A stretch of 64,000 nucleotides of DNA from Clostridia bacterium (GCA_045545475.1 JAZQAZ010000014.1:14404-78403); one strand, 5' to 3'; shown: positions 1-64,000, counted from the stretch's first letter. Notes: a model not told the origin generated them from the letters alone. Made by a program: numbers and translations.

Positions 1-569
1 TGGAAATAGTTAGGACTTAAATTTACTTCTCTGGCAATATCGGAAAGCTTTATCTGCCTGCTGCAATTGTTCTTTATAAAGCTTTGAGCCTGAGCGGTAA
101 TTGCACGTTTATAGGATTGCGTTTTCTGAGAGTTCATTGCTTCTTCAATCAACAAGGATATGTAGGTTAAAAGCTTTCCCTGAAGCAGAATTTCGTTATC
201 CTCCTTTGAGGCGTGAAGAGTTATTATTTCATCAAGCAAGGACAAAATTTCAAAAGAGCGATTCATATTAAAATATCGGGGAACAGAAGAAAGCATTTCT
301 ATAATCTTTCCTTCTGCCCGAAACTTAATATATTTTGCTTTGAAAGGAAGTTCGCTGTTTCTGACATCTCCGGGTAAAGAAAGGAAAACATGGTTTTTTC
401 GTATGGGAAAAGCCTCATTGTTTAAGAAAATATTTTTTCCATCTTCTAAAAAATGCTCTACCTCAACCATGGTGCACCTCCGCTTGGGCGTTACTTTTGC
501 GGAAGAAAAAAGACTGCTGTCGTAATATCCGCACATTAAGAGTTCGGGTAATATTAATTCGCTTGACAT
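1..569 (-). CDS. AraC-family transcriptional regulator (3' end runs off the window)
   Basis: Not in the ORF track; read manually. AGGAGG RBS then ATG at 569, open to the window edge: MSSELILPELLMCGYYD...AQSFIKNNCSRQIKLSDIAREVNLSPNYF, which is the start of the AraC HTH. Confidence 0.85.
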   Translation of the reverse strand, partial: MSSELILPELLMCGYYDSSLFSSAKVTPKRRCTMVEVEHFLEDGKNIFLNNEAFPIRKNHVFLSLPGDVRNSELPFKAKYIKFRAEGKIIEMLSSVPRYFNMNRSFEILSLLDEIITLHASKEDNEILLQGKLLTYISLLIEEAMNSQKTQSYKRAITAQAQSFIKNNCSRQIKLSDIAREVNLSPNYF

Positions 570-625
570 AATGTCCTCCTTAAACCTAATCGTAAGATTT
601 TATAAAAATAAAGTTTTATTTTATA

Positions 626-686
626 TTGAATAAATTTTGGCAAAGCTTTATAATTAGGGTATAACACCTTTATTCGTAAAAGTCAA
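626..686. promoter_or_regulatory. Face-to-face divergent sigma-A promoters between the AraC gene and the CAZyme operon
   Basis: Plus strand: TTGAAT(626-631)-17-TATAAT(649-654). Minus strand: TTGACT(686-681)-17-TATACC(663-658) with a TG extension. Confidence 0.55.
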
Positions 687-714
687 GAGGAAAGAGAAAT
701 ATTATAAAAATATA

Positions 715-2136
715 ATGGCAGGAAGTGGGAAAATGGAAAGATTAAAAAAGCTCGGAACACTTAGATGCGTTTCATCAATAGAGGTATCAGAGTCACCTAT
801 GGGCCTTGGAATGGAAAAGCTTGACCGTGATGCCTTCGATCCCGAAAAAGTATATGATAAAGTGGCATCCCTTGGCGTCAAATGGATAAGAATACAGTCG
901 GGATGGCAAAAGACAGAGAAAAAAGAGGGCGTTTATGATTTTTCCTGGCTTGACAGTCAGGTTGATAACCTTATTTCCCGTGGTCTTAAACCCTGGCTTT
1001 GCCTTTGCTATGGGAACTCCTTGTATGACGATCTGGCAAAAGAATATTACGGTGCCGTTGGTTGCCCTCCCATAAGAACTAAAAAAGCATATGATGCGTG
1101 GCTTCGTTATGTGGGTGAAACCGCACGACACTTTAAAGGTAGAATAGAGTACTACGAAATATGGAACGAGCCTGAAGGGGGATGGACCTGGAGACCACAT
1201 CCAAATCCTTTGGAATATACGGAGTTTGCTGTAAAGACAGGTAAGGTTATAAAAGAAAATGACGAATCAGCCAAAGTTTTGACAGGCTCGCACTATGAGG
1301 ATTCCTTGTCTGCTTTCAATGAAGAATTTGCATCGGGAATATTGGAGGTTACAGACGGGGTTACATATCACTCCTATAATTATGACGAAAGCACTTCCAT
1401 GCAGAAAGCAAAGGCTATAAAGGCTTTGGCTGAAAGCTATGGTAAGGACATAGATGTTATTCAGGGGGAGATGGGGTCTCAATCCAAAAGCGGAGGAAAC
1501 GGTGCTCTTAACTGGGTAAGGACAAACCCCGATATGCAGACAAAATATCTTCTTCGTCACATTGTGGGTGAAATAATGTCGGGAGTTTTGTTTACATCGG
1601 TATTTTCAGCCGTTGATATGGCAGAAAACCTTGATGCAAAAGCAGATGGGCCTATAACTACCTGCGGATATTTCGGTCTGCTCGGTGCGGAATTTGACAG
1701 CAAAACGGGAACTTTGGTTGGCGATTATTATGAAAAGCCATCCTATTATGCATTCCGAAATCTTTGTGCACTCTTTAACGGGAAAATAACACCTGCATAC
1801 ATTCCTTCCATATTCACACCGGGAAGGTCAATAAGAATAGATGGTTTTGATACCCCTACAAAGGAAATAATTTCAGGCGGTCTTTCAAAAGAAAACGGAG
1901 CAAAGGCTTTTTGCTACTGGAATTCTACAAATCTTGTAACCTGCCACGGCTTTGAAGGAAGTGCTACATTTGAACTTTCGGGAGTTTCGGGAGAAGTAAG
2001 ACTTATTGACCCTATGGACGGCTCAATTTACGAAATCGGCGAAAAAATCATGCAGGATAAGGGAAACGGACTTTTTAAGTTCACCAATATTCCTGTCAAG
2101 GACTATCCTCTTATTATTACTTTCGGGGAGTTTTAA
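715..2136 (+). CDS. Clan GH-A glycoside hydrolase (GH39/GH5-like), cytoplasmic
   Basis: LGVKWIRIQSGW...GVYDFSWLD, acid/base YEIWNEP, TYHSY, probable nucleophile IQGEMG. No signal peptide. Alternative start at 733. Confidence 0.75.
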   Translation: MAGSGKMERLKKLGTLRCVSSIEVSESPMGLGMEKLDRDAFDPEKVYDKVASLGVKWIRIQSGWQKTEKKEGVYDFSWLDSQVDNLISRGLKPWLCLCYGNSLYDDLAKEYYGAVGCPPIRTKKAYDAWLRYVGETARHFKGRIEYYEIWNEPEGGWTWRPHPNPLEYTEFAVKTGKVIKENDESAKVLTGSHYEDSLSAFNEEFASGILEVTDGVTYHSYNYDESTSMQKAKAIKALAESYGKDIDVIQGEMGSQSKSGGNGALNWVRTNPDMQTKYLLRHIVGEIMSGVLFTSVFSAVDMAENLDAKADGPITTCGYFGLLGAEFDSKTGTLVGDYYEKPSYYAFRNLCALFNGKITPAYIPSIFTPGRSIRIDGFDTPTKEIISGGLSKENGAKAFCYWNSTNLVTCHGFEGSATFELSGVSGEVRLIDPMDGSIYEIGEKIMQDKGNGLFKFTNIPVKDYPLIITFGEF

Positions 2137-2138
2137 TT

Positions 2139-3521
2139 ATGAAGATTAATTACGGACTTTTAAACGGTGCGGTTTTGCAAAGAGATGAAAATGGTTTTTG
2201 CAAGTGCATTTTTGGGGCAGAAGCTTTTGGAGAAATAAAAACTTCTTTGGGGAAATTTGAAAAGATTAATGAAAATGCTTATATCCTTTCCGGCATCCCC
2301 ATAGGTGGACCTTATGAAATAATTATATCGGACGATAAGGAAAGCTTAACACTTTCTGATATCTATGTGGGAGATTTATGGCTTTTAGCAGGTCAGTCCA
2401 ATATGGAAGGGGCAGGAAAACACAGAGGAAAATATAAGCTCTACGATGAAAATCCCCTTGCAGATGTCCGCGCCTACTATATGAACGAAAGCTGGGGTGC
2501 GGCAAAAACACAGCTTCACCAGCTTTGGGAATCTATAGATGAATGCATAAGGGCTCCTTACAGAAACTATAGAAAAAAATCTCCTTGGGGAGAAGAATTC
2601 CCAAAGGTGCAAACTGACGGAGTGGGTCCCGGATTATATTTTGCTCTTGAAATGAGAAAGCTGACAGAGGGTGTGCCTCAGGGAGTTATACCCTGCGGTG
2701 TCGGTGGGTCAAACTTAAAGCAATGGGATCCCGATGGGGTTGATAATCTCTATAGTGCTGCAAAACGCCGTGTTAAAGAATGCGGAAGCTACATAAAGGG
2801 CGTTTTCTGGCATCAGGGTGAGTCTCAGACCGACATACCGGGAATAGAAAGCTTTATAAGCGATATGAAAAAGCTTGTTTCGGGAATGAGAAGGGACTTC
2901 TGTGATGAAAAACTTCCCTTTGTAGAGGTGCAGATAAATAAATTTGTGGCGTGCTACAGCGATATTCCATGGAGCAGAACCAGAGAATTGCAACGAATAC
3001 TTGAAAACTACATAGATAATCTTATAACGGTTTATTCTGTTGATCTGGAATTGGATGACCTTATTCATCTTTCGAGCGAATCTCACGAGATACTCGGATT
3101 TAGGGCGGCAGAAGCTATGAATTATCTGATTACAGGAAAAGGCGAGGCGTCTCCCTCCTTTGATTCCTTTGAAATTGTGGAAGATGACTTTGTACCCTTT
3201 CGTTCAAATATCCGTGTTAATTTCAAAAACATCAAAGGGGAACTTACTTCCCTTGGAGTACCGTCCGGATTTTCAATTCACGAAAAGGAAGACGGTGCAC
3301 CCCTTCGTGCTGTTTCAAGGCTTTGTCTTGAAGGAGATTCTGTAAGAATTAAAACGGAAATAGATGCTGAAAAGCTGAGCGAATGTTATATATGCTATGG
3401 ATTCGGCAACAGCTTTTACTGTAATATTACAGATACCGGGAGAAGAAGCATTCCTGCATTCGGACCTCTTAAAATAAAAGATTTTTTGAAAAAGGAGAAA
3501 GACTATGGAAGCAATTTATAA
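2139..3521 (+). CDS. Sialate O-acetylesterase (SASA)-domain carbohydrate acetylesterase
   Basis: VGDLWLLAGQSNMEG (catalytic Ser), FWHQGES, DLIH (DxxH). Confidence 0.8.
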   Translation: MKINYGLLNGAVLQRDENGFCKCIFGAEAFGEIKTSLGKFEKINENAYILSGIPIGGPYEIIISDDKESLTLSDIYVGDLWLLAGQSNMEGAGKHRGKYKLYDENPLADVRAYYMNESWGAAKTQLHQLWESIDECIRAPYRNYRKKSPWGEEFPKVQTDGVGPGLYFALEMRKLTEGVPQGVIPCGVGGSNLKQWDPDGVDNLYSAAKRRVKECGSYIKGVFWHQGESQTDIPGIESFISDMKKLVSGMRRDFCDEKLPFVEVQINKFVACYSDIPWSRTRELQRILENYIDNLITVYSVDLELDDLIHLSSESHEILGFRAAEAMNYLITGKGEASPSFDSFEIVEDDFVPFRSNIRVNFKNIKGELTSLGVPSGFSIHEKEDGAPLRAVSRLCLEGDSVRIKTEIDAEKLSECYICYGFGNSFYCNITDTGRRSIPAFGPLKIKDFLKKEKDYGSNL

Positions 3522-5127
3522 AAAGGGTATAAAGTTTTCCGGCAACACCTATTATAAAGCCGATAAGGCTCGCTATGACATTTATTACGAAGATTGCATA
3601 TACACCCAAGATAAAGTGTATTTTTCCTATACCAAATATGAAGGCGAGCCTATGGCGGTGGGCTTCTTTCTGGAAAATTTAGAAAATGTAACTCTTGATT
3701 TTAACGGGGCAACCCTGGTTTTTCACGGAAGGATAATTCCCTTTATAATCAATAACTGCAAAAATGTAAAACTTAAAAATGTTAAAATAGATTACGACCG
3801 ACCATTCTATACTCAGGGCAAGGTAATTGAGTGCGGTGAAGGTCGTATGAAGATAAAAATAGACGAAGGCTTCAGGTACAGAGTGGAGGACGGATTTCTT
3901 TATGCGGTAAGCGATATCTGGGAGAAAAAGCTTAATTATAACGATTGTCTTCTCTGGCTTTACGACAGTACCGGCGTAAAAGAATATCCCATAATTTTAG
4001 GTTTGTTCGGCCCTGAAATATTCCCCTGTGAAAAACCGCCCCTTCCCATAAGACAGATTTTAGTTGAAGAAGACGGGGAATACCTGATACTTAAAGGGAA
4101 TTTCCCAGAAAGATGGGAAGCAAATGAAGGCAACAACAGCCTTTTATTCACCCACGAGGTGCGTGATAAGTGTACTGTAATTGTGGTAAATTCGGAGGAT
4201 ACCTTCATCGAAGACTTCATCATTATCCACGGTGCTTCCTACGGAGTTATGGGTATGAACTGCAAGAATATGTACTTCGATAACTACAGTATGTACATTA
4301 ATTATGAGGGTAACGGAAGACTTGTAACCAACAATGCTGACGGTATTCATATATTCAACTGTAAGGGTGAGTTTGTGCTTAAAAATTCCCATATGGAAGG
4401 TCTGCTTGACGATACGGTTAACATCCATAATAATTATATAAAGGTAATGAACTTTGAAGGAAAGAAACTTGTATGTAAATTCGTGGGAAAGAACGTGAAA
4501 ATTGATTGCCCCATATTTGTTAAAGGAGACCGCATTGCAATATATCGGGGCAGAACTCAGGAGAAAAGAGGAGAATACACCTTAGAGGATATTTTACTTG
4601 ATTCTGAAAACGAACAGTTTGTATTTACTCTGGATAAGGAAGTCGAGTACGTAGAGACCGGTGATATTGCAGAAAACCTTTCAAGTAATCCTACGATATT
4701 AATAGAAAATTGCAGGTTTGGTCGATTCAGAGGTACGATGCGCCTGCAAAGCCGAGCTAAAACCATAATAAGAAACTCAGTATTTGATAATAAAACCGAG
4801 TCCGTAATTTTTACCGGTGATACAACCTATTGGTATGAGTCGGGGCCGGTTAATGATTTTTTAATGGAAAACTGTAAATTGTTGAATACGGAATATTGTG
4901 CAAAAATTAATTTTTTAGGTGAAGTGGAATTTACAGACAAGGAACCATATTATCATAAAAATATAACAGTGAGAAATTGTTATTTTGATAAGGGTAGAAT
5001 CATTAATATAAACCACGTTGATAATTTCGTTTTTGAAGGAAATACTTCCTGCGGAGAAATGGAAATCTACGCAAGAGACTGCGGAAAATTAACCTCGGAC
5101 GAAAATGTAGTGGTTCACTATGAGTAA
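3505..5127 (+). CDS. Right-handed beta-helix glycosidase, GH110 (alpha-1,3-galactosidase)-like
   Basis: NVTLDFNGATLVFHG, IDYDRPFYTQG, NADGIH...GLLDDTVNIH, YWYESGPV motifs and parallel beta-helix repeats. Confidence 0.7.
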   Translation: MEAIYKKGIKFSGNTYYKADKARYDIYYEDCIYTQDKVYFSYTKYEGEPMAVGFFLENLENVTLDFNGATLVFHGRIIPFIINNCKNVKLKNVKIDYDRPFYTQGKVIECGEGRMKIKIDEGFRYRVEDGFLYAVSDIWEKKLNYNDCLLWLYDSTGVKEYPIILGLFGPEIFPCEKPPLPIRQILVEEDGEYLILKGNFPERWEANEGNNSLLFTHEVRDKCTVIVVNSEDTFIEDFIIIHGASYGVMGMNCKNMYFDNYSMYINYEGNGRLVTNNADGIHIFNCKGEFVLKNSHMEGLLDDTVNIHNNYIKVMNFEGKKLVCKFVGKNVKIDCPIFVKGDRIAIYRGRTQEKRGEYTLEDILLDSENEQFVFTLDKEVEYVETGDIAENLSSNPTILIENCRFGRFRGTMRLQSRAKTIIRNSVFDNKTESVIFTGDTTYWYESGPVNDFLMENCKLLNTEYCAKINFLGEVEFTDKEPYYHKNITVRNCYFDKGRIININHVDNFVFEGNTSCGEMEIYARDCGKLTSDENVVVHYE

Positions 5128-5129
5128 AC

Positions 5130-5162
5130 AAAAAACCGTCTTGCATTGCAGGACGGTTTTTT
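5130..5162 (+). terminator. Rho-independent terminator
   Basis: aaaaaaccgtcttgca-t-tgcaggacggtttttt hairpin with a T tract, right after the stop codon. Confidence 0.85.
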
Positions 5163-5173
5163 ATGCTAATTGG

Positions 5174-5203
5174 TTGACAAAGCATTTTCCCTCATGTTAA
5201 AAT
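5174..5203 (+). promoter_or_regulatory. sigma-A promoter of the ECF operon
   Basis: TTGACA(5174-5179)-18-TAAAAT(5198-5203) with an extended TG. Confidence 0.65.
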
Positions 5204-5223
5204 AAAACAGAAGAAAATAATAT

Positions 5224-5294
5224 TTGCATTTAAGTTTGAATTTTTGAAAAAAGTTCAAACTTAAATGCAACCTTTCCCGATTCTCGTTTGTATT
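5224..5294 (+). promoter_or_regulatory. 17-bp perfect inverted repeat overlapping a putative ECF autoregulatory promoter
   Basis: ttgcatttaagtttgaa(5224-5240)...ttcaaacttaaatgcaa(5254-5270). TGCAAC(5266-5271)-17-TGTATT(5289-5294) resembles SigV/SigW-type promoters. Confidence 0.6.
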
Positions 5295-5317
5295 ATACAT
5301 GAAGGGAGGAAATTCCT

Positions 5318-5809
5318 ATGCAAAAAACGGTCTGCGCAGACGTTTTTAAGCATGATATGACCAATAAATACTTCGATATGGTATACCGTCTGGCCTTAAA
5401 CCAGATGAAGGATAAACACATGGCCGAAGATGTGACTCAGGATGTATTCGTAAAATACATAAATTCCGACAAGGATTTTGAAAGTGAAGAACACGTTAAA
5501 GCGTGGCTCATAAGGGTTACGGTAAATATGTGCAAAAATGTGTTCAATTCAGCATGGTATAAAAAATCGGCACCGCTTGAGGAAGATATTCCGGAGGAAG
5601 AAAAAGAAATAAGCGACTTGTATGAAGAAGTTTTAAAGCTTCCTAAAAAATATAAGGCGGTAATCCACCTCTTTTACTACGAGGATATGCCGATAGCGGA
5701 TATTGCAGCATGCCTTGGCGAAAAGGAATCCACCATAAAAAGCCAGCTTCATAGAGCGAGGGAAATACTTAAAAAAACGCTGAAAGGAGGATGCGACTAT
5801 GAATTTTAA
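5318..5809 (+). CDS. ECF-type RNA polymerase sigma factor (SigV-like)
   Basis: AEDVTQDVF and HVKAWLIRVTVN (region 2); LPKKYKAVIHLFYYEDMPIADIA...TIKSQLHRAR (region 4). GGAGG RBS. Confidence 0.92.
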   Translation: MQKTVCADVFKHDMTNKYFDMVYRLALNQMKDKHMAEDVTQDVFVKYINSDKDFESEEHVKAWLIRVTVNMCKNVFNSAWYKKSAPLEEDIPEEEKEISDLYEEVLKLPKKYKAVIHLFYYEDMPIADIAACLGEKESTIKSQLHRAREILKKTLKGGCDYEF

Positions 5810-6809
5810 GGAAAGCTATAAAAAAGCAAATGACGAAATTACAGGAGACAGAGCACTTCTTGATAAAATATTAACTACTCCGGTAAAAGAAAAAAAGAAA
5901 ATTTCACCGATTGTCTACAGGTTTGCATCCTGTGCGGCGGCGATATTACTGGTGGGTGCGATAATACTGATGCCTGAAATGAAAGAAAAGTTTATTACAG
6001 AAGAAAAAGCAAACGCAAGCGAAGAAGCCAAAGAAGAAGCTTCTGCAACTATCCTGGCAGATGTTGCGGAAGAAACGGAAGAAGTATATGAAGAGGCATA
6101 TGACGGTCATACAAGCGTTGAAACGGAAACAAATGAGAAAACTAAAACTACTGTAAAAAAAGAAAAAGCGGCAGAAACTTCTGAGAGCGTGGTGGCTACA
6201 GAAAATTACGCAAACGAAGAAGCGACAAATTCTGCACTTACGGAAGATGGGGTTGAGGCTGCATCTGATGAAACAGCCTTCAGCATATATTCTCGCAATG
6301 ACGAGGAAGATTTTGGAAAAGCAGAGGGACTGAAGGGGGCAGAAACTTCAGCAGCATCTGAGGAAGTGCAACCTTCGGAATCGGCAGAGCCTAAGATTAA
6401 ATTATCTTCGGGCGGAAGCGGAGGAGGTTCTTCAGCAAGAAGTGCGGCGGTGTATGACGATAGCGAGGATGCTGACGTCTTAAGCGTTTCCGATATAATT
6501 GGTCATATAGGAATAAACGAAAATAGTCTTGTGCCATTAAACATGACACTTATTAATTCAGAAGTATCTTATTTTGAATTTTCTCCCGAGGGAAATATTA
6601 CGGCATATGAGATAAATATGGTTTTCGAGCAGAATGATGCAAAATTGATTATTCGCCTTACGGATTCTGCAACGCCTCTTGAATTTAATGTGGCGGGGGA
6701 TGCAGGGATGATTTCGGCGTCGAAAACCATTGGTAAAACTGATATTTTTATAACGGCATACAATCTTACTTTTGAAGATGTGGAAAACTACGTAAACAGC
6801 ATAGCTTAA
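5799..6809 (+). CDS. Probable membrane-bound anti-sigma factor
   Basis: Overlaps the sigma gene. Short cytoplasmic N-terminus, one TM helix (FASCAAAILLVGAIILM), long acidic Glu/Ala-rich extracellular region. Confidence 0.7.
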   Translation: MNFKESYKKANDEITGDRALLDKILTTPVKEKKKISPIVYRFASCAAAILLVGAIILMPEMKEKFITEEKANASEEAKEEASATILADVAEETEEVYEEAYDGHTSVETETNEKTKTTVKKEKAAETSESVVATENYANEEATNSALTEDGVEAASDETAFSIYSRNDEEDFGKAEGLKGAETSAASEEVQPSESAEPKIKLSSGGSGGGSSARSAAVYDDSEDADVLSVSDIIGHIGINENSLVPLNMTLINSEVSYFEFSPEGNITAYEINMVFEQNDAKLIIRLTDSATPLEFNVAGDAGMISASKTIGKTDIFITAYNLTFEDVENYVNSIA

Positions 6810-6821
6810 GGAGGCGTTGGT

Positions 6822-8861
6822 ATGAAAAGAATAATGTCATTGTTACTCATATTTGCACTTGTTTTTTCCGTAACGGCTTTTGCCGAGGAAAACGAAAATA
6901 TGAAGGAAGTGCTTATGTCTGTAAAGGAAAGAATTCCGGATACGGAGGAGTTTGAAAACTTCGAAAGTACGGAAAGAACGAGGAACGGCATTACAACCTA
7001 TACCTTTATGTGGTATAATTCCGGTGAGGACTACAGGGAAATGTCGGTAAGGGCAACGGAGAGCGGGCTTATTACAAGCTATAACTTCTACAAAAACGAA
7101 AAGTATGAAACTAAACCTTCTATAAATAAGCCGGAAACAAAGGACTTTCTGGAAAAGGCAAAGGAGCTTTCAAGAAAAATGAATCCTTCCGTAAGCGACA
7201 AAATTGAGGTGAGCGTAAGAAGCGGATATGAAAGCTTATATGACAGGGAGTATTCATTTATCCTTACGCACAAAGAAAACGGAATACCTGTTTACGGAAA
7301 CACAGGAAGCCTTACCATTGCCTCCGACGGTGAAACGCTTACAAACTATTATATAAATTACACAGAGGGAGTCCCTTATCAAAAGCCCGATAAGGCAATC
7401 AATCGTGAAGAAGCCGAAAAAGCCTATGCTTCGGAAATAGGAATGAATCTTGAATACCGCACGGAGTATGAAGAAAGAGAACGCAGGGTTTACCTTTCAT
7501 ATCTTCCCGAAAGAACCTACGGCGTATATATTGACGCCTTTACGGGAAAGGCAATTGAGCCTGGCGAAGCCACTGTGGAAACCTTCGGTACGATAACGGA
7601 AGAATCAGCGGCAGCAGACAAAGGCGTGGGAGGAACCAATTCCGCAAACCGCTTTTCCGAGGCGGAGCTTAAGGAATTTGCAAAGCTTGAAAACTTGATT
7701 TCAAAGGAAAAGGCGGAAAAAATCATAAGAGACCTTAAGGTTTTAAGAGATGATAAGGCAACACTTAAAAATATTTCTACAAGCCGTGACTATTACGACG
7801 AAGAAAAGTATTACTATTCATTAAGCTTTGAGGGCGAAAACTATTATTATGCAAGTGCAAAAATAGATGCCGTAACCGGTAAGGTATTAAACTTCTATCA
7901 GGATTCCGATTATAAAGAAGTTTCCGAAGAAGACAAGGAAGAAATGGAAAAGAAAATAAACGGCTATCTTGCACTTCTATGCCCCGGTGAAACAGGCGAT
8001 GACAAAGAATACAGAATGACAGGCGAAAATGGAAATATCACAAGCAGCAATTACACACGTTATGTCAATGATATTCCTTATGGTAACGACAGAATCAGAA
8101 TTGAAGTAAGCGGTTCTGACGGCAGCTTAAGAAGCTATTCTTATACAAAAACAGATTTGGAATTTCCGTCTCCCGAGGGAATAATAACAGAAGATGTTGC
8201 CGCAGAAAAAATGTTTGACTTAACAGAATATAAAATGTATTACTATCCCGTAACGGGCGATGATGGCAAAATAAAGGGAAGCTTCCTTTTATATATGCTT
8301 GAAGAGTCTGTGGAAATCGATGCGTTTACAGGAGAAAGAATCCTTGGTTATGAAGTCCTGGAAATCCCGGAGTATACAGACATCAAAGGACACTTTGCCG
8401 AAGAAGCAATAACTGTGCTTAAGAAGTTTGGTATAGGCTTTGCAGAAAGCGAATTCCGCCCAGATGAAATAATCACACAGAAGGATTTTATAAGCCTTCT
8501 TACATATGTGGTGAAGAGACGCTCGACAATTATTCTTGCCAAGGAATACGATGCGGAAGACACATATAACAGTGCTTATAATTATGAAATCCTTACGAAA
8601 GCAGAAAGAAAAGACGATTCAGAGGTAAGAAGAGTTGATGCGGCTGTTTATTTTATCAGAGCACTTGAACTGGAAGAAGTTGCATCGCTTCCCGGAATAT
8701 ATAACTGTCCGTTTAATGATGTTTCCGACAAGACAGGATATGTGAGCATCCTTTACGGACTTGGTGTAGTCAATGGTGACGGAACAGGATTGTTCTATCC
8801 CGAAAAGGGAGTGACTCGCGGTGAAGCCGCAGTTATGATTTATAACTACTTGTCAAGATAA
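6822..8861 (+). CDS. Secreted S-layer-homology (SLH) protein with PepSY/YcdB-YcdC-like repeats
   Basis: Signal peptide (...SVTAFA), repeated IDAxTG motifs, C-terminal SLH motifs (YTDIKGHFAEEAI, FRPDEIIT, FYPEKGVTRGEAAVMIY). Confidence 0.8.
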   Translation: MKRIMSLLLIFALVFSVTAFAEENENMKEVLMSVKERIPDTEEFENFESTERTRNGITTYTFMWYNSGEDYREMSVRATESGLITSYNFYKNEKYETKPSINKPETKDFLEKAKELSRKMNPSVSDKIEVSVRSGYESLYDREYSFILTHKENGIPVYGNTGSLTIASDGETLTNYYINYTEGVPYQKPDKAINREEAEKAYASEIGMNLEYRTEYEERERRVYLSYLPERTYGVYIDAFTGKAIEPGEATVETFGTITEESAAADKGVGGTNSANRFSEAELKEFAKLENLISKEKAEKIIRDLKVLRDDKATLKNISTSRDYYDEEKYYYSLSFEGENYYYASAKIDAVTGKVLNFYQDSDYKEVSEEDKEEMEKKINGYLALLCPGETGDDKEYRMTGENGNITSSNYTRYVNDIPYGNDRIRIEVSGSDGSLRSYSYTKTDLEFPSPEGIITEDVAAEKMFDLTEYKMYYYPVTGDDGKIKGSFLLYMLEESVEIDAFTGERILGYEVLEIPEYTDIKGHFAEEAITVLKKFGIGFAESEFRPDEIITQKDFISLLTYVVKRRSTIILAKEYDAEDTYNSAYNYEILTKAERKDDSEVRRVDAAVYFIRALELEEVASLPGIYNCPFNDVSDKTGYVSILYGLGVVNGDGTGLFYPEKGVTRGEAAVMIYNYLSR

Positions 8862-8891
8862 GAACCATTCTCATATTGTTTTTCTCCTTAG

Positions 8892-8923
8892 AAAAAGGGA
8901 CGTGCTTGGCGCGTCCCTTTTTT
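8892..8923 (+). terminator. Rho-independent terminator
   Basis: aaaaagggacgtgc-ttg-gcgcgtccctttttt. Confidence 0.8.
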
Positions 8924-8924
8924 C

Positions 8925-8953
8925 TTGACTATACATGGGATTTATGGTAAAAT
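8925..8953 (+). promoter_or_regulatory. sigma-A promoter for the TIR-TPR / luxS operon
   Basis: TTGACT(8925-8930)-17-TAAAAT(8948-8953) with an extended TG. Confidence 0.65.
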
Positions 8954-8989
8954 GGCATGGGTTTACCTTAAGATAAAGGAGGGGTATTT

Positions 8990-11179
8990 ATGGCTGATTT
9001 TAAAATTAAAACCAAAAATCAGGTTGAAATTGAAAAAAAGCCAAGGGTATATTTTACCTGCCATCCTGAAGATTTTGAAAAAAGTTTTGATAAAATATGT
9101 AATGACATTTTTTTGTGTCATGATTGTGCTATATATTATGCCGAAGATTTGACTGAACGGATTGAAAAAGAGGAACGTGAGATAGAGCTTGGAAGAAGCA
9201 ACTTGCTTGTGGTTCCGGTTACATACAAGCTTTTGTCCACAAAAAACCGTGCCATGGATGAGGATGTTCCCTATGCAATAAAAGAGCATATTCCCATTCT
9301 TCCGATTATGATGGAAAGCGGAATTGAATCATTGTATTCCATGGCAGATAAATTTGGCGAGATGCAATATCTTAATCCATACGGATATGATAAAACAGAA
9401 ATTCCATATGAAGAAAAGCTGAGAAAATATCTAGAGTCTGTTCTCATAAGCAGCGAACTTGCAGAGGCTATAAGAGCAGCTTTTGATGCATACATATTTT
9501 TAAGCTACCGTAAAAAGGACCGCAAGTATGCCAACGAGCTTATGAAGCTTATACATAAAAACCCCGAGTGCAGAGATATTGCAATATGGTTTGACGAGTT
9601 TTTGACTCCGGGAGAAAATTTCAATGAGAACATTGAGCGTATATTGAAAGACAGTAAGTTGTTTACACTTCTCGTTACTCCGAACTTGCTTGAAAAGCCA
9701 AACTTTGTATTGGATAAGGAATATCCTGCGGCAAAGGAAGCTGAAATCGGCATTCTCCCAGTGCAGATGGCGGCAACTGATAAAAAAACTTTAGATGAAT
9801 GCTTTACAGACTTGCCACCCTGTATTGACGCATGTGAAGATAAACTTTTCAGGGAACGTTTGCTTGGTGCAATAACAGGTCTTGCTGTAAGAGAAAACGA
9901 TTCTCCGGAGCATAATTTTCTTATAGGGTTGGCATATTTTGACGGCATTGATGTGGAAGTTAATCGTGAACTGGGAATAAAGCTTATTACTTCAGCGGCA
10001 GAAGAGGGACTTCTTGCGGCAATGCAGAGGCTGGCTTTGTTATATGAAGACAGGGATTATCATGAAGCCATAAAGTGGGCTGAAAGGATAGTGGACTATT
10101 ACATAAAGCAAAACGGGGAAGAATACGGAGATACATTAACGGCACTTGGCAATCTGGCGTTGCTTTATGACAAGGCGGGAAAAAGTAAAAAAGCACAGGA
10201 AGTGCATGAAAAGGTATACGAAATACGGTGCAGAACGCTGGGAGAAGAACACTGTGACACTGTTACAACGCTGAATAATATGGCGGTGTCATACGATAAG
10301 TCCAGGAATAGCAAAAAAGCTCAGAAACTTTACGAAAAAGTTTATAAACTGCAATGCAAAATACATGGAGAAGAACATCCGAACACTTTGGCGGCACTGC
10401 ATAATCTGGCTTTATCCTACGGAAATACAGGAGATTACAGAACTGTACTTGAGTATATGAAAAAAGTTTATAGTCTGGAGTGTAAGATACTTGGCGAGGA
10501 AAACAGCGAAACATTGATTACTCTTAACAATGTTGCAGGAACCTATGCAAATCTTGGCAACTATAAAAGAGCACTGAAAATTCTTGAAGAAGTGTATTCC
10601 GTAAGATGCAGGGTGCTTGGGGAAGAACATCCCGAAACGCTGACAACGCTTAATTTGATTTCCGGTGTTTATGCTAACCTTGCAGAGTATGAAAAAACGA
10701 TGGAAACAGTCAAAAAGGTATATTCTTCGCAATGCAAAGTGTTGGGAGAAGAACACCCTGTGACGCTTATAACGCTAGGCAATATGGCGATGGCCTATGG
10801 ATATAAAAAGGAATACAAAAGAGCACATGAGTTGCTTAATGAAGTTTATGCTAAGCGATGCAGAATACTTGGTAAAGAGCACCCTGATACCCTTATAACC
10901 AGGGAATATCTTGCTGACAGTTATTCTTTTTCAGGAGACAGCAAAAAAGCTGTTGCGATACTTGATGAAATATATGCTGTGAGACTTAAAAAGCTTGGGG
11001 AAAAACACCCTGAGACCATTACAACCATGCATGATCTGGGAAGAAATTATATTAAGCTGGGCGAATACAAAAAGGCGTCGGTTATACTTAAAAAGGCATA
11101 CAACCTACGTTGCGGTACACTTGGAGAAAATCACCCGGATACATTGGAAACGCTGAAGTTTTTGGATATGCTTCTATAA
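8990..11179 (+). CDS. Tandem TIR-like + TIR domain protein with SEL1-like and 42-aa TPR repeats
   Basis: Second TIR: YIFLSYRKKD...IWFDEFLTPGENF...LLVTPNLL...VLDKEYPAA...ILPV. The first domain aligns without gaps to its core. Then a SEL1-like repeat (LIGLAYFDGIDV...) and nine LGEEHPxTL-type motifs. AAGGAGG RBS. Confidence 0.85.
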   Translation: MADFKIKTKNQVEIEKKPRVYFTCHPEDFEKSFDKICNDIFLCHDCAIYYAEDLTERIEKEEREIELGRSNLLVVPVTYKLLSTKNRAMDEDVPYAIKEHIPILPIMMESGIESLYSMADKFGEMQYLNPYGYDKTEIPYEEKLRKYLESVLISSELAEAIRAAFDAYIFLSYRKKDRKYANELMKLIHKNPECRDIAIWFDEFLTPGENFNENIERILKDSKLFTLLVTPNLLEKPNFVLDKEYPAAKEAEIGILPVQMAATDKKTLDECFTDLPPCIDACEDKLFRERLLGAITGLAVRENDSPEHNFLIGLAYFDGIDVEVNRELGIKLITSAAEEGLLAAMQRLALLYEDRDYHEAIKWAERIVDYYIKQNGEEYGDTLTALGNLALLYDKAGKSKKAQEVHEKVYEIRCRTLGEEHCDTVTTLNNMAVSYDKSRNSKKAQKLYEKVYKLQCKIHGEEHPNTLAALHNLALSYGNTGDYRTVLEYMKKVYSLECKILGEENSETLITLNNVAGTYANLGNYKRALKILEEVYSVRCRVLGEEHPETLTTLNLISGVYANLAEYEKTMETVKKVYSSQCKVLGEEHPVTLITLGNMAMAYGYKKEYKRAHELLNEVYAKRCRILGKEHPDTLITREYLADSYSFSGDSKKAVAILDEIYAVRLKKLGEKHPETITTMHDLGRNYIKLGEYKKASVILKKAYNLRCGTLGENHPDTLETLKFLDMLL
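10115..11170 (+). repeat. Intragenic 126-bp (42-aa) kinesin-light-chain-type TPR repeats, about 8-9 copies
   Basis: ggNgaagaaca-like motif at about 10115, 10241, 10367, 10493, 10619, 10745, 10871, 10997 and 11123. Copies are diverged at the DNA level. Confidence 0.85.
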
Positions 11180-11203
11180 AATTCGGATAAAAGGAGAGAG
11201 AAA

Positions 11204-11665
11204 ATGGAAAGAATACAAAGCTTTTCCGTGGACCATGATTTTATCAGTCCCGGAATTTATGTGTCAAGAATAGACGAAGATATTACCACTTATGATTTAA
11301 GAACGAGAAAACCTAACGCAGGCTTTTATATGGATAATGTAACCATGCATACTGTGGAACACATGCTGGCTACGTTTTTCAGAAATTCCGAAATAAAGGA
11401 CGATGTTATATATTTCGGCCCTATGGGATGTCAGACGGGATTTTATCTTCTTTTGAGAAATGCGGATAATGAAAAGACTTTGTCGGTTCTTAAAGATTGC
11501 TTATCTAAGGTTTTATCCTATGAGGGAAAGGTTTTCGGTGCGGAAAGAAAAGAATGCGGTAACTACGAAAACTTAAATCTTGATGCGGCAAAGGCAGAGT
11601 GCAGAGAATATCTTAACGCTCTTACAAATAAAGAACAGACGTTTACATACGAAAAAACACTTTAA
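11204..11665 (+). CDS. luxS: S-ribosylhomocysteine lyase (AI-2 synthase)
   Basis: SFSVDH, MHTVEH, GPMGCQTGFY and ECGNY motifs. Confidence 0.96.
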   Translation: MERIQSFSVDHDFISPGIYVSRIDEDITTYDLRTRKPNAGFYMDNVTMHTVEHMLATFFRNSEIKDDVIYFGPMGCQTGFYLLLRNADNEKTLSVLKDCLSKVLSYEGKVFGAERKECGNYENLNLDAAKAECREYLNALTNKEQTFTYEKTL

Positions 11666-11675
11666 GGAGAAAATT

Positions 11676-12383
11676 ATGATTTCAAAAGCAGATATCGGAA
11701 TAATTTGTGCGATGGATGTTGAACTCGCCGAGATTAGTAGTGCGATGGACATTACCATGCGAAAGAAAATAAGCGGAGTTGAGTTTTTATACGGAAATTT
11801 AGCCGGAAAGAATGTGGTTTGTGCTGTTTGCGGAGTCGGAAAGGTTTTTGCGGCAATTTGCACCGAGGCGATGATTCTTAATTTTGAACCAGGGGTTATT
11901 GTAAATTCAGGTGTTGCCGGAGGACTTTCTGAAAGTCTTTCTGTGTGTGATGCGGTTGTGGCGGAGAGTTTGGTACAGCACGACATGGACACATCTCCTT
12001 TAGGGGATCCCGTGGGCCTTTTATCGGGAATAAACATTATAAATATTCCCTGCGATAAAAAGGCGGGAGAGGTTCTTAAAAAAGCGGCAGAAGAGCTTTC
12101 TATCCATATGGAAACAGGGATAATTGCAACGGGAGACCAGTTTATTTCAGAAAACGAAAAAAAGGATTGGCTTTGCAAAACCTTTAATGCAAAAGCTTGC
12201 GAGATGGAGGGCGGTTCGGTTGCACATGTATGCTATGTAAACGGAGTTAAGTGTGCTGTACTCAGAACCATATCCGATGGCGGAAATGATGATGCTAAAA
12301 TGGATTTTCCCACCTTCTGTAAAAAGGCGGCACACAATTCCTGCGAGATTATGAAAAGATTTGTGAGGGATTATAATGACTGA
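11676..12383 (+). CDS. mtnN: 5'-methylthioadenosine/S-adenosylhomocysteine nucleosidase
   Basis: IGIICAMDVE, GVGKVFAA, NSGVAG, TGDQFI, CEMEG, RTISD. Start moved to ATG 11676 after AAGGAG. Confidence 0.95.
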   Translation: MISKADIGIICAMDVELAEISSAMDITMRKKISGVEFLYGNLAGKNVVCAVCGVGKVFAAICTEAMILNFEPGVIVNSGVAGGLSESLSVCDAVVAESLVQHDMDTSPLGDPVGLLSGINIINIPCDKKAGEVLKKAAEELSIHMETGIIATGDQFISENEKKDWLCKTFNAKACEMEGGSVAHVCYVNGVKCAVLRTISDGGNDDAKMDFPTFCKKAAHNSCEIMKRFVRDYND

Positions 12384-12591
12384 CGAAAAGATTTTAAGGA
12401 TAAATGAGCTTTCTAAAAAAGCTAAAACAGTTGGACTTACAGAAGAGGAATTGGCTGAACAAAAGCGTCTTCGTGATGAATATATTGCAGGCTTTCGTGC
12501 ATCACTTCAGAGAGAACTTGATAATACATATATCAAGCGACCTGACGGAAGCGTTGTAAAAATTGAGAAAAAAGGAAATAAAAAAAGCTGA
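12376..12591 (+). CDS. DUF896/UPF0291 (YnzC-like) small protein
   Basis: RINELSKKAKTVGLTEEELAEQKRLRDEYIAGFR signature. Confidence 0.9.
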   Translation: MTDEKILRINELSKKAKTVGLTEEELAEQKRLRDEYIAGFRASLQRELDNTYIKRPDGSVVKIEKKGNKKS

Positions 12592-12612
12592 GGCTTTGCC
12601 TCAGCTTTTTTT
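12580..12612. terminator. Bidirectional terminator between convergent operons
   Basis: aaaaaaagctgaggc-ttt-gcctcagcttttttt. Confidence 0.88.
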
Positions 12613-13528
12613 ATTTGATTTCATCAAGATTAAAGGGTGTTGCCTGATATACAAAGTAGTTAAGCCAGTTTGAGAAAAGTAAATTTGCGTGAGATCTCCA
12701 GGAAACCTTGGGGGGATTTTTCGGGTCATCATCGGGAAAATAATTCTTGGGAACCTGTATATCCTCGCCCTTAGCCTTGTCTCTGTCGTATTCCTTCTTT
12801 AAGGTGTCGGCATCGTATTCGAGATGCCCTGTTACGAATATTTGTCTGCCCTTATCTGTGGTTACGATACAAACGCCGGTTTCCTCTGAAGATGCTAAAA
12901 TTTTAAGAGTCCCAACTTTCTCAACGTCTTCTCTTGCAACTGTAGTGAAACGTGACTGAGGAACCATAAATACATCGTCGAATCCACGAAGGAGCATGGA
13001 ATTTTTATAGTCTGCCGTATGGGGATATATGCCGAAAAGCTTTTTTTCAAGGTTTATTTTGTTTATTCCGTAGTGATAATAAAGCCCTGCCTGAGCACCC
13101 CAACAGATGTGAAGTGTGCTTGTAACGTGAGTTTTGCTCCACTCCATAATTTCACAAAGCTCGTTCCAGTAATCAACATCTTCAAAATCCATGAGTTCAA
13201 CCGGTGCTCCGGTTATAACCATTCCGTCAAACTTTAAGTCTTCGATTTCGTCAAAGGTTTTGTAAAAGCTTAACATATGAGCACTGTCAACATGGGTTGA
13301 TTTGTGAGTTGCAGTCTGTAGAAGCTCCATTTCAACCTGAAGAGGGCTGTTTCCCAGCAGTCGTGAAAACTGTGTTTCCGTCACGATTTTAGTGGGCATG
13401 AGATTTAAAAGAAGTATCTTAAGGGGACGAATGTCCTGAGTTACGGCACGGGTTTCGTTGATTACGAATATGTTTTCGTTGTGGAGCGTTTCTGTTGCCG
13501 GTAGCCCGTTGGGAATTTTAATAGGCAT
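12611..13528 (-). CDS. metA: Homoserine O-acetyltransferase (MetA family)
   Basis: MPIKIP, LLNLMP, ITGAPVE (Glu at the specificity position suggests acetyl-CoA), [21 protein letters not shown]. Confidence 0.95.
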
Positions 13529-13540
13529 AAATTCACCTCA

Positions 13541-14815
13541 TTATAATTGTTTCAGTGCCTGCTCTATATCGGCTATTATATCTTCGACATTTTCTATGCC
13601 CACAGACATTCTGATAAGGTCTGAACTGATGCCGGCATCGATAAGCTGCTGATCTGTAAGCTGACGGTGGGTGGTGGAAGCGGGATGAAGAACACTTGTT
13701 CTTGCATCTGCAACGTGAACAACTATTGCAGCAAGCTTTAAGCTGTCCATAAACTTAACGGCCGCTTCTCGGCCTCCTTTTATTCCGAAGGAGATAACGC
13801 CACAGCTTCCCTTGGGAAGGTATTTTTCAGCCAGTGTATAGTCGGGACTGGATTTTAATTTGGGATAGTTAACCCAGGCGATTTTATCGTTTGCTTCAAG
13901 ATATTTTGCAACCGCCAAAGCGTTTTCTGAATGACGCTCCATACGAAGGGGGAGAGTCTCCAAATTCATATTAAGTAAAAATGCATTTATGGCAGAGGGA
14001 AGTGCACCAAAGTCTCTCATAAGCTGAACCCTTGCCTTGGTTATGTAAGCAGCCTTGCCGAAATCTGCAACGTATTTAACTCCATGATAGGATTCGTCAG
14101 GCTCACACAATTCGGGGAATTTTCCGTTATCCCAATTGAAATTACCTGAGTCAACAATTACACCGCCAACGACGGAAGCGTGACCGTCCATATATTTGGT
14201 TGTGGAGTGGGTGATAATGTCACAGCCAAACTCAAAGGGTCTGCAAAGTATGGGAGTTGCAAAAGTATTATCAACAACAAGCGGAACATTATGCTTGTGA
14301 GCAAGATTTGCAAAACGCTCAATGTCAAGAACGGTTAAAGCGGGGTTTGCAATTGTCTCACCGAAAACCAGGCGGGTATTCTCATCAAACTGTGCTTCGA
14401 TTTCTTCGTCAGTCATGTCCTGTGTTACAAAACGCACCTCAATGCCCATTCTCTTTATGGTAACGGCAAAAAGGTTAATTGTTCCACCGTATATGGAAGA
14501 AAGACAAACGAAGTTCTGACCTGCGGATGTGATGTTTAAAACAGCCATAAGGCTTGCTGCCTGGCCTGATGTAGTGCAAAGTGCACCAACGCCGCCTTCC
14601 AGGTCTGCAATCTTTTCTTCAACCGCACTTACTGTGGGGTTTGATATTCTTGAATACATATGTCCGTCTGCCTTTAAGTCAAAGAGCTTGCCAAGGTGCT
14701 CGGACGAATCGTACTTATATGTGGTGCTCTGGTAAATGGGGAGCACCCTCGGTTCTCCGTTTTTTGGGGTATATCCCGACTGGATACATTTTGTTTCTAT
14801 TTTATAATCTGACAT
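13541..14815 (-). CDS. metY: O-acetylhomoserine sulfhydrylase / aminocarboxypropyltransferase
   Basis: PIYQSTT, YSRISNPT, VDNTFATP, HSTTKY (PLP lysine), HPASTTHRQL, RMSVGIE. Confidence 0.9.
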   Translation of the reverse strand: MSDYKIETKCIQSGYTPKNGEPRVLPIYQSTTYKYDSSEHLGKLFDLKADGHMYSRISNPTVSAVEEKIADLEGGVGALCTTSGQAASLMAVLNITSAGQNFVCLSSIYGGTINLFAVTIKRMGIEVRFVTQDMTDEEIEAQFDENTRLVFGETIANPALTVLDIERFANLAHKHNVPLVVDNTFATPILCRPFEFGCDIITHSTTKYMDGHASVVGGVIVDSGNFNWDNGKFPELCEPDESYHGVKYVADFGKAAYITKARVQLMRDFGALPSAINAFLLNMNLETLPLRMERHSENALAVAKYLEANDKIAWVNYPKLKSSPDYTLAEKYLPKGSCGVISFGIKGGREAAVKFMDSLKLAAIVVHVADARTSVLHPASTTHRQLTDQQLIDAGISSDLIRMSVGIENVEDIIADIEQALKQL

Positions 14816-14866
14816 AATAAAACCTCCGTTTATACTATGGATTGCAATTTTTATAAATATTTATTT

Positions 14867-14895
14867 ATTATATCACGGAAAGAGTGAAAATGCAA
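14867..14895 (-). promoter_or_regulatory. sigma-A promoter for metY-metA
   Basis: TTGCAT(14895-14890)-17-TATAAT(14872-14867) with a TG extension. The leader is only about 45 nt. Confidence 0.7.
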
Positions 14896-14968
14896 TAAAA
14901 AAATACAAACAAGAACATATTGACAAATATGAATATATAGTGTATTATATTATAAAGGATGTGATTTT

Positions 14969-15496
14969 ATGAAATCCAGATATGTAATGATGGCGGAAAT
15001 GTTCAAAGCACTTGGGGACGAAAACCGCTTGAAGCTTTTGAATGAGTTAAAGAGCGGAGAGAAAAATGCCGGCGAGCTTCTGGAAAGCCTTTCTGTTACT
15101 CAGCCGACGCTTTCTCATCATATGAAAATTCTTTGCGACTCCGGAATAGTTGATGCAAGGCGAGATGGAAAGTGGACATATTACAGCGTTTCGAAAGAGG
15201 GCAGGAAGGAACTATTTGATATTATTGATTCCCTGTTTGGCGGAAAATATATCCCGTCGTTTAACATAGAAGATGTTATAATTCCTGCGGAAGATGAAAG
15301 CATAAAGCCTGAAAAAGTAAAGAAAACTGCATCTAAAAAAACTGCGAAAAAGAAAACAGAAAAGAAAGATACTACAGTTTTGACTTCTGAGACTGTGGAA
15401 GAAAAGCCTGCCGAGATTAAGGAAGAAGTCGAAGAAGCTAAAGAAGAACCGGCTGAGGAAAGAAGAGAACGTAATATGCCGTCATGGCTGTTTTAA
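14969..15496 (+). CDS. ArsR/SmtB-family regulator with a long charged C-terminal tail
   Basis: FKALGDENRLKLL...TQPTLSHHMKIL...RRDGKWTYYS wHTH, then a K/E-rich low-complexity tail ending MPSWLF. Confidence 0.85.
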   Translation: MKSRYVMMAEMFKALGDENRLKLLNELKSGEKNAGELLESLSVTQPTLSHHMKILCDSGIVDARRDGKWTYYSVSKEGRKELFDIIDSLFGGKYIPSFNIEDVIIPAEDESIKPEKVKKTASKKTAKKKTEKKDTTVLTSETVEEKPAEIKEEVEEAKEEPAEERRERNMPSWLF

Positions 15497-15571
15497 CAAA
15501 AGGTGGCAAAGCCAGCTTTGTTTTTGTAGTATATATAGATGTATTTACATAAATGAATATTATAACAAATA

Positions 15572-15598
15572 GAAAAGCCGTCCGTCGGACGGCTTTCA
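15572..15598. terminator. Terminator hairpin between convergent genes
   Basis: aaagccgtcc-gtc-ggacggcttt. Confidence 0.7.
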
Positions 15599-15599
15599 T

Positions 15600-16976
15600 T
15601 TATTTTATATTACTCTGATAAAAAGCTCTGTATGCTCTGTAGCTTTCGTATAAGTCAAGCTTTGATACAACCTCGAAGGGGGAGTGCATGGATAATACAG
15701 GAACACCTGCATCAATTGTGTCCATATCAAGATTTGCAGTGTACTGTGCAATGGTTCCGCCGCCACCTCCGTCAACCTTTCCAAGCTCGCCTGTCTGCCA
15801 GCAGATTTTGCTTTCATCCATAATTTTTACGATGGAGGCGAAAAGCTCTGCACTAGCATCTGATGAGCCACTCTTGCCACGAGCCCCTGTATATTTCATA
15901 AATGAGATACCGCATCCTGCATAGGGGGTATTCTGCTTTTCAAAGGGGGAAGGAAAATTTGGATCGAATGCTGCACAAACGTCTGCAGAAAGACAGATTG
16001 AGTTTGCCAAGGCATGGCGGACATAAAGGTCGGAATATTCGTCGGACATATCAATCATGTCGGCAATCATGTTCTCAAAGTATCTGGATTTCATTCCGGT
16101 AACGCCCATGGAGCCAACTTCTTCTTTATCCACAAGGAGGCAGATTGCGGTTTTATCGGGAGTATTTACATCCAGAATTGCCTGAAGTGCGGCGTAGGCA
16201 CAAACTCTGTCATCCTGAGCGTAAGCACCAACAAAGCTCTTGTCAAAGCCTACATCCTTTGCAGGGAATGCGGGGGTAAACTCAAGCTCTGCTGTTAAAA
16301 ATTCTTCCTCTTCAATGTTGTATTCGTCTCTTAAAATTGTAAGTATTGCCTTCTTAACGCTCTGTGAATCGCCCTCAACAAGGGGAATGCCGCCAACCAG
16401 TACGGTTAAATCTTCACCGCCTATAGCATTTCCTAAATTTCTTCCCATCTGATCTCCTGCGAGGTGGGGAAGAATGTCTGAAATGGTAAAGCAGAAATCG
16501 TCTGTATCTTTACCGATGGAAATGTTAAGCTTTGTCCCGTCCTTTTTTATAACAACGCCTGAAAGTGTTAAGGGGATTGTTGTCCATTGATATTTCTTGA
16601 TTCCGCCGTAGTAGTGGGTTTTCATTAAAGCCTGGTCGCTTTCTTCAAGTAATGGGTTGGGTTTTAAGTCAAGTCTGGGAGAATCCACGTGAGCACCAAC
16701 AAGGTTGAAGCCTTTTCTTAATGGTTCTTTTCCCATAACAGCAAGCATGAGTCCTTTTTCTCGGTTTAAGGAATATATTTTGTCCCCCGGAAGAAGCTCA
16801 TCTTTTTCTGAAATGTCTACAAAACCTTCGTTTTTTGCGATGCGGAGTGCTTCCTTTACTATTTCACGTTCGGACTTTCCGCTGTTTAAAAACTCCTTAT
16901 AGCCTTCGGCAAAGTCGAATACAGCACTGTGATCAGCATCAACCCAACCGTTTTTATTTTTATAACCTAAATCCAT
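15600..16976 (-). CDS. M18-family aminopeptidase (ApeA-like)
   Basis: GAHVDSPRLDLKP, YYGGIKKYQW, QDDRVCAY, DKEEVGS, GGGTIA, SMHSPFE. Confidence 0.93.
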   Translation of the reverse strand: MDLGYKNKNGWVDADHSAVFDFAEGYKEFLNSGKSEREIVKEALRIAKNEGFVDISEKDELLPGDKIYSLNREKGLMLAVMGKEPLRKGFNLVGAHVDSPRLDLKPNPLLEESDQALMKTHYYGGIKKYQWTTIPLTLSGVVIKKDGTKLNISIGKDTDDFCFTISDILPHLAGDQMGRNLGNAIGGEDLTVLVGGIPLVEGDSQSVKKAILTILRDEYNIEEEEFLTAELEFTPAFPAKDVGFDKSFVGAYAQDDRVCAYAALQAILDVNTPDKTAICLLVDKEEVGSMGVTGMKSRYFENMIADMIDMSDEYSDLYVRHALANSICLSADVCAAFDPNFPSPFEKQNTPYAGCGISFMKYTGARGKSGSSDASAELFASIVKIMDESKICWQTGELGKVDGGGGGTIAQYTANLDMDTIDAGVPVLSMHSPFEVVSKLDLYESYRAYRAFYQSNIK

Positions 16977-17303
16977 ATTATCATTCCTTTCGGGATTTTT
17001 TTATATCGTGCATAAAAGTACCGAAAAAATGTCCTTTCGTCCTTGAAAAAGGGCATTTTATTATGGTATACTAATAACAGTATAACCTTTTTTTAAAAAG
17101 AATCAAGCAAAAAGTGGGAAAATGTAGAATTAATTAAAAAATAGATATAAAGCCCGGTAAAGTTTTGTTGTCGCGTTTCTGCAAAAAAGATAAAAAAACT
17201 AAGAAATAAGAAGATGATGACAAAAAAATTAAGGAATCGGATTGTTTTATATGTTAAAATATAGACAATATAGGGTGATATAGCCCGAGGAAGGAGAAAA
17301 GAT

Positions 17304-20300
17304 ATGCGTAAATTCATTTCAATGGTGTTGGCACTTGTGATGATTTTGTCCTGCGTATACATAAATGTATCGGCAAACGAACTTATTGCAAGTACAAAGG
17401 TAGAACTTTATCAGCTTGCTCCCGAAAGTCAGAGCCTGATGGAGTCATACGTTATTAAGACAGATAACGATAAACTCATCGTTATTGACGGAGGTATTGA
17501 CGGGGCAGGTCGTACATTGGCTCCATATCTTCCTGCAGCGCTCCGTGCCATAGCAGGCGTTGGCGAGGGTGAATACTTTGAGGTAGAAGCCTGGTTCTTA
17601 TCCCACGCTCATGTGGACCATTTTTACGAGCTTTCCAAAATGCTTAACGAGTACGACGAGAATTCAAACTATAAGATAAACAACTTTTATTTTGATTTTC
17701 CCGAGTTCGGAAGCGAAGAATATTCCGGAACCCTTGGCGAAACAGGAGACGGATATCTTGCGGAATTGAAAGCCGGCCTTGATAACTACGCCGAGGTTAA
17801 TGAAATTGAGTTTGATTCTGAGACTTACTATGACGAAATTAACGGTGCTGTGGTAAACGAATCTGCCATAAGCAAAGGTCTTGATATTAATATAGACGGC
17901 GTAAGATTTGAAATACTTCAGACCTGGAGCGCTGAAGACGGCACAACGGAGATAAACAACACATCTATGATTATAAGAATGCACGCCGCAGGAAAGACAG
18001 TTTTATTCTTAAACGATGCATACATCCAGTCGGGTAACCGTCTTGTTGAAACTTACGGCGAAGACTTAAAGAGCGATTATGTGCAGACGGCTCATCACGG
18101 ACAGTCGGGCACAAAGCAGAACGTTTATGATGCGGTTGATGCGGACTTCTTCTTATGGCCCACTCCTAAATGGATATGGACTAACCCGGACAGCTATGCC
18201 ATTGACGACGTACGTACTTGGATTGCCGGTGAAGACTATCTGGAAGTTCGTGAAAACGACCTTGTTGCGGGTATGTATGATGTATATCCCGATGATCCTG
18301 CGGTTGTTGCTGACTGGGCAGAAGCGCTTCCCGGTATGAAAATCACATTTACTAACGAAGATGCAAACTATACTGCACCCAAGGCGAATAAAAACCTTAA
18401 ATATACAGGTGAAGAACAGGAGCTTATAGCAGAAGGCAGCACTGATATCGGCACTATGGAATACTGCATTGAAGGAAATGACTATGCAGATGCAATTCCC
18501 GCAGCTGTAAATGCCGGAGAATATACTGTATATTACAGGATTACAGACGGCGAAAATGTTTTGGTGGAAGAAAGTATTAGTGTTACAATAGCAAAGGCGA
18601 TACCTGAATTTACAGCTCCCGAAGCAAAAGTTCTTTTCAACACAGGGGAAGAACAAGAACTCATAGAAGCAGGAAGCATTGCGGAAGGTGAATTCTTATA
18701 TTCCACCGATGACGTGGACTATTCTGCTGAAATCCCCACTGCAACAGAAAGCGGTAACTATACCGTATACTATAAAGTGGAGGAAAGCGAAAATTATCTT
18801 GAAATTTCAGGTTCCGTTGACGTTACAATAGGTGACTATAAAGTTACCTTCAAAAACGGAAACGAACTTGCACCTTTTGATGAGGATGCTTTAGTCAGCG
18901 TTATGGATGGCGAAAGCCTTGCCTCTCTTCCTTATTTTGAAGCAAAAGCAAATACATCACTTGCATACTTCAAGATAGGGGATGTCAGATTTACAGAAGA
19001 AGAACTCCTTTCTTATGAAGTTACGGAAAACACAGAAGTTTTAGCATATTTCAGAGAGTCGGCTATAACTTCCTGCGATTATGACTTTACCACTATGACT
19101 GAGGAAGAATTTGAACTTACTGTTTTTGGTATGGACAGCGACTTTGTGCTTACCGAAGGCGTGGGTATTCAGCTTTCCAAGAACACTGAAACCACATATA
19201 CCATTCCCATGGCAACTGATGTTTCCGAAAGTGCTTTCTCCATAAGCTACGGATGCACCGGTACTGCCAATACAGGCGGATTCAACGGACATATTACACG
19301 TGGAGCTGATGCTGTTGCATCTTTCTATCATACTGCAAACTCCATGGTTGTTTACGGCTCAGGTGCCACACACAGATTCACAAACGTGGGACAGGTAGAC
19401 GACGGAACACGTCATACTGTAGAATATATAATAGACCTTGAAAATGAAATGCAGTATATGATTGTGGACGGCTATGCCGGCATTGTTCCTGCTGAAGGAG
19501 CATATTCTATCCGTGGAAACAGAAAGCCTGACCTTCTTAAGATTATTGAAAAAGCAGGCGGATCTCTTATTATAGACAGCTTCAGCATAAAGCGTTTTGA
19601 CGATGCCAAGGCAAGAAAAGTTACTTTAGCTGCAGGAGAAGGCGTAACAGCGGTTAACTTCTTGAACAGAACGGAAAATGCAACATACGACAATTCATAT
19701 ATTTATATGGTGGAAGGCACAAAGGTTCCTGTTGGTGCAACGATGGATGAAGAAACTGCCTTTTCCTCATGGGAAGCAACAAGCGGAAGCTTTTCGGACG
19801 AAACTGCAATGAAGGCGGTTTATACGGCCGGAAGTGCAAATGCGACGGTAACCGCAGAAGGTGAAGCACCTCAGATTTCCGAAGGAGACGTTGCGAAAAT
19901 CGGCAGAGTAGGTTATGCAACACTTCAGGATGCAATTAATGCAGTAGGTGACGGACAGACGATCACTCTGCTTTCCGATGAAACTGTTACAACAACACTA
20001 TTACTCAACACAGGCAACAGCTTTACCATAGACGGTGCAGGATTTGATCTTATTTTCGGAATGAGCGATAAAACAGTGAACTGTGTTTATGTTTCGGCAG
20101 ACACAAAGGTGCTCTTTAAGAACATTGATATCTACAGAAACAACACCACCACAAACAACTACGGATTTTTCTATATCTCCACCGGTAGCATAACACTTGG
20201 TGATGGGGCAGTACTCGGAAGCACTTCCGTTCAGATGGTTCAGGGTAACGGCGGTATAATCTGGGTTCAGAAGGCATCAACCGACACAGGTACGGGCAAA

Positions 20301-23300
20301 GCATATTTCACCCTTAACGGTGAAGGAGCCAAGATTCAGAATGTAAAAGGCTCCTGGCAGAAAGGTTTGTTCGACGGCTCCAACGCAACGGAAGTAAACC
20401 TTCTTAAGGGAACAATCGAAAATTGCACACATGGCACAGCCATGGTTGGAGAAAGAGGAAACTTTATAGTAAACCTGGGCGATGTTACAATTATAAACTC
20501 AAAAGAGCCTACAGTTAACGGAAACTCCAATACCACGGTTAATATAACAGGAAGCGGAACTCTTGGAACGGTTAAGGCATCTTCTGCTAAGATAAGCTTT
20601 AAAAAGAGCCTTACCTATGGTCCTTCTTCACTTACATATCAGGGTAGCGACTTTACAGGAAGCGTTGTATTTAATGTGACAGATACTACAGTTCCTGCAA
20701 GCTATGCGAAAATTGAAAGCGGAATGAAGGTGGGAGGTGACATCAAATCAACTGACGGAAAAACCTTCAGGGTTGATGCAGACGGAAACCTTGTTATGAG
20801 CAGCTTTGTTGAAACGGGCTATGAGCTTGAAATCAGCAATACACAGAACAATGGTTTATACAACGCAGTCTTTGTGGTTCCTGCAAGAGATAATATGGAA
20901 ATTGAATCCGTAACATATGTTGATACATTCGGAAACACTTTAGACGGTAAGGCGGCAACAAAAATTACGCCCAACGATGACGGAATAACAATGACAGTTA
21001 CAATAGCTGGTGACTATACCAAGGAAAACGGCTATACTGACTGGGTTGACGGAACATATGCAACCAAATACGGCGAAACTCATTTTGTTTTCGGAAATAC
21101 CGTATATAACTGGCAGGCAGGAGATATCGTATCACCTGATTTCTTCAAGGGTATTTTCATCAGAGAAGTATTGGGTGACGGTGCAGGAGACCACATTATA
21201 AATGTTAAGTTTGCCGACGGAGAAACTCTGGAATTCAATGTGAAGACAAATCTTCAGTGGGTTGAACTTACAGCACCCGCTGCTGTTAAGGAAACGGAAT
21301 ATACCGATGAAATAACACCCATTGCGGGTTGGAAAACTGCGGCAACCACAGTAAGTAACAATCTTACAAAGGCCTTTGACGGATATTCCGAATACCTTAT
21401 TAAGAAGCATGCGTTCACTGATGCATCAGGAAATGCAATGTCGGTAAATAACCGCTTTGAGACAGACTTTATATCGCAGGTGGTTAAAACAGCCAGCGGA
21501 AACGCTACAATTCCTTCGGGAAGCAAATATGTTTCATCTATAACTCAGGTTCTTCTGTATCCCGCACTTCGTATGGACTTTTTTGTTGATACCATTGACG
21601 GGCTTGATACATCGGGTATCAGAATTTATCCCAGAATCAACTCTTACAATGAAAATAAGGCATCGGGAAGCGGTAGAGGTGTGCCTTCAAAAATTGTATT
21701 CTGGGGTTCAAACGATGGAGAAAACTGGGATAACTTAGGTACGTATAATTTCAATAGTACACTCGAAGAAAAGACAGCTCTTTTTGGCAAAAATGTAAGA
21801 TATCGTTATTACAAGGGCTCCATTCTTGAGGTAAATGGAAATACATATAAGCAGACAGCAAACATTTCAGAACTTGTATTTATAAAACCTGAAACAGAGC
21901 TTAAGAGTAATACAGCACTTACATTTGATACTGCAGAGGAAAATGCGATTGAATTTACCTTCAAGACATATCTTGAAGAAACAATCGAAAGCCTTAAGGA
22001 TAAGTCAGGAAATGATGCGGAATTTACATTTGAAAATGACACCCTTACAATCGATGCGACTTATCTTAAAGCACTCACAGACGGAACATATGAATTTACT
22101 GCTAAATTCACAAATGGTGCAGAATTTGCTCTTACCATTATAAAAACTGATGCGACAGAGGTTACATACCTTCTTGCAGACAGCGGAGAGATGGGAAGAG
22201 GCACAAATGAACTTGTTCTTGCAAGTGTAAGCGGAAAAGAGATAAAGAAGGTTACATATAACGGCGGAAAAGCTCTTTCATATACGGCATCCGATGATAA
22301 TAAGACAATTGCTATCGCAAGATATGATTTCCGTGGAGGTATGGATCTTTATGCTACAATGACTTTAGAGGAAGACGGACTGGTACCGGTTGTTGTGACA
22401 TACAGTGATGATACAACAAAAACCTATAATGTTACCATAAGCTCCGACTGGGTGGGAATCCCCGCACCTCATCCAGAAGCTACCTTCCTTTCCGACGAAC
22501 TTAAGCCTAAGGCAGGAGAGTGGAAAGTAAGAACAAGCTCTGCAAACACAGCACATAATCATCCTGCTAACTTGTTTACCGGCAAGCTTTACAACGAGAA
22601 AAACAAGAATAACTGGCATACAGGATATACATTGGTAGATGGTGCTCCTATAGCAGATACTGAGCTTGACCAATACATTGATGTGGATTTCGGAGCAAAC
22701 GTAAAGCCTTACAAGGGAATACGTATTACCGAGCGTGTAAGCGGCTCAAGATATGAGAATATCACACTTTACGGTAAGAATTCAGACGGTGAGGAGTGGA
22801 CCTTACTTTACAGCGGTTCTGCTGATGCTGTGGCACCTTCTGCAAATGAAATTCTGTTTGAAGAAGCCGTAAATTATCGTTATTTAAGAATGAAGATCAA
22901 CGGTAGGGACAACCACGTTACTGCAGATATAATGCGTATTATAAACGGAGTGGAAGAAGGCCAAGTGAACATCAAGGTTACACCCACAACCGGTGGTAAC
23001 GTAACTGTAACAACAGGCGGAACAACTGCTCCTTCTCTCGGAGATAACTATGTTGAAGCAAATACAAATGTAACCTTTACGGCTACAAGCGATGAGTCGG
23101 GAGAATTCTGCTATTGGATAGAGGCATCTACAGGCAAAATTCTTGGCAAGAAGGCAACGCTTAATGTAAATACTGCAATAGGTAAGGATATAAAAGCGGT
23201 ATTCGCATCACCTGCGGATACGGAAGCTTTTGTAAGCTTCTACGGAATAGAAAAGGGAAGCATACTGGCAACGGGATATGTAAAGAAAAATGATGCCCCG

Positions 23301-24074
23301 TCGGCTTTGGTTCCTTCCGCTGAAAAGCTTTATACCACGGGTTATGCATTCAGCAAGTGGGTAGATAAGGAAGGAAATGATATTGATGTCGATGCGGCTG
23401 TAAGTGAAAACACAGAATACTATGCACTATATTCTGAAAAGTCAGAAGAAAATAAGAGATTCAGTACAATCACTGTAAACGGCGGTAAAGTAGTTGCATT
23501 AGGAAGCGGAAAAGCCGGAGTGACAAGCGGAACATTTGCATATGATACTGTGCTTCGAGCAACTGCTGATGAACCCAATGAGGGCGAAGAGTTCAAGTAC
23601 TGGACCTTGGAAGGTAATATCGTAAGCTATGATGAGAAATACAAATTCTATGCTCCCGACGCAGACATCACTCTTACAGCGGTATTCGGACCTAAAGAAG
23701 AAGCGGTTACAGAAAAGGTACAGATAGCAATAACCGAGACATCTGACGTAGTTAATGGTGTAAATGTCGCTGGATTTATCACAACGAGATATGTGCCTTC
23801 CGGAGTTAATGTTATTGAAACCGGTGTTATTTATGTAAAGGATGCAAGCTACGAAGGCTCAGGCGAAGACGGTAAGCTTACTGTAGCTGATGCGGGAAAT
23901 ACAAGTGCCAACGGAAAGACGGTAAAGGTGGCATTTTCCTCCAAAACGGAATCCGGTCAGCATAAACTTTCTGCAAGCTATACAGATCTTGGTATAAAGG
24001 CGGTTGGTTTCATAACTTATGTTGAAGGTGAGGGCATAACAACACTTTACACAGATATGATAACGGTTAAATAA
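17304..24074 (+). CDS. Giant secreted multidomain protein: ComEC/Pce-like MBL-fold hydrolase, Ig-like repeats, beta-helix region, two discoidin (CBM32-like) modules
   Basis: Signal peptide; VIDGG, SHAHVDH, INNTS, FLND, AHHG MBL motifs; duplicated GEEQELI...GxYTVYY modules; YATLQDAINAV beta-helix cap; WGSNDGENW...YRYYK and YGKNSDGEEW...YRYLR discoidin-like motifs. Confidence 0.75.
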   Translation: MRKFISMVLALVMILSCVYINVSANELIASTKVELYQLAPESQSLMESYVIKTDNDKLIVIDGGIDGAGRTLAPYLPAALRAIAGVGEGEYFEVEAWFLSHAHVDHFYELSKMLNEYDENSNYKINNFYFDFPEFGSEEYSGTLGETGDGYLAELKAGLDNYAEVNEIEFDSETYYDEINGAVVNESAISKGLDINIDGVRFEILQTWSAEDGTTEINNTSMIIRMHAAGKTVLFLNDAYIQSGNRLVETYGEDLKSDYVQTAHHGQSGTKQNVYDAVDADFFLWPTPKWIWTNPDSYAIDDVRTWIAGEDYLEVRENDLVAGMYDVYPDDPAVVADWAEALPGMKITFTNEDANYTAPKANKNLKYTGEEQELIAEGSTDIGTMEYCIEGNDYADAIPAAVNAGEYTVYYRITDGENVLVEESISVTIAKAIPEFTAPEAKVLFNTGEEQELIEAGSIAEGEFLYSTDDVDYSAEIPTATESGNYTVYYKVEESENYLEISGSVDVTIGDYKVTFKNGNELAPFDEDALVSVMDGESLASLPYFEAKANTSLAYFKIGDVRFTEEELLSYEVTENTEVLAYFRESAITSCDYDFTTMTEEEFELTVFGMDSDFVLTEGVGIQLSKNTETTYTIPMATDVSESAFSISYGCTGTANTGGFNGHITRGADAVASFYHTANSMVVYGSGATHRFTNVGQVDDGTRHTVEYIIDLENEMQYMIVDGYAGIVPAEGAYSIRGNRKPDLLKIIEKAGGSLIIDSFSIKRFDDAKARKVTLAAGEGVTAVNFLNRTENATYDNSYIYMVEGTKVPVGATMDEETAFSSWEATSGSFSDETAMKAVYTAGSANATVTAEGEAPQISEGDVAKIGRVGYATLQDAINAVGDGQTITLLSDETVTTTLLLNTGNSFTIDGAGFDLIFGMSDKTVNCVYVSADTKVLFKNIDIYRNNTTTNNYGFFYISTGSITLGDGAVLGSTSVQMVQGNGGIIWVQKASTDTGTGKAYFTLNGEGAKIQNVKGSWQKGLFDGSNATEVNLLKGTIENCTHGTAMVGERGNFIVNLGDVTIINSKEPTVNGNSNTTVNITGSGTLGTVKASSAKISFKKSLTYGPSSLTYQGSDFTGSVVFNVTDTTVPASYAKIESGMKVGGDIKSTDGKTFRVDADGNLVMSSFVETGYELEISNTQNNGLYNAVFVVPARDNMEIESVTYVDTFGNTLDGKAATKITPNDDGITMTVTIAGDYTKENGYTDWVDGTYATKYGETHFVFGNTVYNWQAGDIVSPDFFKGIFIREVLGDGAGDHIINVKFADGETLEFNVKTNLQWVELTAPAAVKETEYTDEITPIAGWKTAATTVSNNLTKAFDGYSEYLIKKHAFTDASGNAMSVNNRFETDFISQVVKTASGNATIPSGSKYVSSITQVLLYPALRMDFFVDTIDGLDTSGIRIYPRINSYNENKASGSGRGVPSKIVFWGSNDGENWDNLGTYNFNSTLEEKTALFGKNVRYRYYKGSILEVNGNTYKQTANISELVFIKPETELKSNTALTFDTAEENAIEFTFKTYLEETIESLKDKSGNDAEFTFENDTLTIDATYLKALTDGTYEFTAKFTNGAEFALTIIKTDATEVTYLLADSGEMGRGTNELVLASVSGKEIKKVTYNGGKALSYTASDDNKTIAIARYDFRGGMDLYATMTLEEDGLVPVVVTYSDDTTKTYNVTISSDWVGIPAPHPEATFLSDELKPKAGEWKVRTSSANTAHNHPANLFTGKLYNEKNKNNWHTGYTLVDGAPIADTELDQYIDVDFGANVKPYKGIRITERVSGSRYENITLYGKNSDGEEWTLLYSGSADAVAPSANEILFEEAVNYRYLRMKINGRDNHVTADIMRIINGVEEGQVNIKVTPTTGGNVTVTTGGTTAPSLGDNYVEANTNVTFTATSDESGEFCYWIEASTGKILGKKATLNVNTAIGKDIKAVFASPADTEAFVSFYGIEKGSILATGYVKKNDAPSALVPSAEKLYTTGYAFSKWVDKEGNDIDVDAAVSENTEYYALYSEKSEENKRFSTITVNGGKVVALGSGKAGVTSGTFAYDTVLRATADEPNEGEEFKYWTLEGNIVSYDEKYKFYAPDADITLTAVFGPKEEAVTEKVQIAITETSDVVNGVNVAGFITTRYVPSGVNVIETGVIYVKDASYEGSGEDGKLTVADAGNTSANGKTVKVAFSSKTESGQHKLSASYTDLGIKAVGFITYVEGEGITTLYTDMITVK
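18361..18830 (+). repeat. Two tandem ~80-aa Ig/MBG-like modules within the giant gene
   Basis: YTAPKANKNLKYTGEEQELIAEGS...AVNAGEYTVYYRI versus FTAPEAKVLFNTGEEQELIEAGS...ATESGNYTVYYKV. Confidence 0.75.
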
Positions 24075-24083
24075 TCATAAATT

Positions 24084-24116
24084 AAAAGAACGCAGAATTA
24101 TATCTGCGTTCTTTTT
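24084..24116 (+). terminator. Rho-independent terminator
   Basis: aaaagaacgcaga-attata-tctgcgttcttttt. Confidence 0.88.
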
Positions 24117-24197
24117 ACATGTAAATGAATAAAAAGATATTGGCAAAAGTATATTTTTGTGGTAAAATAAATTAATTATATAATGAGGCGGATTTTT

Positions 24198-25529
24198 ATG
24201 GAAATAAACAAGAATGATGAAGTAAGAATTTATATAGACGGATATACCTCGGAGGGTGCCGGTGTTGGCAGAATAGGTAAATATCCTATATTTATACCAA
24301 ACACTGTGCGGGGAGATTATATCCTTTGCCGTATAGTTAAACCCGGCAAAACCTTTGCGTGGGGTAAGTGTATGGAAATCCTTACGCCCTCAGAGGAAAG
24401 GATAGAGGCAGTCTGCCCTCACTTTTACGAGTGCGGCGGTTGTGCCATTATGCATATGTCGGAAAAGGAGCGTGCCTTTTTCAAAAAGGACAAGGTAAAA
24501 AACGCCTTTTCCCATATAGCGGGGATGGATATAGAAGTGGCAGATACTGCAATTGGTGAAGAGACAGGCTATCGCAACAAAACACAGATGCCGGTTTCAA
24601 GCGATTATACTCAGGCTATGTACAAAAATCGTACCAATATCAAGGTAAGTGTGCCCCATTGCGTTATTCAGGACGAAGAGGCAAAGAAAGTGACGGAAAT
24701 AATTATTTCTTATCTTAAGGAGAAGAAAATCCCGCCTTATGAGCCTACGGAAAAACGGGGCGTTGTCCGCCATGTGTATACCAGGGTTTCAAAATCAACA
24801 GGCGAAATACTGGCTATAGTAATAGCGACTGAAAAAATCGACCTTACGGATATTGAAGCCCCCCTTCGTAAAGCGAATGTGACAGGATTGGTTCTTAACA
24901 TTAACGAAAAGCATACAAATACCATCCTTGGAGATAAATCTATTACGGTTTTCGGTAAAAACTTTATAACCGACCGCCTTTGCGGAACGGATTTTGACAT
25001 TTATCCCGACTCCTTTTTTCAGGTAAATAAGTACCTAACGGAGCAGCTTTACAATAAGGCTGTAAAGCTCTGTCATTTGACAGGCAAGGAAACGGTATTC
25101 GATCTTTATTGCGGAGCGGGCACGATAACTGCAGCACTTTCAAAGGGTGCTGAAAAAGTAATCGGTGTTGAAATTGTACCCTCTGCCGTAAAATCTGCAA
25201 AATACAGTCTGGAGCGTGCCGGCATTACCAATGCTGAAATTTACGAGGGATCATCAGAAGTTGTGGCACCAAAGCTTATAGAAGAAGGAGAAAAGGCGGA
25301 CGTTGTAGTTGTTGATCCGCCCAGAAAAGGCTGCGGAGAGGAGCTTCTTTCCTCAATAGCCAAAATGAAGCCGGAAAGAATCGTTTACGTATCCTGCGAT
25401 GTTGCAACATTAGCACGTGATGCAAAGTATTTATCCGAACACGGCTATAAGGTCGAGAAAGCTTATCCTTTTGACATGTTTCCTTTTACATACCATGTAG
25501 AGACGATTGCTTTGCTTAAGCTTAAATGA
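24198..25529 (+). CDS. rlmD: 23S rRNA (uracil-C5)-methyltransferase RlmD/RumA
   Basis: TRAM domain, CPHFYECGGC Fe-S motif, SFFQVN, DLYCGAG, VDPPRKG, YVSCD, DMFPFTYHVE. Confidence 0.95.
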   Translation: MEINKNDEVRIYIDGYTSEGAGVGRIGKYPIFIPNTVRGDYILCRIVKPGKTFAWGKCMEILTPSEERIEAVCPHFYECGGCAIMHMSEKERAFFKKDKVKNAFSHIAGMDIEVADTAIGEETGYRNKTQMPVSSDYTQAMYKNRTNIKVSVPHCVIQDEEAKKVTEIIISYLKEKKIPPYEPTEKRGVVRHVYTRVSKSTGEILAIVIATEKIDLTDIEAPLRKANVTGLVLNINEKHTNTILGDKSITVFGKNFITDRLCGTDFDIYPDSFFQVNKYLTEQLYNKAVKLCHLTGKETVFDLYCGAGTITAALSKGAEKVIGVEIVPSAVKSAKYSLERAGITNAEIYEGSSEVVAPKLIEEGEKADVVVVDPPRKGCGEELLSSIAKMKPERIVYVSCDVATLARDAKYLSEHGYKVEKAYPFDMFPFTYHVETIALLKLK

Positions 25530-25542
25530 GAGGGGGACAGAT

Positions 25543-26235
25543 GTGGGCTATACAAAAGAAAAGATTATTGAAAAATGCGAAAAAGCATTTTGCGATATAA
25601 AGACTTTTTATAAAAAAGATTTTATAAATTACGGCGGACGTACAACTGATACGGATGAATATTATACAGAGGTTGTAGCGGAGTTTCTTATTAAGCGTAT
25701 TGCACAATACGTCAAAGGTATTCCTGAGATAACAAGAGAAAGCACATATAAAACGCCGACTCATGACGGAATGTATGATGAAAATACGCCCCGTGAGGAA
25801 GAAAAAATTGCAATGGAAATGTTTAATCAGTCAAAAGAAGGTAAGAGTTATAATTTTATAGGGGATATTATTGATTATCAGACACCTCTTAAAAACAAAC
25901 GTGAGGATGTTGCGGGGAAGATTGATTTGCTTTCTTATGACGGTAACTTTTTAAGGATTCTGGAACTTAAAAAGCCGTTGAGTGATGAAAGTATGTTAAG
26001 GTGTGTTCTCGAAGGATATACATATCTCAAAACGGTAAATAAGAAAAAATTACTTGAAGATTTCACCTTGCCTGCAGAAACAGAAGTTGTTGCTTGTCCT
26101 TTTGTTTTTAAATACGGAAAGCAGCATGAGGAGATGAGCGAGGAAAGACCTTATTTATTTAAGCTTATGGAACTGCTATGCAGCAAGCCATATTATATAA
26201 AAAAAGAAAAAGACATTTATATTGTGGAGGAATGA
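25543..26235 (+). CDS. Hypothetical protein with a PD-(D/E)XK nuclease-like fold
   Basis: GTG start after a GAGGGG RBS. IDYQTPL...GKIDLL...ILELK...ESMLRCVLEGYTY matches a D...ExK catalytic layout. Confidence 0.65.
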   Translation: MGYTKEKIIEKCEKAFCDIKTFYKKDFINYGGRTTDTDEYYTEVVAEFLIKRIAQYVKGIPEITRESTYKTPTHDGMYDENTPREEEKIAMEMFNQSKEGKSYNFIGDIIDYQTPLKNKREDVAGKIDLLSYDGNFLRILELKKPLSDESMLRCVLEGYTYLKTVNKKKLLEDFTLPAETEVVACPFVFKYGKQHEEMSEERPYLFKLMELLCSKPYYIKKEKDIYIVEE

Positions 26236-26239
26236 GTTT

Positions 26240-26881
26240 ATGAAAAAGTTATTGGAAAAGAGCGATTTATTAGCAGGGATATTTGCAGTGATTGCGGTGG
26301 TTGCTATAATGTGCGAGGTGGTCTTTGGGGGATTCACAAAAGAAAGTGTTGTGGGCGGAATAAAAGATATAATGGGAATTACAGTAGATATTTTGGTGTT
26401 ACTTGTGGCGGCAAGTGCGCTTATTCGTAAACCGTTGAATTTCAGGAAGGCATTTACGGAAGCGATGAATGAAATAACAGAAAAATATAACCCTCTTCTT
26501 ATCGAAGATAAAAAAGAGGATGTTATCAGATATAGGATTGCAAGTAATTCGGATGCTTTATTTACAGGGGAAGCCAAGGATCCCGAAAGAGTGTTTGAAC
26601 TTGAAAAAAATAAACCTGAAGAAATTCGTTTTTATGTTAACAAAAGCTTTTTTGATCATAAGGGTGGAGAAGATTTTGATGCTGAATTAATAGCAAACCA
26701 AATTTCTGTAAGGTTGGCAGCTGTATACAAAAACTACAATATTTTACCGTTTGAAAATAAAAAGAATTATGGCATTAAAGTGAATTTCACTCGTACGATG
26801 AATAAGAGAGAGGATATTGACGAGATTGTATCCTTGATAGATTACGCTTTGTTTTTATTTGTTGCAAGGAATAAATCATGA
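26240..26881 (+). CDS. Hypothetical protein with two N-terminal TM helices and a soluble C-terminal domain
   Basis: GGAGG RBS, ATG 26240. Hydrophobic stretches LLAGIFAVIAVVAIMCEVVF and IMGITVDILVLLVAASALI. Confidence 0.75.
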   Translation: MKKLLEKSDLLAGIFAVIAVVAIMCEVVFGGFTKESVVGGIKDIMGITVDILVLLVAASALIRKPLNFRKAFTEAMNEITEKYNPLLIEDKKEDVIRYRIASNSDALFTGEAKDPERVFELEKNKPEEIRFYVNKSFFDHKGGEDFDAELIANQISVRLAAVYKNYNILPFENKKNYGIKVNFTRTMNKREDIDEIVSLIDYALFLFVARNKS

Positions 26882-28026
26882 AAATTAAAATTCATCGTGG
26901 ACAAAATCAGATAGGCGGCTCTATAATTGAAGTATCAAGCGATAATGCCAGAATATTTTTGGATATTGGCATTGAACTGGACGAGGATAAAGAGATTGAA
27001 GTGCCAAAGATAGAAGGCTTGTTTTGCGGAACTAAAAACTGTGACGCTGTTATAATCACTCATTATCACTCAGACCATATAGGACTTGCGAATTATCTTC
27101 TTTCTGATATTCCTGTTTACATGGGAAATAAGGCATACAAGGTGATGAAAGCGGCCTATGATTACAGAGATATTGAAATGAATTTTACGCCCGACTTTAT
27201 TGAAGACGGAAAGATTATTCAGATTAAAGATATTAAAATAACGCCTGTTTCTTGTGACCATTCTGCTTTTGATTCGTATATGCTTTTGATAGAACACGGC
27301 GAAGAGAAAACCTTATATACGGGGGATTTCAGAGGAAACGGCAGAATGGATTTTGAAAAGATTATTGGAAAACTGCCATGTGTGGATAATTTGATTATTG
27401 AAGGAACAACACTTTCACGCAAAGATAATATGGAAAATATACAGGAAGAAAAGCTGGAAGATATTGCTGTAGAATATCTTGATAAGCATAAGGGACCTGC
27501 GTTTATTATGATGTCGGCTATGAATATAGATAGGGTTGTAACAGCTAAAAATATTGCAAAAAGAACAAACCGATTATTTTTGGAGGATATTTATACTGCC
27601 GATATTATGACATCAATAGGGATGGATATAGAAAATACAGGCGTGTTTATGACAGGCGGAGATAAGCAGTATGAAAAACTGCAAAGGTATCCCGACATAA
27701 AAATCGGCAAAAAAAGAATTGCAGAAACTCATTTTGTTATGTGCGTCAGAGCATCAATGAAAAACTATTTGTCTAAATTGAATGAGTTAATGTCCTTTGA
27801 AGATGGAGTGTTGTTCTATGGAATGTGGAAGGGGTATTTAGAAAGACCGGAAACAAAAGAGTTTATTGAGTTCATGGAAAGCAAAGGCGTGAAAGTTCAT
27901 ATTCTTCATACAAGTGGCCATGCTGATAGTATGACTATAAAAAGGTTGATCGAGGCTGTTAAGCCTGGAAAGATAATTCCGGTTCATACTGAAAATGCGA
28001 AATGGTTTGAAAACTATAAATATTAA
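26878..28026 (+). CDS. Stand-alone MBL/beta-CASP nuclease (RNase J/CPSF73-like core)
   Basis: QIGGS, LDIG, THYHSDH, DHS, YTGDFR, IEGT, HTSGHA and IPVHTE (His in motif C). ATGA overlap with the upstream gene. Confidence 0.88.
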   Translation: MKIKIHRGQNQIGGSIIEVSSDNARIFLDIGIELDEDKEIEVPKIEGLFCGTKNCDAVIITHYHSDHIGLANYLLSDIPVYMGNKAYKVMKAAYDYRDIEMNFTPDFIEDGKIIQIKDIKITPVSCDHSAFDSYMLLIEHGEEKTLYTGDFRGNGRMDFEKIIGKLPCVDNLIIEGTTLSRKDNMENIQEEKLEDIAVEYLDKHKGPAFIMMSAMNIDRVVTAKNIAKRTNRLFLEDIYTADIMTSIGMDIENTGVFMTGGDKQYEKLQRYPDIKIGKKRIAETHFVMCVRASMKNYLSKLNELMSFEDGVLFYGMWKGYLERPETKEFIEFMESKGVKVHILHTSGHADSMTIKRLIEAVKPGKIIPVHTENAKWFENYKY

Positions 28027-28090
28027 AGGCTTTCTTCATTATTAAAAGCCGCAGGCAACATTTCTGATAATGGAGCTAAGGGGAGAGGTA

Positions 28091-28693
28091 ATGACTGATT
28101 TGTTGAAAGAAAAAGCAAGCGAAATAATATCGTTGATTAATGATATTCCGGGAGTTAAAAATTGTACTCTTTACGGAAGCATTGCAAAAGATACATATGA
28201 TGAATTGTCAGATATTGACATAGAGATAGATGTTTCGGGGATGGATAACGGACTCTTTATGCTGAAAATTTCAGAGCTTCTCAAGGATAAAATGGATATT
28301 TATTATGCTGATTATGCTCCGAGCCTTGCTCCCGACAAATACATCGTGTCACTTGCAATTGATAAGGATAATCCGTTTCTTATTCTTGATTTGTGTATTG
28401 TTGCAAATCCCCACTGCACTACTGTTACGAAAGAAGATGTAATGGGTAAAAACGGAAAATACACTCATACATTAAAGCTGTGGACAGCAAACCTCAAGCA
28501 TTATGTAAGAGGGAATGAGTGCCTGAAAGATATTTTGAAGATGGCAAAGAAAATCGGGATAGAAGATGCAGAAGACAGAAAAGAAGCTGAACTGCTTTTG
28601 GAAACCTTGCACTATCTTGAGGCAAATGTTCCGAGCGGTCTTTCGGAAGTTGTGAAATCCTGCAGAATGGTTTTTGATAAATTGATGAAATAA
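28091..28693 (+). CDS. Pol-beta-superfamily nucleotidyltransferase domain protein
   Basis: LYGSIAKDTYDELSDIDIEID (GS...DxD), a third Asp in ILDL, and a helical C-terminal domain. Confidence 0.8.
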   Translation: MTDLLKEKASEIISLINDIPGVKNCTLYGSIAKDTYDELSDIDIEIDVSGMDNGLFMLKISELLKDKMDIYYADYAPSLAPDKYIVSLAIDKDNPFLILDLCIVANPHCTTVTKEDVMGKNGKYTHTLKLWTANLKHYVRGNECLKDILKMAKKIGIEDAEDRKEAELLLETLHYLEANVPSGLSEVVKSCRMVFDKLMK

Positions 28694-28696
28694 CAG

Positions 28697-29272
28697 GTGA
28701 AGAAAATGGAAAAGCAAAAAAAGAGCGGCCCCGCCATATTTATGTATATTGTTATCGGTATGACAGCCGTGGCATCTGCCGTCTGCCTTTATCTGTACTA
28801 TGGAGGAATTAATAAAAGCGATGCAATTCTCTGGGCAGGCATTGTGTCTTTTATGATAATGTATCATCTTTGGACAAGAATCATAATGGGGAATGTTTCA
28901 AAGCTTTTCAAAATAAATATGGATAATGCCTGGTTTTCGGAAAAGCCCTTTGAGAAAAAGCTCTATGAGCTATTGAGGGTTAAAAAGTGGAAAGATAAGG
29001 CTCTTACATACAATCCCGAAGCCTTTTCATTTAAGAAGCATACCCAGGAAGAAATCGTTTATGTTATGACAAAATCGGAAGTAGACCACTGGATAAACGA
29101 AATAATCTCACTTACAAGTATTTTGTTTTCCCTTATCTGGGGTAAGGCGTGGATATTTTGTATAACTGCAGCTTTAGCTATGATTTTTGATGCACAGTTC
29201 ATCATAATTCAGCGATATAACCGCCCCAGGCTTTTAAGAATTATTGAAAAGAAAAAAGGAAGAAGCATATGA
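28697..29272 (+). CDS. Membrane protein, CrtO (glycosyl-4,4'-diaponeurosporenoate acyltransferase)-like
   Basis: FEKKLYELLRVKKWKDK, KSEVDHW and IIIQRYNRPRL motifs; several TM helices. Confidence 0.65.
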   Translation: MKKMEKQKKSGPAIFMYIVIGMTAVASAVCLYLYYGGINKSDAILWAGIVSFMIMYHLWTRIIMGNVSKLFKINMDNAWFSEKPFEKKLYELLRVKKWKDKALTYNPEAFSFKKHTQEEIVYVMTKSEVDHWINEIISLTSILFSLIWGKAWIFCITAALAMIFDAQFIIIQRYNRPRLLRIIEKKKGRSI

Positions 29273-30201
29273 ACCTTTATTATGCACCCTTAGAGGGAAT
29301 AAGCCTTCGGGTTTTAAGGCGTGTACACAGCGAAGTTTTCGGCTATTGCGATGCTTATTTTGCACCTTTCATAAGCCCCGGAGACCAAGAACGGGTGAAC
29401 AGGAAAGGCATGAGGGATATTGCCCCGGAAGAGAATAAAGAAATAAAACCTAAAATTCAGGTGCTTACAGGGTGTGCAGAATCATTTCTGCGTTTTGCCG
29501 AAAATGTAAAAGCACTTGGCTATGATGAAATAAACATAAATATGGGTTGCCCCGTTCAGATGGTTACAAAAAAAGGAAGAGGCTCCGGTATTTTGAGAGA
29601 ACCGGAGGCCCTGGATAATTTCCTTTCAGAAATCTTTTCTATTAGTGACGTGAAAATTTCAATCAAGACCAGAATAGGCTTTTATTCAGCAGATGAACTA
29701 CCACGCCTTATTGAAATATTCAATAAATATCCCATTTCCGAGCTTATGGTTCATCCAAGAATCCGTGAACAGTTTTACAAAGGTGTGCCTGACATGGATG
29801 CTTTTTTATATGCATATAATAATTATAAAGGCAGGCTTTGCTATAACGGGGATATATGGAATAAAGAGGACTTTGACGCTATAGAGAATACATACCCTGA
29901 CCTTTCGGGTGTTATGATAGGTCGTGGAGCGGTTAAAAATCCCGCCATATTCAGAGAGATAAAGGGAGGAAAAGGTTTAAGCACAGAAGAACTTTGCACC
30001 TTTACCGAAAGAATGGCAAAAGAGTGGTATGAGGTATTGAAATCAGAAACCTACACTCTTTACAAGCTTAAGGAACTCTGGGGATATATGAGCCTCAATT
30101 TTCCGGATGAAAAGAAGATAACAAAGGCAATTAAAAAGGCATCAAAACCAGATGAACTTATCGGACTTGCAAAATTATTACCTGACATAAAGAAAGGCTG
30201 A
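29269..30201 (+). CDS. tRNA-dihydrouridine synthase family protein
   Basis: APLEG, ININMGCP, GSGIL, ISIKTRIG, VHPR, YNGDI, VMIGRG. Confidence 0.9.
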   Translation: MNLYYAPLEGISLRVLRRVHSEVFGYCDAYFAPFISPGDQERVNRKGMRDIAPEENKEIKPKIQVLTGCAESFLRFAENVKALGYDEININMGCPVQMVTKKGRGSGILREPEALDNFLSEIFSISDVKISIKTRIGFYSADELPRLIEIFNKYPISELMVHPRIREQFYKGVPDMDAFLYAYNNYKGRLCYNGDIWNKEDFDAIENTYPDLSGVMIGRGAVKNPAIFREIKGGKGLSTEELCTFTERMAKEWYEVLKSETYTLYKLKELWGYMSLNFPDEKKITKAIKKASKPDELIGLAKLLPDIKKG

Positions 30202-30205
30202 TTAT

Positions 30206-30733
30206 ATGAATGCGATTGTAATTTATAAAACCAAATACGGAAGCACGAAAACTTATGCCGAATGGATAGCGGAGGAGCTTTCCTGCGACATTAAAGAGGC
30301 AAGGGATGTGAAGGCTGACGACCTGCTTAAGTACGACACCATAATTTACGGCGGTGGGCTTTACGCCGAAATAATCAACGGCGTGTCGCTTATTACCAAA
30401 AATTATGAAAAGCTTAAAGATAAAAAGCTTATTGTATACACAACGGGAATTACCCCGCCTGACTGCAGAGAGTATTATGACGGCGAAGTAATTGAAAAGA
30501 ATTTCAAAAACGGACTCGGCAACATAAAGGTGTATAATTATCTTGGTAAAATGATTTTGGATGAGCTTACTCCCGTACACCGTATGGCAATAAAAACCCT
30601 TAAAAAGATAATGAGTGCCAAGGAAAATCCCAGAGAAATAGAAAAGCTTTTAATAAAGCTTTGCGACACCTTTGGGGATTTTACGGATAAAAAGGCTATA
30701 GGCGATCTTATAGAATATGCAAAAGCGGAGTGA
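30206..30733 (+). CDS. Flavodoxin-domain protein (HemG-like)
   Basis: YKTKYGSTKTYAEWIA and YDTIIYGGGLYA. Confidence 0.85.
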   Translation: MNAIVIYKTKYGSTKTYAEWIAEELSCDIKEARDVKADDLLKYDTIIYGGGLYAEIINGVSLITKNYEKLKDKKLIVYTTGITPPDCREYYDGEVIEKNFKNGLGNIKVYNYLGKMILDELTPVHRMAIKTLKKIMSAKENPREIEKLLIKLCDTFGDFTDKKAIGDLIEYAKAE

Positions 30734-30737
30734 TGAA

Positions 30738-31361
30738 ATGAAATTTATATTTGATATGGATGGCACGCTTATAGACTCTATGGATGCCTACGGCGGTGCG
30801 ATGGTAAGATTTCTTGACGACAACAAAATAGAATATCCTTCCGATATAGTTAAGATAATAACGCCTCTTGGCTTTAAGGGCTCGGCAAAGTATTTTCTGA
30901 CCCTGGGTGCGAAAAAAACAATTAATGAAATGCTTGCGGATTTTACGGAGTATATGATAGAGCCCTACACGAAAACAATCCCTGAAAAGGAAGGGGTAAC
31001 GGAGACGCTTTTAAGGCTTAAAAAGGAAGGTCATTCATTAAATGTACTTACCGCAAGCCCCCACGTTACGCTTGACCCCTGCCTTAAAAGGCTGGGCCTT
31101 TTTGACCTTTTTGAAAACGTATGGTCATGCGACGATTTTGGTATGACAAAATCTGAACCGGAAATCTACGTTGAGGCGGCAAGAAGGCTTGGCACAACGG
31201 TTTCTGAGTGTATATTCATTGACGATAATGTAAACGCCGTTAAAACCGCAAAGGAAGCGGGAATGCACGCCTGGGGCATTTACGATAAGTCCTCGGATTC
31301 CTATGTGGATGAAATGAAAGAAATTGCAGAACGATATATATACACATTTTCAGAAATATAG
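30738..31361 (+). CDS. HAD-family phosphatase
   Basis: FDMDGTL, LTAS, KSEPEIY and FIDD motifs. Confidence 0.9.
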   Translation: MKFIFDMDGTLIDSMDAYGGAMVRFLDDNKIEYPSDIVKIITPLGFKGSAKYFLTLGAKKTINEMLADFTEYMIEPYTKTIPEKEGVTETLLRLKKEGHSLNVLTASPHVTLDPCLKRLGLFDLFENVWSCDDFGMTKSEPEIYVEAARRLGTTVSECIFIDDNVNAVKTAKEAGMHAWGIYDKSSDSYVDEMKEIAERYIYTFSEI

Positions 31362-31376
31362 AAAAGAGGTATAAAG

Positions 31377-33260
31377 ATGAAAAGAAAGCTTTACGTTCCG
31401 CTTATGAACAAAGCGGTAACTGAAGAAACAAGGGAAACCTATCTTGATATGCTGAAAAAATGCGGAGCAGACACCATATTTCTCGCCAGCGGAGACAGAA
31501 CGAATTTTTATACAGACGGCGAGGGAACGGCAAATCTTGAATCAAACATAAAATATTTTGAAGATAAGGGTTATGAGGTTGGCGTATGGATAACATCCCT
31601 CGGCTACGGAACTCCCATTGCGCCGAAATACATTCCTTATATAAAGGATTATACAAAAGTTAAGGGCGTAGAAACTATATGCTACGGTGATGGCTTTTGT
31701 CCCGAAGATGAGGCTTATATGGAAAAGTATCTCGCCTGGGTGGACAGGATTGTTAAAAAAGGCGTTAAGCTTCTTATGATAGATGATGAGCTTTGCCTTT
31801 CTGCAAGACCGGGACTTGGATGCTTCTGCGATAAGCATATAAAGCTTATGGAGGATGCACTCGGCGAAAGCTTGGAGGGGAAGGACCTTAAGGAACTTTT
31901 CTTTACGGGAAAGACAAACCGCTACAGAAAGGTATGGGAAAAAACCGTTGGCGACACGCTCCGCAATTTTGCGAAAAAGGTGCGTGCAAAGGTAGACGAA
32001 ACGGATAAAAATATTCGTGTGGGCTTTTGTGCAGGCTACACCTCCTGGGACATTGAGGGAGTTGATGCCCTTGAACTTACAAAAATCCTTGCAGGGGACA
32101 ATGCACCGTTCCTTCGTTTTACGGGAGCGCCTTACTGGATTTCAAAGTGGCTTAACAAGTTTCCGGGGCAAAACCTTTCAAGCGTTTGTGAAATGGCAAG
32201 AATGCAGGAGGGGTGGAGCAGAGGAAGCGGCGTTGAAGTTTTCGCCGAGGCGGACTCATACCCACGCCCCAGATATATGATTCCCGCAAGCTATCTTGAG
32301 TGCTTTGACGCAGCTGTTACCGCAAGCGGAAATATGGGACAGCTTAAATATATGTTTGACTATTATGCATCGCCCGAATATGAAACAGGCTATATGAAGC
32401 GTCATATTAAAAACAAACCGCTTTATGCATTTTTGGAGGAGCATTTTGCCGATAAAAAAGCATACGGCGTAAAGGTGTATGAGAAAATCCATAAGTTTAC
32501 TGATATGACCTTGCCCAAGCGCTATACAAATTCTGCAGACCTTATGAAGCGCTCACTTTCTCCTGCATCATCAATGCTGGCGTTTCTGGGTGTGCCCACG
32601 GTTTATGCCGAGGACAGCGAATGTGCCATTGCCTTCGGAGAAAATGTAAAGGCGATAGAGAAAATGCCAAAGAAGCTTATTCTTGATATAACCGGTGCAA
32701 AAATCCTTAAAGAGCAGGGGATTGATACGGGCATTGAAAGCCTTACACCGATGGACGTTCCTACCCATATGATTTGCGGAAAGGTAAGAACTACACTTAC
32801 CAATCCCTGGGCAGAGTATTATAACCTTAACCTTAAAAAAGGCACAGAGGTTAAATATTACTTTGAAGCACAGGATAAAGTTTTTCCCGGTGCATACACC
32901 TATAAAAACGGAGATACTGAATTTTTGGTATTCTCCTTTGACGGATTTATAAATAAGTACGACAGCGGACTTTTTACATCCTACATCCAGGAAAAGACCG
33001 TAAAGGATTTCCTTGGCGATGAGTTTTGCTATATAAGAAAAGAGCCTGCGGTTTATCAGATTTGTAAGCGTGACGAAGACGAAACAGCCGTATTTTTTGA
33101 AAACCTGTGGGAGGATAGTCTCTTCGATTTTGAAATTGAGCTCGATAGGGAGTATAAAGAAGTTTCCTTCTTCGGCGCAGAGGGAATTCTCTGCGGCAAA
33201 AAAATAAAAATAACAAGTGAGATTGCACCCTACGGTATGTTTGCAGTGGTATTAAAGTAA
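31377..33260 (+). CDS. Hypothetical cytoplasmic protein, probably glycoside-hydrolase-like
   Basis: 627 aa. Alternating alpha/beta N-terminal half with FCPED...MIDDE...GCFCDKH and AEADSYPRPRY; beta-rich C-terminus. Family not confidently recognised. Confidence 0.45.
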   Translation: MKRKLYVPLMNKAVTEETRETYLDMLKKCGADTIFLASGDRTNFYTDGEGTANLESNIKYFEDKGYEVGVWITSLGYGTPIAPKYIPYIKDYTKVKGVETICYGDGFCPEDEAYMEKYLAWVDRIVKKGVKLLMIDDELCLSARPGLGCFCDKHIKLMEDALGESLEGKDLKELFFTGKTNRYRKVWEKTVGDTLRNFAKKVRAKVDETDKNIRVGFCAGYTSWDIEGVDALELTKILAGDNAPFLRFTGAPYWISKWLNKFPGQNLSSVCEMARMQEGWSRGSGVEVFAEADSYPRPRYMIPASYLECFDAAVTASGNMGQLKYMFDYYASPEYETGYMKRHIKNKPLYAFLEEHFADKKAYGVKVYEKIHKFTDMTLPKRYTNSADLMKRSLSPASSMLAFLGVPTVYAEDSECAIAFGENVKAIEKMPKKLILDITGAKILKEQGIDTGIESLTPMDVPTHMICGKVRTTLTNPWAEYYNLNLKKGTEVKYYFEAQDKVFPGAYTYKNGDTEFLVFSFDGFINKYDSGLFTSYIQEKTVKDFLGDEFCYIRKEPAVYQICKRDEDETAVFFENLWEDSLFDFEIELDREYKEVSFFGAEGILCGKKIKITSEIAPYGMFAVVLK

Positions 33261-33293
33261 AAAAGAGTGTTCGCCGAAGCGAACACTCTTTTT
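33260..33293. terminator. Bidirectional terminator
   Basis: aaaaagagtgttcgc-cgaa-gcgaacactcttttt. Confidence 0.9.
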
Positions 33294-33393
33294 ATTTTAT
33301 TATATTTCCCATCATGGCAACAGCCCAGCGGGCGAAAATTATTAAAACGATAATTAAAATGATGTATAAATACATTTTCTTTTTCTTATCCAT
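33292..33393 (-). CDS. 33-aa single-TM small protein (below the ORF-track cutoff)
   Basis: AAGGAG-7nt-ATG. MDKKKKMYLYIILIIVLIIFARWAVAMMGNIIK*. Fills the gap between the GH13 stop and the terminator. Confidence 0.7.
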   Translation of the reverse strand: MDKKKKMYLYIILIIVLIIFARWAVAMMGNIIK

Positions 33394-33394
33394 A

Positions 33395-35194
33395 TTATTT
33401 CTCCTTGTATAATGCGAAGTTATCGCCTGAAATTATAATTTCCTTTCCCTCTGTCATATCTCTAACATCATTTCCTACATAAGCGTAAAGTTTCTCGGAA
33501 TCGGTCATACGTTCCATTAATAAGCTTTTGTCATCCATGGTGATAAAGCGGGTATCGCCAAGTCTTAAAGCAATATGTGAGTTTTTTATTTCGGCAAGAA
33601 CTTTGAAAAAATCAAGTATTTCAGAGTTTTCCTTGCCCCAGGGATAAAATGCACGGTTAAAGGGGTCTTCAAATCCCTCCATTCCGGCTTCGTCACCGTA
33701 GTATATACAGGGACAACCGGGAAGACAAAACTGCAAAAATGCTGCAGTTTTAAGACGCTGTATGGCTTTTTCTTTCATTTCACCGGAAAGGCGGAAGAAA
33801 GCTCTTTCTTCTCTTTTCTCCATATAAGGAGCGTCCGATAAAAGGGTTAAAATTCTTGGCGTGTCGTGGGTTGACAGGTTGTTCATCAAAGCGTCTAAAA
33901 CGTCCTTGGGATAATTTTCGCATATGGTCATAACCGATGCGGCAAAATCCTTTGCACACATATTTCCCTTGACAAATGAAAGTATGGCATCCCTGAAAGG
34001 ATAGTTCATAACCGAATCAAGCTCCGGTGCAGTAAAATAGCGTCGCCTTACGCTGTAGCTTATTTTGTTTGAGGCATCCTCCCACACTTCGCCCAATACT
34101 AAAGCATCAGGATTTATCTCTTTTACTCTTTTTCTTAGCTTTATAATAAATTCATCGGGAAGCTCGTCCGCTACGTCCAAACGGAAGCCGTCAGCACCCA
34201 AAGTGAGCCAATGAGCAACTACGCTGTCAGAATCTTCTATTATATAATTAAGGAAGGATTCGGAAAGCTCGTTTACGCAAGGCAATGTGTCGATACCCCA
34301 CCATGATGTGTAGGAATCGGGATAATTATTGAACTGATACCAGTCTTTATAAGGGGAGTCAGGATTATGATATGCTCCCATACCATATCGATTGTATTTG
34401 TCAAAATATATGCTGTCACATCCTGTATGGGAAAATACGCCGTCAAGAAGTATTTTTATTCCAAGTTTGTGTGCCTTTTCGCAAAGAAGCTTAAAATCCT
34501 CTTCTGTTCCCAGAAGCGGATCTATCTTCTTGTAGTCCGAGGTATCGTAGCGGTGGTTGGAATACGCCGAAAAAATTGGGTTTAAGTAAATTACGCCTAC
34601 TCCTAAATCCTTAAGATAGGGGAGCTTTTTTATTATGCCTTCTATGTTCCCGCCAAAAAAGTCGTTATTTTGAATTATGCCCTTTTCATCGGGAAGAAAA
34701 ACCGGAATGTCTCCTTCGTCATCGTGTAGATGATAGGGAGTTTTCTTATCCTCGGCAGAAAGAATTCTTTCCTTATAAAAACGGTCGGGAAAAATCTGAT
34801 AATAAACCCTGCCTTTGAAGCAGGAAGGCACAGTGAAATCTGAAGGAATGCAAGATAACTGCCAGGATGCGCCTTCTTCCATATTGGTGTCACTATCGCC
34901 GCATTTATAAAGGTGGAAGGTTGAACATTCCGTCTCTATTAAAAAGTGGTAAAAGTAAAGCCCTGTCTTATAAAGAGAAAAGGTTTCGGAGTAGTACTCG
35001 TAGGAATTTTCCTTTTTTATGCATGAGAGTGGAAGTGTTAATTTCATTCCCTCGTCTGATTCTATTAAAAGATATGCCCTTTTGGTTTTACAACTTTCGG
35101 GAATGTGTATGGAAATGGTACACTCCTCGTTCTTCTTAAGGCAACCGAAGGGCTTTTTATGAAGTTCTGATTTACTGTCGTATAAAATGCGCAT
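33395..35194 (-). CDS. GH13 amylopullulanase/neopullulanase-type glycogen debranching enzyme
   Basis: YQIFPDRF, NHRYDT, DGVFSH, GFRLDVADE, GEVWED, THDT, YYGDE. Confidence 0.92.
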   Translation of the reverse strand: MRILYDSKSELHKKPFGCLKKNEECTISIHIPESCKTKRAYLLIESDEGMKLTLPLSCIKKENSYEYYSETFSLYKTGLYFYHFLIETECSTFHLYKCGDSDTNMEEGASWQLSCIPSDFTVPSCFKGRVYYQIFPDRFYKERILSAEDKKTPYHLHDDEGDIPVFLPDEKGIIQNNDFFGGNIEGIIKKLPYLKDLGVGVIYLNPIFSAYSNHRYDTSDYKKIDPLLGTEEDFKLLCEKAHKLGIKILLDGVFSHTGCDSIYFDKYNRYGMGAYHNPDSPYKDWYQFNNYPDSYTSWWGIDTLPCVNELSESFLNYIIEDSDSVVAHWLTLGADGFRLDVADELPDEFIIKLRKRVKEINPDALVLGEVWEDASNKISYSVRRRYFTAPELDSVMNYPFRDAILSFVKGNMCAKDFAASVMTICENYPKDVLDALMNNLSTHDTPRILTLLSDAPYMEKREERAFFRLSGEMKEKAIQRLKTAAFLQFCLPGCPCIYYGDEAGMEGFEDPFNRAFYPWGKENSEILDFFKVLAEIKNSHIALRLGDTRFITMDDKSLLMERMTDSEKLYAYVGNDVRDMTEGKEIIISGDNFALYKEK

Positions 35195-35210
35195 GTTTTA
35201 CCTACCTTCA

Positions 35211-35243
35211 TTAAGGCACACAGGAAAATCCTGTGTGCCTTAA
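35211..35243. other. Perfect 15-bp-arm intercistronic stem-loop between glgP and the GH13 gene
   Basis: ttaaggcacacagga-aaa-tcctgtgtgccttaa. No U tract follows on the transcribed (minus) strand. Confidence 0.75.
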
Positions 35244-35252
35244 AAATTAGTT

Positions 35253-37670
35253 TCACTTCATGTACCAGATGTTCTTTGCATACTCATTTATTGCACGGTC
35301 AGCTGAGAAGATACCTGCCTTTGCAATATTGGTAAGGGACATCTTAGTGAATTTTTCTCTGTCCTTATAGGTTTCGGAAACCGCTTCCTGAGCTCTTACA
35401 TAATCGCCGAAGTCGGCAAGAGTCATATAAGCATCGGCTGTTCCGAAGGAACTTGTAAGGAGTGATTTAACAATATCATCAAAGTTTGAACCGAAGGAGC
35501 CGTTTGTAAGCATTTCAAGAATTGCGGAAAGCTCTCTGTCACGTCTTACGTAACTTAAAGGATCATAACCTTTTCTCCAAAGTGCCTCAACCTCAGGTGC
35601 TTTAAGACCGAAGAGGAACATGTTGTCGTCGCCAACCTGTTCGTGAATTTCGACATTTGCACCGTCGAGAGTGCCGAGTGTTACGGCACCGTTAATCATA
35701 AGTTTCATATTACCTGTGCCCGAAGCTTCCTTTCCGGCAATGGAAATCTGCTCTGAAATTTCAGCTGCAGGAATGATGATTTCAGCCAAGGATACCTTGT
35801 AGTCTTCCAAGAATACAACCTTTATTTTTTCTCTTGCAACGGGATCTGCATTAATGGTGTTGGCAATTGCACAAATAAGTCTTATAACCTGCTTTGCCAT
35901 GAAATAACCGCTGGATGCTTTTGCTGCAAAGATAAAGGTGCGGGGAGGAATGTCAAGGGCAGGATTTTCTTTAATCATGCGGTACATGTGGATTATCTGA
36001 AGTGCGTTTAAGAGCTGTCTCTTATACTCGTGAAGTCTCTTTATTTGCACATCGAAAATGGAATCCGGGTCAACATTTATACCGTTTGCAGTTGAAATGT
36101 AGTTTGCAAGACGAATTTTGTTTGCACGCTTAACCTCACGGAGGGAAGCGAGAACTGTTGCATCTTCACGGAAGGATAAAAGATCTTCTAGCTTATTTGC
36201 ATCCTTCATAAAGCCGTCACCTATTAAGTTTTTAAGAAGAGCGGTGAGTCCGGGGTTAGCCTGACAGAGCCATCTTCTGTATGCTATACCGTTGGTTACG
36301 TTGGTGAAACGGTCGGGCGTCAAGGCATAATAATCATGGAAAATGCTGTCCTTTAAAATTTCGGAGTGAAGCTTTGATACGCCGTTTATCTTGTGGCAGG
36401 CAGCTAAGCAAAGATTTGCCATTTTGACTTCTCCACAAGAAATTGCCGCCATATAATCAATTTTTGCAACATCACCGGGATAACTTTCGTAAAGCCCGGA
36501 GGTAAGACGACGGTTAATTTCGACAACAATCTTGTAAACTCTGGGAAGAAGCTCCGAGAAAAGATGCTCAGGCCAACGCTCAAGTGCCTCGCTCATGACG
36601 GTGTGGTTGGTGTAAGAAAGCGTACGGCAGGTGATATCCCACGCTTCATCCCATCCGAAGGAATACTCGTCCATTAAAATTCTCATAAGCTCGGGTACAC
36701 AAAGTGCGGGATGAGTATCGTTGATGTGAATAGCAACCTTATCGGGAAGATTTCGGAGTGTTCCGTAATTCTTCATATGGTTTTTAAGGATGCTCTGAAG
36801 AGAAGCGGAAACAAGAAGATACTGCTGCTTTAATCTTAAACGCTTACCTTCGATATGGTCATCTGCAGGATATAGTACTTTACTTATAACTTCCGCCATG
36901 GTGTTTCTTTCGAGAGCCTTTAAATGTTCACCTCGTACGAAATAGTTAAGGTCAATGGATGCGGAGGAAGGGGATTTTGCACTCCAGAGTACCAGGGGAT
37001 TAACCGCTTTTGAATTGTAGCCTGAGATAAAGAGGTCGTACGGAACGGCCATTACTGAGTTGTAGTTTACATGCTCAGACTTGAAGTTGCCGTTTTCAAA
37101 CCATTCTTTAACTTCGCCGCCGAATTTTACTTCGAAGGCTTCATCCTGTCTCGGACGAAGCCAGGAATCACCAAGAGAAAGCCAGTCATCGGGAAATTCC
37201 ATCTGCCAGCCGTCAACAATTTTCTGACGGAAAATACCAAATTCGTAGCGGATGGAAAAGCCTGTTCCGGGAAGTCCCAGTGTAGTCATAGAATCCATAT
37301 AGCAGGATGCGAGACGTCCGAGACCGCCGTTGCCAAGACCTGCATCGGGTTCCATTTCGTAAAGCTCTGCAAGGTCAATTCCTACACCTGCCAGGATGCT
37401 CTTTGCCTTTGCCTCAAGCCCCATGTTGAAGAGGTTGTTGTGAAGGGATGTTCCAACAAGGAATTCCATTGACATATAGAAAACCTGTTTTTTCTCCTTT
37501 GCGGTAACCTCGTCGGAGAAGTTCTTGCGTTCTTCTGCAAGCAGGTCACGAAGAACGGTGCAAAGTGTTTTGTATACCTGGATTTTTGAAGCCTCGGAAA
37601 GGCTACAGCCCGAACCTCTTAAGGATTCGGATTCAAGCAATTTTTTAAATTCGTCTTTTTTTAAGTTCAT
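35253..37670 (-). CDS. glgP: Glycogen phosphorylase
   Basis: GLGNGGLGRLA, HINDTHP, KRLHEYKRQ, EASGTGNMK, GTLDGAN. Confidence 0.97.
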   Translation of the reverse strand: MNLKKDEFKKLLESESLRGSGCSLSEASKIQVYKTLCTVLRDLLAEERKNFSDEVTAKEKKQVFYMSMEFLVGTSLHNNLFNMGLEAKAKSILAGVGIDLAELYEMEPDAGLGNGGLGRLASCYMDSMTTLGLPGTGFSIRYEFGIFRQKIVDGWQMEFPDDWLSLGDSWLRPRQDEAFEVKFGGEVKEWFENGNFKSEHVNYNSVMAVPYDLFISGYNSKAVNPLVLWSAKSPSSASIDLNYFVRGEHLKALERNTMAEVISKVLYPADDHIEGKRLRLKQQYLLVSASLQSILKNHMKNYGTLRNLPDKVAIHINDTHPALCVPELMRILMDEYSFGWDEAWDITCRTLSYTNHTVMSEALERWPEHLFSELLPRVYKIVVEINRRLTSGLYESYPGDVAKIDYMAAISCGEVKMANLCLAACHKINGVSKLHSEILKDSIFHDYYALTPDRFTNVTNGIAYRRWLCQANPGLTALLKNLIGDGFMKDANKLEDLLSFREDATVLASLREVKRANKIRLANYISTANGINVDPDSIFDVQIKRLHEYKRQLLNALQIIHMYRMIKENPALDIPPRTFIFAAKASSGYFMAKQVIRLICAIANTINADPVAREKIKVVFLEDYKVSLAEIIIPAAEISEQISIAGKEASGTGNMKLMINGAVTLGTLDGANVEIHEQVGDDNMFLFGLKAPEVEALWRKGYDPLSYVRRDRELSAILEMLTNGSFGSNFDDIVKSLLTSSFGTADAYMTLADFGDYVRAQEAVSETYKDREKFTKMSLTNIAKAGIFSADRAINEYAKNIWYMK

Positions 37671-37715
37671 TGATATCGTCCTTTATAGATTATTAATAGC
37701 AAGTTTTTTCTTAAG

Positions 37716-39143
37716 TTACACTAAGGAGTTGTAAATTGCTCCGTATTCCTTAACCGGCTCAGACCAACTTGAGTCATATTTCATAAGGGCCTTTATGTGC
37801 TTTTCACGTTTGGCTTCATCTCGCCAGAATTCTGCCGCTCTCTCTACTGCATTTAACATATCGTGAGCGTTGAAAAGCTTAAAGGTAAAACCTTTTCCTT
37901 CAAGTGTTTCGGTATTAAGTGCGGGTACCGTATCAAAAAGACCGCCGGTTTCACGGACTATCGGAATTGTGCCGTAACGCATTGCGATAAGCTGTGAAAG
38001 CCCGCAGGGTTCGCTCTTTGACGGCATTAAGAATAAATCGCTTCCTGCATAAATGCGGCTTGCCAAAGCACTGTTGAAGGTAATTAATGCTTTTAAGCGA
38101 CCGGGATAGTAATATTCTGCAAAGCGGAACATTTCTTCAAAGCGGGAATCTCCTGTGCCAAGAACTACAAGCTGAAGATCATTTTTCATCATTTCGTGAA
38201 TCACGCATTCAACCAGCTCAAGTCCCTTGTGAGAAACAAGACGAGTAACCATAGAAACTATGGGAACGTCATTTCTCACTTCAAGGCCAAGCTCCTTCTG
38301 AAGTTCCTCCTTACAGATGTATTTGCCCGAAGGATTGGTGGGGGAGAACTTCTTGGGGATGTTTTTGTCATTCTTGGGATTGTAAAGATTAGTATTTATT
38401 CCGTTTACAATACCCGTAAGCTTGTATTCATTCTCTCTTAAAATGGGGTCAAGCCCGTGAGAGAAGTAAGCGTATTTTATTTCGTGAGCATATGTCCTTG
38501 AAACCGTTGTTATCTTGTCGGATGCCACAATTGCACCTTTCATAAAGTTGATGGCACCGTCATAAGTCAAGACATTTTTCCATTCGCCTGAAAGCTCCAT
38601 AATGTTTTCTGAGAATTCCATGGGCATTCTGCCCTGATATTCAATATTATGGATGGTAAACACGGTTTTTATTTTGGAATATGCTTCTATGTGGGAGTAG
38701 CACGCCTTTAAGAAGACGGGAATCGTTGCCGTCTGCCAGTCATTCAAGTGAATGATATCGGGAAAATATCCGATTTCGGCAAAGGAGGCAAGGATTGCCT
38801 TTGAATAATAAGCGAAACGCTCACCGTCATCAAAATGACCGTAATAGCCCCCGTCACGAAGGAAATAAAATTCGTTGTCAATAAAATAATAGGTGATATT
38901 TTTGTTCTTAAGGGTAAATACACCCACATAAGTATCCCTGTAAGCAATGGAAACATAAAAGCTTTTTATAAACTCGGGATTGAATTCGGGGTTTTCCTTA
39001 AGTGATTTATAGTAGGGAAGCACCACCGAAACTTCGTATTCGGGATTATTGGAAAGCTCAGAAGGGAGTGCTTCGATTACGTCGCCAAGGCCACCGGATT
39101 TTATAAACGGTGCACCTTCGCTTGCTGCGAAAAGTATTTTCAT
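37716..39143 (-). CDS. glgA: Glycogen synthase
   Basis: KSGGLGDV, HNIEYQG, EPCGLSQL, RETGGL. Confidence 0.96.
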   Translation of the reverse strand: MKILFAASEGAPFIKSGGLGDVIEALPSELSNNPEYEVSVVLPYYKSLKENPEFNPEFIKSFYVSIAYRDTYVGVFTLKNKNITYYFIDNEFYFLRDGGYYGHFDDGERFAYYSKAILASFAEIGYFPDIIHLNDWQTATIPVFLKACYSHIEAYSKIKTVFTIHNIEYQGRMPMEFSENIMELSGEWKNVLTYDGAINFMKGAIVASDKITTVSRTYAHEIKYAYFSHGLDPILRENEYKLTGIVNGINTNLYNPKNDKNIPKKFSPTNPSGKYICKEELQKELGLEVRNDVPIVSMVTRLVSHKGLELVECVIHEMMKNDLQLVVLGTGDSRFEEMFRFAEYYYPGRLKALITFNSALASRIYAGSDLFLMPSKSEPCGLSQLIAMRYGTIPIVRETGGLFDTVPALNTETLEGKGFTFKLFNAHDMLNAVERAAEFWRDEAKREKHIKALMKYDSSWSEPVKEYGAIYNSLV

Positions 39144-40258
39144 ACTGTTTCTCCTTTTTCTACAATTAAGGGAGCGTTTTTGGCACCCTTAAGTATGGTA
39201 CCTGCAGATATTTTCGCATCCTTATCGATGATTGCGTATTCAATTTCGCAACCTTCGCCTATAACGCTGCCTTGCATGATGATTGAATTTTTAACAGATG
39301 CTCTTTTTTCTATCTTGACATCACGGAAGAGGACGGAGTTCTCAATATGTCCCTTAATTCTGCAACCGTCTGCAACAAGACACTCGTCTGCAGAAGAATC
39401 GGAAGAATAGAATGTGGGAACCTCGTCACGGACCTTGGTGTAAATGGGGCGTGCGGGGTTGAAAATATCACGTCTTAATTCTTCGTCGGAAATAAGAGCT
39501 AAGTTGTTATTAAAGTAGCTTGCGATGCTGTTGTTTCTTATAACCTTGCCCTTGAATTCAAATACATTTACATTTAATGTGCCTTTATTGAATTCACGCT
39601 GGATTAAGTCACGCTCTAAGTGATGTTTGCCCTTGGAAACAGACTCTTTTATTGCGGCAACCAATTTCTGCTTTTCCATTATGTACATACCCATGGAGGC
39701 AAGAGTGCCGTCCTTCAATGCGGGATAGTCAACTAAAATTTCTGTCACCTTTTTCTTTGACATTTCCGTAATCATAGAATAATTTCTCTGCTTGTCTGCT
39801 TTAACCTTGTTGGCGATAACAGTTATGTCGGCACCGGACTTTATGTGCGATTCCAACGCATCGCCATAGTCGATGTTGCAGATTACGGTGGAGTCTGATA
39901 AAACTACATAATCCTGGTCTATCTTGTCAAGAAATGAAAATGCGGAATAAAGTGCTTCAAGCTTTCCCTGATAAACCGTGGTCTGACCGGATGAGAAGGG
40001 GGGAAGAAGATAAACTCCGCCGTTTTTACGGTTTAAGTCCCATTCTGCTGAGGAACCCAGATGGTCCATAAGGGAATTGTAGTTATACTTTGTTACGATA
40101 CCCACATTGGTTATTGTGGAGTTTGACATATTGGACAAAACAAAGTCGATAAGACGGTATCTTCCGCCGAAGGGGAGAGATGCCACCGTTCTGTTTTTGG
40201 TAAGTAAGCCGAAATTTTCGTCAAAAAGATTTGAAAATATAATACCTGCCATATTCAT
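39140..40258 (-). CDS. glgD: Glucose-1-phosphate adenylyltransferase, GlgD subunit
   Basis: RTVASLPFGGRYRLIDFVLSNM and IYTKVRDEVPT; directly follows glgC. Confidence 0.93.
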   Translation of the reverse strand: MNMAGIIFSNLFDENFGLLTKNRTVASLPFGGRYRLIDFVLSNMSNSTITNVGIVTKYNYNSLMDHLGSSAEWDLNRKNGGVYLLPPFSSGQTTVYQGKLEALYSAFSFLDKIDQDYVVLSDSTVICNIDYGDALESHIKSGADITVIANKVKADKQRNYSMITEMSKKKVTEILVDYPALKDGTLASMGMYIMEKQKLVAAIKESVSKGKHHLERDLIQREFNKGTLNVNVFEFKGKVIRNNSIASYFNNNLALISDEELRRDIFNPARPIYTKVRDEVPTFYSSDSSADECLVADGCRIKGHIENSVLFRDVKIEKRASVKNSIIMQGSVIGEGCEIEYAIIDKDAKISAGTILKGAKNAPLIVEKGETV

Positions 40259-40272
40259 GGTTACACGCCTCC

Positions 40273-41463
40273 TTATATAATTTCCTTGGGCTTCACTACG
40301 GTATTAGCCGCAATAATGTTGCCTTTGCCGATGACTGCAATGCCCCATTCCGACTTGGAATAGTATTCCGGCTTGTCGCCGATGCGGGCGTTTTTGTCAA
40401 TTTCAACATTCTCGGAAAGGATGGCATATTTAACAGTTGCACCCTTTCTTATTATGGTGTTTGGCATAATAACGCTGTCTTCGACAACAGCATCTTCTTC
40501 AATGGTGCAGCCTGTGGAAATGATGGAGTTTTTAACACTTCCCTTTATGCTGCAACCTTCTGCAACGTAGGAATTATCAATAGTAGCACTCTTTGCTATG
40601 TAGCTTGAGGGCTGGGCATAGTTTCTTGCATAAATTCTGAACTTGGAATCCTTTAAGTTAAGTCCGCTTTCGGGATCAAGCAGATCCATGTTTGCCTGCC
40701 ATAAGCTGTCGATTGTTCCTACATCCTTCCAGTAACCTTCAAAGCCGTAAGCGAAAAGTCTCTTATTGTTTTCGATAAGCTTGGGGATGATGTTTTTGCC
40801 GAAGTCGTTGGAGGAGGTTTCGTCCTCTTCGTCTTCGATTAAATAATCACGAAGAAGCTGCCAATTGAAAATGTAAATACCCATGGAAGCCTTTGTGCTC
40901 TTGGGATTTTTCGGTTTTTCTTCAAATTCGTAAATGGAAGAATCGGGGTTTACGTTCATTATTCCGAATCTGCTTGCCTCTTCAATGGGAACATCCAGTA
41001 CTGCGATGGTACATTCGGAATTTTTTTCCTTATGGAAATCAAGCATCTTTGAATAGTCCATTTTGTAGATGTGGTCACCTGACAGAATCAGGACATATTC
41101 GGGGTTGTAACGCTCAATAAATGGAATGTTCTGGTATACGGCGTTTGCTGTGCCCTTATACCACTCGGATTTTTTACTCTTGGAGTATGGCGGAAGGATA
41201 TGTGCTCCGCCAAAATTACGGTTAAGTCCCCATGGGCGACCTGTGCCCACATAATCGTTAAGCTCCAAAGGCTGATATTGTGTCAGAATACCAACGGTGT
41301 CAATGCCGGAGTTTACGCAATTGGAAAGGGGAAAGTCGATAATTCTGTACTTTCCTCCAAAGGGAACTGCAGGCTTTGCGGTTTCCTCGGTTAAAACCAT
41401 AAGTCTGCTGCCCTGTCCTCCCGCGAGGAGAATTGCTACACATTCTTTGCTCTTGTTTAACAT
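40273..41463 (-). CDS. glgC: Glucose-1-phosphate adenylyltransferase
   Basis: [40 protein letters not shown]. Confidence 0.97.
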
Positions 41464-41480
41464 TTAAAGCCCTCCTAACA

Positions 41481-43355
41481 TTATTTGACTATTTTATAAA
41501 AAGTTACGCTCATCGGGGGAATGGTTACCTCTGATGAATTTTCGAGTCCGTGATAAGGTATTGCCTTTACCGGAACGGTGCGAAGGGGTGTTCCGGTACC
41601 GCCGTATTTCTTATAGTCCGATGAAAATACAGGGGTTATCTTTTTTCCGTAAGGGATTCCGATTCTGTATTTATCACGCCTTACGGGGCAGAAGTTGCAG
41701 ATAATGATAAGCTCGTCGCCTTTTTTATCAATTCTCCTGAAAACGATAATGCTCTGGTCCGCATCGTCTCCGCTTATCCAGGATGTGCCCTCCTGTTCTG
41801 TGTCCATCTCATACAGCGGAGGATTATCAAGATAAAAGCGGTTTAGGTCTTTTACAAATTTATGCATTTTTTTATGAGCATCTACGGAAAGCAGGAACCA
41901 GTCCAGCTCTTTCTTGAAATCCCACTCAATAAACTGGGCAAACTCACTTCCCATAAAGGTGAGCTTCTTTCCGGGGTGTGCCACCATGTATGCATAAAAA
42001 GTTCTGAGGTTTGAAAATTTGTCTTCGTAAACTCCAGGCATCTTTCCGATCATCGAACACTTTCCGTGAACTACCTCGTCGTGGGAGAGGGGAAGGATAT
42101 AATTTTCCGTGAAAGCGTAGGAAAATGAATGGGTCAACATTCCGTGAATGCTTTTTCTGAACAGAGGATCGTTGGAAATATATTTGAGCATATCGTTCAT
42201 CCAACCCATATTCCACTTATAGTTAAAGCCAAGACCGCCCATATAATCGGGTTTTGTTACCATTGGGAAGATGGTGGATTCTTCTGCAATCATCATAACG
42301 GAAGGCTTGAAGGCAAACGCTGCGGCATTCATTTTTCGCATGAAGTCTATGGCCTCTAAATTTTCTTTGCCGCCGAAATAATTCGGGTGCCATTCTCTGC
42401 CGCTTCTTCCGTAGTCCAGGTAAAGCATGGAAGCCACGGCATCAACTCTTATTCCGTCTATATGATACTTGTCCAACCAGTATAATACATTTGATATAAG
42501 AAATGAGCGGACTTCGTTTCTTCCGTAGTTAAAAATTCTTGTGTTCCAGTCGGGGTGTTCGTTCATCACATAGTCGTTTGATTCATAACAGCATGTGCCG
42601 TCAAATTCTATGAGACCGTATTCATCTTTGGGGAAATGTGCACCAACCCAATCTATAATAACGCCTATTCCTGCTTCGTGACATGTGTTTACAAGATACA
42701 TGAAATCGTGTGGTGTTCCGTAACGGGAGGTGGGAGCATAGTAGCCTGTCACCTGATAACCCCAGGAAGGATCAAAAGGATATTCCGACACAGGCATAAG
42801 CTCCACATGGGTGTAATTCATTTCCTTTAAGTAGTGAACCAGATCGTCAGCAGTCGTGCGGTATGAGAAAAAGTTGCCGTCTGAGTGCTTACGCCATGAG
42901 CCTAAATGCAGTTCATATATATTCACAGGGGAGTTAAGGGTGTTCTTTTTTGCATTTTTGGTCATATAGGATTTGTCGGTCCATTTGAACCCGCCAAGGT
43001 CATAAACCTTGGAATCATTATCCGGGCGTGTACACATGTGAAATCCGTATGGGTCGCACTTATACACAAAGGAACCGTCTGATTTTTCGATATAGTACTT
43101 ATAGGAATCGTAAACCTTGGCACAGGGAACAGAAAGTTCAAAAACTCCGTATCCTATATTGTTCATAAAGGCGTTCTTGTCCCATGAATTGAAATCGCCT
43201 GTGAGCCTTACTGAGCGGGCGTTGGGGGCCCAGACTCTGAAGATGAAGCCACCTGATGAAACTTTGTGACAGCCCATGTATTCATAAGCGTCAGTCGCAT
43301 TGCCCTGGTTGAATTTTTCCAAGAAATCTCCTAATGAAGCCTTGTTTGATTTCAC
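41481..43355 (-). CDS. glgB: 1,4-alpha-glucan branching enzyme
   Basis: FRVWAPNA, YELHLGSW, SWGYQ, RVDAVASM, AEES, LSHDEVVHGK. GTG start. Confidence 0.96.
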   Translation of the reverse strand: MKSNKASLGDFLEKFNQGNATDAYEYMGCHKVSSGGFIFRVWAPNARSVRLTGDFNSWDKNAFMNNIGYGVFELSVPCAKVYDSYKYYIEKSDGSFVYKCDPYGFHMCTRPDNDSKVYDLGGFKWTDKSYMTKNAKKNTLNSPVNIYELHLGSWRKHSDGNFFSYRTTADDLVHYLKEMNYTHVELMPVSEYPFDPSWGYQVTGYYAPTSRYGTPHDFMYLVNTCHEAGIGVIIDWVGAHFPKDEYGLIEFDGTCCYESNDYVMNEHPDWNTRIFNYGRNEVRSFLISNVLYWLDKYHIDGIRVDAVASMLYLDYGRSGREWHPNYFGGKENLEAIDFMRKMNAAAFAFKPSVMMIAEESTIFPMVTKPDYMGGLGFNYKWNMGWMNDMLKYISNDPLFRKSIHGMLTHSFSYAFTENYILPLSHDEVVHGKCSMIGKMPGVYEDKFSNLRTFYAYMVAHPGKKLTFMGSEFAQFIEWDFKKELDWFLLSVDAHKKMHKFVKDLNRFYLDNPPLYEMDTEQEGTSWISGDDADQSIIVFRRIDKKGDELIIICNFCPVRRDKYRIGIPYGKKITPVFSSDYKKYGGTGTPLRTVPVKAIPYHGLENSSEVTIPPMSVTFYKIVK

Positions 43356-43602
43356 CTTTAATTCACCTCTTTGGTTGTGATATATTTAAATAGGTAGAAA
43401 CATTATAAACAGTATAACATACAATTGTTACAAAATCCAGTATTTTTGGAAAAAATATGAAAATAATTTCTTTAATTATATATGCGGTATATATAGTTTA
43501 TTATAAATTCTTGAAATTATGAATTTTTTTCTCGCATTTTTTCGCTTGACACCCGGGTTTTTGTGGTATAAAATTAATGTGATTTTCAGAAAGGGTGATA
43601 GT

Positions 43603-43947
43603 ATGCCGTTTATAGAAACGAAAACTACAGCTAACGTAACAGATGAAAAAAGAGAAGAAATAAAAACACTTCTCGGCAAAGCGATAGAACTTATTCCGGG
43701 AAAGAGCGAAAGCTGGCTTATGCTTTCTTTTTCCGACAATCTCAAAATGTATTTCAAAGGCGATGATTCTGCGGACACCGCTTATATCGATGTGAAAATT
43801 TTCGGAAAAGCTGAAAAGAAGGCGTACGATGCTCTTACAAAAGAAATCTGCAGAATTTATTCTGAAGTTTTGTCAATCCCGGGGGACAGGATTTATGTAA
43901 AGTATGAAGAAGCCGATATCTGGGGCTGGAACGGAATGAATTTTTAA
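43603..43947 (+). CDS. MIF/phenylpyruvate tautomerase-related protein
   Basis: N-terminal Met-Pro (catalytic Pro1), GKSESWLM, C-terminal WGWNGMNF. Start moved to 43603. Confidence 0.85.
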   Translation: MPFIETKTTANVTDEKREEIKTLLGKAIELIPGKSESWLMLSFSDNLKMYFKGDDSADTAYIDVKIFGKAEKKAYDALTKEICRIYSEVLSIPGDRIYVKYEEADIWGWNGMNF

Positions 43948-43953
43948 TTGATT

Positions 43954-44889
43954 ATGAAAAAGAAAATTTCTGCAGTAATTTTATTGCTTATTGTGCTGTT
44001 TTTTGTGTTTTTGTCATTTTATAACCAAAGGGTAACAAAAGACATTTTTGCCATGGATACGGTGATAAGTCTTAATATCAAAGGACTTGGTGCAAAAAAG
44101 TGTGCAGAGAAAATTGAGGAGGAAATAATCCGTCTTCATGAAGAACTTTCCGTTAACGGAAACGGAGCACTTGCTGCTTACAATAAGGGAGAAAATCCGG
44201 GAGAAGAAGTATCCTTTCTTCTTTCCGAAAGCGACCGCATAAGGAGAGAAACCGGGGGTGCATTTGATGCGGGGATTTACTCTGTGACAAAGCTCTGGGG
44301 CTTTACGACAGGGGATTTTTCGGTGCCGTCTGATGCGGATATAAAAGAAGCTCTTTCGCTTAAAGGAATAAGATTTGATTTCGGAGCAATTGCTAAAGGG
44401 TACGGTGCCGATTCGGCAAGAAAAATTATAGAGGATCACAATGTGAAAGAGGCTGTCATATCCCTTGGCGGTACAGTTCTTGTTTTTGGGAAAGATAAGC
44501 GTGTGGCAATATCCTCGCCCGACTCGGATGGCTATGCCGCATATCTTGATGTGGCAGACTGTGTTATATCAACGTCGGGTGGATATGAAAGGTATTTTTC
44601 TGAAAACGGAGAGACCTATTCACACATAATGAATCCTGAAACCGGTTACCCTGCGAAAAGCGGAATAGTAAGTGCAACTGTTATAATGGAAGACGGTATG
44701 CGCTCTGATGCCTATTCCACGGCGGTTTTTGTGATGGGTGAGGAAAAGGCGAAGGAATTCTGGAAAGAATTAACTTTCGGACTTGTGATAATAACCGAAG
44801 ATAACCGCATGATTATATCCGAGAATTTAGAAGGAAAAATAAGCGGAATTGACGAAAAATACGATTTGGAGATATGGCATCATGAATAA
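43954..44889 (+). CDS. apbE: FAD:protein FMN transferase (ApbE family)
   Basis: FAMDT, DFGAIAKGY, STSGGYERYF, HIMNPETGYP, DAYSTA; N-terminal membrane anchor. Confidence 0.9.
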   Translation: MKKKISAVILLLIVLFFVFLSFYNQRVTKDIFAMDTVISLNIKGLGAKKCAEKIEEEIIRLHEELSVNGNGALAAYNKGENPGEEVSFLLSESDRIRRETGGAFDAGIYSVTKLWGFTTGDFSVPSDADIKEALSLKGIRFDFGAIAKGYGADSARKIIEDHNVKEAVISLGGTVLVFGKDKRVAISSPDSDGYAAYLDVADCVISTSGGYERYFSENGETYSHIMNPETGYPAKSGIVSATVIMEDGMRSDAYSTAVFVMGEEKAKEFWKELTFGLVIITEDNRMIISENLEGKISGIDEKYDLEIWHHE

Positions 44890-45751
44890 AAAATATATCG
44901 GCATGCTGGAAATGGCAGTGTGTGCGATTCTCTGGAGTATAGCGGGAGTTTTCATTAAGAAAATTTCTGTTGGAGCTATTGTTATAGCAGGGACAAGAAG
45001 TGCTTTTGCAGTTCTTTGCACCTTTATTTATATGAAAATTATGAAAATAAAGTTCTGCATAAATAAAAGAGTGTTTTTCGGAAGCCTTTGCACTTCGGCA
45101 ACATTTTTGCTTTTCGTTAGTGCAAATAAGCTGACTGATGCGGCGAATGCCATAGTGCTTCAGTATACGCAGCCACTTTTTATTCTCATTTTCTCGTGGA
45201 TATTCTACAGGGAAAAATTTGTAAAAAGAGATATTGCGGTGGCTCTTACCACTCTTTTCGGAATAGCTTTGTTTTTTGCTGACAACATATCGGGAGAAAA
45301 ACTTTTCGGAAACTTCGTGGCCATTGGAGCGGGAGCAGCCATCGCTCTTGCGTTTATGATATACGGACACGTTACAAAGGAAGAACGTTTCAGCGGTATG
45401 CTTATGGGGCATCTGATGACCGCTGTGGTGGGCGTTGGCTTTTTGATTGCATCGCCTGTCAATATAACAGTAACGGACTGGCTTTACATGGGGATTCTGG
45501 GGATTTTTCAGCTTGGAGTCGCATACATATTTTTCTGCCTGGCTGTTGAAAAAATATCGGGTTTTGCCTGCTCGATTATTGGAGTTATCGAGCCGCTTTT
45601 GAACCCTTTGCTTGTTATGATTTTTATCGGAGAAAAACCCGGAAAATTTGCATTTTGGGGTTGTGCCGTGGTTATATTGGCCGTAACGGCATGGGGTATG
45701 CTTGATGCAAAAGATGATGCGTTGAAAAAAGAAAAATCTGCTGTCAACTGA
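44882..45751 (+). CDS. DMT/EamA-family transporter
   Basis: About 10 TM helices; ANAIVLQYTQP and IEPLLNP...GEKPG motifs. Confidence 0.9.
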   Translation: MNKKYIGMLEMAVCAILWSIAGVFIKKISVGAIVIAGTRSAFAVLCTFIYMKIMKIKFCINKRVFFGSLCTSATFLLFVSANKLTDAANAIVLQYTQPLFILIFSWIFYREKFVKRDIAVALTTLFGIALFFADNISGEKLFGNFVAIGAGAAIALAFMIYGHVTKEERFSGMLMGHLMTAVVGVGFLIASPVNITVTDWLYMGILGIFQLGVAYIFFCLAVEKISGFACSIIGVIEPLLNPLLVMIFIGEKPGKFAFWGCAVVILAVTAWGMLDAKDDALKKEKSAVN

Positions 45752-45765
45752 CAGCAGATTTTTTT
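45732..45765. terminator. Bidirectional terminator overlapping both convergent stop codons
   Basis: aaaaatctgctgtca-ac-tgacagcagattttttt. Confidence 0.8.
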
Positions 45766-46238
45766 GTTAATTTCTTTATAATATGTTTTATAAAAAGGAA
45801 TATTAATATTCCGAGAATAACTCCGGCAAAGTCAATGGAAATATCCTTGAATTGAAAACTTCTGCCGGGGACGAATATCTGATGTACTTCGTCGGCTAAA
45901 GAGAAGAGGGCACATCCTGTAAAAGACAGGAGTGCTTTTTTTATTTTATCCGAATTTGAAAGAGAGAAAAAGGCAAAGGTTAGAAATCCGAGAGCGGTAT
46001 ATTCTGTGAAATGAGCCAGTGAGCGTATGGTTGAGTCTGTTTTTTTTATCAACGCTTTTTGCTCTTTTTCCGGCATGGAAGAGAAATCTTCTATAAATAT
46101 TTCGAGTATTTGTTCCGTTACTTTTTTGCTTGTTTTTGAAGATACGGATGCCTTTTCGGAAGAAAAATGAAATATAAGTGCCACGTTGCAGATAATAAGG
46201 AGCGATATCAGTGTTCGTAAAATGATTTTTAGCTTCAT
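45744..46238 (-). CDS. VanZ-family membrane protein
   Basis: IFHFSS, IRSLAHFTEY, DEVHQIFVPGR...DISID. Start at 46238 after GGAGG. Confidence 0.88.
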   Translation of the reverse strand: MKLKIILRTLISLLIICNVALIFHFSSEKASVSSKTSKKVTEQILEIFIEDFSSMPEKEQKALIKKTDSTIRSLAHFTEYTALGFLTFAFFSLSNSDKIKKALLSFTGCALFSLADEVHQIFVPGRSFQFKDISIDFAGVILGILIFLFIKHIIKKLTKKSAVS

Positions 46239-46326
46239 AAAAACCTCCATTTTAAGGACTGTTTTTTATAGTATAGCGTTTTTTATAAAAAAAGTCAAAA
46301 AAAATTGAAAAAAATTAAAAAAAGTA

Positions 46327-46400
46327 TTGAAATTTGAATGGAAGTGGTTTATAATGGAGTTACAGTAGTGACTTGATGGGTTTCGGTGGGCAAAAGTGGA
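46327..46400 (+). promoter_or_regulatory. dcw promoter with MraZ-binding repeats
   Basis: TTGAAA(46327)-17-TATAAT(46350). (G/A)TGG-like repeats at about 10-bp spacing: 46344, 46354, 46365, 46376, 46386, 46396. Confidence 0.7.
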
Positions 46401-46430
46401 TATTTGAAACATAGAAAGGGAGGTGGCAGG

Positions 46431-46889
46431 ATGAATAGAAATGTTTTTTATGGCGAATACACACATACTTTGGATGAAAAAGGCAGAGTGATACTTCCTG
46501 CCAAGTTCCGTGAAATGCTGGGAGAACAGTGCCATATCACAGTAGGATACGATTCCTGCGTTACTGTTTATGACGATGCCGGATGGGATGCTTTCTTGGG
46601 AAAGCTCTTTGATGAACTTGAACACGAAACCGATGAAGACTACAGAAGAAGAATAAGAATTATGGCATCCGGCGGTATGGATATTAATATAGATAAACAG
46701 GGGAGAATGTTGATTCCCCCTCCGCTCAGAGCGAGAGCGAAAATAGATAAAGAAGTAAGCATCGTGGGTAACCTTAATAAAATTGAAATATGGCCCAGCG
46801 AAGTATGGAACGGATATCTTAACGATGAAGCAAATCCTCTTGAAAAAGTATCTCAGAAAGTAGAGGAAAAGAAAAATGCCAGAGTTTAA
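46431..46889 (+). CDS. mraZ: Division/cell-wall cluster repressor MraZ
   Basis: LDEKGRVILPAKFR and IDKQGRMLIP motifs. Start moved to 46431. Confidence 0.95.
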   Translation: MNRNVFYGEYTHTLDEKGRVILPAKFREMLGEQCHITVGYDSCVTVYDDAGWDAFLGKLFDELEHETDEDYRRRIRIMASGGMDINIDKQGRMLIPPPLRARAKIDKEVSIVGNLNKIEIWPSEVWNGYLNDEANPLEKVSQKVEEKKNARV

Positions 46890-47802
46890 TCATGTATCGG
46901 TGTTAAAAGAAGAACTTACCGGCGGAATAATAACCGATAGGAACGGGATTTATTGCGACATGACTCTTGGCGGTGCGGGACACAGCAAAAGGCTTTTGGA
47001 ACTTACAGATAAGGCTGTGCTTCTCGGAATAGACCGTGATCCGTTGGCTCTTGAAGTGGCAAAGGAAAGACTTTCGGATTTTTCAGACAGAGTAAAGCTC
47101 TATCACGGGAATTTTTCTGAGATAGATATTGCGGCCTGGGAAAATGAAATTGATGCTTTTGACGGCATAATGGCTGACCTTGGAGTATCAAGCCCGCAAC
47201 TTGACGATGCGGACAGAGGATTCTCCTATATGCACGATGCTCCACTGGATATGAGGATGGATACCACGAGCGATTTTTCGGCGTATGATGTGGTTAATAA
47301 ATACTCAGAAGCGGAACTTATGAGAATAATCGGAAGCTACGGGGAGGAACGCTGGGCGAAAAGAATCGCAGAGTTTATAGTGAAAAACCGCCCTGTGAAA
47401 ACAACGTTGGAGCTTGTTGACATAATAAAAGCGGCGGTTCCTGCAGGAGCAAGAGAAAAGGGCGGACATCCTGCGAAAAGAACATTTCAGGCAATAAGAA
47501 TAGAGGTTAACGGCGAACTTGAAGCAGTAGAAAATGCTCTTGGTAAAGCGGTTTCGCTTTTGAAGAGCGGTGGAAGAATAGGGGTTATAACCTTCCACAG
47601 CCTGGAGGACAGATTGGTTAAACAGACGTTTCAGACTTTGGCCAAAGGTTGCACTTGTCCTTCTTCGTTTCCGGTATGTGTATGCGGAAAGCAACCGGAG
47701 ATAAAGATAATAACGAAAAAGCCGATATTGCCGGCTGATAAAGAAATCATTGAAAACAGCAGAGCGAAGAGTGCTAAACTCAGAATCGCGGAAAAATTAT
47801 AG
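46876..47802 (+). CDS. rsmH: 16S rRNA m4C1402 methyltransferase
   Basis: LGGAGHS, DLGVSSPQLD, PLDMRMD, FHSLEDR, SAKLRIAEK. Confidence 0.97.
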   Translation: MPEFNHVSVLKEELTGGIITDRNGIYCDMTLGGAGHSKRLLELTDKAVLLGIDRDPLALEVAKERLSDFSDRVKLYHGNFSEIDIAAWENEIDAFDGIMADLGVSSPQLDDADRGFSYMHDAPLDMRMDTTSDFSAYDVVNKYSEAELMRIIGSYGEERWAKRIAEFIVKNRPVKTTLELVDIIKAAVPAGAREKGGHPAKRTFQAIRIEVNGELEAVENALGKAVSLLKSGGRIGVITFHSLEDRLVKQTFQTLAKGCTCPSSFPVCVCGKQPEIKIITKKPILPADKEIIENSRAKSAKLRIAEKL

Positions 47803-47817
47803 AATAAAAGGAAGGGT

Positions 47818-48267
47818 ATGGGAATGGAACATTATAACGGTAATAATGCTTACAGAGTAAGATTAAAGGAAAGAGAAGAAAGAAAACTTATAAGCCGTGA
47901 AAATCCCGGATATGAATCGTTTGTAAGAGCCAAGCGAAAAGAAATTATAGGTTCTATACTTATAATCATGGCAGTGGCACTTATGATAATACTTAGATAT
48001 GCTCAGATTTCGGTGCTTAATTCCGATGTTCAGTCAACGAAAAAAGCGTTGGAAGAGGCCAGAGCCGAATATACCAATCTGGAAATAGAAAGAGACAGAA
48101 TAATAGACTTGTCTCATGTTGAAGATGTTGCCGTAAACTCATACGGTATGACAACGCCGACGAAAGATCAGATTGTATATATCAGCGTTGAGAGAGGTGA
48201 CTGCATAAAGGTGGCAAAATCCGGTGGCGGAGCATCTTTATTTTGGGGACAATCGGCTTTTAATTAA
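47818..48267 (+). CDS. ftsL: Cell division protein FtsL-like
   Basis: Position after rsmH; single TM plus coiled coil; VEDVAVNSYGM motif. Confidence 0.7.
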   Translation: MGMEHYNGNNAYRVRLKEREERKLISRENPGYESFVRAKRKEIIGSILIIMAVALMIILRYAQISVLNSDVQSTKKALEEARAEYTNLEIERDRIIDLSHVEDVAVNSYGMTTPTKDQIVYISVERGDCIKVAKSGGGASLFWGQSAFN

Positions 48268-48378
48268 TCGGAACAAAAAATATGCTGCTATTGGTAAAAT
48301 GCTTTCAGGCGTTTTATAATTGCGGCATTTTTCCGTTTCATAGAACTTGTCGTTTTTTGTTATTTAGAGGGGTAATGT

Positions 48379-50571
48379 ATGAGTATACTTTCTGTAAAAA
48401 AGAGAATGAAAAATCTGGCGTTTGCATTTATATGTGTTCTTGTGGCACTTGTAATATGGCTCTGTTATCAAAGTATAACTTTGGGAGAAAGGTACAGAGA
48501 AGCGGCAGAAAGACAGCAGACAAAGGATATAGAGGTTGCAGCGAAGCGCGGGACAATATATGACAGAAACAAAAAACAGCTTGCGGTAAGCGTTTCTGCG
48601 GATACGGTTATTTTAGACCCTGCTTTAATCAGAAAAAATGAAAAAGCGGAAAAGGTGGCTTCTGCACTTTCTGAAATACTTGATATGCCTTATGAGGATG
48701 TATATAAAGTTACGCAGAAGGAAAGCAGCTATGAAATATTGAAAAAAAGAATTACTCAGGAAGAGAGTAAGGCTATAAAGGAACTGAAGGACAAAACCGG
48801 AATAATGCTTGAGGAAGACACAAAGAGAAACTATGTATACGGTTCTCTTGCGGCAAATATTCTGGGCTTTACCGGATATGACAATCAGGGGCTTGACGGA
48901 CTTGAAAGTGTATATGATAGCGTGCTCTCAGGAAAAAACGGCAGAAAGAGTGTTGCTGTTGCTAACGGCGGCATTGAATTGCCCTATGCATACGAGCAGT
49001 ATGTGGATCCGGAAAACGGAAAAAGTCTGGTATTAACCATAGACGAAACCATACAGCATATTGCGGAATCAAGACTTAATGAAGCAATTAATAAATATGG
49101 AGTAAAGGAAGAGGGTTGTGTTATTGTAATGAACCCCAACACCGCCGAAATTCTGGCGATGGCGGCAACTCCCGGGTATGATCCGAATGCTCCCTTTGAA
49201 ATTTACGATGAAGAATTGCTATCAGAGCTTGAAGGACTCGAAGGGGAAGAAAAGAGCGATGCGAAAGGTAAAGCTCAGTATCGCCAGTGGAGAAATAAGG
49301 CGATATCGGATACATATGAGCCGGGTTCGGTGTTTAAGATAATAACTGCTGCAGCTTGCCTTGAAGAAGGTATTGTTGATGAAAATACGGCATTTAATTG
49401 CCCCGGCTCGATGCATGTGGCAGGATGGAACATAAATTGCTGGAGATATTACAACCCTCACGGTATACAAAACATCGAAGCAGGTTTGGCCAATTCCTGT
49501 AACTGTGTATTTATGACACTGGGACTTAATCTTGGTGGTGAAAGATTCAGAGAATATGTTAAGGCTTTTGGATTTGAAGAAAAAACCGGTATTAATCTTC
49601 CGGGGGAATCAGAGCCTATTATAAGAAACCAGTATGCGGATATCGACGTGGCGACTGCCGCCTTCGGACAGAACATAAATGTTACTCCGATACAGATGAT
49701 AACAGCCGTTTCATCCGTAATTAATGGCGGAGAACTGCTTAAACCCATGATAGTTAAAGAATATCTTGATGAAGACGGCAAAGTTACGGAGAGTTTTGAG
49801 AAAACCGTTGTCAGAAGGGTGATTTCCGAAAAGACAAGCGAAAGCATGAAAAAATATCTTGAGGGTGTTGTTAAAAACGGAACCGGAAGCGGAGCAAAAA
49901 TTTCAGGACAGAGAGTCGGAGGAAAGACCGGAACCAGTGAAAAGCAACCGAGAGACGGAAGAAAAATAGCGTCTTTTTGCGGATTTGCTCCTGCGAATGA
50001 TCCGGAGATAATAGTTCTTGTTATGCTGGATGAACCGACCCCCGGTGTGGGAGAGGGAAATATAAATGCCGGTGGTGGCCAGATTGCGGCACCTACGGCA
50101 GGACTTATAATTGATGACATATTAAGATATATGGGAATTGAAGCACAGTATAGTGAAAGCGAAATACTCTCATCCGGTGCATATATTCCGGATCTTACTG
50201 GATTAAGCAGAAAAGAAGCGGAAGAAACCGCTAAAAAAAGTGGCTTTAATATAAACCTTATAGGCGGAGGAGATAAGGTTACCGATCAGCAGCCTTTAAG
50301 CGGAATTATGCTTTCCGAAGGCTCGACTATCATAGTTTATACAGAAGGATCCTCCGAGGCACAGCTCACAACAGTTCCATCTGTAACCGGAATGAGCAGA
50401 GCGAATGCTGAGGCGACTATAAAAGGTGCAAATCTCAATTTCAGGAACTCCGATATGGGAGCAGGCATGAACGGCGGAGTAATCGCCAGCGAACAAAGTC
50501 CTGCGGCAGGTGAAGTTGTTGAAATGGGAACCGTGGTTTATGTGAAATTCGTCCTGCAGGACGTTGACTGA
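48379..50571 (+). CDS. Class B penicillin-binding protein with two PASTA domains (FtsI/SpoVD-type)
   Basis: RGTIYDRN, EPGSVFK (SxxK), SCN, KTGT; C-terminal PASTA repeats. Confidence 0.93.
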   Translation: MSILSVKKRMKNLAFAFICVLVALVIWLCYQSITLGERYREAAERQQTKDIEVAAKRGTIYDRNKKQLAVSVSADTVILDPALIRKNEKAEKVASALSEILDMPYEDVYKVTQKESSYEILKKRITQEESKAIKELKDKTGIMLEEDTKRNYVYGSLAANILGFTGYDNQGLDGLESVYDSVLSGKNGRKSVAVANGGIELPYAYEQYVDPENGKSLVLTIDETIQHIAESRLNEAINKYGVKEEGCVIVMNPNTAEILAMAATPGYDPNAPFEIYDEELLSELEGLEGEEKSDAKGKAQYRQWRNKAISDTYEPGSVFKIITAAACLEEGIVDENTAFNCPGSMHVAGWNINCWRYYNPHGIQNIEAGLANSCNCVFMTLGLNLGGERFREYVKAFGFEEKTGINLPGESEPIIRNQYADIDVATAAFGQNINVTPIQMITAVSSVINGGELLKPMIVKEYLDEDGKVTESFEKTVVRRVISEKTSESMKKYLEGVVKNGTGSGAKISGQRVGGKTGTSEKQPRDGRKIASFCGFAPANDPEIIVLVMLDEPTPGVGEGNINAGGGQIAAPTAGLIIDDILRYMGIEAQYSESEILSSGAYIPDLTGLSRKEAEETAKKSGFNINLIGGGDKVTDQQPLSGIMLSEGSTIIVYTEGSSEAQLTTVPSVTGMSRANAEATIKGANLNFRNSDMGAGMNGGVIASEQSPAAGEVVEMGTVVYVKFVLQDVD

Positions 50572-50600
50572 TAATAAGACTTCGGAAAGGGATGACTTAA

Positions 50601-52037
50601 ATGAAACTCAGAGAACTGTTGGAAAACAGAGAATACAGTGTTGTAAGCGGCAGCGTGGACGTTGAGATTGCTAAAATCGAGATTGACTCACGAAAAATAG
50701 GGAAGGGTGACGTGTTTTTTGCGCTTACCGGACTAGGAGCAGACGGACATAACTATATTGAAAAAGCAGTAAATATGGGAGCTGTGGCCGTAGTTGCGGA
50801 AAAAGAATGCGAAAGCTTCGGTGCAACTTTGATTGTGTGCGAAAGCTCAAGAAAGATGCTTGCCTGGGCCTCTGCAGCTTTTTACGGGCATCCCGCAGAT
50901 AAGATGAGACTTATTGGCGTTACCGGAACAAACGGCAAGACCACGGTTACGCATATAATAAAGAAAATTCTTGACATGAAAGGTGCAAAGGTTGGGCTTA
51001 TAGGAACCAACCACTATCTTATAGGAGAAAGTGAATTGCCTTCCACAGGAACCACACCTGAAGCAATGGAGCTTCATTGGATATTCAAGGAGATGTATGA
51101 AGCAGGTTGTGAATATGTGGTAATGGAAACATCAAGCCATGCTCTTGCACTTGACAGATGCCTGGGACTTACTTTCGATGTGGGCGTATTCACGAATCTG
51201 ACACAGGATCATTTGAATTATCATAATGATATGGAAAATTATGCGGAGGCCAAGGCGAAATTATTTGGCATGAGCAGAATTTCGGTTATTAATGCAGATG
51301 ATTCGTGGTGTAAAATTATGAAGAAAAACGCCTCTAAAATATACACCTACGGTATCGAAAAAAATGCTGACATGCAGGCAACTATGATAGAGTATTCGGA
51401 AAAAGGTGTCAGCTTCAATTGGAGTTTTAAGAACACCACCGTTCCGATGAGAATGGCCATTCCGGGTAAGTTTTCGGTTTATAATGCTCTTGCCGGAGTG
51501 GGAGCATGTGCGGCATTGGGCCTCAGTGACGAAAGGCTTATGAAGGGGCTTTTAATGGTAAGAGGGGTAAAGGGAAGAGCAGAAGTTGTTCCGGTAAACG
51601 AAAAGTATACGGTTATGATAGATTATGCTCATACACCCGACGGAATAGAGAATATCTTAGGAGCAATCAGAGGCTTTGTTAAAAACAGAATAATTATAGT
51701 TTTTGGTTGCGGTGGAGACAGAGACAGGGATAAAAGACCTAAAATGGGTGCAGCTGCAATTCGTCTTGCGGATTTCTGTGTGGTTACTAGTGATAATCCG
51801 AGAACAGAAGATCCCGATGCAATTATTCAGGATATTTTGCCTGGACTTTCGGGAATGGAAGATAAATATAAGGCAATTACGGACAGAACAGAGGCTATAC
51901 GCTATGCCCTTTCCATTGCAACAGAAGGAGATGTTGTGTTGCTTGCCGGAAAAGGACATGAAACTTATCAGGATATAATGGGAGAAAAGATCCATTATGA
52001 CGAGAGGGAAATCGTTAAAAAAATACTTGAGAATTAA
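50601..52037 (+). CDS. murE: UDP-MurNAc-tripeptide synthetase (meso-DAP type)
   Basis: GTNGKTT, METSSH, DYAHTPD, DNPR (DAP specificity), GKGHE. Confidence 0.96.
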   Translation: MKLRELLENREYSVVSGSVDVEIAKIEIDSRKIGKGDVFFALTGLGADGHNYIEKAVNMGAVAVVAEKECESFGATLIVCESSRKMLAWASAAFYGHPADKMRLIGVTGTNGKTTVTHIIKKILDMKGAKVGLIGTNHYLIGESELPSTGTTPEAMELHWIFKEMYEAGCEYVVMETSSHALALDRCLGLTFDVGVFTNLTQDHLNYHNDMENYAEAKAKLFGMSRISVINADDSWCKIMKKNASKIYTYGIEKNADMQATMIEYSEKGVSFNWSFKNTTVPMRMAIPGKFSVYNALAGVGACAALGLSDERLMKGLLMVRGVKGRAEVVPVNEKYTVMIDYAHTPDGIENILGAIRGFVKNRIIIVFGCGGDRDRDKRPKMGAAAIRLADFCVVTSDNPRTEDPDAIIQDILPGLSGMEDKYKAITDRTEAIRYALSIATEGDVVLLAGKGHETYQDIMGEKIHYDEREIVKKILEN

Positions 52038-52049
52038 GGGGACTTTGCT

Positions 52050-53024
52050 ATGACAGGTTGGATTTGGGGTATATTTGCATTCTCTATTGCTTTGATAATA
52101 TCCGTTTTATGCGGCGGAATGGTTATAAAAAAACTTAAAGAAGCAAGCTTCGGACAGGAAATAAGAGAAGAAGGTCCTGCCTGGCATAAGAAAAAAAGCG
52201 GAACACCCACCATGGGCGGATTTATATTCTTTGCGGGCCTTATACCCGCTGCAGTAATTATACTTCTGCTTTCAAAAATGGCGGATATTACGGCTTTGAT
52301 TGTACTTTTATGCGCGGCTTTTTTTGGCGTAATCGGATTTTCTGATGACTACATAAAGGTTATTAAAAAGAGAAATCTCGGCCTCACCGCAAAACAAAAG
52401 TTTATGGCGCAGATCCTGGTAAGTGCAGCTTTCTCTTTGGCTCTTTATTATGTTAAGGGCGGAGAAATTCTGCTTTTTGGTGGGTTTTACAATTGGTCAT
52501 ATTTCATAATACCTTTTAATATTCTTGTATTACTTGCAACAAACAATGCCGTTAATCTTACGGACGGAGTTGATGCATTGGCCGGAAGCACCACATTTTT
52601 CTGTATGGGATACTTTGCTTTTGCTGCATACTATGCAAAAATGAATTCCCTGGGAATAGTGCTTATGGCAGTGATGGGTGGAGTAGCAGGATTTCTTTGC
52701 TATAACCGTCATCCTGCAAAGGTATTTATGGGAGATACCGGATCTTTGTTTTTAGGAGGTCTTATCGGTGCGGTTGCTTGCACATTGGGACTTCAGTTTA
52801 CTGTTATAACGGCGGGAGTGGTATTTTTCATTGAAACTCTTTCCGTTATTATGCAGGTTACATATTTTAAGCTTACTCACGGAAAGAGAATATTTCTTAT
52901 GACTCCCATACATCATCATTTTGAGAAAAAAGGTTGGTCAGAGGTTAAAATTGTAGTGGTGGCTTCGGCTATTACAATAATTATGGGAGTAGTAAGTGCA
53001 TTGTATATAAAAATGTACATATAG
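52050..53024 (+). CDS. mraY: Phospho-N-acetylmuramoyl-pentapeptide transferase
   Basis: KSGTPTMGG, DDYIK, NLTDGVD, FMGDTGS, PIHHHFE. Confidence 0.97.
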   Translation: MTGWIWGIFAFSIALIISVLCGGMVIKKLKEASFGQEIREEGPAWHKKKSGTPTMGGFIFFAGLIPAAVIILLLSKMADITALIVLLCAAFFGVIGFSDDYIKVIKKRNLGLTAKQKFMAQILVSAAFSLALYYVKGGEILLFGGFYNWSYFIIPFNILVLLATNNAVNLTDGVDALAGSTTFFCMGYFAFAAYYAKMNSLGIVLMAVMGGVAGFLCYNRHPAKVFMGDTGSLFLGGLIGAVACTLGLQFTVITAGVVFFIETLSVIMQVTYFKLTHGKRIFLMTPIHHHFEKKGWSEVKIVVVASAITIIMGVVSALYIKMYI

Positions 53025-53042
53025 TTTGGAGGATAGTTGAAA

Positions 53043-54224
53043 ATGGCTAGGGCAGAAGGGAAAACTAATGAAAGAGCCAATGGCAGAGTGAGAAGAAAAG
53101 GAGAACTTGACGGAGTTTATCTGATTTTGTTGTGTGCCTTGGTTTGTGCCGGTCTTTTAATGCTGATAAGTGCCAGCACACCGGATTCCATAGGAACAGA
53201 AAGTCCTTATTCGGGAATAATAAAAAACTGTGTTGTAGCTGTGGTAAGCTTTGCCGTAATGCTTATCGTTGCCAATGCACCCGACTATACGCTTTTCAGA
53301 AAATATGTTAAAGCGTTTTACATTTTTTGTGTTATACTTATGTACCTTACTCCTTTTATAGGAAAGGAAAGCCTTGGTGCTACTCGTTGGATTTTTATAG
53401 GCCCTATATCAGTACAGCCATCTGAAATTATGAAAATAGCTCTCATATTATATCTTGCGGATGTATTATCGGGAGAGAAAAAACGCAATGTGAACAGAAT
53501 GAATCTGCTTCAGAGAATTTTATACAGCTTCAGGGCGGAAATTATTATCTTGATACCTGCTGTGGGAGCTGTAATGCAGCGTCATCTTTCGGGAGCAATA
53601 ATCCTTTGTCTCATAGGGTTTGTGGTTCTGTTTGCTTACGGTATGCCCAAAAGCCATATTATAGGAGTAGGCGGGGGAGTTGTCGCTGCCGGAGTAGCTC
53701 TTGCGATAATGGAGCCTTACAGATTGCAGCGTATTTTAGGTTCGAGAAATCCGGAATCAGACCCCTTAGGAAGCGGATGGCAGATTCTGCAGTCGCTGTA
53801 TGCAATATGTTCAGGCGGTCTTTTCGGGGTAGGATTCGGACAGTCAAGGCAAAAATACAACTGGCTTCCTGAAGCTTCAAATGACTACATTTTTGCAATT
53901 ATTTGCGAAGAAATGGGGATAGTCGGAGGTATTGCGGTTATCGTGATGTTCGGCCTTTTTGTATGGAGAGGCGTTAAAATATCAATAAATGCCAGAGATA
54001 TGTTTGGTAGTCTCATTGCCTTCGGAGTATCTGTGATGATAGGTCTTCAGGTTGCAATAAATATAGCTGTTGTAACAAATCTTATCCCTTCTACCGGAAT
54101 GCAGCTTCCGTTTTTCAGTTCCGGCGGAACATCTTTGCTTTTCATGTTGATAGCAACCGGAATAGTGCTTAATATTTCAAGGTACCAGAAAAAAGGGGCA
54201 GGAATTATTCATGAAGTAAAATAA
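53043..54224 (+). CDS. ftsW: SEDS peptidoglycan polymerase FtsW/SpoVE
   Basis: GATRW, QPSEIMK, LPEASNDYIFAII.EE.G, PFFSSGGTS. Confidence 0.92.
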   Translation: MARAEGKTNERANGRVRRKGELDGVYLILLCALVCAGLLMLISASTPDSIGTESPYSGIIKNCVVAVVSFAVMLIVANAPDYTLFRKYVKAFYIFCVILMYLTPFIGKESLGATRWIFIGPISVQPSEIMKIALILYLADVLSGEKKRNVNRMNLLQRILYSFRAEIIILIPAVGAVMQRHLSGAIILCLIGFVVLFAYGMPKSHIIGVGGGVVAAGVALAIMEPYRLQRILGSRNPESDPLGSGWQILQSLYAICSGGLFGVGFGQSRQKYNWLPEASNDYIFAIICEEMGIVGGIAVIVMFGLFVWRGVKISINARDMFGSLIAFGVSVMIGLQVAINIAVVTNLIPSTGMQLPFFSSGGTSLLFMLIATGIVLNISRYQKKGAGIIHEVK

Positions 54225-54240
54225 AGAACGGAGAGGTTTT

Positions 54241-55341
54241 ATGCGAGTAATAGTATCTGGTGGCGGAACCGGTGGTCATATAAATCCGGCGATAGCCATT
54301 GCAAAATACATTAAAGAAGTTGAGCCGGAATCTGAAATTTTATATGTGGGAACAGAACACGGACTTGAAAAAAAACTTGTGCCGGCACAGAATATTGATA
54401 TAGCATATATTGATGTGTACGGATTTAAGAGGAAACTGTCTCCTAAGAATATATATGTTGCATTTAAAGCACTTAAAGGTATAGCGGACAGTAAAAAAAT
54501 TATTAAAAAATTCAAGCCTGATGCTGTTATAGGCACAGGTGGCTATGTATGCGGCCCGCTTCTTCAGGCGGCTGTTAAAATGAAAATTCCCACGTTGATA
54601 CATGAGCAGAATGTAATTCCGGGACTGACGGTTAAAATGCTTGCAGACAAAGTAGATGTGGTAGCTACAAGCTTTGATACCACTAAAAACTATCTTAAAA
54701 AACATAAAAAGATAGTGCTTGCAGGTAATCCTGTAAGGGCAGATTTGCTGAAAGTTACCCGCTTTGAGGCCAGAATAAAATTTAATCTTGACGAAAAGCC
54801 TACAGTACTTTTCATGGGCGGAAGCCTTGGGGCGAAAAGCATAAACAATGCCCTTGCTGAAATTGTTTCCAGGGGAATGGCGGAGGACTACAACATCATA
54901 GCTTCGACAGGGGAACGCAATTACGAAGCGGTTATGAGTGAGATTAAAAAGAATATTGACGAAATTCCTTCTAACATTACAATCGCACCTTATATTTATA
55001 ATACCGATGTGGCTTTTGCGGCAGCAGACTTGATTGTGTGCAGAACAGGAGCGGTGACGGTAAGCGAACTTGCAGCGACAGGTAAACCTTCAATTGTTGT
55101 TCCCAGTCCCAATGTTGCACATAATCATCAGGAATATAATGCGAGATATTTATCAGACAGGGGTGCAGCCGTTCTTATACATGATGATGAACTTACGGGA
55201 ATAAAGCTTAATGCAGAAATTCTTGCTCTTGTAAATAACCGTGATTTACTTTCGGAAATGAGCAAAAATGCAAAAACAGTTGCGATTTATGATGCAACGG
55301 ACAAAATTTATACTACAGTAAAAAAGCTCATCAAAGATTAA
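54241..55341 (+). CDS. murG: Lipid II GlcNAc transferase
   Basis: GGGTGGHINP, HEQN, GNPVR, GGSLGA, HQEYNA. Confidence 0.97.
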   Translation: MRVIVSGGGTGGHINPAIAIAKYIKEVEPESEILYVGTEHGLEKKLVPAQNIDIAYIDVYGFKRKLSPKNIYVAFKALKGIADSKKIIKKFKPDAVIGTGGYVCGPLLQAAVKMKIPTLIHEQNVIPGLTVKMLADKVDVVATSFDTTKNYLKKHKKIVLAGNPVRADLLKVTRFEARIKFNLDEKPTVLFMGGSLGAKSINNALAEIVSRGMAEDYNIIASTGERNYEAVMSEIKKNIDEIPSNITIAPYIYNTDVAFAAADLIVCRTGAVTVSELAATGKPSIVVPSPNVAHNHQEYNARYLSDRGAAVLIHDDELTGIKLNAEILALVNNRDLLSEMSKNAKTVAIYDATDKIYTTVKKLIKD

Positions 55342-55367
55342 CACAAAAAAGCTTCCTTGCATAGAAT
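55339..55367 (+). promoter_or_regulatory. Putative mother-cell (sigma-E/sigma-K) promoter upstream of murA
   Basis: ACA(55341-55343)-16-CATAgaaT(55360-55367). Confidence 0.45.
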
Positions 55368-55389
55368 ATTGCATAGGGGGCGATAGGAT

Positions 55390-56640
55390 TTGAGCAAGTA
55401 CATAATAAATGGTGATAGAGCTTTAAGAGGCCGTGTGAAGATACACGGTGCCAAAAATGCGGTATTGCCGATTTTAGCCGCTGCTGTTGTAAGCGGAAAA
55501 GAAAGCATAATTCATAACTGTCCTAATTTAAGCGATGTGGCAGAGTCTCTTGAAATTCTTAAGTTTCTTGGGTGCGACGCCACATTGAAAGAAGGAACGG
55601 CAGTAATTGATTCGGGAAATCTTGTAACAAATGAAGTTCCCGGAGAGCTTATGCTCAAAATGCGTTCTTCGGTAATTTTCCTGGGTGCTCTTATTGCAAG
55701 GTGTAAAAGCGGAAGAGTAACACTTCCGGGAGGCTGTGAAATCGGGCCAAGACCCATTGATTTGCATCTTAAGGCCTTTAGAAAAATGGGGATAGAAATT
55801 GAGGATGCCGGAGGAATTATTTCGTGTGATGCACGTCATATGAAAAGTGCAGAGGTGCATCTTGATTTTCCCAGCGTCGGAGCAACGGAAAATATAATGC
55901 TTGCAGCGACAGGAGCAAAGGGGATTACAAAGATAACCAATGCTGCAAAAGAACCTGAAATAGCGGATTTACAGGAATATCTTAAAAAAGCCGGTTATAA
56001 TGTATCCGGAGCCGGCAGTGATACTGTATACATAGAAGGCAGAGTCGAGGGAGAAAAGGCAGAGCATACCATAATTCCCGACAGAATTGAAGCGGCTACT
56101 TACGCTTGTGCTGTGCTCATGACAAAAGGAAAGGCGGAGCTGTGCGATATTTGTGCGGAACATATGCAAGCATTTTTTGCAGCTCTCAAAGATTGCGGTG
56201 CAAGTGTTGATTTTAGAAATAAAAGTGCTATAATAGAATATAAAGAACGATTAAAAGCAGTAAAGCATATAAGAACACAACCTTATCCCGGATTTCCCAC
56301 CGATATGCAGTCGGTATTCATGAGTCTTATGACAATGGCAGAAGGAACATCTGTTATTACCGAAAACATTTTCAGAGACAGATTTCATCACGTTGACGGA
56401 CTTATAAGGATGGGTGCCGATATTGTCACTGACGGAAGTGTTGCTGTTATAAGAGGTAAAAACAGCCTTTCCGGAGCACATGTTTCAGCCAACGATTTAA
56501 GAGGCGGTGCGGCTCTTACCGTGGCGGCTTTGGCGGCGAAAGGGAAAAGCGTTGTGGATAACCTTTGCTACATAGACAGAGGTTATGAAAAATTTGAGGA
56601 GAATTTAAGACTGCTGGGAGCAGATATACAAAGGAAGTGA
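55390..56640 (+). CDS. murA: UDP-N-acetylglucosamine 1-carboxyvinyltransferase
   Basis: GAKNAVLP, LPGGCEIGPRPIDLH, SVGATEN, PGFPTDMQ, DLRGGA. TTG start. Confidence 0.95.
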   Translation: MSKYIINGDRALRGRVKIHGAKNAVLPILAAAVVSGKESIIHNCPNLSDVAESLEILKFLGCDATLKEGTAVIDSGNLVTNEVPGELMLKMRSSVIFLGALIARCKSGRVTLPGGCEIGPRPIDLHLKAFRKMGIEIEDAGGIISCDARHMKSAEVHLDFPSVGATENIMLAATGAKGITKITNAAKEPEIADLQEYLKKAGYNVSGAGSDTVYIEGRVEGEKAEHTIIPDRIEAATYACAVLMTKGKAELCDICAEHMQAFFAALKDCGASVDFRNKSAIIEYKERLKAVKHIRTQPYPGFPTDMQSVFMSLMTMAEGTSVITENIFRDRFHHVDGLIRMGADIVTDGSVAVIRGKNSLSGAHVSANDLRGGAALTVAALAAKGKSVVDNLCYIDRGYEKFEENLRLLGADIQRK

Positions 56641-56644
56641 TTGC

Positions 56645-57550
56645 GTGCCGGATGCGAAAAACAAAAGAAGAAATACCGATGAAAATGGCGACAGGGTAAA
56701 ACGAAGAAGAAAAAGAAGGCGTAAAAGAGGTATTATAAGCTTTCTGTTTATAATTCTTATCTTGCTTTGTGTTGGGCTTATAATAATCAAGACTCCGCTT
56801 TTTAATGTGGAAAAAGTGACGGTTAAAGGAAACGTGCTGGTATCGGAAGAAGACATTTTTAAGGTATCCGGTATATATGAGGGGCAAAATATTTTTGATC
56901 ACTTAAGTTCCTACTATGAAGAAAAAATTCATACACTGCCGTATGTAAGTACAGTTAAAGTGCAAAAGAAGTTTCCTTCCGAGATTTATATAACAGTGAG
57001 TGAGGAATATGAATACGCCGTTTTGGATTTCGGAGGAGTGGGAGTGTTCTGCGATAAACATGGTAAATCTATAAAAATCGCTACAATGGAAGAAACGGAA
57101 AAACTGATAAAGTTTACCGGATGTCACGAAGGGACCTATGAATTGGGAAATTATATCAGGCTTGAAAGTGACAAGGAGACGGAAACTTTTAAAAAGTGCC
57201 TGGCAGCCATTGAAGAATACGGATTCCTTGATGTAACGGAAGTGAATATGGCAGATATAAACGATTTGGTATTCACAGTGGACGGGAATCTTACGGTAAA
57301 GATTGGCGAGCTCGGAGACGAAGATGAGCTTTCGTATAAAATGGCATATATAAAAGAGGTCATAGATTCACTGCCTCACGGCATCAGCGGAATTATTGAT
57401 GCAACCAATCCGGAAGCAGGAGTATCATACAGAACCGGGGAATATGAATATACACCTTCCGCAGAAGAAGCTACAGAAGAAATTATGGAAGAAGTGGCGG
57501 AAGAGGGTGTTGAAAGCATAGAAGAGACGGAAAATACGGCAGGTGAATAA
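56645..57550 (+). CDS. ftsQ: Cell division protein FtsQ/DivIB
   Basis: Basic N-terminus, TM helix, POTRA domain (FNVEKVTVKGN...LPYVSTVKVQKKFPSEI). Confidence 0.85.
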   Translation: MPDAKNKRRNTDENGDRVKRRRKRRRKRGIISFLFIILILLCVGLIIIKTPLFNVEKVTVKGNVLVSEEDIFKVSGIYEGQNIFDHLSSYYEEKIHTLPYVSTVKVQKKFPSEIYITVSEEYEYAVLDFGGVGVFCDKHGKSIKIATMEETEKLIKFTGCHEGTYELGNYIRLESDKETETFKKCLAAIEEYGFLDVTEVNMADINDLVFTVDGNLTVKIGELGDEDELSYKMAYIKEVIDSLPHGISGIIDATNPEAGVSYRTGEYEYTPSAEEATEEIMEEVAEEGVESIEETENTAGE

Positions 57551-57692
57551 AGGAAGAAATATAAACTATGAAAACCGAAGGTTGAAGTGAAAAAATAAGG
57601 ATAATTGCGAAAAAAGTTTCACTTTAGTCATTGACAAATTGCAAAAAATAGTATAATATATAATAGTAAAATTGGATAAGGAGGCAATAAAT

Positions 57693-58751
57693 ATGCCGGA
57701 GGATAGAATTGATATGAATGAAACACAGGTTATAAAAGTAATTGGTGTAGGTGGCGGCGGTAACAACGCTGTTAACCGAATGGTAGATGCAGGTGTTAAA
57801 CACGTTGAGTTTATCGCTGTTAATACAGACGCTCAGGCTTTGGCTTGCTCAAAGGCTGACAGAACTCTTCAGATAGGTGACAAAGTAACAAAGGGACAGG
57901 GTGCAGGTTCAGATCCCGAAGTTGGTAAGAAAGCCGCTGAAGAATCCGTTGCTGAAATTGAAAAGGCAATAGAAAATGCAGACATGGTATTCATCGCTGC
58001 AGGTATGGGTGGCGGAACCGGTACAGGTGCAGCTCCCGTTATCGCAGGCATTGCAAAGAATAAGGGTATCCTTACAGTAGGTATCGTTACAAAGCCCTTC
58101 CAGTTTGAAGGTAAGAGAAGAATGGACAAGGCTATGGAAGGTATCGAAGCTCTTAAGGCTAATGTTGATACAATCGTTGTTATCCCCAATGACAAGCTTC
58201 TTACAATCGGAAGTGCAAAGACCACATTAATCGATGCATTCAAGATGGCTGACGAAGCTCTCCGTCAGGGTGTACAGGGTATCACAGAACTTATCGGAAA
58301 TGTTGGTTTCATGAACGCAGACTTTGCTGACGTAACAAGCGTTATGAAGGATGCAGGATGTGCACACTTCGGTATCGGACGTGCTTCCGGCGAAAACAGA
58401 GCAGAACTTGCTGCTAAGGCTGCAATTGAAGCTCCCCTTCTTGAAACAAATATTGAAGGTGCAACAGGTATTCTTATGTGCATCTCCGGTAACAGAGACC
58501 TTTCTCTCTTTGAAGTTAACGAAGCTGCAGAGCTTGTTCAGAGCTATGCTGACCCCAACGTATTCTTTAAGATGGGTATGATTAATGACGAAGCTATGGG
58601 AGATGATGTTTCTATTACAATCATCGCAACAGGCTTTGAGGGCAAGGAAAAGAAGAAGGAAGATTCTATTTTCGGAGCACTTAATTTAGGTGGATCTGAC
58701 GATACATATCCCGACATTCCCAGCTTTCTTAAAAAGCCTGACTTAGAATAA
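57693..58751 (+). CDS. ftsZ: Cell division protein FtsZ
   Basis: [30 protein letters not shown]-terminal DIPSFLKK. Start at 57693 after AAGGAGG; own TTGACA promoter at 57631. Confidence 0.98.
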
Positions 58752-58758
58752 GAAATAT

Positions 58759-58784
58759 AAAAGCCCGGTTTTCCGGGCTTTTTT
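58759..58784 (+). terminator. Rho-independent terminator after ftsZ
   Basis: aaaagcccgg-tttt-ccgggctttttt. Confidence 0.88.
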
Positions 58785-58799
58785 GATAGGAGGATAACT

Positions 58800-59846
58800 G
58801 TGTTTGATTTAGATAGATATATGATTCCTTTCTGGGAAGGAAGCGTTGTAGAGGACGAATCATGCTTTGTAATGGAGGATGAGGCAGGGACTCTAATTCC
58901 CATAAACCTTTTATACAAGCCGGATAAAGTTCTCAAGGTAACAGACTATACACTTACGGTTACTTATGAAGAGGGAAAAGATTATAAGGTGGAGGACGGA
59001 AAAATTATAGTTCTTCCAGAAGGAAAGATTCCGGTTATGAAGAGGAAGGACTTCTTTCTTGATGAAAAAATAGAAGGAAAGTCTTTTATGCGTTGTAACG
59101 GAAAGTATCTTGCCTTTGCTGAGTGGGTACTTATGTATCCTTATCAGATAGCGGTTACTTATGAACATTCGGATAAGTGGGATAGATATATCCCCGGGTC
59201 AAAAGGAACGAAGCTTGAAAACTTTATAAAGAAGCTTGAAGCGAAAGCTCCTGTAAAAATTCTCGTTTTCGGGGACAGTATATCGGCAGGTGCGAATGCT
59301 ACATCCTTAAAGGCAGAAATGTTGCCCGGTCTTCCTAAGTGGGACGCACTTTTGGTGCATGAACTAAAAAAGAAATACGGATATGATGATATTGAAATCG
59401 TAAATACATCCGTTGGCGGAAAGGCTAGTAAATGGGGTGTTGAAACGGTGGAAGAAAACGCTGTAAAATATGATGCTGACCTTGCAATTATCGGCTTTGG
59501 CATGAATAACTGTGCTACAACACTTCCCGATTTCAAGGAGGATATAGAGAATATATGTAAGGCTCTTCGCAAAGGAAAGAGCGACACGGATATTATTCTT
59601 CTCGCAACAATGCTTCCGAATAAGCTTCTTGCAGGTTTCTGGGGAAATCAGATGTATCAGCAATATGTACTTAATGAAATTGCCGAGGATTTTAAGAATA
59701 CGGTTGTCTGCAATATGACAGAGTATCATAAGGCGATGCTTGAAACCAAGAAGTTTGAAGATATGACGGGAAATAACGTAAATCATCCTAATGATTTTCT
59801 TATAAGAGGATATGCTCAGTGCCTCGTAAAAACACTTGAAAAATAA
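58800..59846 (+). CDS. SGNH/GDSL hydrolase (probable carbohydrate esterase)
   Basis: FGDSISAG, SVGG, GFGMNN and NNVNHPND blocks, with an extra ~130-aa N-terminal beta-rich domain. Confidence 0.85.
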   Translation: MFDLDRYMIPFWEGSVVEDESCFVMEDEAGTLIPINLLYKPDKVLKVTDYTLTVTYEEGKDYKVEDGKIIVLPEGKIPVMKRKDFFLDEKIEGKSFMRCNGKYLAFAEWVLMYPYQIAVTYEHSDKWDRYIPGSKGTKLENFIKKLEAKAPVKILVFGDSISAGANATSLKAEMLPGLPKWDALLVHELKKKYGYDDIEIVNTSVGGKASKWGVETVEENAVKYDADLAIIGFGMNNCATTLPDFKEDIENICKALRKGKSDTDIILLATMLPNKLLAGFWGNQMYQQYVLNEIAEDFKNTVVCNMTEYHKAMLETKKFEDMTGNNVNHPNDFLIRGYAQCLVKTLEK

Positions 59847-59852
59847 TATAGA

Positions 59853-59896
59853 TAAACGAAAAACGGAAATGCTTTTGCATTTCCGTTTTTCGTTTA
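59853..59896. terminator. Bidirectional terminator with 20-bp perfect arms
   Basis: taaacgaaaaacggaaatgc-tttt-gcatttccgtttttcgttta. Confidence 0.88.
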
Positions 59897-59970
59897 GAAA
59901 ATCATTGAATAAAAGGGTATATATCTCTCAAAGCCATTTGGGGTAAAGGACTTTGAAGGGATTGGTGAAA

Positions 59971-61050
59971 TTACTCTTCCTCGTTACCTTCAAGGAAATC
60001 GTCAGACAAATCATCGTCCTTGCTCTTGGGAGCAGTTTCAGCCTTGTAGTGAGCTAAAACCTTTTCTTTTACTTCACTGAATACCTCGGGATGCTCGATT
60101 AAGTACTGCTTGGCGTTTTCTCTGCCCTGTGCGATACGTTCTCCGTTATAGGAAATCCACGCACCTGCCTTGTTTATGATGTCAAGCTCAACAGCCATGT
60201 CAAGAACAACACCTTCGGGAGCAAAGCCTTTACCGAAAATCATATCAAACTCAGCCTTCTTGAAGGGAGGAGCAACCTTATTTTTAACAATTTTAACCTT
60301 GGTTTTGGTACCGATAACATTTGCACCTTCTTTTATAGGCTCTCCCTTACGGATGTCCATTCTTACGGAGGAATAGAACTTTAGAGCCATACCGCCGGTG
60401 GTTGTTTCGGGATTTCCGAACATAACGCCGACTTTTTCACGGAGCTGGTTGATAAATACAACGATGGTATTTGTCTTGTTAATAACACCGGCAAGCTTTC
60501 TTAATGCCTTGGACATAAGTCTTGCTTGCATGCCAACCTGCTGATCTTCCATTTCACCGTCAATTTCTGCCTTGGGAACAAGTGCAGCAACAGAGTCTAC
60601 AATTACGAGGTCAACAGCACTGCTTCGAACCAGTGCTTCAACTATTGCAAGAGCCTGCTCGCCTGTATCAGGCTGAGAAACTAAAAGCTCGTCAATGTCA
60701 ACACCGAGAGTTTTTGCATATTCGGGATCAAGAGCATGCTCGGCATCAACGAAAGCAACTACGCCTTCTTCTCGCTGACACTGTGCAGCAAGGAGGAGGG
60801 TTAAAGTTGTTTTACCGGATGATTCGGGGCCGTATACTTCAACAATTCGTCCCTTGGGAATACCGCCTATACCGAGAGCAATATCGAGACTTAAGATGCC
60901 TGTTGAAAGTGCTTCAACTTCTAAATTGGAGGAATCTCCAAGCTTCATGATTGTGCCTTTACCATAATCCTTTTCTATCTGAGCCAGGGTGCTTTTTAAT
61001 GCTTCTGCCTTGGAAAGATTGTCTGTTTTTGATGCAGTAGTCTTTTTCAT
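59971..61050 (-). CDS. recA: Recombinase RecA
   Basis: [39 protein letters not shown]. Confidence 0.98.
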
Positions 61051-61076
61051 AATATATATACCTCCTTAAAAAATAA

Positions 61077-61129
61077 GAACAAATATTCGTGTTTTTCTTT
61101 ATTATAAATGCGAACATATGTTTTGTCAA
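61077..61129 (-). promoter_or_regulatory. recA promoter with two LexA (Cheo) boxes
   Basis: TTGACA(61129-61124)-17-TATAAT(61106-61101). GAACatatGTTT(61112-61123) lies in the spacer and GAACaaatATTC(61077-61088) in the leader. Confidence 0.85.
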
Positions 61130-61153
61130 TAGTTTTTTTGAAAATTTTTGAAA

Positions 61154-61960
61154 TTATTTTTGTTTCATCAATTGTCGGTATTTATACGGGGTTATTTTGT
61201 TGTGGGCGACAAAGGTGTTTATAAAGTAGGCACTTGAGGTGAAACCGCACCGTTCTGCGGTTTCTGTTACGGAAAGTCCTGATTCAAGCATGAATTTAGC
61301 GTTTTTTAATCTTGTGAGTATGTGAAATGAATTAACTGTCATCCCGGTGGTTTTTTTGAAATCTCCCGCAAGCTTTGTTCGGCTTACGAAAAATTCGGAT
61401 GCAAGATTCTCTAAGGTTATTTTCTCTGCATAATGCAGTTCGATAAAAGAAATTACATCATTTATGTAAGTTCCGGTAAGTTTTACAGGAGTTAAATCTG
61501 TTTTGGAAAAAATATCATATATCTTCATATATAATACGCCGAGAATCAGCTTAGCCCTGAGAACAGAGTCTTCTGTATACGGGGATACATATACAGATTT
61601 TAACAGAAAAAAATAATGATAAAGCTCAGAATACTCGTCATCTGTAAGAGGAGCTATAAATGAAGGGGTACTCATGGAATAAACCGCAGGAATTGCATCG
61701 TATAAATTTTCGAAATGTACGAATACCTGATAACGTTCGTAAAGAGTATCGGGGGAGATATATGGATTATGCAGGTGATATGCTTTGGAGCATATGAGGC
61801 TTTTTCCGGAAACCTTGGTTATTATATCGTCGGAAATATAGGTTATTTCTCCGCTGGATATTAAAGAAATTTCATCAAAAGTATGGGAGTGTAGGCTTTT
61901 CTTGTCATTGGGAAAGCCTATTCCTTTGTAATACTCAATGTTTTTCAAAGCGACTTTCAT
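61154..61960 (-). CDS. AraC-family transcriptional regulator
   Basis: Cupin LHSHTFDEI; HTH ITLENLASEFFVS...SVTETAERCGFTSSAYFINTF...TPYKYR. Confidence 0.93.
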   Translation of the reverse strand: MKVALKNIEYYKGIGFPNDKKSLHSHTFDEISLISSGEITYISDDIITKVSGKSLICSKAYHLHNPYISPDTLYERYQVFVHFENLYDAIPAVYSMSTPSFIAPLTDDEYSELYHYFFLLKSVYVSPYTEDSVLRAKLILGVLYMKIYDIFSKTDLTPVKLTGTYINDVISFIELHYAEKITLENLASEFFVSRTKLAGDFKKTTGMTVNSFHILTRLKNAKFMLESGLSVTETAERCGFTSSAYFINTFVAHNKITPYKYRQLMKQK

Positions 61961-61986
61961 AAAAGCACCTTCTTTTCATGAAAATG

Positions 61987-62067
61987 TGTACGATTTTACA
62001 ATTTTTGTACGATAGTGGATTGAAACTCCTACTTTATTATTATATAATAAACTAAAGCTTTAGTCAA
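61987..62067. promoter_or_regulatory. Overlapping divergent promoters and candidate AraC direct repeats
   Basis: Plus strand: TTGAAA(62020)-17-TATAAT(62043-62048). Minus strand: TTGACT(62067-62062)-17-TATAAT(62044-62039). TGTACGAT direct repeats at 61987 and 62006. Confidence 0.7.
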
Positions 62068-62078
62068 GGAGGATAAAA

Positions 62079-63836
62079 ATGGATAGATTATTTAAAAGAA
62101 GTAATACTGCGAAATGCATAGAACTTGATAAAATGTGGGACTTCAAGATTGATCCCGACAACAAGGGGGTAGACGATAAGTGGTTTTTATCATTTCCTGA
62201 AAACAGTCGAAAAATTAATGTGCCTTCCTGCTGGAATACGGAAATAGATTTGTTTCGCTATATCGGAACAGCGTGGTACCGTACAACGTTTGAATCTGAA
62301 AGCGAAAATTTGTCTATAAAATTCTTTTCTGTAAATAATGAAGCAGATGTTTACCTTGACGGAGTGCACCTTGGTAACCACTATGGGGCGTTTCTGGAGT
62401 TTGGCTATGAACTCAAAGGCCTTTCGAAAGGGCGTCATGAGCTTACAGTAAGGGTAAATAATGACAGTAACTCCGTTGATACCTATCCTTTGACGGATGT
62501 TGACTGGCTTAACTACGGTGGTATTGCAAGGCGTGTTGAGATAAGGGAGCTTTCGGATGTATTGATAAAGGATTGCTCTGTTACATACAAAATTGAAAAC
62601 GACTACAAGGATGTCCGTCTTAATCTTAGCACTAAAATAAAAACCTTTAAGAGCGTTTCCGACAAGCTTGAAATATACATAAACGATGAACTTAAATATG
62701 AAGAAGAGCTTACAATTGACGGGGAAGAGAAAATAAAAATCCCCGAAATACTGATAAAAGATGCATCACTCTGGGGAATTTTCAAGCCCAATTTATACTA
62801 CATAAAGGTTAAATTCGGGGGAGAAGACTTAATAGAGCGAACAGGCTTCCGTGAAATCAAGACGGAGCATATGGATATACTGTTGAATGGCGAAAAAATT
62901 AAGCTTCTCGGAATCAATCGCCACGAAATCCATCCCGACTGGGGCTTTACTATGCCTTTCAATCTTATTAAGAAGGATATAGACATAATTAAAAACTTAA
63001 ACTGTAATGCCATAAGAACCAGTCACTATCCGAATTCTCAGCTTACCGCAGATTACTGCGACGAAATCGGCATGCTTTTCTGGGAAGAATTACCGCTTTG
63101 GGGAAGACCTGAATCTGCAATGGTAACTGAACTTACCATTGAAAGAGTGATTCCTATGATAGAGGAAATGATTCATGCAGGATTCAATCATCCCAGCATT
63201 GTAATTATCAGCATGCATAACGAATGTGCTACGGATACCAAGGGTGGATATGAATTTACAAAAATGATGATGGAAAAGGCGAGAAGCCTGGATAACAACA
63301 GACTCTTTACCCACGTTACCAACAGAAGCGGAGATGCATTCCCTGATATATGTTATGAACTTGATGACATTATCTGCATGAATAAATATATCGGCTGGTA
63401 TGAAGGGGTTGAATCCGGCGATTGGAACGTATTTATTGAAAGATGGGAAAAGCACATTGAGGCGTGCAATTCTCTTGATAAGCCACGTCTTATGACAGAG
63501 TTCGGAGCAGGTGCAATTCCCGGGGTGAACACCTTTGAGGCACAACGCTGGAGCGAAGATTATCAGGCTGACTACCTTGAATTTTCCCTTAATCAGCTTC
63601 TTTCCAATGCGAAAATTTCAGGAACCTATATCTGGCAGTATTGCGATATTCATATTCCTTTTGGCAGAGAGCTTGCCCGCCCCAGAAGCTTTAACAATAA
63701 GGGCATAGTAGATGAATACCGTCGCCCCAAGCGTGCATACAGAGTGGTTCAGGAAATTTACGGAAAAGAAATGGGCGATGGTGCACATTTTGACAGAGCA
63801 AGAATTAATAATTATACATTGCCTGAATGGAAATGA
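62079..63836 (+). CDS. GH2 glycoside hydrolase, beta-glucuronidase/uronidase type
   Basis: VPSCWN, DWLNYGGI, NRHE, RTSHYP, HNE (acid/base), NKYIGWY, TEFG (nucleophile), NNKG (NxKG uronate motif). Confidence 0.88.
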   Translation: MDRLFKRSNTAKCIELDKMWDFKIDPDNKGVDDKWFLSFPENSRKINVPSCWNTEIDLFRYIGTAWYRTTFESESENLSIKFFSVNNEADVYLDGVHLGNHYGAFLEFGYELKGLSKGRHELTVRVNNDSNSVDTYPLTDVDWLNYGGIARRVEIRELSDVLIKDCSVTYKIENDYKDVRLNLSTKIKTFKSVSDKLEIYINDELKYEEELTIDGEEKIKIPEILIKDASLWGIFKPNLYYIKVKFGGEDLIERTGFREIKTEHMDILLNGEKIKLLGINRHEIHPDWGFTMPFNLIKKDIDIIKNLNCNAIRTSHYPNSQLTADYCDEIGMLFWEELPLWGRPESAMVTELTIERVIPMIEEMIHAGFNHPSIVIISMHNECATDTKGGYEFTKMMMEKARSLDNNRLFTHVTNRSGDAFPDICYELDDIICMNKYIGWYEGVESGDWNVFIERWEKHIEACNSLDKPRLMTEFGAGAIPGVNTFEAQRWSEDYQADYLEFSLNQLLSNAKISGTYIWQYCDIHIPFGRELARPRSFNNKGIVDEYRRPKRAYRVVQEIYGKEMGDGAHFDRARINNYTLPEWK

Positions 63837-63935
63837 TATAAAATAAAACCGCCGAACGGCGGTACTTCTTAGGGATAAATCGCCCAAAATCCACGATTTT
63901 GGCACATTACTGTGTCAAAAAGCCTTGCAATAATT

Positions 63936-63966
63936 AAAAAACTCCAACATCGAGTTGGAGTTTTTT
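63936..63966. terminator. Bidirectional terminator
   Basis: aaaaaactccaac-atcga-gttggagtttttt. Confidence 0.8.
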
Positions 63967-64000
63967 GTTCAAGAGCAAAAGGCTCTTTTCACATATCCGT

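Follow-up and report, generated by a model that had tools for sequence, protein, structure and literature searches.

A candidate mobile three-gene nuclease cassette at the 3′ end of rlmD in a Clostridia bacterium, with a possible role against invading nucleic acids

The window analyzed here, a stretch of 64,000 nucleotides from a Clostridia bacterium (GCA_045545475.1 JAZQAZ010000014.1:14404-78403), carries on its plus strand three co-oriented genes, G1, G2 and G3, immediately downstream of rlmD (24183..25529, plus strand), the gene for the 23S rRNA m5U1939 methyltransferase. The rlmD gene is a housekeeping gene of the host and lies outside the cassette, with its 3′ end forming the left junction and the presumed site of insertion; its product matches the NCBIfam rumA equivalog (RlmD) with 368 bits at a cutoff of 183.55, as well as Pfam tRNA_U5-meth_tr. 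A 13-nt spacer (25530..25542), in which the G1 ribosome-binding site GAGGGGG can be read, separates the two genes, so that the GTG start of G1 is the 14th base past the rlmD stop. G1 (25543..26235) encodes a 230-amino acid PD-(D/E)XK nuclease, recognized by its D...ExK motif and AF2 model. After a gap of 4 nt, G2 (26240..26881) starts with ATG and encodes a 213-amino acid two-helix membrane protein, indicated by two hydrophobic segments, and the ATG of G3 (26878..28026), which overlaps the G2 stop as ATGA, opens the reading frame of a 382-amino acid beta-CASP metallo-beta-lactamase (MBL) nuclease with matches to Pfam Lactamase_B and RMMBL. This arrangement is the one described in an earlier sequence-only reading, which had also judged the three genes by eye to be more AT-rich than rlmD; the computed GC content bears this out, dropping from about 0.43 to 0.35 between rlmD and the cassette (0.42–0.45 in rlmD, 0.32–0.37 over 25.5–28.5 kb) and climbing again past about 29.2 kb.

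Two further genes follow on the plus strand, encoding a 207-amino acid nucleotidyltransferase (28070..28693; Pfam Polbeta/NTP_transf_2, with a weak match to PADLOC PDC-S09 at 4.8e-8) and a 191-amino acid CrtO-like membrane acyltransferase (28697..29272; Pfam CrtO), with a GC content of 0.35–0.38 over 28070..29272. Their membership in the cassette is uncertain, and considering that both are absent from all 80 related loci searched, we place them outside its conserved part. Scanning the plus strand from 25070 to 28950 revealed no terminator, including at the rlmD/G1 junction, and as none lies between them, the window cassette appears to be co-transcribed with rlmD and with downstream tRNA/rRNA-related genes.

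In the AF2 model of G1 (pLDDT 97.8), a RecB/NucS/Cas4-like core spans residues ~105–165, with the catalytic residues located on strands 126–132 and 136–142. The D...ExK core proposed earlier (GKIDLL...ILELK) is present, with D128 invariant and E141, L142 and K143 at least 90% conserved in an alignment of 73 family sequences. The N-terminal helical domain of about 100 residues is family-specific, with R65 invariant and Y69, H74, E86 and E87 near-invariant. Fold searches against PDB and BFVD returned named matches that are overwhelmingly PD-(D/E)XK nucleases, supporting a nuclease fold, though the match scores are low in absolute terms: the best PDB match, NucS 2vld, has a probability of 0.98 and an E-value of 0.012 but a TM score of only 0.33, a BFVD match is Gp54 of Bacillus phage G (E 0.0056), and TM scores range from 0.33 to 0.40 across the matches. 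NucS/EndoMS, with which G1 has the core fold in common, occupies the top of the PDB ranking (2vld and 5gke), followed by Can2 nuclease domains, SfsA and type II restriction endonucleases. As in the NucS/Cas4/RecB family, the conserved D...ExK triad of G1 precedes an ExxxY helix, but G1 differs in having its own N-terminal helical domain and in belonging to no Pfam or NCBIfam family (0 families at E ≤ 0.1 for the window protein). Cas4 carries Fe–S cluster cysteines and NucS has a PCNA-binding context, and G1 has neither. Searches of G1 against PADLOC and PHROGs gave no match, its profile found only chance-level matches among PDB sequences, and sub-threshold Cas_Cas4 matches appeared in 5 of 73 relatives, with a best E-value of 0.0024. 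Clustering the homologues of G1 at 90% identity gives 2863 protein clusters, and at 50% identity 1011 representatives remain. By fold and motif, G1 is a nuclease, with its catalytic activity predicted.

All four MBL motifs (D, HxHxDH, H and D) are found in G3 as D29, H62/H64/D66/H67, H128 and D150, and these are invariant in 52 sequences, as are E175, H344/H348 and H370, which we take to be beta-CASP motifs A–C. The sequence-only reading had claimed the full motif set with His in motif C; the MBL part of this claim stands on the alignment, and the beta-CASP part on invariant residues and that presumed assignment. Motif C is His in RNA-acting and Val in DNA-acting beta-CASP members. Pfam matches comprise Lactamase_B (4e-11; 43.6 bits at a cutoff of 22.7) and RMMBL (2.8e-7, over residues 341–373), and the NCBIfam matches are the RNase J family (8.8e-21), aCPSF1 (9e-17) and Cas14 (6e-9). 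Among PDB sequences, the best match is 2az4 (EF2904; 2.4e-15), followed by RNase J1/J2, with SNM1A/DCLRE1A at 2.7e-4. The suggestion that G3 is not the housekeeping RNase J proved correct: it scores 73.9 bits versus a cutoff of 400 on TIGR00649, covering profile positions 8–247 of 546, and 62 versus 820 on RnjA, and it lacks the RNase J C-terminal domain, which rules out RNase J. G3 thus shares the MBL motifs and the RMMBL match with RNase J, CPSF73/aCPSF1, Cas14 of type VII CRISPR, SNM1A and the uncharacterized EF2904, but falls far under every family cutoff and, at 382 amino acids, has neither the RNase J C-terminal domain nor KH or N-terminal extensions. On its motifs, G3 is a beta-CASP enzyme with its catalytic residues intact, and its gene belongs to a mobile cassette of three genes, unlike housekeeping beta-CASP genes and CRISPR effectors.

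G2 consists of an N-terminal two-helix membrane hairpin (residues ~10–62) and a cytoplasmic alpha/beta domain (~68–212), modeled by AF2 with a pLDDT of 81 overall and above 90 in the soluble domain. The two transmembrane helices and the unrecognized soluble domain of the earlier description were both recovered: two N-terminal hydrophobic segments are present in all 46 homologues that reach 190 amino acids, and the PDB fold search gave nothing below an E-value of 0.018, the best matches being weak and mixed. Searches against Pfam, NCBIfam, PADLOC and PHROGs likewise gave no match. The weak fold leads (E ≥ 0.018) include MscS-like topology, the 'double wing' C-terminal domain of MotA and DR2400.

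To find relatives of the cassette, 80 related loci were fetched through G1 with one peptide pattern, and the resulting 81 sources, including the window, were clustered into protein families. Three families recur, namely G1 (74 of 81), G3 (56) and G2 (48), and every other family is found in at most eight sources, which rules out that the three genes are neighbors by chance; because the loci were picked through G1 by a single pattern, this co-occurrence is measured from the G1 side alone. As the sequence-only reading would have it, the genes are found together elsewhere: the order G1-G2-G3 occurs in 39 of the 80 related loci, with one more in which G3 is reversed, and of the 74 loci that no contig end truncates, 56 have a full-length G3 close to G1. 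A further 13 loci have G1-G3 without G2, and in three others lacking G2, G3 is upstream or reversed. Taken on gene content, G1, G2 and G3 are a real co-occurring module, and remnants of G3 in L029, L049 and L065 mark decaying copies of it.

In eight loci, G3 is replaced by a second restriction-endonuclease-like protein, f3, which has its own D...EAK motif (six G1-G2-f3, two G1-f3). Fusions join G1 to G3 (P0394), to G2 (P0329), to f3 (L035 and P0324), and to REase-ARP/PDDEXK_13 (PF22558, PF20796) in P0336 and P0413 (E-values of 1e-30 and 3e-44 against Pfam). Unlike the fused domains, f3 has no Pfam match; it also has no PDB sequence relative, its HMM does not match P0336 or P0413, and the window cassette carries G3 in place of f3. 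Its resemblance to clusters in which 24–36% of members have PF22558 (language-model feature score 0.95–0.96) suggests a link to REase-ARP drawn from such features alone. RNase_T exonucleases, a KAP NTPase and WYL regulators accompany the cassette in some loci, and in six there is a small protein, f6, just 5′ of G1, without a match in Pfam, PHROGs or PDB. The pattern of replacements and fusions indicates that the partner nuclease is exchangeable around a constant G1 hub. A complex prediction for G1 and G3, run with alignments and without controls, scored 0.00, a value that weighs neither way on binding.

G2 follows a different course from its neighbors. Between L006 and L007, G1 is 96% and G3 98% identical but G2 only 25%, and the DNA identity of ~100% gives way to ~45% over precisely the extent of G2, indicating that the entire G2 gene was exchanged in a G1/G3 background that is otherwise nearly the same. 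Comparing locus pairs in which both G1 and G3 are at least 80% identical, G2 is at most 40% identical or gives no match in 10 of 12; among pairs with G1 at 65% identity or more, this is the case in 24 of 29. Two allele types of G2 cut across the G1/G3 lineages. The sequence-only reading had counted two-helix effectors among the common anti-phage building blocks; G2, missing from 13 G1-G3 loci and swapped between cassettes, is an optional, hypervariable accessory and no fixed 'effector'.

Cassette loci are found mainly in Bacillota, but also in Fusobacteriota, Spirochaetota, Synergistota and Actinomycetota, and their distribution is patchy, with the G1 pattern matched by 187 stretches in 185,579 species genomes. 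The gene context differs in nearly every locus, and a syntenic core block is ruled out by the varying contexts, the spread over five phyla and the lack of co-variation with rlmD; the same changing neighborhoods answer the question, raised with the original proposal, of whether these are core genes of the clade. These observations bear on whether the genes form a housekeeping module, either for repair, pairing a NucS-like enzyme with an SNM1/Artemis-like beta-CASP nuclease, or for RNA turnover linked to the neighboring rRNA- and tRNA-modification genes. Such a role draws on the best fold matches of G1, the repair endonuclease NucS/EndoMS, on the resemblance of G3 to SNM1A/DCLRE1A and RNase J, on the position of the window genes between rlmD and dus without a terminator, and on WYL-type regulators flanking three loci, since this type of regulator also controls DNA-damage responses. 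The unusually strong conservation of G1 and G3, with identities of 60–80% over thousands of clusters, would also fit housekeeping-type constraint. However, the patchiness, the unstable neighbors, an rlmD gene that is adjacent in a handful of loci without co-varying with the cassette, the insertion scars that bracket the cassette, and the hypervariability of the membrane subunit and the exchange of nucleases, neither to be expected in a repair pathway, make a housekeeping function distinctly improbable.

An rlmD-type gene lies directly 5′ of the cassette in the window and in L001–L003, L005 and L057; L004 has one nearby. The rlmD–cassette spacing is tight, at 13–42 nt, and most copies of the cassette are at sites other than rlmD. 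This adjacency, together with SAM-dependent methyltransferases that L013 and L059 carry two genes 5′ of the cassette and that match the PADLOC model of those rlmD genes more weakly, could be taken to mean that RlmD or a paralogue marks self nucleic acid and that G1 and G3 cut what is unmarked, as in restriction. We consider this barely credible: the window gene clears the RlmD equivalog cutoff, and rlmD diverges in a host-like manner, with identities of 39–51% versus 72–93% for the cassette. The window rlmD shares 39–41% identity with its counterparts in loci where G1 and G3 reach 69–81%, and between L002 and L005, rlmD is 51% identical compared to 93% for G1 and 88% for G3; conservation of the cassette far exceeds that of its flanks. 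Bona fide RlmD is the one methyltransferase adjacent to the cassette, and it diverges separately and is absent from most of the 80 loci. In addition, a displaced rlmD 3′ end is found directly past the cassette in L001, L002 and L004 (in L004 as a 60-nt repeat with 83% identity) and past a longer island in L005, and these duplicated ends make rlmD an insertion target, not a partner.

From these scars, the rlmD 3′ end behaves as an insertion site in relatives of the window, in line with PMC13651849, which lists rlmD as a recurrent integration hotspot. The sequence-only reading had called this site a hotspot, and that holds for the four scarred loci and the cited list, but in the window itself peptide and DNA searches past G3 found no displaced rlmD 3′ end as a right-hand remnant, and the att-like repeats around the cassette were not convincing. 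A ~13-nt likeness (CGCAGnCAnCA) to the conserved right arm of the relatives is present in the window and was not counted as an att remnant. Integrative elements at the rlmD (rumA) 3′ end are comparable in that the cassette likewise lies directly 3′ of rlmD with displaced ends in relatives, but the bracketed cassette has no integrase: gene calling between the two rlmD ends of L001, L002, L004 and L005 gave no integrase, recombinase, relaxase or phage gene. Recombinase families do occur elsewhere, with serine recombinases in seven loci and tyrosine recombinases in four. In the phage and plasmid collections searched, G1 is not typical mobile-element cargo, with 50,697 phage records yielding nothing and 72,556 plasmids a single weak match. 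The scars and the divergence of the flanks nevertheless argue for a cassette that is horizontally mobile.

Mobility of this kind raises the question of whom the nucleases serve. The bracketed islands of L001, L002 and L004 measure ~2.6 kb and contain G1-G2-G3 only, the cassette supplies a surrogate rlmD end (HVECCVLLC), L006 and L007 have in common a unit of ~2.9 kb that lies in unrelated flanks with TTACCCCAG double repeats on both sides, and a 35-nt repeat brackets f6-G1-G2-G3 in L019. Together with the decaying copies that retain G3 remnants, these features would suit a selfish, non-autonomous integrative cassette or addiction module, with nucleases serving its own persistence or spread through post-segregational killing or nuclease-triggered insertion and not the protection of the host. 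Several points weigh in the opposite direction. The insertion sites differ between loci, so that there is no single target; Campbell-type integration or capture by an integrase acting in trans explains the duplications without a role for the nucleases; the cassette is also carried passively by a Tn7-like element; there is no evident small partner resembling an antitoxin; and the G2 allele swaps and partner exchange are more typical of host–parasite conflict than of a transposon. We therefore regard a selfish cassette as unlikely. In a more specific proposal, the cassette would be a recombinase-less mobile element that uses its own nucleases to insert into terminators and the 3′ ends of genes, duplicating 22–60 nt of the target and providing the disrupted gene with a surrogate 3′ end, and exchangeable G2 alleles would set target or host specificity; this appears very improbable.

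We give roughly even odds to the cassette, as read from its genes and their comparison, being a new compact, mobile, nuclease-based module against invaders (phage or plasmid). Under this anti-invader reading, G2 would hold or regulate the nucleases at the membrane and set what is sensed, G1, with its own N-terminal recognition domain, would make the first cut, and G3 would degrade from that cut. PD-(D/E)XK enzymes leave 5′-phosphate ends, and beta-CASP enzymes are typically 5′-to-3′ exonucleases preferring such ends. The outcome would be destruction of the invading nucleic acid, or abortive infection if the target is RNA, and in some relatives f3 could act as the alternative second nuclease, sometimes together with a DEDD exonuclease. 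Complex formation, sensing, the order of cuts, the substrate (DNA or RNA) and the protective phenotype are what we infer in this scheme. Should the module prove protective against phages or plasmids, a compact two-nuclease system of ~2.5 kb would be added to the little-charted immune repertoire of gut and rumen Clostridia, in which it is common, with G1 as a new PD-(D/E)XK family forming a hub that accepts different nuclease partners. The whole-gene replacement of G2 in near-identical cassettes offers a natural experiment on specificity determinants, and a recombinase-less unit with a surrogate rlmD 3′ end bears on how small defense cargo moves.

The view that the cassette matches no named system is upheld by PADLOC-DB v2.0.0, in which G1 and G2 have 0 matches and G3 has only weak, generic matches of its N-terminal MBL part (LmuA 3e-4, RTasMBL and PDC-M48B ~5e-3), and word searches of open-access full text found no description of this gene set, which does not prove its absence from print. 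The architecture resembles that of Lamassu LmuA variants, CBASS and pAgo effectors in combining a constant hub with alternative nucleases and fused forms, and the LmuA match adds a weak likeness to Lamassu; it differs in that G1-G2-G3 has no SMC/ABC ATPase, cyclase or Argonaute and that the hub is itself a nuclease. An ATPase or SMC domain of the kind found in LmuB of Lamassu is absent from G1, G2, G3 and the two genes downstream, and the cassette core contains no NTPase or obvious sensor. Zorya and Kiwa encode a membrane component with cytoplasmic nucleic-acid-acting proteins, and the cassette likewise pairs a membrane protein with nucleases; no homology to those systems was detected, G2 having no PADLOC match, and G2 is a small two-helix protein, is dispensable in 13 or more loci and undergoes allele swapping as a whole gene.

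A scan of 253 flanking proteins, performed without a background control, identified a known or candidate defense gene at most two genes away in 11 of 73 loci (L005, L011, L018, L020, L037, L039, L055, L066, L067, L069 and L076), several of which may be accessories of the cassette itself; most neighbors are housekeeping genes. The association with defense genes, which the sequence-only reading had put forward for checking, is real but modest. In L011, a Tn7-like element with TnsD/TniQ and a Mu-type transposase carries G1-G2-G3 together with an Mrr-like restriction endonuclease and a CBASS cyclase, and in L076 the cassette lies directly past Azaca ZacB/ZacC. The island of L005 holds the cassette and RhuM/PDC-S05, and in L069 the cassette adjoins an AAA_5 ATPase that we read as McrB-type.

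In the window, rlmD (24183-25529, forward strand; an ORF call that passes the NCBI equivalog cutoff) is followed after 13 nt by the gene for the PD-(D/E)XK nuclease G1 (25543-26235, +), which has a GTG start codon preceded by a GAGGGGG ribosome-binding site. The gene for the membrane protein G2 (26240-26881, +) begins after a 4-nt gap and is overlapped through an ATGA sequence by that for the beta-CASP enzyme G3 (26878-28026, +), in agreement with the three co-oriented, closely spaced genes described in the sequence-only reading. That reading had also held the cassette to be more AT-rich than rlmD, and GC content indeed drops from 0.42-0.45 in rlmD to 0.32-0.37 at 25.5-28.5 kb, recovering only past ~29.2 kb. 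The low-GC tract extends past G3 through two further genes (28070-29272), one for a 207-aa nucleotidyltransferase with a Polbeta/MntA-like N-terminus and weak PADLOC PDC-S09 matches, the other for a CrtO-like membrane acyltransferase, both with GC as low as that of the cassette. As both are absent from all 80 related loci, the pair may be separate acquired cargo. Elsewhere, the window consists of core chromosomal DNA from a Clostridia-type spore former, with methionine synthesis genes, a glg operon, a dcw cluster including spoVD/spoVE, ftsZ and recA. Directly upstream of rlmD, a 2256-aa secreted or surface-type protein (17304-24074) combines an N-terminal metallo-beta-lactamase-like HxHxDH region with many repeat modules. 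In the region 715-11179, a set of large proteins without NCBIfam families neighbours an ECF sigma factor and a sub-cutoff match to the FxSxx-COOH-system TPR family (7.6e-62).

A search with a G1 peptide pattern, in one genome per species, yielded 187 confirmed stretches, and 80 loci from these were retained. After clustering, only three ORF families recurred, namely G1 (74 sources), G3 (56) and G2 (48), with no other family in more than 8 sources. Architecture classes, assigned by tblastn, comprised G1-G2-G3 in 39 loci (plus one with G3 reversed), G1-G3 without G2 in 13 (plus three with G3 upstream or reversed), G1-G2 with the restriction-endonuclease-like protein f3 in 6, G1-f3 in 2, G1 alone in 6 and G1-G2 only in 1, while 6 loci were interrupted by a contig end. 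The remaining three (L029, L049 and L065) carry G3 remnants of 30-95 aa just downstream of an intact G1, indicating that some cassettes are decaying. Two of the six G1-alone loci have an extra C-terminal domain, which is DUF6946 in L036. Fusions among database relatives and loci join G1 to G3 (P0394), to G2 (P0329), to f3 (L035, P0324) or to REase-ARP/PDDEXK_13 (P0336, P0413), and appear to link the cassette parts together. The predicted co-occurrence of the three genes as a unit is thus borne out by the 39 G1-G2-G3 loci, and G1, G2 and G3 form a module. Some loci also have accessory genes, for RNase_T exonucleases, a KAP NTPase (placed between G1 and G3) or WYL regulators in divergent orientation. 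In six loci (L009, L012, L013, L019, L026, L051) a small protein of no detectable family, f6 (128-155 aa), ends 1-4 nt before G1, overlapping it in L026; f6-G1-G2-G3 of L019 lies between two copies of a terminator-like direct repeat of 35 nt.

G1 is a member of an extensive family (2863 clusters at 90% identity, 1011 representatives at 50%) that has no entry in Pfam, NCBIfam, PADLOC or PHROGs. Its AlphaFold2 model, built from a 73-sequence alignment, has a pLDDT of 97.8, and the named fold neighbours in the PDB and BFVD are overwhelmingly PD-(D/E)XK enzymes, namely NucS/EndoMS, Can2 nuclease domains, SfsA, type II enzymes and phage RecB-like nucleases, with weak scores (best E 0.012 and 0.0056; TM 0.33-0.40). 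Across the 73 sequences D128 is invariant, and E141-L142-K143 as well as the ExxxY helix that follows are at least 90% conserved; sub-threshold Cas4 matches occur in 5 of these relatives. Together, the conserved D128/E141/K143 and the weak fold matches uphold the nuclease-like core proposed for the first gene. A helical domain specific to the G1 family, with an invariant R65, occupies the N-terminal ~100 residues. G3 is predicted to be a beta-CASP metallo-beta-lactamase, with Pfam matches to Lactamase_B and RMMBL and with EF2904 (2az4), RNase J1/J2, aCPSF1 and Cas14 as best relatives. D29, HxHxDH (62-67), H128, D150, E175, H344/H348 and H370 are invariant across 52 sequences; they cover the MBL motifs expected from the sequence and probably the beta-CASP ones. 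The suspicion that it is not the housekeeping RNase J also proved correct: G3 reaches 73.9 bits against a family cutoff of 400, which rules this assignment out. The alternative partner f3 (~300 aa) has its own D...EAK motif and language-model features akin to REase-ARP clusters. In L058, L060 and L063, G1 is followed by a reversed ~240-aa protein (hydrophobic in two of the three), a divergent G3 with 31-34% identity to that of the window, and an RNase_T-family exonuclease.

A PD-(D/E)XK enzyme leaves 5'-phosphate ends when it cuts, and beta-CASP 5'-to-3' exonucleases prefer to start from such ends. From this enzymology, a cut by G1 could provide the 5'-phosphate end at which G3 enters. In the favoured reading as an anti-invader module, G1 would be a constant endonuclease hub with an exchangeable second nuclease, G3 or f3, sometimes together with a DEDD exonuclease. 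The same enzymes could instead serve a repair or RNA-processing module; the unusually high conservation of G1 and G3 counts against an anti-invader role, as does the lack of G1 family members in sequenced phages and their near-absence in plasmids.

G2 was claimed to have two transmembrane helices and a soluble domain, and two N-terminal hydrophobic helices are indeed found in it and in 46/46 homologues; for its confidently modelled alpha/beta domain, no clear structural relative was found. Between L006 and L007, G1 and G3 are 96% and 98% identical and G2 only 25%; their DNA matches at 97-100% as far as G1 ends, at ~45% exactly over G2 and again at 98-100% from the very start of G3. Among pairs with both G1 and G3 at least 80% identical, G2 had at most 40% identity or no match in 10 of 12, and the same held for 24 of the 29 pairs in which G1 identity was 65% or more. 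Two allele types, one common to the window, L002 and L006 (63-66% identity), the other to L001, L005 and L007 (72-79%), cut across the G1/G3 lineages. Pairwise identities of G1 correlate with those of G3 (Spearman 0.28) and not with those of G2 (0.07). In the database proteins P0198-P0202, a membrane hairpin of the window type is kept and the soluble domain differs. Such exchange of the membrane subunit's allele as an entire gene is unusual; the pattern would be expected of a specificity or target-interacting subunit of a conflict system and is by itself no proof of one. In the favoured reading, G2 would be an optional subunit, anchored in the membrane and rapidly exchanged, that probably determines what is sensed or the site of enzyme action.

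To examine the genomic context, 253 proteins at ±1 and ±2 around the cassette were scanned with PADLOC in 73 loci, with a subset checked against Pfam; the other 7 loci were left out because ORF calling gave no separate G1 ORF. Many apparent matches were of housekeeping proteins to broad models (RlmD, IscS, UvrA/B, PolA, MutL) and were left out of the count. A known or candidate defence gene lay within two genes in 11 of the 73 loci, a raw count with no matched background that is only suggestive of enrichment. In L011, a Tn7-like element (4556-16311; Mu-type transposase C domain, TnsD/TniQ) carries, in order, G1-G2-G3, an Mrr-like (Mrr_cat) restriction enzyme and a CBASS oligonucleotide cyclase, and in L076, Azaca ZacB/ZacC end 55 nt upstream of G1. 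The other clear cases are RhuM/PDC-S05 in the rlmD island of L005, PDC-S03/Uma2 with an integrase (L067), KAP NTPases (L039, L066), an AriA/PtuA-like ATPase (L037), a C5 DNA methyltransferase (L055) and an AAA_5 ATPase that we read as McrB-type (L069). Most neighbours are housekeeping genes, which counts against an anti-invader function. Nevertheless, a candidate nuclease-based anti-invader module, assembled from known folds, is the best-supported interpretation of these sequence data. The claim that the combination matches no named system holds within PADLOC v2.0.0 for G1 and G2, neither of which has a model there or a Pfam or NCBIfam family; full-text searches of open-access literature yielded no description of this gene set, although a prior description is possible.

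The cassette moves between genomes by horizontal transfer. Of the 80 loci, eight come from outside the Bacillota (Fusobacterium, Brachyspira, a Synergistaceae MAG, an Eggerthellaceae MAG), flanks are dissimilar in almost every locus, and the cassette is far more conserved than its neighbours: between the window and L002, identity is 39% for rlmD, 72% for G1 and 78% for G3, and between L002 and L005 it is 51%, 93% and 88%, respectively. One publication counts rlmD among the hotspots at which integration recurs (PMC13651849). In L001, L002 and L004 a displaced rlmD 3' end directly follows G3 (in L004 a 60-nt repeat of 83% identity), and in L005 it follows a longer island containing a RhuM/PDC-S05 gene. 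The cassette supplies a surrogate rlmD end (…HVECCVLLC…), and the native end (…HVES[V/I]xLL…) is displaced downstream. The proposed insertion at the rlmD 3' end thus stands for these four loci and only partly for the window, where a search for a right-hand displaced remnant found none, leaving the right boundary of its cassette unfixed. The interval between the duplicated rlmD ends has no called recombinase, and in L001, L002 and L004 it consists only of G1-G2-G3. Such insertion, seemingly recombinase-less and supplying a surrogate end for rlmD, is a second unusual trait, and the cassette could alternatively be a selfish, non-autonomous integrative or addiction element. A restriction system dependent on RlmD is a further, improbable alternative. 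In the window, the apparent co-transcription of the cassette genes with rlmD also counts against the anti-invader module.

Away from rlmD, L006 and L007 have a ~2.9-kb unit in common within unrelated flanks, with its own terminator hairpin and promoter-like sequence, both upstream of G1. A doubled TTACCCCAG motif precedes G1 and, in the same orientation, also follows G3 (L006:866-890 and 3560-3585; L007:9868-9890 and 12665-12686), and these could be recombination or regulator sites. In L004, a second small islet between rlmD and the cassette (8980-9990) encodes a 23S rRNA-intervening-sequence-family protein and a 129-aa protein of unknown function, and its own copy of the rlmD 3' end points to tandem accretion of insertions there. 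In L079, a Brachyspira MAG, ~18 ATCGC units (9797-9893) lie ~110 nt upstream of G1; pentanucleotide tracts often render expression phase-variable.
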